The notes under the pieces: generated by a model
Seen by the model: the letters and a program-made list of their open reading frames with translations, nothing else
Told to the model about the DNA's origin: nothing
The model's database searches: none
In this document: positions 1 to 32,182 of the stretch, piece after piece
How the letters are laid out: each line of letters begins with the position of its first letter
Position numbering within the stretch: the stretch's first letter is position 1
Made by a program: the position numbers and the translations under genes
Assembly (NCBI GenBank): GCA_900088475.1
Contig: FLMG01004519.1
Coordinates: forward strand, 1-32,182
DNA from: Hyphochytrium catenoides
Taxonomy: Eukaryota > Protista > Hyphochytriomycota
Direction of reading: 5' to 3'
DNA: 32,182 bases

Positions 1-200
1 GGAGCCAAGGAGATCGACGGCAGGTGGGATAAGGACGAAAGAAGCTAGGAGGACCTTCCTCAAGCTCTTGGCCATGCCTGTCTGCAAAGCAATGTCACCA
101 AGTACCGATCTCCCCGTTTATCCGTGGAGATACCCCTGAAGCTTCATGGGCGGCGTTTGGTATCGTGTGGGAGGTTGCCTCAGCTTCTCATCATAAGATA

Positions 201-3200
201 ATGGCTCCGAAAGCCAGGCGCAAAGCTTCTGGCGCTAGCGCGACCACTTTGCAAGGGGCACGAGCCGCGACGATATTGGAGGAGATCTCTAGTTCTGGCG
301 GGGCTCCTCCTGTGCTTATCTCTGAGCTCTACGCCTTACTGCACAAAGAGCTAGGGGAAAGAAAAGTTATTGACCCAGAGTATTTGGCGGCAGTAGCTCC
401 AAGAGCTTTAGAAACCTCTAAAAGTTGTAAACGAGGGCATCCAGGCAGGATACCAACTTATGGGTCCTACATTGATTGTATGGTCAAAGAGAACACGGAG
501 CCTCCCCCGCTTCTCTCTGCCTCAGCAGCTAGAGAAGTGGCGAGCGAGTATGGTTCAATCCTTATCAAGACCACCCAGACTAGCCTTCAGCTACTGTCAC
601 AAGGCGTACAGGAAGAAGGGAGGCTTAAAGAAGTCATACCGCTTCTTTTGCGCGTGGCATGTCTTTCTGTTTATGCTCTGGACCGCATCCGGAAAGCTCT
701 GAACTGCGGAGAGCTGGCACTGGAGAAGATGGAGTACCAATGCCTAACGAAGTGTGTCGAACATGATGAGGTAAGCCAGGAGTGTCCTTCTTCAGTATAT
801 TTCCAGTGCCATGGCAAACGCCACCCAAAGACCAGAGAAGGGAGAGGCCAAGGGCTGAGCGATGAAAAGGAAACTGAGATGCCAAGACGAAACCCAGTGA
901 CGACCACTAACAGAGAATATGCTATGCTAGTGTTTATCTTGCTGATTGGGCATAGGCTTCGTACTAACACTGGCTGTTGCCCTTCCGTGTTACGGCTATA
1001 GTACTACCTAGGCTGCGAACTCCTGGTGCGACTGAGACACCGACTTACGGAATATCACCATAGTGTGACAGGAAGCCAGAAGCAAGGCGAAGGAGACGGG
1101 CTCAGTAAGCCGCTGGAAATTCTCAGCAAGCTGCCACAAGCAGAGACCTTCCTTCCAGCAACCTTCTCCCGGCTCTGCTGTGGCTACTTGCTTTACTTTA
1201 CCCGGATGCTAGCTTTGGGGCCGCTTACGACGGCGGGCGTTAAAGTAGGCATCCTGGTGTTGATCTCTCGGCCTTGCTGTAGCCGCGTCCTGATTATCTT
1301 CCTTAGGTACTATCACGAGATGTGGTAGATCTCTTCGTGGAACATAGCCAGAGTCTCGCTAAAAGCGGTGAGAAGTCTGCTGCCAAGACTTACCTTGATA
1401 AGATGTTCAAGATTTTATGGAGTGCAGCTTCGGCTGCCACAGCGGCGAAGGTACATATTCCGAGTTTTTTCTGGGGACTGCTCTGTTTCGATTTGCTGCT
1501 TCACTGTCAATACCTCGTAGCTAACACGTCACAAATAGGCAGATGGTATAGACCCATTAGAGCTGCGGCTCGCAGCCTTTCGAATACTAGGCCATCAACA
1601 GACCAACACCTTCCCTTACATCCTGGAGCAGGTATAGTTCCCTTTCGCCCAGGCTTCTTTGCGTATTACTTTGCCTAAGCCTTTCATTTCCTCATCTATT
1701 GCTCCTCGCTAGGCACATCGATGCGGGATTCATGCCGAAAAGCTAATAAAGCGGACACCAGATCGCGAATCAATCATTCAGTTCTATAGAGCTGTTCTTG
1801 GTCTTGCTGTAAGGGACGGAGAGCTGGACTTGGAGAATATTCCTCCTATGAAAGAGAGAAGATGGAAAAATAATGTGAAGGCGACTGTGACTACCTTTAT
1901 TGGGTTTGCTGTTCAGGTACTGCAGGCCGATATTAAACGTCCTGACCCTGGCTTCATGCCCCATTAACCCTTGTCTTTGATACAGACACAATGCGCTCCC
2001 CAAGCCTTTAACGTCCTGGAGCATTTATCCTCCCTCTTGCTGAAAAGTGTAGATCTAGAGGAAGCCCTTGCAGTCCTACTAGCAGTTGAAGATTATATTC
2101 GCGTCCCTGCAAGGAGTTCCTCTTCGTCTATCATACCTTTCTTCTGTAAGTTCCTCCTTAGCGCCCTCCAGTTTGCAACAGAAAGAGCAATGACTCCGAG
2201 TCATCTTTCTCTCGACCAACACTCAAAGACTGCTACAAAGCAGTCCTCTTTTATCAACAATTACTGCTCAAAGATCCTCGATCAGCTCATCGTATGCTCC
2301 GGCATGGAGTCCGTGGCTAGCGCCATTCTTTCGCCTGGAAGTTCTTTGACCGCCCTGCCCAGAAGACTAACAAGGGTTGTCGCGGTCTGGAGAAACGTGA
2401 ACCCTTCCGTGTTTCCTAAACAAAATTCCGAAAAGCTCATTGCCTGGTAAGTCCTGTTACCCTTTACTTTCCTCCCCTGGCCCTTTTTGATAAACCTGAC
2501 TGGTCTCCTACCTCTCCTTCGTGCATGCCCGTCCACTCTTGGTGTTTCCTGACCTAACGGGATTGACTCTTTCATCTAACTTCCATGGGGCGATCTTGCT
2601 TGCCTGCTCATCGACACTGCCTGTGCAGCATCAATAGGCTGGCATTGAGGTTGGAAGACGCAGAACCATCTCAGGTTATGGCTGCTGTGGACAGTATATC
2701 CTCACTTTATCGAGCCAAGGGACAGCTTCTTCACTGGCTTTTGCCGCTCTCAGATGCATCTCTTTATCTGGAGATAGTGCAAGCTTTCCAGAAGTCCTTC
2801 GACGCTCTCGCGAAGTCTTTGACTGTTGCATGTAAGAGTGAAGATGGTGAAAAGAATGGTGAGGGAGACGCGGGCGCCACCCAATCTTCTCTTCTTACCG
2901 AGGCCAATGCCCTTACTGCCGCCAGCTACAATGCTGGGCTTTCTTTCTACAAGCAGAAGGACTTCGAGCAGGCGTCAGCCCTTCTTTCAATATCTTTAAG
3001 GGTTGTTGAGGAATTCTTGCTGGAGAGACTAGGACAGGATAAGACGCTAGAGCAAAGATCTCCTCTTCTTACGATCGCTACTGAGCAAAATCTGCCCTTG
3101 CGCTACAATGTGCTCTCGGCGTGCCATCGCGAATGCGGAGATTGGAAGCAAGCTATGCGAGCTATGGAAGAGGCAGTCTACTGGGATCAGTTACTATCTG

Positions 3201-6200
3201 GAAATAAACTTGACGGAAACAGCAGTTCCTCAGAACACTTGCAGGCATTTGTCTCCTACCATCTGCGGTATGCGCAGGCTTCGTCTTCCGAGTCTACACA
3301 ATCGGCGTGTTCGAGATCTCGGGTCACCATGCCGCGGCCGCAATGCAACAAAAGCGCTAGGCTGCAATGGTTTGTCCAAATTTTCCACAGTTACCTCCCT
3401 TCTGTCGGGGTCGAGAGCCTCGCATCTCGACTACAAGACGTTGCGAGGCAAGCTCAGCAGGAGGAGATTAAGAGAAGAGCACAAACTCAGAACTTTTGCC
3501 CGCTTGAGCCCTTGCCCTCCCTCTTTCGCCTATATAGCAGTCAATATCAACGTTTGCAGAGACAATATCCAGGATGGAGAAACTCCAGGGGACAAACTGC
3601 TCTCCTCCTAACAGCTACGGAAGCTCAGCTAACGCTTCTGCAACTGGTCCAGGAAGCAGGAACTATGACATCAATGGCAACGCTGCATTTGAGAGTAGCA
3701 CAGTCCCTCTTCCAGAGTGTCTCAGCTGCCCTCCATTGTGGAGAGTGTGAAGCTAGCCTAGCGCTGATTGCAGACAAGATCCTGAGTGAGACGTCTGCCG
3801 CCGTAGAGATGGCTAATGACACCTCTCCAGCGAACTCTGAAGAAGTAATAGCGTTAGCCCTGTTGATAGATTGTTGGATGCGCTTCGTTTCTCTGTCCAC
3901 GTTGCAAAAAGAAGAGAGTGATAGAGACGACCTCCGTCCGAGTGTGTCCAGAGCTTTGGACTGTCTTACGTCACTTCTACGGCAGAAGCAGAAAGAAGAC
4001 CGCAGTCCAGCCTTCCCTGCCGACCTCTCCTACACCGTGGAAGAGTTATGGGAAATCCTCGCTTCCGTGGCTAATCTTCTTCAGCTGTATGGCTTTACTG
4101 ATCTAACGGTAAGTAACCTCTTCTTTCTGGAGAGACTTTCTTAGGTAAACCAGGAGCTTGCCTTACTGTTTAGCGAGAGGATTCATCCATTACTGTCACC
4201 ACAACTCATTGAAGACATATGCGTTTGTATCTCCAGGAGCGGTTCTTACTGGATCTCGAAAGTCTGCCGGCAAGGAACGCGCCATGCAGTGGCCTTCTGT
4301 GCCAAGCCGTCAGCGCCCTCCCTACATTGGAACAAGCTGTAAAGGGGGGACACGACTTTCCTGTTACTGTTACAGCTAAGACTTTCAGCGTCATAGAGAA
4401 AGGGCCAAGCTCATTGGCTTCCTGCAGTCATCATGACCTGGTTCAGACATTCCGTAGGACCTTGCTTTGTCCAGCCTCTTTGACACCGAATACACTTCTG
4501 GATGCTGCTTCATCATTCCCAGGAGCCACGGAGAAGCTCACCTCTCGTCTGGAGGCTTTGCTTTTACTGTCACGCACTAAGAGGTCAAAAGAAGAGCAAT
4601 TCCTGGCATTACTAACTGGCGTTAAGCTCGCGGCTGTCGTTTTCCCGTTATCTCTCCTCTCTCGCGTGGAGCTTGAGGACATCCTTGGGCTAAAGGACAC
4701 AGAAGATGCTAGACAGGAGAATGGCGATGATGATGAAGTGATAGAACTATTAGAAGACTTGCACTTAAGTGAAGAAGAATGTAAGGAGACGGATCGTGCC
4801 CTAGACGGACAGCCTGTTGACCTGAAGGGAACCAGGAAGGCACGGAAGGAAGATACCGCAGCGATGGGGCATCTCACCCTACGGCTGTACTCCAGGATTC
4901 TTAACAATGGGTTCACCAGTAGCAGTTTAAAGCTCCTCCACCTCCTTTTGGATCTCCTGCTGGAGGTGTCAGCCCTCTGCAAAGTATATGGTCACTGCCT
5001 GAGGTTCGTACTCTTTCCTCGTCATTGCTCAGCGCCTTTTGAATTCATTTCCTAATCAGTACGAGCTATCATATCTCTCCTGCAATGCTTTACTTCTCAG
5101 GGCCATAACCTACTTGAAATGGGGGCTGTTCCTTTCAAGACAAGCGACGCTCCTCTACTACGAGCTACAATTTTGTCTTCATCTATGCGACATCTATTGT
5201 CAGAGCTGTGAAGCGAAGGAGCAAAGAATCGCTATTCACCTCCATTCCCTTATTAGAGATATCTGGGAGAAGCTCCGACGGAAACCGTTAGGTTCATTTC
5301 TGTCCGCTTCTTTGCTCTACAAACTCCGGATAGAGGTGGCAATCAGTCGTTTGGTGAACGGTCCCCAAGAGCAGCGCCGGACGTGCCAAGCGCTTCGCTC
5401 GTGGGTGGCAAGTGAGCTGCAGAGGCAGAGCGACCACTTTCCGCCGAAAGGAGGAATAGATCAAAAACACTCAAATAATGCGCTTAAGCAGCTACACCTA
5501 CGTTCTTTTTTGGACTTGGCAGAAGCAGAGGCGTGTCTCAAAGAGGCGGAGGATGACGGGGAACGACTGCCCGGAATAGCTGATAAGAAGCGTCTTCGTT
5601 TAGTCGACACGGCGCAGCGTATACTCGAAGATGTATGCCAGAAGTGGGAATCGCTGGCTCAAGATGTCAAACTTCAAGCCTATAGCCTGCTCTGCTATTT
5701 TGGCCGCATAGACAGCAGCAGAAAGGAGAGCATCACTCGTTTAGTCCCTTGGGGTGGCTCTTCATGCTCTCTTGTCCGCTCTTTGGTAATCAAGACAGTA
5801 TACCAAAGCTTAGCTGAGAGTCTCTTCCGGCCAAACGCCGCAGCTTCAACCCGAACCCTAACTGCCCTCCTCCACGCAAGCATTGGAGTCTCGTACCGGC
5901 TGACGAAAGAGTACCATGCCTATTACCATTCCTCCTCTTCGGAGGTGGTAGCTCTGAGACGTCTTTCCAATACCTCTACCTCCCCTGCCGCTTCTCTCCC
6001 TACAGCGGGAAGAACGAAAGGCAACACCACAGCCACTTTCCAGGTGGAAAGAGGGAATGAGAATGTCGGTATTTGCTGGGAAAAGGACGCAATAGAGGAA
6101 TTCAGTCAAGTGATAGACAAAGTCCCATCCAGCTGGACAGTTCTTTCTCTGTCTCTCTCCCGCGATGGCTTGATTGTCTCTAGGGCCCAGGTGAGAGTGC

Positions 6201-8451
6201 ACTACCCTTCTCTCCGACCCAGATCTTTTTCTTGCTTACCCCGTTCCTATCTGCTAACTCGATCAATCAGCGCTTCAAGCAACCACTGGTACGGTTGCTC
6301 TCTAATCCTGAGAATGGAGGTAACTCAGTCCACAAAATGCTAGCAGAGTTCCAAGAGCTGATGGAGAGCAATAGGTAGTACTGTCTAGTTCGCTGTGTAT
6401 AATAGGTCCAACTGTTGGCTGAGTATTGCTTGTTATGGTTGCTTTAGAATGTCTCTGGAGCGTTGCACTATGGCTGAGGCAGCGACCTGGAAAGCTAAGG
6501 ATAAACTCGCCTGGTGGAAGACTCGAGAAGCACTTGATAACCAGCTTAAAGACCTGCTTTCCCTGGTCGAGGTGGTGTTTCTCTTGATATCATTATTTAT
6601 CCTTCCCTTGCTTTGACAGTTGATTATTGTAGGCGAAGGTATTTGGCGTGTGGCATGTTTTGTTAATGCCTGATCCTGCATTAGACGCTGCTATTGAACG
6701 CCAATGGCACTTCCTGCTGCCTGCACTGCGTGAAGGGTTGCGCAAGGAGATGAGAACTTTAGATCACAGTGAGGTAGGTGCCAAAACTTGGAATGCATAT
6801 CCACCTCATCAGGCTCTGGACTGTGAAAAAGTCTGCTCCATGATACTCCAAGGGTTTGGGAGACCCTGCCTCTAGTGTCATCTCTATTTTTCTGTCCTAC
6901 TTCTCAGTCTAGAGGTACTTACTAGGTCTTCTCATCACCGTGCTCGTCCATAAAGGCCGACGATGCAGTTATTCTAGAGCTCCTGCGCCTCTTTACCTGC
7001 CAACACGTTGCCGGGAGAATAAACGCAGCGGAGCTTGCGGATGGCGTGTCACAAGTCCTTTCACCTTATTTTGCCACTGACACGTCATCCCCCGCGCAAG
7101 TTTCTGGACTTCAAAGGCTTCATACCTACATAATGGCAGAGATCAACCGGGCAAAGTCATCTTCTTTTACTTGCCCTTCCTCTCCATCGTCTCTTTCTAC
7201 CAGCTTAGGGTCTTCTGCGGCTCCCCTTCCTGATTTTTCAAAGTTAAAGGTGGTAGAGCTAAAGGCGGAACTAGCAGCCCGCGGTCTGCCAACCAATGAC
7301 CGCAAGGCGGTCTTGGTGCAGCGGTTGATAGACTTTGAGTTGAAAAAGCAAAAGAGCAGTCTGGAGGATAATCAGGAAGACGTAAAAACAGACCACAACG
7401 AGACTGAGGATAACCCTAGCGATGCCCAGCTCATTCTAGTGATAGATTCGGAACTCCATTCATTTCCTTGGGAGAACTTGCCCTGCCTGCGAAATACAGC
7501 GGTCTCTCGTCTGCCCAGCATCTCATTTCTCCAAGCAGCTAGTCAGCGACTTGCTCTAGCTAAACCCTTCAGGGGTCTTTGGAAGAACTCTGCGCTTATC
7601 CTCAATCCCAGTGGAGAACTAAAAGGCACGGAGGAATCGCTTCAGGGAATGGTTAGACAGGTCGAAAAGGAAGGCGGACAGGCATGGATTGGAACTGCGC
7701 CTTCCGCTACAGATTACATGTAAGTCTCTGTTTCTTTCTGTTTGCTTCTTATGTGTGAACAACGGCCTTCGCGGTTGCTTATTTGGGTTGTTCCATCTGA
7801 TCCTTGCCGCCATTACTCGTCCTCTATTATGTCCACAGGGACTTGTTGCAAGATTCTTCCTTATTTATTTATTGCGGACATGGTGGTGGAGAGCGTTACC
7901 TCCATCGAGATAAGCTTAGAGAGCTGAGACATGGGGCTGTGACTGTGCTCATGGGGTGCAGCAGCGGTAAACTCAAGGTACAGGACGAGAATCTCATCAC
8001 TTCAACCCCTTGCTTATGTGTGAGCTCACCTAAAAAGTGCCGTTGAGTAGCTTTTATCAGTCTGTTCACTTAGTCTTACGCCGTTCTTCCCTGCTGCTTT
8101 ACTAAGGCTGAATTTGGTTACGAACCATGGAGCGTGGTTGTCTCACACTTAGTGGCTGGTGCTCCAGCTGTCATAGCAAACCTGTGGGATGTTACAGATA
8201 AGGTAACATCAAGCATCCACTTTCTTGAGCTTGTTCTCACCCTTTCCTCCTGCAAGAGGTGTCGCTTATTTTACTGACACACTCTGTTCAAATGACAGGA
8301 TATCGATAAGTTCTCTCTGTCTTTATTGTGTGGACCGCAAGGCAGTCACAAGACACTTATTGGTCGACTATTGTTTGCTCGGGACCAATGCCGCTTGAGA
8401 TATTTGAACGGCTGTTCTCCCGTCTACTACGGGTTGCCCATCACTCTATAG
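201..8451 (+). CDS. ESP1: Separase (separin, peptidase C50), multi-exon, with long N-terminal helical region
   Basis: ATG at 201 (MAPKARRKAS). First intron is 771-1001 (GTAAGC...TACTAAC...TAG). Spliced C-terminal exons give the separase motifs WWKTREALDNQLKDLL, LILVIDSELHSFPWENLPCL..VSRLPS and ILNPSGEL..TE. Catalytic His is in YCGHGGG (CAT 7879-7881) and catalytic Cys in LMGCSSG (TGC 7957-7959). Further motifs are ANLWDVTDK|DID (intron 8203-8298) and SPVYYGLP, with TAG at 8449-8451. Middle exon boundaries were not all verified. Confidence 0.93.
7235..7336 (+). other. SAP (SAF-A/B, Acinus, PIAS) DNA-binding motif inside the separase coding exon
   Basis: FSKLKVVELKAELAARGLPTNDRKAVLVQRLIDF fits the SAP consensus (L-x-V-x-E-L-K-x2-L-x2-R-G-L-x4-K-x2-L-x2-R-L). 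It lies in the same open frame as the downstream FPWENLP separase motif. Confidence 0.88.
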
Positions 8452-8504
8452 TAAAGGACAAGCGTGCGGAGAGAGATTGCAGATTGAACCGCTGGATGTA
8501 ACCT

Positions 8505-8510
8505 AATAAA
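8505..8510 (+). promoter_or_regulatory. Candidate polyadenylation signal (AATAAA) for separase
   Basis: AATAAA begins 54 nt after the separase stop, inside the 120-bp gap between two convergent genes. Confidence 0.35.
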
Positions 8511-8571
8511 TATTCTGCTATTGCACAACGTACGTCCAACTAATGTGGGACATCATTTATCCTGAGACTGC

Positions 8572-11500
8572 TCAGACAGCTGCTGCGCTAAGCCTGTGGT
8601 GTAGCCAGGCGGCGTACACGCCGAAGTCGTCTGGGCTAGTCGCTAGAGCGCTTAACGACCTCAAGGTTTGGGAACGAGGTTCTGCGTCTAGTGCCTCAAA
8701 AACACGGGAAGAAGAAAGCAAAAGTAGCCAAGAGAGCATTGGTTCAATGGCATAACGCTCCTCAATCATCTTCGCAATCTCCTTGACCAGAGGAGAAAGA
8801 AGGGAGAGAGGTAGAGCAAAAGGGCAGGGCCCAGTCTCTTTTAAGAGAGCACCAAGAAGCTCTCTATCTAGAGGCTGATCCCTCAAGACAAGTGCGTAGG
8901 CTTTCTCTACCTTTCCCGAATGCAGTGCCCTCCACAGCTTAGGGTTCTTTGCAGCTAAGAAGTGAACGGGATTCGTCTTCTCTCTCCCATTCAAGGCCTT
9001 GACTCCAGTCTCACTCGTCCTATCCTTAGAGACTTCTTCTTTTTCTCCGTGCCTCTTGATCGGTTCAGCTCGTTTAAGCTTGCCTTTCCTACTTAAAGAG
9101 CCGCGCGTAGACTGACCGGACTGTCCCTTATTCTTCATAAACCCAGTTCTGTTACCACGTTTCGCTTTCATTTGTGCTGCTATGCCTGGTTGCTTGTGCG
9201 TTGGCAAGTTCATCTCACCCTCGTCATCCGTGGTGGTATGAGGAGCCATAGAAGAGTCGACCATGCTCGTGGCTCGCCCTCGGTGGTTTGTACGCCCTTG
9301 CATCGCCTCCGCAGTCGTTTCGTGGTCGGGAATTGAAGCGCTTCTTAATTTGCGTTCATGTAAGGTTCTTCCGTCTCTTCGTGCTGCTTCTAAATTGCCA
9401 GTGTCATCTGCGTTTTCTTTGGCAACGGCAGTGTTGCTATTCTCTTCCAAAACTCGGGTTTGGCTCTTTCGCTTGAGCTTCTCTGGTGCTGTCTTGGCCT
9501 TAGCTATACTTGGCAAGCTTGAAGTGCCCTCAAACTCTTCCCGATGCTTCTCATCATCCGGAGACTTTGAGGTCGACCTATCCTCTTGATTGAGAGCTGT
9601 GCCCGATAACTCGTTTTCTCCCTTTTCATCATCCTGTGTGATGCCTGTGACGGACGGCCTTTTGACCTCTACAGCTTTCCCATTGTCTACTTCATAGAGA
9701 GGAGATGCTTTGATGTCTCCTGGTCCCTCCTTCTGAGGGTCTTTCTTGGAGGAACTCTCCGCTTTCACGCCGCGAACTCTGTCGTCCTTCTTTTTCCCTC
9801 TTTGCTTACTGCTCTGTACCTCTTGTGCGGTTCCTGGCGCGATATTCATATCTCCAGGTTCGGAGAGGACAACGCCAGCGTCTTCCTCATGGTCTCCGGA
9901 GGGGGTGACGTTGGAAGATGTCGCGTCCAAAGGAATACCAGGAGCATCCAGTTCTGACGCTGGAAGTGATGGGCTGATATGGATGGCCCGGGCGGGGATG
10001 GACCCCTCTGAAGGTTGTTTGGGTAAGGTGCCTAGAGGATGTGCTGTGTGAGGTTGTTGCGCCGTAAAGTTGATAGTAATATTGTGTTCTTGGTCCTGGT
10101 CGCTCCTCTCAGGCGATGCCTCATCCCCACTGTGCCCATCCCCCGCAGGCGGAGGTGCGCTCTCGTCTCCAGCATGAGGCTCTAGAGGGCCCTCTACCTC
10201 AGCAGCATCGTCCTTAACGTTCTCCGCGTCATCCTCCGGCTCTAGAGGTGGGGTGGTTGGCAGGGCGCTCTTTTTCGAATCCTTGCTGAGCAGAGCATCA
10301 GCATCGTGGGGTAGAGCGATAAGGATGTGGGGATCCCCAAAGCTAAAGAGCCGGCGCTTCTTCTCTGCCGACTTCCAAGGTTTATCTTCTCTGTCTCTAT
10401 CTTTTTCCTTATCATGTTCAGTTCTCCTTTCCTCCTTTCCCCGTTTCGGAAGGTTTGCACGGCCTCCAGCACTCTTTAGCAGCGTAAAGTTCTCTCCAAT
10501 GGACTGGTGACTCAGGCTCTCGGAAAGTGTTAGGGGTTGAAGAGAGTAGGAGTGTAGAGACTCTTCTAACCAAGCTGCCGCTACTCTCACTGGCGAACTA
10601 GAGTCTCGTTTACCTATGGCAACTGCATCATACAGCCTTATCTGCCGAATAGATTGTTAGTCATAAGGGGCTAAACCGTCAAAACTTAGGCGAGAGTAAA
10701 AGCAACTAAGCAATGATCCTAGAAGGCCACAGCGTGGAGGGATTCCCAGAGACATTGACAACAAGGCAGGAGAGGGGAGCGGCCAAATGTTTGGCCTGTT
10801 AAAGCGAATGCTACAATCTGAGATTGCAGCAAATGCATATAAGCAGAGAATTCAGTTGTTGAAGGGTCCGCCGTTAACTAAGGTGGACTGACGGAATGTA
10901 GACTGGGCAACTTGACTGTTTACCACTTCTCGTTCCCCTTTGAGCTGTTCAATGTGGCTCTTGACTAGTCGCCGGAGCATCTCCAGAGCACCTTTCCTCT
11001 GTCTCCAACGCTTTCCTTCACCTGATCCCTTGCCCGCTATTCCTTGGTATCCCGCACCAAGGAGCTCGAAAACAAACGGTTCCAAAGCCTGCTTCAGTGC
11101 TGAATAACCAAGCTCATCCGCTTCCTGGGCATCCCAGAGGCCATGAGCGACGGTAGAATGAAGAGGGCACAATGTTTCTAAGGCCATAAGCAAACATGGA
11201 AGGCACAGGCCAGGATGGGAAAGAGGACAACAGCGAATAGAGCAAACGTGCTCCCACAGAGTGACACGGGCCCCGCCCCATCCTCTCCCCGCTTGGACGC
11301 ATACCTTTGACAGAGCAAGGAGGCTTCCAATGGCTTCGAAGAGGGGTCCTAACATATTTGACGAGTTGGATTTGATGTGGGCCAGGGCAGGAGGCAGAAA
11401 AAGATCCAAAGAGTGTACAAGGCGCCTTGAATGATTTAGAATAAACGCTTCCTGTCCAGCTTCATTCTCGTTATTGGCTTCATGTTCGTCCGTCCTTTCC

Positions 11501-13688
11501 GTCACTTCCTCCGTCAAACCTTTCAGGGAAGATGGCCCCTTTGTTCGGTCCTTCTTCTCAGAATCCTGGAGTACTGTCGCCTGGAACGGAGACATTGAAC
11601 CATATCGACTCTCTTTTCCTTTTGGTCCCCCAGATCCTGACAGCTTGGCTACTTTTATTCTGTCACATATCTGTTGCGCCTCCCCTAACCCAACCACAGC
11701 CCTAAATTCTCCTCCTTCCTTTGTCTCAAAGAGCTCGTACTCTCCAGGGCAAACCTGAGATAGAGAGATGGAGAGATGTTATAAGACTCGGTACAGACAG
11801 AAAGCAATTCGCACCGCAATAGAGGCGCGGACGAAGCTCAAGGGAATATGGCAGGGATGACAGTCTGCATGTAAAGAAGGCTATGGGCAGCAGAGAAGCA
11901 GCAGAGCCTTTAAGCATAGCTTCCATCGTACACATGAGTGTCGGAAGACTTGCACAAGAAGTAGGATTGGAAGACGGCCTAGGATGACGAGAGCGGCCAA
12001 TAATCTCAAGAGCTGACCTCGTCCATAAGACGCTTTAGCTCGAGAGCCCAGTTATAGGCGGCGCGCTTCACTTCGGAGCTTATCTCAATGGCGATCTGTG
12101 AACGGGCAGGCTGAGGATGTAGAAGAGCCTGGAGACACCAACCCGCTCCCTCCTGAGACTGTGACGAATTCTCTCGGTACCTGGGCAGATAACCGACAAA
12201 TGAGCGAAGGAGGAGAACGAGCTTGACAATTTGAGAGTACCAGTGAACATTTTAAGTTTGACGGTCTAGACATGGAGAGGAAATTAAGAGGACGGTACCC
12301 TGACAGAACCCCAGGTAGGCCTCCACCTACTCTAATTAGAAAGAGCGTATCTATACCTAGCAAGAAGCGGGGAGATCATGGCGTCCAGCACATCCCTCAC
12401 AGCATCCTCTGGTGGCCTCTTGGCCCCAACTGCTTGAGCTTCAATTTGGGGGACCACGTGAAGAGAGAGAAAGGAAAATGCCGTGGCACAGCTCTTTCTG
12501 ATCACCTATAAAGAGAGCGAACCCAGCGGTCAGCAGACACGAGAAGGCAAGAGTTAGTGGACTCAGGCGATGGGGCGACTTTCTGACTGGACACCATTAC
12601 TTTGTGCACAAGAGAGCAGAAAGCTAACCCGCATTTGAACAAGCAAGATGATTGCTGAAAGCAAGCTGAGTTCTCTCTACCTCCTCCTGGTCCCCAACTC
12701 TGCGATGCAAGTATTCGAGGAGACGGTCCAAACACGAAGAGAGGGAGGTGGCCTGCTTCTCTATTAAAAATGATAGGACCTCGACAAACTCTTTACGAGT
12801 GGAGACTTTAGCTGAGTCCTTTAGATGTACATTGAGGTTAGAGGATGTTCTGGATTTCCACTCGGGAATAGGAAAGAGTAGAGACTAGATGGAGGACGTG
12901 GATTGTGCCGCGTGAAAAGTCAGAGAAGAGATAGTAATGGGACCTAAAATAACCCTGAGAGGAAGAGGAAGCCTTAGGTGCACAAGAGGACTGGAAGTGG
13001 GACGTTTTGGGAATCCAGCAGGACGGAAGTGGTATGAGCAGGCACTGTTACCTTCTTCTGCAGCAGCAACTTGACGAAAGGAGCCACTTCTTGAGGCTGG
13101 AGCTGCTTGATGAGCTTTCTATATATTAAGAAAGTAAGTGTCCCATGCTCTGGACGTGAATATAGCCACAAGGGCGAGGACAACATCCACAAGAGATTAG
13201 AAAAGGATGGCAAAAAGCAGAATGCTGCTACCTGAGAGCAATTGCGGCTTGGCCAAGCGTGTCCCTGTCCTCTAAACGTTGCAAGTGAAGTTGAATTCGA
13301 AGATTCCGCTCTTCTTGGCTTTGTCTTGAGGCAGCAAGAGGGTTCTTGGCTTAATGTCAGGGCGAGGCGGAGTCAGAGTCAGGCTAGCCTTGAGAGCTTT
13401 AAGCTTTACTAACCTCGTGTGAAAAGATGTCGCCGAGGGGAGGCTGACCGAAGGGGAGACCGCACCTCGCTGGACGGAGAAAGGGGCATCACTTTCTGTG
13501 TGCTGGAGGCACTTCGCAGTCGTTTGCCTATGTTTGTCGTAGGACCGAGGGTTAAGCCTATCATTACTGTATGGGGTCCAAGGAGCCAAGGTACCAGGAG
13601 AGGCAGGGGGTGTTGAGTCATCCCCTGTAACATCTTCAAGGCTGTCAATGGAGCCGTACAGAGACCGAGGCCGGTTTCGCGGCAGCAT
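8572..13688 (-). CDS. TORTIFOLIA1/SPIRAL2-like microtubule-associated protein (N-terminal HEAT repeats, disordered linker, SPR2-type C-terminal domain); 9 exons, about 1201 aa
   Basis: Phase-consistent GT-AG exons: 13688-13414, 13324-13232, 13118-13052, 12818-12681, 12505-12357, 12180-12018, 11754-11305, 11124-10924, 10641-8572. The spliced protein contains, in order, LQRLEDRDTLGQAAIAL, QPQEVAPFV, STRKEFVEVLSFL, RRVGDQEEVIRKSCATA, ENSSQSQEGAGWCLQAL, WRQRKGALEMLRRL and KRDSSSPVR. These parallel the recalled plant SPR2-family motifs (LxKLxDRDT, RRLxDxDSxVRDAC, EQNKxxQxGAxxCL, WxxRKAAAxxL, RFDKxKPVR). The C-terminal SGKVEKAYALVL..LLGALLKETGP parallels GDxDxAYxEVL..LLxKLMDxTGP. Confidence 0.75.
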
Positions 13689-14577
13689 CCTGGCCACAAG
13701 CAGCCCAGAACCCAACGCAGGCCTACCAGGTGCGAGGGCTATCACGTCACCCCTCTCCGGTCTCTTCCTCTACTCCCTTTCACCTCTACGGGCGGTTCGC
13801 CAATTCAGCGCTACTTCTGAGCTCTCCGCGAGCCCTCAAGTTCCATAGCGGCGCTGTTCTTAGCTTAAAAATCGAGATGCGACTGACCTTCTCGATTGCC
13901 GGTGGGCGGGTGCGGCAGCAGGAGCGTGAGATCTGACGAGCTGACGCCAAGGTTGAAGCTAAATCTCAACCTTTCTTTCTGTCTGTTACTGTACCTCTGC
14001 CCTTAGAGAGGTTAACGGCCAATTGCGAAAGGACACCCCAAGACCAGAGAATGGGTGCGGGGCACATTGTTGACGAAGCCTAACAGAGAAGTAACCACAG
14101 CTTCATGCCTCATGAGCGATGGCGAAGGATGCTCTTGGAAGATTTCCCTGCGTGCCGTCCTATAACCATCCTCTTCTTTGATCTCGGCGATGGCTTGGCC
14201 TCTAGAAGAAACTCTGTGGGCTTAACTCAGAGTGTTGAGGAAGTGGTAACAACAAGACCACATCTCATAGTCTTACTGCTCCTTTAGAAGACTGCTTGGT
14301 CCTCTTCCTCCGCAGTCACGCGCATAGGCAGCTGAGTCTGAGTCTGAGTCAACGTTGACGATTTACAAGGGACAGAAAAACGTATCGTGCTCATTGGCGT
14401 ATCTCATAATCTTTCTTGGGTCCTCTAGGTGCAAGAAGTAGTCTTTCAGTTTAAGGGCCCCAGTTTACACTTTACCCGGAGGCAATTTGTCTTTATTTTA
14501 GCGGTCCAACAGGCGCTCATAGCGGAGCCCCCACCATAAATAGTATGCTAGGCTTGAGAAGACGACAAGCCACAAGG

Positions 14578-16256
14578 TCACTTCCCATCGGCCACTGTCT
14601 TCTTTGACTTCTTCAGGATGTCCTTCACAAACCTGTACAACCGTCAGTCTCTAAGATTTAGGTTATTGGGAAGCCAAGCGCCATACCTGTTTAAGATGTA
14701 GGCAGTTAATCCCCAGACGACATGATGGGCGCCCCTAAAAACTGGGGCACTGTCTTCGCTATATACCCAGTGATTAAGGTCCACTAGCGTCCTGCATAGT
14801 GACATAGAAGAGCGGGGGGATGGGGCCCATCAGGAAATGCGAGATTTTCTCTAGCATCAATTATACTCCCACCGTAAAGGAACTGTGAACCATTCGTCGA
14901 CTTCATCTTTGTTGATGCTGATCTTCAGTTCATTTAGCTCACCAAGGAAGCCGACAACTGGAGTGACTGCTATGCCGGTCAAGGACGTCAGTTCAGTCCA
15001 GTCGCACCTGGCGTCCTCAACTCGGTTAAAAAGTCTCTTTCACAGGAGGTGAGCGGGTTAGAGCGACGGCTACCTTAGGATGCCAAGAACGTCCACTGAG
15101 TCGGCCGGTATGCCAGTCTCCTCCTCCAGCTCTCGCAAGCATGTCTGGATGATAAAGCTATCTTGTTCTCGATCAACCATTCCTCCCGGAAAGCACACCT
15201 CAGACTTGTGCTTCCTGACCTGGTGACGGGGAGTGTGCGCTGAGTTGCCCATGTGAACCGATGCGGAAGATGCAGCAGAGACAAAGAAAGGAAGAAACAG
15301 CGTAGAGGATTGTAAGAGGAACGAACATACCTTTTCAGAACGCTTGGTGAAGAAGACAGCTGGCTCACCATTATAGAAGCATAATGGTAACAGGACGGAA
15401 GCTCGCTGATCCACGGCATTGGTCACTTGTCGCGGCATTCGATTTAGCCTATACTTGATTATCTGCAGATGTTCTGGAGAGAAGCAGACTGTCTCGTCTT
15501 CATTCTTCTGGTCTGCAGACTCTGCGATGCAAGAGGGTCAGCTTTAGACAACTAGAACCTGAAATCTGTAAGCGGTACATACTATTGAGCTTGTGAGCCC
15601 TCCAGGGCTTTAGAGTGGCCTCGAGCTCCTTGAACTTCCCCTCTGCCATAAGTTCGGCGCAACGCTTTAGAGTTTGGTCCCTGTAGGCCCACTCAGCGCT
15701 GATCGTTCGTTACATCTCGCTGGAGGATATTACCATCGTAGTTACCTGTGCCGCAATGCTGAAGCCAGAGCAGGTGCAGTAAAGTTCTGCACTAGGAAGT
15801 CCAAGTCGACATCGGGATCTCTCGATAGCGGTACTAGGAACACATTTAGCTCTGAAGCTCCATCACGTCTCGCATCTACGACAAGAGAAATAAGGTTCAG
15901 ACCACCGATGCTGCAGCAACCTGTACCAAGGATAACCCCATACCATTCTCCACCAAGGGCCCGGGGGGCACCGCGGGAGGAGGATTCACCCCAGAGAAGG
16001 ACCCTGGCGCTGCTGACTGTCCTTCTTTGGCTATCTTCTTTGAGTTCGCTGCCTGTCCTTCTTTGGCTATCTTCTTTGAGTTCCCCTCGTGTTTCTGCCA
16101 AGCAGGGCTGGCTGAAGCTACCGAACCACTGCTATGAAAGAAGCGGAGACTCTGGCTGGTCCGCAGCTGTTTAAGACTTCTCCAAACACGCCTGTCCCAA
16201 CATGTGAGGCTCGATATATATTTTGTCGTTGAGCGGAGGCCTTGACCACGTCTCAT
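14578..16256 (-). CDS. NUDT8: Nudix hydrolase, CoA diphosphatase family (NUDT8/NUDT7/Pcd1-like), probably mitochondrial; 8 exons, about 390 aa
   Basis: Phase-consistent exons: 16256-15944, 15875-15746, 15680-15583, 15521-15331, 15219-15074, 15007-14873, 14791-14687, 14632-14578. It has the CoA motif RASVLLPL..FTKRSEKVRKHKSEVCFPGG, the Nudix box GGMVD..TCLRELEEETGI, and VTPVVGF, DEVDEWFTVPL and VWGLTAYIL. The N-terminus is Arg/Ser-rich (MRRGQGLRST..SLRFFHSS) and there is no PTS1 at the C-terminus (..ADGK*). Confidence 0.88.
16017..16083. repeat. Tandem duplication with 36-bp period in Nudix exon 1
   Basis: CTGTCCTTCTTTGGCTATCTTCTTTGAGTTC is identical at 16017-16047 and 16053-16083, encoding NSKKIAKEGQ twice on the minus strand. 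Confidence 0.95.
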
Positions 16257-19200
16257 CCTAATTTCTCACTAAGAAAGCCTGGCGCTATCAATCCATGCAC
16301 TGTTACTAGGGGTGGAGGAGACGCGGACGTGAAGGCAGGGCCATCACCTCTGATAATATTGGACAGGGCCTTCGAAGACCTTTTGGCTTGTATGGCAATA
16401 TCATGAAGCGTGTTATCAGATCCAGAAGAACCGCATCCCCTTGAAGGTCCGCAGCAGAGACAAGAAAACTCCAATTACTCTGCCTCCTGCCCATAGAAAA
16501 TCAATGACGTAACGCCTGCCAATCCTCCCCTGTTCTGTTCTCTTTGTCTGCTGATTGATGATCGTCGTAACAACAACCGATACGAGCCGCTAACGGATTA
16601 CTTCGCAGAGATCAGTAGGCGTACTGTACTCTGTAAACAAAAGCAAGAAAGGCCTTTATGGTTGTCTGCTGCTATTTGTCAGGTGGTCCATCATGCTTCA
16701 AGCATCGAGCAGTCCAGGTATCTGATGATCTGATGAGGAGTGATGAGAGGGGACATGGGACGGCAGCTTGCAGACTTGAAGAAGATGGCACCTACTACCT
16801 AGCAGTATAAGTGCGTCATCTCTTTTCCCGGTTGTAAGCCAAGTGTGCTAGCTTGCGCAAAGAGGACTGAAGGAAGAGAGGAAGACTTGGCTTCAGCTGC
16901 TTACATCATTCTAGTTGTTAGAATAGTGAAGAGAATCTTCATGAGTGGCGATCTCTCTTCATCCTGAGGAGATTGGGGCTGCCAGAAGTTAGGATCACTT
17001 CCTCAGCCTGTGATACGACTAAAAGAGTAGGTCTGTTTGTACCAAACAAGGTACTTGGCGCTAAGGATGGCGGCGGTAAGATCGACGTAGCGCTTCTTCT
17101 TTGCAAGTTGTTATTGACAGTGTTCTATGCCGTCTAGAGCGATAGCGTTTACGTTGCAGTGGATGGCTATCGGAGGCTCTTTGACATAATAGATCAGCAA
17201 TGGATAGAGGATACACTATCAGATGATGGTATGCACCACCTACTAGTATACCGCTAAGAATTCTGTTCTTTGCTAGCGCTGTCGAGACCTCTTCCTATCT
17301 AACTTCCGAGGTTCTGGCTATAAGATGTAGAGTTACCGTCTGGCATGGAGATAGCAGCAGAGGATACAGAGGACGATCAAGGTAGTCGGTCGCATCTGTA
17401 AAACAGAAATGTATAGCTGTTGACTTCATATGCCCATTACATGCTCAACAGAGACCATTCCCGGTCATCCCAGTGCTGTGCCTACTCCCGCATGGCAAGA
17501 TCTAGCGCTGGAACAGTTTGTCCGGGAAGCAGGAATTGGAGGGCACCATTAATGTCGGTTTCTCGCTATATATTATCAGCTATGGAAAAAGGGCAGCCAC
17601 ATCGTCTGTTCGCGGTAGCTCACGGCCATAGAACCCCCAGCGCAGCAGAAGAAGAAGAACGGCCCTTGTCAAGTGCCAGAGGCTTCTCATGTCTACCAGC
17701 TGTGGGCCTTTCCAGGCTTGCAACCCTTATTTCAAGAGCACGAACGTACAAATTCTTATTTCGATGACCAGACTTCAGCTCCAAAATTTAGCGACAAACA
17801 ACAATCGCTTTGTTTCAGTCTTTGAAGACTGGCTAGTCAAGGAGGGGACGCAGACGTCTCACTTATCGTAAACTCCACACTGTACGGTTAAGTTATGGAT
17901 CAACACGAGAGCGAAGTCGTAGTCTATCTAACAACCAGCTCTAGAGCAGATTATCAAATTGATAACAACGGGTTTAACGTGGCGGTCATGGCGTATCCCT
18001 GCCATGCCCGTCATCTTCTCAAGAGGAGGCAGATGGAACTGGACTTGGGCGATCCCGGATGGGGTCAATAGTTAATAGGTCGTCGTTGGTCCTCTTGTTG
18101 GTCATCCTCTAAATCCTTATCTTATACCGCCTCTAACTTTCCAAGCGTTCGGACAAACATGCTCTACATAACATGACTCAACTTCCAACAGTCTCGTGGA
18201 AGGTAAGTAGCTGGCAAAGGAGCTGGTGAACGCAAGAACGACTCCAAGAACGAGAAGGAGGATGAAGATGATCCCTGTAGCAGATGAGTGCGCTGATGAA
18301 GCGTGTCATTTGTCATGGTGCTCTGTACAGGTAGAAGTATCAAAGAAGCAAGCGATGGAAGAGGTTCGCGGAGATGATGGACCAAACGCACAAAAGAGCA
18401 TATCATAGCCGGTACCGGCTACTAGCGTCCAGAGAAAATGTTGGAAGTCCCTTGGAAGGATCTAACGTGAGTGTCTTACTACGCCACCCATGTTATGTCT
18501 TTGGGTAAGGTATAGATCGTCAGATGAGGCGGATGGCGGGGAGTATTATTGTCAATTTTTGAACGAGCGATGGGGATGACTTGGAAATACACTACTGAAC
18601 GCGACTACTATAGGAGCTTGTTATTTCCTTTATTTGAGAATTGATGCCATTGAAATATCTCCATATGTTTAGCACTTCAAGTAATTACCTCAACTTGAAA
18701 GCAGGCACGACGAAATGGACATTCTCTGGATGCATCGCTTACATCAAACAAGCTTTCTGTTCGGTCGTTCCTTTTCTTCCTTTGAACACACCGACGGTCT
18801 CCCAAAGATATTCCTCCAACCTGACTATCGCACTGACGCTTCAGGGTCTCTTTCCTCAAACCTTAACCCCCCATCTAACAGTTATGCCGAAGATCAGGAG
18901 GAAGCCTTCGCCTCTTCGATGCTCTGTCCTCTTCTCCTCAGCAGCAGCGGCGGCAGCAGCAGCGGCGAAGGAAGGACACAGAGAAGAAAGGGAGGAGGAC
19001 GGTCACTGAAGACCTAAGATGACTGTTGGCCAGGGCGTCGGGGGAGCTCTCAGCGAACCTTCGGAATCAGAGGCAGGTCCAGGGGCTGTTTAGCAGTTTA
19101 TAAAGAGCAACAACAGTTCACCAGCTCATCAGAGCTTCAGGGAGAGTGTGCTACGCGGCAGAGGCAGGTCTTTCTTTTCCCAATGTACCACTCTTCTGCA

Positions 19201-19340
19201 CTTGCTTCTTCAGTCTCGTAGGGCCGCAGAGGTTTATCTTTCGCACACCACTAGCATCTGCCTCCCAATAGTCAGAACTGGAGGTAAATTGTAAGGGTCG
19301 CTGGGTGAGACTGCGTGGGCTTATAGACTTCTTCCTTAAG

Positions 19341-20662
19341 ATGATGCCAGCCAGCATCCTCCGCTATCGGTGAGTGCTCAAATCAGCCGACTGGCGCCTA
19401 TAAAGAACGAGACTAACGGCCGTCACTCTATCCTCTATCTTTGTTGTGGTTACAGTCACCCATACCTGGCGAATTGGGCCATCTGTATAGACACAGAGAA
19501 GGAGCTGCGATACTTTTGTGAGATGTCTACTGGCTTTTGCTCACAAGTTGACCCAATGTCTGCACTCTCACAAGACGCCGTTCCCGTGCACCTAAAAGCG
19601 TTAGCACCCTCGAGAGGAGTTTTCCTGGATGGTTGTCGAGGAAGAAGCAGGAGTCTTTCCCCATTAAGAAAGAGGTCCATGCGTCACACATATGGACGAA
19701 TAGATTGCATGCCAGACATCTCCCATTTGGTCAGGCCATCAGCAAGCCCAGAGTCTCCTGCTTCAACTTCAGCAGAGCAGGCAGTTCTTATAGTCGAAAA
19801 GGAATACGAAGAGCGACAGACTGAGCCCGAGATATGCCAAGAGGTGGCCAAGCAGGAAGCACCGTCGAGGGAGGAGCCAGTTCAAACAGAGAATCTCAAC
19901 CCTGCTTCAGACGATGACTCGACCGTCTCATGTGATGGCAGTTTTGAAGACTCTGCCGCTGTCCCAACAATGGCTCCCGGCTTAGTGCGAAATGAGCGGA
20001 GCACAAGGCCGCATGGAAGGGAAAGCCGGCCTTCTGCAGTAAGAGAGCCATCCAACAGGAAAGCTTCAAGGTCAGGGCCAAAGAAAGCTGTCCAACGGTC
20101 AGAAGCAGGATCGCGATGGGTGAAAGTTGAGAAGACGAAGCCTGTCAGTACTCAGCCTTCAGAAAGTCTTAAAGCAGGGGACCATGCCGCCTCCTCTTCT
20201 TCTATAGAGCCAGCGATAACAAAGGTTTGGCAGGTGAAGGGGAATTATCAGGACGGTGTGCTGCGGGTCGAGCGCTCGGAGGTGCCTGCAAACAAGCTCA
20301 AGACGCTGGAGACGATGAGGGCAAAGGAAGATATATCCGTACAGGGATCAGAGCATTCTAGGGCCACGAAGACAGATATCAATGCGAGGCCTAGAGACAG
20401 AGTGCAGAGAAGAAAAGCTTCGGAAGGAGAGAATAATGACGATGCCGACAGGCAGGCATCTCAAAGGAGGGCAAGGGGAGACAGGTTCCAAGGGAGAAAA
20501 CAGCACTCTGACCATCGTCGAATCCTGAGCGAAAGGAATGCCTCTGACATTAAAAGCAACAGACGGCCGCACCGACCGGGAAAGCACCAGGAGAAGCTCA
20601 GCTGGAAGCCGAAGTCGGACACTAACAGGAAGCCCATGCCTCCTGAAGCGCGAGCAGCTTAG
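19341..20662 (+). CDS. Hypothetical, mostly disordered Ser/Arg/Glu-rich protein; 5' end uncertain
   Basis: A 1.2-kb stop-free frame ends at TAG 20660-20662. A well-formed intron at 19370-19455 (GTGAGT...ACTAAC...TACAG) joins ATG 19341 in phase. The first exon's frame is open back to 19272, so further upstream exons are possible. Confidence 0.6.
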
Positions 20663-21440
20663 CCAGTAGAACGGTAGAGCAATATATATGTGGACGACAC
20701 GTTGAGGACAAGCGGCCAGAACGAGTCGAAGAAGTATCGCTCGTAGGTCCACGACCTTCCCCTCGCTGTTAGTTCTCCTTTCCGTCTCTGGCCTACTCGC
20801 AGATAGAGCAGCAGAGCTTACTGTAAGCCTAAGATAATAATAGAGGTATTTGCACTGTAATAAAGCTTAGCCATTCTGATTATTGGAGGGAATGGGTGAA
20901 AAGAAAGTTTGGCGGGAAGCAAGGACGGAAGAAGAACTGGACGACTTTGCGAGGATGAGGAAGAGGATCTTCTCAGCAGAAGATCATCAGTAGTTCTTGC
21001 TCACAGCTCAAGCAGATAGAGCTCTGCTGATCCTTTAGTCGCAGGAGTCGAATTATGCCTGCTCCCTGGCATAGGATATACTGGCCTTCCTGCAGCTTGG
21101 TGGTCTACTCTCTGAGGATCTAGCTCCAGCTGCCACCTTGCTCGCATCTTTCATTCGTCGTTAGTCGAAGTGGTCTCTGTCCTGAAGAAAAGAGGAGCTG
21201 GGATGTACGCTACCGGTTAAGTGCCTTGGAGAGATTGCAAGGCTTTATAATAAGTCTAGTTTAGAAGGAGCGGGCGAAGAGCCTAATAAGGCTTTTCCAG
21301 CCCCAGGGAAGCCGGCAACTGCGATAGCCAGAAGTGGAAAATCGAGTGAAGGCCGGTCTGGTTGGGTGCTCGAGCTCTTGCCCCGCGTCTCAGCTTAGGC
21401 TTCTGCGCCGCGGATGAGGCACTCATAGGTTGATACACCG

Positions 21441-22303
21441 ATGGAGATCATCGATGTAGACGCTGATGAGAGCGACTGGCTCCCTGAGCCGGGCAAAGAA
21501 AAAGAGGAGGCTCAGGACAGGATGACAAAGGACCTGCGGAGTGGATCCAGCAGTCATCGTGCTCCAACTCCTCAATTGAACGGCTTCACTACCCCCAGAG
21601 AAAGCCGTAAACGAGGCCGCAGAGGAGACCAAGAGAGACACACCTTTGGGGCCAGAGGAAAGAGGCCATCGCCTTCTCCGACTAGTAGTAACGGCGAGAC
21701 TCCGCCCCCAAACCTAGGGCCCCGCACAATTGACTCCTTCTTTCAGAGCAAGTCGCCAGCGCTCTCTCCGGCCGAGGAGAAGCAAAGGTAATGCTGGCAT
21801 AGCTTAGCCATCAATCAATCCTAACTCGGTCTACCGGTCTTACATGGGTGTCGAGGTCGCTTTTCTCTTCACGTTGTCCTTGTAACTCTTGATACCCTCT
21901 ATGTAGCTGCATTGCGGTGTCGCCATCCTACGCTCTTCTTCCGGGCTCCTATCTCTTCCCGGTCCCTTGACTTCTGCTGCTATTAAAAGCTCTATGCTCA
22001 GATCCTCATGCTTCTCGCTTTTATATTCCCCTTTCCTTTCTCCCTTCTGATTCTATAGGTTGGTAGAGAAGCTGCCGAAATGGGGAGCTCTGGTCCAATC
22101 GCCCTGCGCCACTCGGTCCTTTGAAAAGTCGCTGGAACCAGTGCGATATAGGCGCGCCTTCCATCTGAACTACAGGTCATCGCTAGGAGGATTCAATCGT
22201 CGACCTCCAGGTGATAAAGCACTGCGACTGTTGTCTCTTGCTGATTTTGAAGGAACCTGTGTTCACTCTATTCTCCGCTTCTCTCCATTTCTATCTCTCT
22301 CTT

Positions 22304-22380
<77 letters not shown>

Positions 22381-25300
22381 TTGTGTTTGACTGTCCTTTG
22401 TTCCTGCTTGCCTTTATCTTGCCCTTTGCTACCTGTCTTCACGTTGATTGGTTTCTTTGATCGTAACCTCTGGGCCAGGCGTGGGAACGTACGCCAAATG
22501 GTGGAGAGGCTCACGCTCAAGGCTCTTTGGAGGTGGAGAGAACCCTCTGATAGCGCCAAGGGTTCTTGACAATGGGGAGCAGCAGTCAAATGGAGGCCAG
22601 GGTTTTCAATGGGAGAATGACTGCCATAACTTCAAGCTCATGGCAGACTTTTGCCTAGTCAATGGAGAGACTTTTTTCGTTGACAGACGGCACAAAGAGT
22701 TGGTACAGTTCTTGCGGTGGCAGGCATCTGATGAGGAGCTGCGCCTATGTCTGTTTCTTTACCATCAAGCTAGGATTTGGTCAAGGTGGAAGAAGGATCA
22801 TGGGGACGCGGAACTATTGTCTCCCTCAATGGTAGAAGATAGTATCAGTCCTCCAATGTTGAAGCGCTTAGGGAGTGGGCGGAAGCACAAGGAGGAGATC
22901 AACATGTCCCACATAGAAAATCTTTCTGCCATCAATATTATCAAGGTTCTAGCCCCTGAGGAAATAGAGTGTGTTCCTTCCGAAGAGCTTATGAAGATAC
23001 TCAGCAAAAGGGAGTGCCTGACTCTGGAAAGGAGCATTGTATTGTCTAAGGTATCCAAGAAGGAGCCTAAAGTGCAGACGGAGTACAATGAAGCCTGGCT
23101 TGACAAGAATAGGAAGAAGAGGTACGAGTTAGGGCTATAGTCAAGCAGGGGCAAGTGAGTGAACTAAACAGAGGGGTATCGTGAGCTAAGGAATGACCAA
23201 CGTGTCAAGAGAAGCATAGAAAATGGCGACATGGCGTGCCGCAGATCCTAGGCAAAACGATACTGCCATGAATAAAAGCCGGTGACAGGCAGAAGGGTCA
23301 GGGACAAGCGAGGAAGCAGGAGGAGGTGGAAAGAGGAGATCTAACGTCATCTATACAGCTCCTTTGCCAAGGTTCTGAGCCGAATGTTGTGCATAGAGTC
23401 ACTTACGGTCACACTGGGGGATGAAGCCTTTCTGGCCCTTTATTACTGTCATGTCGCCTTTCTGACTGTCTGCGGCTACGAGCCAGAGGATGCTATCGGT
23501 GAGTGACTCTCCTCGAGCCTGTTTAGCTAGCCCCTCTTGCTAAAGAAGTATCAGCCTTATGCTCCCAAGTAGCTGAGTTCTTAGTCCCCTCCATTGCGTG
23601 CATCTACCGTTCACCATCTGTTTGGCCGGTAGGGAGTAATAGTTTCTGTCGTCTGACACTTCTGCGATGATGTACTAATGTGCGGCCCTGTGCTTTCACT
23701 TGATTCGGGCCTTCTACCTGATCCCGGGATTGGCCTTCTTGACTTCTTTAGCTCTCTTGCTCTCGGACGTCCCGGGGTTATCATTCGCGTCTGGAGCTTA
23801 TTTTCCGCAGAAAGGAGCCGGAGGGGCCATGGAAGTGGAGGACGAACGAGCGACAGATGCTCTGGTTCAGTCTCTGTTCCAGAGTGTTTTTGAGTTTGAG
23901 TCATACCTGGACGTGAGTGAACGCTGTCATGATCCCTAGCCTTCTCTCTTCTGGCTGAGATCGTCCTTTGAATACCCCTAGATTTGTGGACGCGAGTTAT
24001 CTCCCGTCTTCTCTCCTTATGATTCGATTTCGCCTCCTCTTTTTCCCTAGCTTTCAATCCGCTCAGGGCTTCCCCTTAAGGTCCGCAGTGGAACGTAAAG
24101 GCCTCTTCCGTTGCTCTCTCCCTTCGCTCGAAGCTTAACTCCATCATGTCGTGTCGTCCCAATTCTAGGCACTTAACGTCTCGGACACATTTGAAGCGGC
24201 GGTGGAGGTTGGGAACGAAGCAATTGCATATGAATGCTTTCATAAGGCCAGCAACATTCTGCTGATGTTCTCTTCGTCATCATCTCCGGCGTCATTTTCG
24301 TCTGATACTCCTGTCGATAGCTCTGCTGGTTCAGAGAAGGAGAACAAAGAAGATGTACATTTCTTGCTTACGCCTTTCGGGCGGACATGCACGGTGCTAG
24401 AGCGAGTCATATTCTGCGGCATTTCTCTTCTGGAGAGAGAGAAAAAATACTCAGAAGCCATTCACTATATCCAGCTCGTTCTTTCTGCTTCGCATCCCGT
24501 CATTTTCAAGGCCCAGCGGAGCTTACTCTGGTTTAGGCTATCAATGGTACCAGTGCAAAACCCACGCGCCCCTCTTCTCCCTTCCTCGTTATAGTTGTCG
24601 ACTTTCTTGCTGTTTCGAGCGGAGTTTTCTCCAAGGCAATGCATTGCATCTCTGCTGCTTTTGTCTCCGTCGCCATCCTCTTCCTGCTCATGTTCGCCTT
24701 ATCTCCTTCAGGATTACTATCACCTTGGAAGCGCCTCAAAGGCTCTTGAGGCTTGCGAGCTGGGGCTGGAAGATCTCCACGTAGGGGGTGGGGATCGTCT
24801 GCAGTTAGAGGACCGCTGCATGCGGTTGAGCTCTCCACCTCTGAGATGGAAAAAGCCCAGCATTCCGACAAGGATCACTGCTGAGATCAGGTACAGAGAG
24901 AGAAAGAGTCAGGGTAGACCTGCCAGGACATTTTATGGATGGCTCTCATATTCTGAAACTGGGAGGACCCGGGCGTGCTCCAGATAACGTTTGCTCTTTG
25001 GCCGCCTGATTCCTGAAAGGAGAATTTTGGTTTTGGCTTCTCGATTGATTTTGTCTCCACTTCCGCCTTTCATGGTAAGCATCTGATATCTTCTCTGGCC
25101 TCTTGCATGTTATCAGGACTTTAAAAGAGGAAGAAGTTGCCACACAACCTTGTCAGGCCACGGACGTAGGTGCAACAACCGAGAATGGCGGGCCGTTAGG
25201 TGACGGAGTGACGGGAGGTAGCATTGAAGACAAAGTGAAGAGGTGGTACCTCAACTATCTTTGTAGAAGAGACGACCTGGAAAATGGAATAGTTGCACTA

Positions 25301-26393
25301 GATTGCGCTCCTTCTGCACAATGGACTGGAATGCACGCTGAGAATGGGATCTTCCTCACTCTCTTCTCTCTCTTGTGCTGGGAGGTCATCTTCCCGACCC
25401 CGCCCGACGGAGAAAGAAAGGAAGACCTCGGTATACAGCTGCCATACCAAGACTGTCCTTTGGACTTCTTCTCCTTCACCTTTTTCAGAAGAAGACACAG
25501 AAAAGCACTACTGGAGGTCGAACTAGAAAGGATTAAGGAAGGTAAACATCTCTGGGCTCTCCAGGCGCTTTTCCTCCACTCTTTCTGCTGGGCCTCTTGG
25601 CTTTCGAGTCTAAAGGGCCTGTTGATGGCTGCGCATGACTGTCCGTGCCTCAAACCACGTTTCATAGGCTACGCCGAGATCCTCAAGGCAATGTGGCAAA
25701 GACATTGTCCCTCCGTCTGTGTGGGATGTGACTGGTCCAGGAACTCTCTGGAAGAACTATTGAGGATTGCTAATGGCCTTGGAGGTCTGGTTCTCGCTGA
25801 AGTCTGTCGCACTTTGGCTGAGAACTATCCGGAGTATTCACACGGCTTCCCAGACCTCATTCTGTGGACCCAAACTGGAGAGTAGGTCAAGCATTATCCT
25901 TGTCTCTAAAACCCATTGCGTTAGTGCAGTAAGCGTCTCTCATTCATCAGCTTAGCTCGTGGACTGTTAGCTGAGCCTTTTTAGCTGACTTCACTGTTTC
26001 TGCAGGCCCAAGGTCCTTCTAGTTGAGGTGAAGGGTCCAGGAGATAGACTGAGGTAAGCTACAATCAGATGCACACCAGTCAATTACCTAGTCGTTGCTC
26101 CTTCGGTGTCAAGACTTTCAATGCCATCGTTCTCACTGAATCCATTTACTTGCATGTCTCTGTCTCATCCCTTTCGCCTCTCGGTTCGTCAGCTACGCCC
26201 AACATCATTGGATTCACAGGTAAGCTGAGAACAAAATCTTTCTGTGCAAGAGACTGATGTCTGAGAGTTCCTTTTGTCTAATAGGCTGCGAGGCGCTGGT
26301 GCCAGCGTAGAAGTGTGCTATGTCCTCAGGGACAAGTCTTCTCCCTCTTCCTCTCCACCAGTAGGCGAACAGTCGCCTCCTATTGAACCATAA
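21441..26393 (+). CDS. FAN1: Fanconi-associated nuclease 1 (VRR-NUC, PD-(D/E)XK nuclease), multi-exon
   Basis: Spliced C-terminal exons give GMHAENGIFLTLFSLLCWEVIF, PYQDCPLDFFSFTF and LAENYPEYSHGFPDLILW, then VLLVEVKGPGDRL (about 26013-26052) and YAQHHWIHR..GASVEVCYV, with TAA at 26391-26393. A TPR-like segment LLEREKKYSEAIHYIQLVL..LWFRLS lies upstream. The start at ATG 21441 is inferred from a phase-consistent intron (21788-22058). Some internal exons are unresolved. Confidence 0.88.
22288..22382. repeat. Compound (CT)n microsatellite with a 12-bp higher-order unit (TTTCTCTCTCTC) in a FAN1 intron
   Basis: Directly visible, almost pure pyrimidine tract of about 95 bp. Confidence 0.95.
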
Positions 26394-27578
26394 CTTAGCA
26401 CACACACACACCTACTTGTGACTGATATTTTCTCTTACCATCCAAAGAATGCATGCATCTGTCTCTCGCTCCAGCCCCTCTGATGTTTGTTACTTTCCAG
26501 GCTGCTGCTGAACTATGTTTCTTGTTCACTGCCTTCCTATCCAGGTGTTAAGTCTCTTTTACCTCCTTCACCTCTTCTCATCTCTGTTCTTCTGCTTCAG
26601 TTCTCGACCTATTGCACCTTTGTCTGCTCTTCTTGCCTTTGGACCATGACCATACCCAACCTTCCAACTCTGGAGGGCGTACTTTCGCGAGGCATCCACA
26701 GTGAGCTGTCTGTGAGGTGCTACGTACTGCGCCCAATAGTGAGCGTGATCTCTGATGACTTGCTGCGACGAGACTCGCAGTAGGACAGATACGGATCGGA
26801 CACATCAAAGAGAGAGGAATGGTTTAACGAAATGATCGTGATTGCTCCTGGTAGCTTCCATTCCAGCTCCACCCAGCCCGAAGAGAGGATACACCTAAGT
26901 TGAACCCCTTACAAAGGGCTGCACAAGATTCAATAATCTTAGACTTTATAAGACAGACTTTCCTTGGGCTCGGCAACACCGCCTCCAACAGGAAGAAGTC
27001 CCTTCCCCAGGGTCAGCATCCACCACTTTCCAAGCAACGGCGACCCTTCCCGCGCCTCTCACATTCACTTACACGAATGACTTCACGGGTTGTCTTGTTC
27101 AGTTGTACGGGCCATTGCCTAAGGAGGCCAAGACATGCCTCGCCTCACACAGACTGAGCGACGGATTATGTATGTCTAACATGATGAGCGATAAGCGCAT
27201 AACTTACTTCGGGTATTGACTTGCGTCTGCGCATGTCATCGGTGCGTATCAGTACCCCTCACTTTCCCCATTTGAGCTTCCTCTTCCTCGTAAGCAAAGT
27301 CCTTGCCCACTTCCTTGATGTTGATTTATATTCAGGCAAGAGCGATATCACAGAGAACCTGGTGCCACTAGCAGTGGTGGCATTATCGGCAATGGAATGG
27401 GAACAAACAATGGAGTATGACACTAAGGAGAGATGCATAGGGAGGAGCAAACTAGATACATCTGGCCTCAATGTTTGACAGAGATTGACCAGAGGCCTGG
27501 TATTATGCTGATCTTTAAGGCGTAAGTGAAAGAGAGATCCGCGCTTCGTTCCCTCTTTAGATGGGTACCCCAGCACGA

Positions 27579-28919
27579 CTACCAGACCACTGGAAGTTCC
27601 TTTATGCCAACATCCTTTTCTGGAGGTGTGTACTTGACCTCAGAGAAAGGGATAGCGAGCTTGAGAGAAGGAAGCTTCTGAAATATGGTGCCAAAAACGG
27701 ACTGCAGCTCTGCTCGCGCTAGCCACTCGGCGATGCATTCATGAATGCCATAACCGAACGCCAGATGAGGATTTGGTTGGCGATGGATGTCGAAGGTATC
27801 GGGATCCTGGAAGACATTGTCATCTCTATTCGCGGACTGGTTGGATGCAATTAAACCTTCGCCCGCCTTAATCCGGGTCCCCGCGAAGGTCACGTCCTCC
27901 TTCGCTACTCTCCTCATTGCTAAAGCAGAGGCAGTATGATAGCGCAATATCTCTTCGACGGCTGAAGAGACCAGCGTAGGATTCTTCTTGAGCTCGTCGA
28001 GTTGTTTAGGGTGTTCCAATAGAGTTACGACCCCAAGCGCTATCATGCTCACCATCGTAGCGTTGCCAGCCACCAACAAGAGAAATGTGATGCGCACAAG
28101 GTCTTCATGCTCCAAATGCCCCGGACGGAGCTGTTCGGCTACTAGTCTGCTGATGAGGTCATCGGTCGGTTGCTGTTCCTTCTTGACAATCAGTTTATCC
28201 AAATAGTCCGACAGTTCTTTACTCGCTGCGGACGCTTGGGTGGACGTAGAGCTTCCACTCGTTCGAACAGCGTTACAACTGGTAAGGTACTCCATGTCTT
28301 CGTAAGGAATCCCCAAGAGCCGGTAGATAATCTGGGTTGGCACTGGAAAGGCGAAGCTCTCGATAAGATCCACCGGTTGTTTGCCATCGTGTTTCTTCAT
28401 CATTGCGTCCAAGGAGTCCTCCACTGTCCTTTGAATGCTTTGGCGCATCGTCTCGACATTTTGCTTTGAGAAGAATGGGTTGACCATTCCTCTCTGAACA
28501 GTGTGTTCTGGTGGGTCCATATCAACAAAGGTCGGTCTTAGCGAGGCAGCGGCCCTACCCCCGGCATCGAGCTCTGGAAATCCCTTCCAAGTGCGAATCT
28601 TGCTAAAGCGATTGTCTTCCGAGAGACTGCAGACATCCTTGTGCCGCGTGACCAGCCAGGCTGTGCTGCCATCCCAAAGCTTCACCTTCGAGAGTCCGTC
28701 TTTCTTACGCATATCTGCAAACTCTGCAGGGGGTTCATACCCTGACGGACGCCTGAACGGAAAGCATGGAATGTCTCCTTCTTTCGTTGCCGTAGGATTC
28801 GTAGCCATGCTGCGGACCGTCCAAGAAGCAACGTTGAGGCGTCTCGACTGCCAATGCCTCGAAAGCTGCTTCACCGCGCTACGATAGGTCAATGAACCGG
28901 TGACCGTCCTAAAGCACAT
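27579..28919 (-). CDS. CYP55: Cytochrome P450nor (CYP55 family nitric-oxide reductase), intronless; 446 aa from ATG 28919 or 409 aa from ATG 28808
   Basis: The single ORF has CYP55 hallmarks FPFxRxSGxEPPAEF, SKIRT.KGFPEL..GG, PTFVDMDPPEH and NAVRTSGSST. It also has the I-helix FLLLVAGNATMV (the usual acidic residue before Thr is replaced by Ala), the K-helix EEILRYHTASALA, IASNQSANRD, the heme motif FGYGIHECIAE and the C-terminal YTP..KDVGI..LPV. Equivalents of Fusarium P450nor R64, R174, T243, S286 and D393 are all present. Confidence 0.95.
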   Translation of the reverse strand: MCFRTVTGSLTYRSAVKQLSRHWQSRRLNVASWTVRSMATNPTATKEGDIPCFPFRRPSGYEPPAEFADMRKKDGLSKVKLWDGSTAWLVTRHKDVCSLSEDNRFSKIRTWKGFPELDAGGRAAASLRPTFVDMDPPEHTVQRGMVNPFFSKQNVETMRQSIQRTVEDSLDAMMKKHDGKQPVDLIESFAFPVPTQIIYRLLGIPYEDMEYLTSCNAVRTSGSSTSTQASAASKELSDYLDKLIVKKEQQPTDDLISRLVAEQLRPGHLEHEDLVRITFLLLVAGNATMVSMIALGVVTLLEHPKQLDELKKNPTLVSSAVEEILRYHTASALAMRRVAKEDVTFAGTRIKAGEGLIASNQSANRDDNVFQDPDTFDIHRQPNPHLAFGYGIHECIAEWLARAELQSVFGTIFQKLPSLKLAIPFSEVKYTPPEKDVGIKELPVVW

Positions 28920-30130
28920 TGCTGTCTGCGCGGGTATCAAAGCGATTTTGATTATGATTAACAATGATCATAAAGAAGCTTGGCGCTACGTGCCTGCAAT
29001 CGCTGAGGGCCTACTACTAGCTACCGTTCCCTCTTCTCTTGTATGATGCATCGAGTATGCCCTTCCCCCCGGCCGGTGGGCGGATAACTTAAAGTTCTGA
29101 CAAATTAAGGAGCCGAGTGATTGGCGCTTTCGTCTGAAGGGTCGGTCTTGTATGCTATGCGTCAAGTCAAGGCCAGCACCTGTGCAAAGTCCCCGAAGAA
29201 AGAATATGTGTAATCGATCGGGAGATGCCAGCTGGTTCTCACGCATCAACTGTTAAGTTGTCCAGGAAGATGGCACAGACGGCAGAGCCTACTTTAGCAA
29301 CTAAGCCAAAGTAACCCCACCTCAAGTGTCATCATGCAGCATTCTTCTGTTTGTCACTCAGCAGCAAGATTCTGTCTGCCGGTTAGCTGTATGGACAACA
29401 GCGATGTTCTCAGGCTGCAGAAGGGAGGATGGAAGGGTCCGAACTACCTGGCGGTGCGACAGTCAACAGCGGCAGCATGTGTTGGAGCCAAAACGACTAG
29501 TGGCGGGTGGCCGCCGTGTTGCACATCATTATGAGTAATGCTCTTCGTCATGTCACAAAGATCGTGATGTTCCATGCAACAGAGAGCAGATGGAGGACAA
29601 CCTCGCCAAAAGCAAGGAAAACCAAGACTCCAGAAGAGGGCAAACTCACCATCATGTTATTGCCTCATCCAGTGTCATGGCAGTAGTACGGAGCAAGCAG
29701 CGGACAGGTAGACAGAAGAACTAGAACCTCAATAGAGAACCAGCAGGGCGTAGCAAGCTCTCCGGAAAGAATGGAGGCAAATCTCCGCCGCTGCTCGCTG
29801 CTGTGTCACCTTCGCAGCTGCGTCTCTGCTGGATCCTTCTCCTTCCTCATCATCGGCACACAACGCACTACGGCTGGCTTAGAACTACTAGTGCTATGTC
29901 GCCATGGTGGCTGACAGTTCAAACTAAGACAGAACCTCCATCCTCCAAACCCCACTTTTTTTTTCCACCTGTGGTTTCTTCTGGTTGTCTTTTCTTCATT
30001 AATAAGGCCGTTCTAAGTATGGCCCAACAATGTCAGTAAGATAAAAAGCCCAGTTCCATTTGTAAGCGCGGACCTATGGGCTACGCTCGACGCCTTTGTC
30101 AAAGGAAAGGAACTGTCAATTCGCACCAGC

Positions 30131-30424
30131 TCTTGTACTTGTACAAGTCTTGACTCTCTTGTAAGTACAAGTTATAAAGAGGTGAATACTTGTATTCCTG
30201 GCAAGGGTCTTGTTTGTTGACGATGAGGGCTCTGGGGACTTGTTGCTGGCAAGCTACTTGGTACTTGTCTACGATCCTCTCACTTACACTTATTATTTAC
30301 TTGTAACTGACGACTCTTGTTATTAGCGTTACAAGTTACAAGCATCAAGCGTCGAGAGCAAGACTCTTGGGAAGCTCCAGCTTGTCACTTCTCACCTCAA
30401 TGCTTGCAAGCACTTCTTGCAAGA
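30131..30424. repeat. Cluster of CTTG/CAAG (often CTTGT/ACAAG) motifs with short palindromes
   Basis: About 25 CTTG or CAAG occurrences in about 295 bp by manual count. Palindromes are ACTTGTACAAGT (30137-30148), TGCTTGCAAGCA (30401-30412) and TCTTGCAAGA (30415-30424). Confidence 0.75.
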
Positions 30425-30825
30425 GCACTTTTCTCAAAGTTCTACATCATCATAGGCCTTGATCCTATGGGTAATAAGTCCCTTGTCCTCTCCATCTCTG
30501 GTCCTCCTTTGCCTCCTTCCTCCTAATCGCCTGGCCTGAATGGTCTCAGATGATGTCGACGCGATGATGATGAGTGGTGGCGATGAGAAGAGGGCGATGA
30601 TCTAATAACTACAATCACTTATTATTAGCAGATGGGTGGTCCTCACCACAGACAGGGAGGAGACATGTCGTTGGAAGATCACTGACAATGTACTCGCCGC
30701 AGTTTGCTATTTTTGCCCGGTCACTCACTTCCAGAGATAGAGATGACTGCCAAGCCACGATGATTGCGATTCCTGAGAGCTGTGATACATCATGTCGTCG
30801 ATTCTTGAGGATGAAACTGTCCGAC

Positions 30826-31300
30826 TCCGCATCACAAAGAGCTATCGAAGTCAGGTGATGATTGATGATGGATAAAGACCGCAGCAGCCACCAATAATCT
30901 ATTATCGGGCAATCTGTTGGTCAATCTGTAGGATATTACTGCTTCCTATCACGCTTGGGATGACAAGAGACTGCATGTGTAGCTAGCCTCCGTACGGTCC
31001 TTGTTCGCCCTTCGTGATATGTGTCACCAGGCCAGTCACCACCCACCAGACACATTGTCAACAAGATAAGTCCTATTCCGCATCACAAAGAGCTATCTGA
31101 GTCAGGTGAACGATATTTGATGATGGATAAAGACCGCAGCCACTAATGTATTCTCAATCAACTGATATGGATGCAGATGTTGCTGCTTATTACCATAGTT
31201 ACGAAGAGGAGGATGTAAGAAACTCCATGTATGGCTAACATATCTATGGTGCTTGTTCGCCCTTCGTGATACCTCACCAGTCACAGGTGTCAAGATAAGT
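30826..31300. repeat. Degenerate direct tandem duplication, period about 250 bp
   Basis: Shared blocks are TCCGCATCACAAAGAGCTATC (30826 and 31077), TGATGATGGATAAAGACCGCAGC in both copies, CTTGTTCGCCCTTCGTGATA (31000 and 31252) and CAAGATAAGT (31062 and 31291). Confidence 0.85.
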
Positions 31301-31717
31301 GAAGAGGTCTTCCTCAAAGTCCTCCTCCATTGTCATCCTTCGTGATGCTTCATCGTGAACATTAGTTGTCGCTGACAGTTCGTCGTTTACCTGACGACGA
31401 TTTGAATAGGTGCCATCTTTCAACCTCCCTGGAAGATATTTTCTAGCTTGTCCACGAGATATGCTGTGAATCTTCCCAAGGAACGATTCTTCTGCTGCTG
31501 CCTTCGGTAGAGAATTCATCCTCCTTTCATCACTCGTTGACCTCGACCCATCATCGGACTTTTTACTTATCATTCTCTGCTGTGAAATTTGCTGCCCGAG
31601 GAGGATGGTGTAGCTGCTTCTTCTCAGGATTGGCAATAAAAGAATAGGTTGAGCTCGCCTTTATTGGAGTGGGGGGAGAGAGGAGACGGCGATGCTGCCT
31701 TCTTCTAACATCAACAA

Positions 31718-31942
31718 TTACAGAGCTACGGTGCGTTCAACCTTCTTCTTGGCGATTATGCGCTTGGTTGCCCTGTTGTCCTTGTTGGCAGCATGATAAA
31801 GGTTCACTTGCGCTCGCAGGGCAAGCGTTGAAGCCTTCTCCTGGAGAATGATGGAGAGGAGGTCGTTGGCCAGTGTTGAATAGTGGTGCGTCACAAGTAT
31901 ACTAGAGGCAAGAGCTGACCTTGGCTCTTCGAGCAGCGTACA
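31718..31942 (-). CDS. Possible last two exons of an unidentified gene continuing beyond the window
   Basis: A micro-exon at 31942-31920 (TTTAG|...AAG|GTCAGC) joins in phase to exon 31840-31718 (TTCTCCAG|) to give YAARRAK-EKASTLALRAQVNLYHAANKDNRATKRIIAKKKVERTVAL*. A minus-strand AATAAA follows at 31665-31660. No family was recognised. Confidence 0.35.
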   Translation of the reverse strand, partial: CTLLEEPRSALASSILVTHHYSTLANDLLSIILQEKASTLALRAQVNLYHAANKDNRATKRIIAKKKVERTVAL

Positions 31943-32182
31943 CTAAACCGAGGAGAGGTCATCAGGAGAGTTTATTGAACAAATCGCCCATACAATGCTG
32001 CGTCAGACGGGCAGGTTGCTTGAACTTCTTCTTGAATACCCGTGGGCGAGGTGCGCATCATAATACGATGGCTACGCGGGCAGCCGGTTGTCGGGTAAGC
32101 TCTAGCTTCTATCAAAGACGACAGTGGTCTAGCCATCAAGGAGGGAAGCTGATAGCCCAATGGGCGTGGGATCTTTTTTCAA

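Follow-up and report, generated by a model that had tools for sequence, protein, structure and literature searches.

Does a non-plant protist encode a relative of SPIRAL2/TORTIFOLIA1 (SPR2/TOR1)? The question is raised by a locus at 8572-13688 of the window, by which we mean the whole stretch of 32,182 nucleotides analysed here, from Hyphochytrium catenoides. SPR2/TORTIFOLIA1 protects microtubule minus ends and is presented as what plants, and plants only, have there in place of CAMSAP/Patronin, and the literature searched agrees with the earlier note in usually calling the family plant-specific (PMC10756542, PMC10980349). Neither non-plant SPR2 homologues nor SPIRAL2 together with a stramenopile came up in that literature. 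From the evidence below, we think it probable that a non-plant protist has here a real nuclear gene, which is probably functional, with a product remotely related to plant TORTIFOLIA1/SPIRAL2.

The gene runs from 13688 to 8572 on the minus strand, and all features below are given on this strand. Rebuilding the exons from the sequence gave nine of them, separated by introns of 89-282 nt that all have canonical GT...AG ends, and the joined frame codes for 1201 aa with one terminal stop. This bears out the gene of nine phase-consistent exons that had been proposed for the locus. The ATG at 13688 is the putative start codon. A second possible acceptor of exon 4, at 12860, would give a product of 1215 aa. 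Exon 9 is one stop-free exon of 689 codons, holding the last HEAT unit, the linker and the C-terminal domain. The C-terminal domain is therefore tied to the last HEAT unit whatever the predicted splicing. No RNA run carrying the stretch was found in the run search, where the matching holders are DNA contigs only; PMC5795050 speaks of a 454 cDNA set for the presumed source. The neighbour genes are intron-rich and of protist type, and one neighbour encodes a P450 protein. Pfam scans of further ORFs in the window yielded none suited to placing the host.

A log-likelihood of codon usage, with the window's other genes as training set, peaks in the model frame for all nine exons (exons 3, 5 and 6 among them), with exon 1 giving only a weak signal. 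The contigs of the source-organism DNA carry diploid-style allelic variation throughout. Among the indels listed for them, all those that break the frame lie in predicted introns or in the 5' flank, the one-base indels at 13702 and 13711 being upstream of the ATG. The sole exonic indel among those listed is an in-frame insertion of 18 nt behind 11457, in exon 7. As for the listed SNPs, the two in exon 1 are both synonymous, the linker has 6 synonymous and 13 non-synonymous, and the C-terminal domain has 3 synonymous and 0 non-synonymous. The allelic change in exon 2, E110D, is conservative. Codon usage and the pattern of allelic indels argue against a chance reading frame.

The protein begins with a Ser/Pro-rich N-terminal extension (aa 1-92), encoded by exon 1 (13414-13688). 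The HEAT-like array starts in exon 2 (13232-13324), with a first helix and an LEDRDT loop, where DRDT corresponds to aa 111-114; the second helix of this first unit is in exon 3 (13052-13118). The Arg of this loop is R112, and Trp is absent from exons 2-3. R112 may be the equivalent of AtSPR2 R56. The loop of SPR2 HR A lacks Trp and has a conserved Arg, R56 in AtSPR2 (PMC10980349). Units B and C are found in exon 4 (12681-12818, or from the alternative acceptor at 12860). The array goes on in exon 5 (12357-12505), which begins with VIRKSC, and the motif RRVGDQEEVIRKSC spans the exon 4/5 junction. Exon 6 (12018-12180) contains the motif QEGAGWCL. Next, exon 7 (11305-11754) contains an acidic low-complexity insertion of ~107 aa (aa 296-402), followed by one HEAT-like unit. 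Exon 8 (10924-11124) holds a HEAT unit with KRWRQRKGALEML and the motif WRQRKGA. The last helix-loop-helix of the array, with the KRDSSSPVR loop, lies at the start of exon 9 (10549-10641), and its helices are placed at exon residues 2-10 and 17-31 by single-sequence AF2 prediction. About seven HEAT-type helix-pair units were counted by eye in the model; the TOG domain of SPR2 (8D00) has seven HEAT repeats.

In terms of Pfam families, exon 4 alone has TOR1L1_N as its best match, with an E of 3-5e-4 (3.2e-4 with the longer exon form) and 19.9-20.6 bits, below the GA of 43.3, covering profile positions 49/52-95 of 281. This match comes from one of the eight N-terminal exons; the remaining ones have either no match or a generic HEAT match. 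Exon 8 matches HEAT_EF3_N (E 3e-4), and exon 2 (30 aa) and exon 5, each taken alone, gave no Pfam match. The Atlas feature neighbours of exon 8 are generic HEAT/TOG clusters at 0.76, including a weak XMAP215/CLASP TOG cluster. The TOR1L1_N model can cross-match generic HEAT proteins, and a GCN1-like Atlas cluster bears that label.

The array is followed by a disordered linker (9010-10548). The earlier note put its length at roughly 500 aa and we find ~510 aa, mixed in charge at first and then acidic, without secondary structure in AF2. Single-sequence AF2, a weak predictor, gives no helix in exon-9 residues 33-540, and a heptad scan, equally a weak predictor, gives no coiled-coil candidate in the linker. 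According to the charge profile, a basic region directly behind the TOG-like part is absent and the charge there is mixed, with 12-13 K/R vs 10-11 D/E per 40 aa over aa 561-640 (net +2 to +3). An acidic stretch, net -12, comes after these residues. The only strongly basic patch (net +11 over aa 1001-1040) sits at ~8998-9177, directly before the C-terminal domain, and net charge stays positive in the windows on to aa 1100. In SPR2, the basic region directly behind the TOG domain confers lattice binding, and the central coiled coil tetramerises the protein, which needs it to bind tubulin and to be targeted to minus ends (PMC10980349).

The C-terminal domain is all-helical (aa ~1057-1201) and is encoded, together with the stop codon, at 8572-9009. 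It contains the motif GKVEKAYALVL...LLKETGP. The rebuilt model thus contains every motif of the SPR2-family series that the earlier note had listed, in the same order. The best Pfam family is TOR1L1_C, with an E of 2.9e-4 to 5.3e-4, and the next is Utp12, with an E of 0.03. The TOR1L1_C match has 21.4 bits, below the gathering score of 27.8, and covers profile positions 11-78 of 134. This match and that of exon 4 are placed collinearly for a protein with a TOG beginning near aa 97 and the C-terminal domain as its end. A protein-language-model Atlas search ranks the TORTIFOLIA1/TORL1-2 C-terminal cluster first (0.88; 190/256 features shared), and EDC4_C and katanin con80 come next. The AF2 model of the domain has a pLDDT of 72. 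With this domain, PDB 8hbr (the SPIRAL2 C-terminal domain) ranks first in Foldseek and in two VIA-align runs. When the ESM Atlas was searched by shape with this model, it returned only unrelated bacterial helical-repeat proteins, with TM < 0.45. In SPIRAL2 the C-terminal domain is a seven-helix alpha-solenoid (8F8N, 8HBR) of p80-katanin-like fold. As modelled, the domain described here resembles that fold, which SPR2 has in common with the C-terminal domains of katanin p80 and Ge-1, the EDC4 protein (PMC10756542).

Both terminal domains appear to point to TORTIFOLIA1/SPIRAL2 and to no other family. The predicted protein has four parts: a disordered N-terminus of ~90 aa, a TOG-like array with the acidic insertion, the long linker and a terminal p80-katanin-like domain.

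Searches for relatives found none. The C-terminal domain, run with phmmer against 1.84 billion protein representatives, found no plant protein and no credible relative. The sole match, P0001, is the translation of a tandem repeat, belongs to no Pfam family and was treated as spurious. Against PDB sequences, phmmer with the long ORF, the C-terminal domain and exons 4, 5, 6 and 8 returned no SPR2 chain and only chance-level rows; the SPR2 TOG structure 8D00 was not found by the single-exon queries (exons 4, 5, 6 and 8). Two scans of metagenomes, one queried with the C-terminal domain and one with exon 8, found no relatives. A word search with the stop-free segment of exon 7, intron 7 and exon 8 also found none among candidates limited to ~170-540 aa. 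Because no relative was found in the 1.84 billion representatives or in the metagenomes, the gene is taken as not coming from a plant, and the impression of a non-plant genome in the earlier note agrees with the C-terminal phmmer result.

Other readings of the locus have to be weighed against a remote SPR2/TOR1 relative. The DNA could itself be of plant origin, as a contaminant or a recent streptophyte transfer. The family is otherwise described from plants only (PMC10756542, PMC10980349), but the protist-type neighbour genes, the allelic variation across the contigs and the lack of a close plant match among the representatives searched make this origin extremely improbable. An error in the gene model, with the HEAT exons and the last exon belonging to separate genes, or a decaying pseudogene, would draw on the lack of an RNA run on record, on an exon 1 almost without coding signal, on the very short exons 2 and 3, and on splice sites placed only by GT-AG and motif continuity. 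Against this, the frame stays open over nine exons and is spared by the listed allelic indels, the variants in the folded parts are synonymous or conservative, and the last HEAT unit shares an ORF with the C-terminal domain. We regard such an error as very unlikely.

The protein may also be a lineage-specific HEAT protein, with a C-terminal bundle that shares a common alpha-solenoid of the p80/Ge-1/UTP type, and a likeness to SPR2 that is convergent or generic. This is unlikely, in our judgement, and would have to accommodate two separate domains that each pick the matching TOR1L1 half, with the order correct and the profile positions collinear. Furthermore, four different methods rank TOR1/SPR2 first for the C-terminal domain. 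The other families with a p80-type fold carry WD40 domains: katanin p80 and EDC4/Ge-1 have N-terminal WD40 propellers, not HEAT repeats, and UTPs are also WD40 proteins.

We thus return to a remote relative of TORTIFOLIA1/SPIRAL2. The earlier note had described a full-length SPR2-like protein. The domain order agrees with this and both terminal Pfam halves have sub-threshold matches, but 'full-length' overstates the likeness, as the coiled coil is undetected and the basic region lies elsewhere. Since no central coiled coil was detected and the basic patch is displaced, the protein is better seen as a divergent SPR2/TOR1-like variant than as a full member.

What the analysis shows is the structure of the gene, the order of the domains and sub-threshold matches specific to the family; that the protein binds microtubules, or acts at their ends, we infer. 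The intra-repeat loops of the HEAT array may bind tubulin or the lattice of the microtubule, with the Trp-less DRDT loop (first repeat) and the basic KRWRQRK loop (sixth repeat) as candidates. The basic patches of the linker could add electrostatic lattice binding, and the C-terminal domain might dock a partner. As a coiled coil is undetectable, the protein may act as a monomer or oligomerise in another way, and it need not track minus ends in the manner of SPR2.

A wider and tentative reading, to which we give slightly less than even weight, is that the SPR2/TOR1 module, which joins a seven-repeat TOG lacking Trp to a p80-katanin-like C-terminal domain, would be no plant invention. It would either predate the split of Archaeplastida and stramenopiles, with loss or divergence past recognition elsewhere, or derive from an old algal transfer to a hyphochytrid ancestor. 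In that case the form without a coiled coil would represent a minimal or ancestral minus-end regulator. If the protein is a homologue in a heterotrophic stramenopile, the combination of TOG and p80-like domains would be older or more mobile than the plant-specific view holds. Such a homologue would also be a natural variant without a coiled coil, with which to ask what minus-end recognition needs, and a further candidate in the debate on algal-derived genes of the water-mould lineage. Because what we have is remote homology, seen in one genome, we offer this as a lead to test and not as a result.

Finally, we compared the protein with known families. No WD40, Katanin_con80 or EDC4_C Pfam match was found in any exon at E <= 10, and the N-terminus is HEAT-like, so katanin p80 and EDC4 were rejected. 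The CLASP, XMAP215 and TOGARAM proteins, with HEAT-repeat tubulin-binding arrays, were also rejected, with no CLASP_N or XMAP215_CLASP_TOG match in any exon; the latter model covers the family of the TOGARAM TOG domains. The W-x-x-R-K-x-A type motif of exon 8, common in TOG/HEAT repeats, is a likeness to this group. CLASP, XMAP215 and TOGARAM carry several TOG domains, whereas a single HEAT array is present here. To our knowledge none of them has a p80-like C-terminal domain, and we know of no other family that joins an N-terminal HEAT/TOG array to a p80-like C-terminal fold. In the Pfam scans of single exons and of the C-terminal domain, TOR1/SPR2 was the best family for exon 4 and for the C-terminal domain, below threshold in each case, and the models of CLASP/XMAP215 TOG and katanin con80 were unmatched; in the structure comparison of the C-terminal domain, SPIRAL2 ranked first.

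The closest known proteins are Arabidopsis SPIRAL2/TORTIFOLIA1 and the TOR1-like proteins (PF24714 TOR1L1_N and PF24713 TOR1L1_C; 8D00, 8F8N, 8HBR). Unlike SPR2, the protein is found in a non-plant host, has no detectable central coiled coil, and carries its basic patch before the C-terminal domain, not behind the TOG. It also has the insertion of ~107 aa within the HEAT array and the N-terminal extension of ~90 aa, with a total of 1201 aa against 864 in AtSPR2 (PMC10756542). Its first-repeat loop (DRDT), with an Arg and no Trp, may correspond to that of SPR2, and TOR1L1_N (for exon 4) and TOR1L1_C (for the C-terminal domain) are the best families, with scores under the thresholds. Both proteins have the same order of parts, from an N-terminal HEAT/TOG-like array, through a long disordered region, to helices that form the last domain of the chain.

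On the minus strand between 13800 and 10500, three-frame translation reveals short open segments holding all the motifs listed in the earlier note, and the ORF at 8572-10590 (-) extends upstream, free of stops, as far as an AG acceptor at 10643-10642. From anchor strings we assembled a model with nine exons on this strand, at 13688-13414, 13324-13232, 13118-13052, 12818-12681, 12505-12357, 12180-12018, 11754-11305, 11124-10924 and 10641-8572. The introns between them, eight in all, begin with GT and end with AG, agree in phase and measure 89-282 nt (mean 189 nt); the average reported for Hyphochytrium catenoides is 208 bp (PMC5795050). The joined frame has 1201 open codons and a single stop at its end, which confirms the observation of nine phase-consistent exons carrying these motifs. 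An alternative in-phase acceptor at 12860 would add 14 residues to exon 4. Intron 7 (11125-11304, 180 nt) is in frame without stops, has a G+C of 0.57, higher than the other introns, and contains two of the allelic SNPs listed; its retention would add 60 residues between two HEAT units and leave the frame intact.

In terms of codon-usage log-likelihood, trained on the other long ORFs in the window, the frame of the model scores best in 9/9 exons, at about +0.2 to +0.6 bits per codon in exons 2-9 and only +0.02 in exon 1. Introns score around zero or lower. The stretch is present in three of the six runs listed, every one consisting of DNA contigs from a single study, and no RNA run containing it is among the six.

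These DNA contigs contain allelic differences; the Hyphochytrium catenoides genome is reported to be diploid (PMC5795050). Among the indels listed, beyond which six more exist, all frame-breaking ones are in predicted introns (behind 10653; 11769, 11774, 11889, 11892, 11930, 12678, 12880) or 5' of the ATG (13702, 13711). Just one of those listed is exonic, an 18-nt in-frame insertion at 11457 within the acidic portion of exon 7, which adds six residues to the Asn/Glu-rich acidic insertion of the HEAT array in contigs of two runs and looks like an allelic length polymorphism of a low-complexity segment. Introns account for 10 of the 40 SNPs listed; the counts are 3 synonymous and 0 non-synonymous in the C-terminal domain, 1 synonymous plus the conservative E110D in the HEAT exons, and 6 synonymous and 13 non-synonymous in the disordered linker. 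Though the numbers are small, this is the pattern expected of a functional gene whose product is folded at both ends and has a linker free to vary.

The isolated C-terminal domain (136-168 aa) has as its top Pfam family TOR1L1_C, the TORTIFOLIA1 C-terminal model, over profile positions 11-79 of 134 (E 2.9e-4 to 5.3e-4; 20.6-21.4 bits, below the gathering score of 27.8). The match is weaker when the whole of exon 9 is scanned. A language-model feature search ranks the "TORTIFOLIA1/TORL1-2 C-terminal domain" cluster first (0.88, 190/256 features), with EDC4_C and katanin con80 clusters next. The single-sequence AlphaFold model of the domain is usable and all helical (pLDDT 72, pTM 0.60), and Foldseek against 350,542 PDB chains places 8hbr, "C-terminal domain of Spiral2", at ranks 1 and 2 (prob 0.96-0.97, E 0.15). 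Rank 20 is 8f8n, the solved Arabidopsis SPR2 C-terminal domain (PMC10756542).

The spliced model was searched, family-scanned and modelled one exon at a time. Scanned by itself, exon 4 (46 or 60 aa) fits TOR1L1_N best among the Pfam families, with E 5e-4 and 3.2e-4; the matched profile positions (52-95 or 49-95 of 281) are those to be expected of a domain that begins near aa 97. Exon 8 matches only the generic HEAT model HEAT_EF3_N (E 3e-4), and the other exons of the N-terminal part are too short for Pfam scoring. Among PDB sequences, phmmer queries with single exons did not recover the SPR2 TOG structure 8D00. The first loop, LEDRDT, has an arginine and lacks a tryptophan; this arginine is putatively equivalent to the plant SPR2 residue. 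The loop of SPR2 repeat A likewise has an arginine and no tryptophan, and the model has about seven helix-pair units, counted by eye, seven repeats being reported as unique to the SPR2 TOG (PMC10980349). The SPR2 reading of the earlier note, as against CLASP/TOG and katanin, has partial support in Pfam: the best families of exon 4 and of the C-terminal domain are the two TOR1L1 models, both below the gathering score, no single exon matches the CLASP or XMAP215 TOG models, and the C-terminal domain matches neither Katanin_con80 nor EDC4_C.

The main rival reading, which we consider unlikely, is a HEAT protein peculiar to this lineage whose helical tail is of a generic p80/UTP type. Utp12 is the second and last Pfam family of the C-terminal domain (E 0.03-0.04), and the SPR2 C-terminal fold is common to the C-terminal domains of Ge-1 (the EDC4 protein) and katanin p80 (PMC10756542). 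The TOR1L1_N label is also found on a GCN1-like Atlas cluster; since it can cross-match other HEAT proteins, the exon 4 match means closest family, not member. A single exon of 689 codons encodes the last HEAT-like helix-loop-helix (exon-9 residues 2-10 and 17-31, AF2) together with the linker and the C-terminal domain, so that the DNA itself shows a HEAT repeat combined with an SPR2-like C-terminal domain, independent of predicted splicing. No other family is known to us to combine the two; WD40 propellers are found instead in katanin p80, EDC4 and the UTPs.

Word searches and two metagenome scans found no relatives. Among 1.84 billion representatives, phmmer with the C-terminal domain found a single match, P0001, which we rejected as a repeat-driven false positive: this 612-aa protein is a translated tandem repeat, matched in eight stretches and without any Pfam family. 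Remote protist homologues may have escaped these searches, as E 0.001 takes about 40 bits at this database size and the TOG-like part was searched only in pieces. Structural papers call SPR2/TOR1 plant-specific (PMC10756542, PMC10980349). In the literature searched, with incomplete coverage and domain databases not queried by taxon, we found no description of a non-plant SPR2/TOR1 homologue and no paper on SPIRAL2 together with a stramenopile.

Around this gene, the ORF at 7046-7723 (+) encodes a SAP domain (E 2e-11) with separase Peptidase_C50 (E 4e-23) immediately after it; the separase gene is convergent with the SPR2-like gene, and the gap to the latter's 3' end is very short. The ORF at 15070-15438 (-) contains a NUDIX exon (E 1.4e-8), presumably of the Nudix gene behind the host suggested in the earlier note, but its length is insufficient for placing the organism. 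The ORF at 165-1001 (+) has a weak, below-threshold match to an IS91-type transposase zinc-binding domain (E 7e-4), which could be chance or a transposon remnant, adjoining the TPR-containing ORF 2585-4144.

Lastly, the gene is probably a divergent SPR2/TOR1 relative from a non-plant protist, with the same two terminal domains in the same order; its minus-end function we only infer. To bind the lattice and tubulin and to target minus ends, plant SPR2 needs the basic region that follows its TOG and a tetramer-forming central coiled coil (PMC10980349). AlphaFold predicts no secondary structure across exon-9 residues 33 to 540, and a heptad scan of the linker gave no coiled-coil candidates. The segment after the HEAT array is of mixed charge, then acidic. 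The full-length SPIRAL2/TORTIFOLIA1-like protein proposed earlier is partly supported: the two ends are probably there in order, but with no coiled coil detected and the basic region displaced, two features on which the known activity of the plant protein depends, we class it as a variant and not as a member. A single patch is strongly basic (net +11 over aa 1001-1040, positive windows on to aa 1100) and directly precedes the C-terminal domain, whereas that of plant SPR2 follows the TOG. Compared with plant SPR2, the protein also has an N-terminal extension of ~90 aa and an acidic insertion of ~107 aa within its HEAT array.

Follow-up and report, generated by a model that had tools for sequence, protein, structure and literature searches.

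The p450nor gene serves as a marker for crediting soil N2O emission to fungi. Its known distribution among eukaryotes takes in fungi and three green algae and leaves out the protists represented in RefSeq, the likely bacterial source of the family being actinobacterial CYP105, and it has been argued that some p450nor genes serve secondary metabolism rather than denitrification (Higgins et al. 2018, PMC6161760). A comparison of fungal and oomycete CYPomes recorded CYP55, the P450 family concerned, only in Pezizomycotina, Phanerochaete and Streptomyces (Moktali et al. 2012, PMC3505482). Among chlorophytes CYP55 is present in 39% of those tabulated, which had been preselected for at least one NO-pathway gene, and the diatom Thalassiosira has a truncated CYP55 fragment only (Bellido-Pedraza et al. 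2020, PMC7412212). The Chlamydomonas enzyme is located in mitochondria and produces N2O in darkness (PMC7412212).

Against this background, a stretch of 32,182 nucleotides from Hyphochytrium catenoides (contig FLMG01004519.1 of assembly GCA_900088475.1, referred to here as the window) contains a complete, intronless CYP55 coding sequence of the P450nor type, which lies on the minus strand at 27579..28919 and encodes 446 amino acids, the stop codon being included in the coordinates. The identification draws on the list of open reading frames, Pfam, a PDB sequence search, a tree and a structural model. The reading frame is open throughout 27579..28964, with its first ATG at 28919, an in-frame stop 16 codons 5' of that ATG and the stop codon of the gene at 27579-27581. 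In the PDB sequence search residues 50-445 align with Fusarium P450nor with one 2-residue gap only, and because this end-to-end alignment holds just that single gap the gene is taken as complete and without an intron. The original prediction, made from the sequence alone, had called a complete frame with these same boundaries and had left the strand unstated. The exact protein, looked up under each of three possible starts, is absent from a collection of 15 billion proteins.

The H. catenoides genome paper and its supplements make no mention of P450 or nitric oxide (PMC5795050). No CYP55 or P450nor transfer is recorded in the 2026 osmotroph HGT paper or in its supplements, where P450 and nitric oxide appear only in unrelated KEGG and annotation text, and a literature search returned no paper that connects Hyphochytrium with CYP55 or P450nor. 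The novelty lies in the host lineage and in a deep CYP55 branch of its own. The enzyme chemistry and the family are already known, and the gain concerns the distribution and evolution of CYP55 and not its mechanism.

What, then, marks the window protein as a P450nor? Its sole Pfam match is PF00067 (p450, E 3.6e-28). The twelve best distinct sequences in the PDB search are all P450nor/CYP55A1, with E values from 1e-148 to 1e-150, in comparison with 2e-90 for the best CYP105. P450 nomenclature ties membership of a family to at least 40% identity to a named member, and by this rule the 56-57% identity to Fusarium CYP55A1 places the window protein in CYP55. When Fusarium numbering is transferred through a HMMER alignment, and the positions are checked on a MAFFT alignment of 67 sequences, K62, R64, E71, D88, R174, T243, S286, C352 and D393 are all found to be conserved. 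The residues K62, R64 and R174, which we take to be the positively charged NAD(P)H site of the distal pocket, together with the Glu71-Arg64-Asp88 network, are complete in the window protein, invariant in the 56 CYP55 rows of the alignment and mostly missing from its bacterial outgroup. Thr243, Ser286 and Asp393, presumably the proton-delivery residues of P450nor, correspond to T288, S331 and D436 in the numbering of the window protein.

The I-helix carries the motif AGNAT (residues 284-288, 28056..28070, minus strand), in which alignment equates Thr288 with Fusarium Thr243; this motif presumably stands where oxygen-activating P450s carry their acid-alcohol pair, and at the Asn-Ala columns the bacterial CYP105-like outgroup has His followed mostly by Glu or Asp. 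The heme-binding loop FGYGIHECIAE (residues 388-398, 27726..27758, minus strand) supplies Cys395 as the thiolate ligand, the counterpart in the alignment of Fusarium Cys352. Seventeen columns were treated as diagnostic of CYP55, their residue being at least 95% conserved over the 56 CYP55 rows but hardly present in eight bacterial CYP105-like sequences, and the window protein matches 15 of them. It departs from the set at K122R and at G387A, the latter producing a bacterial-like LAFG in place of the LGFG of CYP55.

The fold points the same way. An AlphaFold2 model computed from an input alignment of 30 sequences has a mean pLDDT of 84 and exceeds 90 in the greater part of the domain; residues 1-47 (pLDDT below 50) and 221-228 are disordered. 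A Foldseek comparison with the PDB places nine P450nor entries at the top (TM 0.95 by target for 1XQD/1ROM, rmsd 1.9 A, 56-57% identity), with CYP105 entries ranking after them at 38-41% identity. Searches with the protein returned only actinobacterial P450 clusters from the ESM Atlas and only distant P450s from the clusters of the AlphaFold DB. The window gene is a member of the CYP55 family with intact catalytic residues, a point on which sequence, diagnostic residues, tree and fold bear out the original prediction, and the motifs quoted with that prediction are all found in the protein (AGNATMVSMIALG, HTASALA, IASNQSANRD, QLRPGH, DIHRQPNP, AEWLARAE and LPVVW). The protein is a probable NO reductase.

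The catalytic domain is preceded by an N-terminal extension of 37 residues, MCFRTVTGSLTYRSAVKQLSRHWQSRRLNVASWTVRS (28809..28919, minus strand), which falls in the disordered part of the model. It contains six Arg and a single Lys, lacks Asp and Glu altogether, and is probably a mitochondrial presequence; similar non-conserved N-terminal extensions are present in several relatives. A second ATG at 28808 opens a 409-residue form (MATNPT..., 27579..28808, minus strand) that, from the list of open reading frames and the alignment with Fusarium P450nor, equates to the catalytic domain, and through alternative initiation this start may give a cytosolic isoform. The second Met comes directly after the extension and shortly before the conserved domain, which begins near residue 50. 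In Fusarium and Cylindrocarpon P450nor a second Met after the extension leads to two isoforms.

A word-indexed protein search produced, as its best 120 matches, proteins with 53-70% identity, the foremost being unclassified Logan and JGI proteins, a protein of the Pleopsidium flavum lichen MAG (66%) and one of the trebouxiophyte [Myrmecia] bisecta (68%), followed by many ascomycete CYP55A proteins at 54-62%; no protein of an oomycete or other stramenopile is among these 120. Neither the protein databases nor the JGI metagenome contigs searched gave a relative of more than 70% identity, the contigs giving no match above 68%. An exhaustive phmmer search against 50%-identity representatives found only three clusters with at least 50% identity over the full domain; the matches below these had 36-45% identity, and those examined are an Aspergillus paralogue and actinobacterial P450s.

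The placement of the protein within the family was approached with two trees, a quick one of 121 rows and a careful one of 67 rows (IQ-TREE, LG+C20+F+G4 PMSF, 1000 UFBoot and SH-aLRT), in which the green algae are represented by Myrmecia and Trebouxia and the Chlamydomonas- or Chlorella-type (chlorophycean) CYP55B is left out; the two trees are concordant on the position of the window protein. A maximum-likelihood phylogeny had been proposed along with the original prediction, and the careful tree groups the window protein with CYP55, apart from the bacterial CYP105-like outgroup, at a split supported by 100/100. Within CYP55 it is a solitary branch of length 0.38 in a basal polytomy. It is left out of the crown fungal clade (35 rows, 100/96) and of a mixed clade of 14 rows (99/93) comprising Myrmecia, the Pleopsidium MAG and several intronless environmental genes, and it also lies outside a Trebouxia pair and a fourth small clade of unclassified CYP55 sequences. 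A grouping of the window protein with Myrmecia or Trebouxia receives no support in the careful tree. A tree constrained to place it with the crown fungal clade is worse by 10.8 log-likelihood units (AU p=0.032), a modest rejection, since this grouping was chosen for the test with the tree already in view. On the CYP55 side of the tree there is also a divergent pair of Aspergillus paralogues without K62 and D88, in which T243 is replaced by Ala and D393 by Asn, one of the two also being without R174.

The main crown fungal clade, minus its two earliest branches, has two extra residues before the heme loop, an insertion that is missing from the window protein, from the basal CYP55 sequences and from the bacterial outgroup. 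The short form of the loop, DIHRxP..LxFGYG, occurs in basal CYP55 sequences as well as in the outgroup bacteria, and is therefore ancestral rather than indicative of an algal affinity. The sequence had been thought to mix fungal-like and algal-like traits and perhaps to represent a distinct CYP55 branch. The mixture is there, but its supposedly algal loop proves to be the ancestral state, and the distinct branch is seen in the lone, deep position of a protein to which nothing searched is more than 70% identical.

The gene lies among ordinary genes that are rich in introns. A multi-exon separase gene (about 33..7723, plus strand) has SAP and peptidase C50 domains (exon at 7046-7723) and is followed by a long pair of HEAT-like open reading frames (8572-11697, minus strand). 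A Nudix gene of CoA-pyrophosphatase-like type (about 14790..15537, minus strand) comes next, and then a multi-exon FAN1-like nuclease gene (19370..25885, plus strand), which has a VRR_NUC domain in its exon at 25103-25885 and is convergent with the P450nor gene. The local genes are intron-rich, since the Nudix gene packs three or more short GT-AG introns, each 65-102 nt long, into about 750 nt, and the P450nor gene has none. About 3.2 kb of the window is without recognisable genes, and this portion includes a 252-bp tandem duplication.

The 672-residue HEAT-like frame has no match among 5.8 billion proteins, and the Nudix frame, called stramenopile-like in the original prediction, has environmental matches only, at no more than 65% identity and none of them taxonomically labelled. 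The ESM Atlas confirmed the families of the separase and FAN1-like exons, although its taxon labels are coarse, with a faint lean of the FAN1 exon to Oomycota (0.63) as against Ascomycota (0.57). The view that the host is neither a fungus nor a green alga is probably right, judged by the intron-rich flanks and by the two searched flanking frames without a named homologue. No nirK had been noticed in the window, and a Pfam scan of 21 of its open reading frames, with smaller frames left out, likewise found no Cu-oxidase or nirK-like domain; the same scan found no PKS, NRPS, terpene synthase or other cluster-type domain. A scan of the window against Rfam gave no matches, and a window-wide search for U12-type introns gave two motif pairs only, neither fitting a gene model.

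Is the gene a genuine resident of this genome? Contigs of four runs were mapped on positions 25000-30900 of the window, and the locus was found in two 2011 runs of one sample and in one 2017 run. In the independent run X1 a single contig of 2903 nt over 25166-28067 reaches from the last FAN1-like exon into the P450nor gene, of which it takes in 490 nt at the 3' end, and the word depth, at about 26, is equal over the gene and its flanks. In run X3 the depth of about 300-335 is similar over gene and flanks, and there is a contig gap at about 28068-28438. In X1 and X3 alike, numerous single bases across the P450nor gene and the flanks differ from the window, which fits the pattern expected from two alleles of a diploid; the differences listed within the coding sequence, of which there are at least nine, include six that are synonymous and three that are conservative (G410A, F376V and S318A).

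In the soil metagenome X4 contigs are about 90-97% identical to the window on the FAN1-like exon and on the P450nor gene, and not on the spacer, and a wild relative therefore carries both genes. Run X6, which was guessed to be RNA and is labelled as another organism, has one 193-nt contig (28096-28286) with two SNPs in common with the second allele, and this is faint evidence of transcription of the P450nor gene. The linkage in X1, the equal depth, the mostly synonymous allelic SNPs and the copies in X4 show that the gene is not an assembly artefact.

In base composition (GC 0.52, GC3 0.58) the gene lies inside the span of values shown by the flanking exons, or near it. Its RSCU correlation with the pooled flanking exons is 0.33, the host exons among themselves having values of 0.27-0.62, and codon usage was dropped as a signal of transfer with the gene lying inside the spread of the flanking exons. 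The genome project assembled 4758 scaffolds with an N50 of 35.6 kb from two GAIIx lanes and one HiSeq lane, using a strain sourced from pine pollen, and reported heterozygous SNPs at about 2% and 3.64 introns per gene (PMC5795050). The two 2011 runs and the single 2017 run that contain the locus match this set of lanes.

We consider it likely that the locus represents a working P450nor in a diploid, intron-rich soil protist, a hyphochytrid stramenopile (H. catenoides or a very close relative), that was acquired horizontally and has a role in the removal of NO. How do the alternatives compare with this? It is unlikely, though worth weighing with care, that the scaffold derives from a fungus or green alga, either as the organism sequenced or as a contaminant of the culture, in which CYP55 was inherited vertically. 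The named close relatives of the protein are indeed all fungal or trebouxiophyte, and the closest sequences of all, at 64-70% identity, are intronless genes from a lichen-fungus MAG and from rock-metagenome contigs. Yet thousands of fungi have been sequenced and the protein remains a lone branch with no more than 70% identity to anything, while of the two searched flanking frames without a named homologue one has no match of any kind, and a 672-residue frame without a relative in 5.8 billion proteins is unexpected in the Dikarya or in a trebouxiophyte. The gene also has a depth like that of its flanks in two libraries and SNPs of the diploid type seen genome-wide in H. catenoides (PMC5795050), and the project applied four contamination screens (PMC5795050), which speak against a contaminant.

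The two other explanations concern the function or the history of the gene. A CYP55 P450 might act in secondary metabolism, for instance in NO-dependent nitration or another tailoring step, and not as an NO reductase, N2O being a by-product at most. Higgins et al. 2018 (PMC6161760) tie the evolution of p450nor to gene clusters for secondary metabolites and to TxtE-like chemistry, and the divergent Aspergillus paralogues, without several catalytic residues, fall on the CYP55 side of the tree as well; but the window protein retains all of the NADH-site and proton-delivery residues that those paralogues have lost, no cluster-type domain turned up in the 21 frames scanned and the neighbours are housekeeping genes (separase, FAN1-like and Nudix), so that such a role appears improbable.

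We regard as more improbable still, if slightly, an ancient gene that descended vertically in stramenopiles or that marks the original entry of CYP55 into eukaryotes from actinobacteria. The branch is basal within the CYP55 polytomy and retains the ancestral short loop before the heme site along with the bacterial-like LAFG, as such a history would have it, but the basal position is without support either way, and no oomycete or stramenopile is among the best matches. The gene is moreover intronless in an intron-rich genome, and the literature is without a stramenopile CYP55 except for the truncated Thalassiosira fragment (PMC6161760, PMC3505482, PMC7412212).

Returning to the favoured reading, that of a horizontally acquired P450nor in a hyphochytrid, the enzyme would operate by analogy with Fusarium P450nor. 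The ferric heme would bind NO, NAD(P)H would dock in the distal pocket and pass a hydride directly, with no redox partner, and a second NO would then react to give N2O and water. The 37-residue basic extension probably sends one form of the protein to mitochondria, and the second ATG may provide a cytosolic form. The likely role would be detoxification of NO, or dissimilation of nitrite-derived NO at low oxygen, with N2O as the product. The gene would be a resident nuclear locus, at single-copy depth, most likely received from a fungus or an alga in which an early-branching CYP55 lineage was present, and the transfer would be old enough for the base composition of the gene to match that of the host. 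Points for transfer are the intronless gene in an intron-rich setting, the lack of an oomycete among the best 120 matches and the absence of CYP55 from oomycete CYPomes (PMC3505482) and from the protists of RefSeq (PMC6161760); transfer into the H. catenoides lineage from a fungal or algal carrier is the most likely direction, and both direction and age are inferred, with the tree of 67 rows singling out no donor and leaving the window branch in the basal polytomy.

If the intact copy does reside in a free-living stramenopile, surveys of p450nor could assign a protist signal to fungi, the 'pseudofungi' would gain a further fungal-style trait by gene transfer, and the group to which H. catenoides belongs may also produce N2O. 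As a lone deep branch it is a data point on the spread of CYP55 among eukaryotes after its actinobacterial origin. On balance we lean towards a wider reading, in which a hyphochytrid with its own deep-branching, functional and HGT-derived CYP55 would make stramenopile osmotrophs a third eukaryotic group, beside fungi and green algae, capable of converting NO to N2O, and in which CYP55 would have moved repeatedly among soil- and lichen-associated eukaryotes.

Set beside the known systems, the window protein has the same fold as the actinobacterial CYP105 enzymes, such as CYP105A1 and CYP105D7, at 38-41% identity; among the bacterial outgroup members sampled, the Lys/Arg NADH site, S286 and D393 are missing from most, and the I-helix Asn-Ala is missing from all. 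The algal proteins are closer, with 67-68% identity for [Myrmecia] bisecta (P0007) and about 61% for Trebouxia sp. (P0324), and like the window protein they have the short form of the loop, QLRPGH and AEWLARAE. The Myrmecia gene is intron-rich, since it spans 4.9 kb to code for 407 residues, whereas the window gene is intronless. The highest identities, 64-70%, belong to the basal CYP55 clade of lichen and rock communities (P0001-P0005, P0310 and the Pleopsidium flavum MAG), the genes of which are, like the window gene, intronless and of the short loop form, some with N-terminal extensions. They are, however, joined with an alga in the 99/93 clade that leaves out the window protein, and they adjoin a conserved short-chain dehydrogenase gene that is not found beside the window gene.

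Finally, in comparison with Fusarium oxysporum P450nor (CYP55A1; PDB 1ROM, 1XQD and 1CL6), the window protein is without the 2-residue insertion of the crown clade and has Asp and Gly in place of Ser and Ser at positions 73 and 75, which we take to influence the choice between NADH and NADPH in P450nor. The two proteins are alike in the heme loop, in AGNAT and in S286 and D393, and each has a basic N-terminal extension followed by a second in-frame Met.

The DNA upstream of the P450nor gene, the intronless CYP55 ORF of the window, contains few genes. Across this gene-poor stretch (29137-30900) the contig depth is roughly doubled and several haplotype indels are found, with a 247-nt skipped form being present in both of the DNA sequencing runs. 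The stretch runs into a tandem duplication at 30819-31271, in which two copies of about 252 bp share 80-93% identity, and the whole is probably either repetitive sequence or a region of strong heterozygosity. Within the P450nor gene, a 193-nt contig from run X6 aligns to window positions 28096-28286 and agrees with the second allele, the alternative SNP haplotype of the locus, at two SNPs. X6 is a 2022 run that is labelled as a different organism and whose RNA nature is a guess, and the match reflects either the presence of the same species in that sample or a loose label.

Further along the window, in a separase exon on the plus strand (7046-7723), a SAP DNA-binding domain immediately precedes the C50 protease domain, an order that is not known to have been described. 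Next to it on the minus strand, a HEAT-like ORF of 672 aa (8572-10590) carries only a weak hint of TORTIFOLIA1_C and gave zero matches at E<=1e-3 among 8000 word-sharing candidates out of 5.8 billion proteins. The gene is either specific to its lineage or evolving rapidly.

Amongst the database relatives of the window protein, two are fusion-like. P0065 of Colletotrichum costaricense (718 aa) has a methyltransferase domain N-terminal to CYP55, and P0133 of Friedmanniomyces simplex (979 aa) combines two CYP55 stretches with a metallo-beta-lactamase label; these are either true fusions or merged gene models. P0010, an intronless CYP55 with 65% identity to the window protein, is located on a 9.6-kb contig (L005; region 2766-7681) of the NCBI assembly GCA_040384145.1. 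About 1.2 kb upstream of it lie ORFs in which the domains Oxidored_molyb, Mo-co_dimer, FAD_binding_6 and NAD_binding_1 are present, a content that marks a nitrate-reductase-type gene, and the gene order therefore may represent a nitrate reductase-P450nor pair.

A well-supported basal CYP55 clade (99/93; L003:6001-10914, L004:5224-6525 and L006:10001-11218) mixes two kinds of gene. That of the lichen-type alga [Myrmecia] bisecta is intron-rich, encoding 407 aa over 4.9 kb on a 1.2-Mb contig, and the others, from a Pleopsidium lichen-fungus MAG and fungal-looking metagenome contigs, are intronless. The occurrence of both kinds in one clade suggests that CYP55 has moved between lichen partners or relatives of these.
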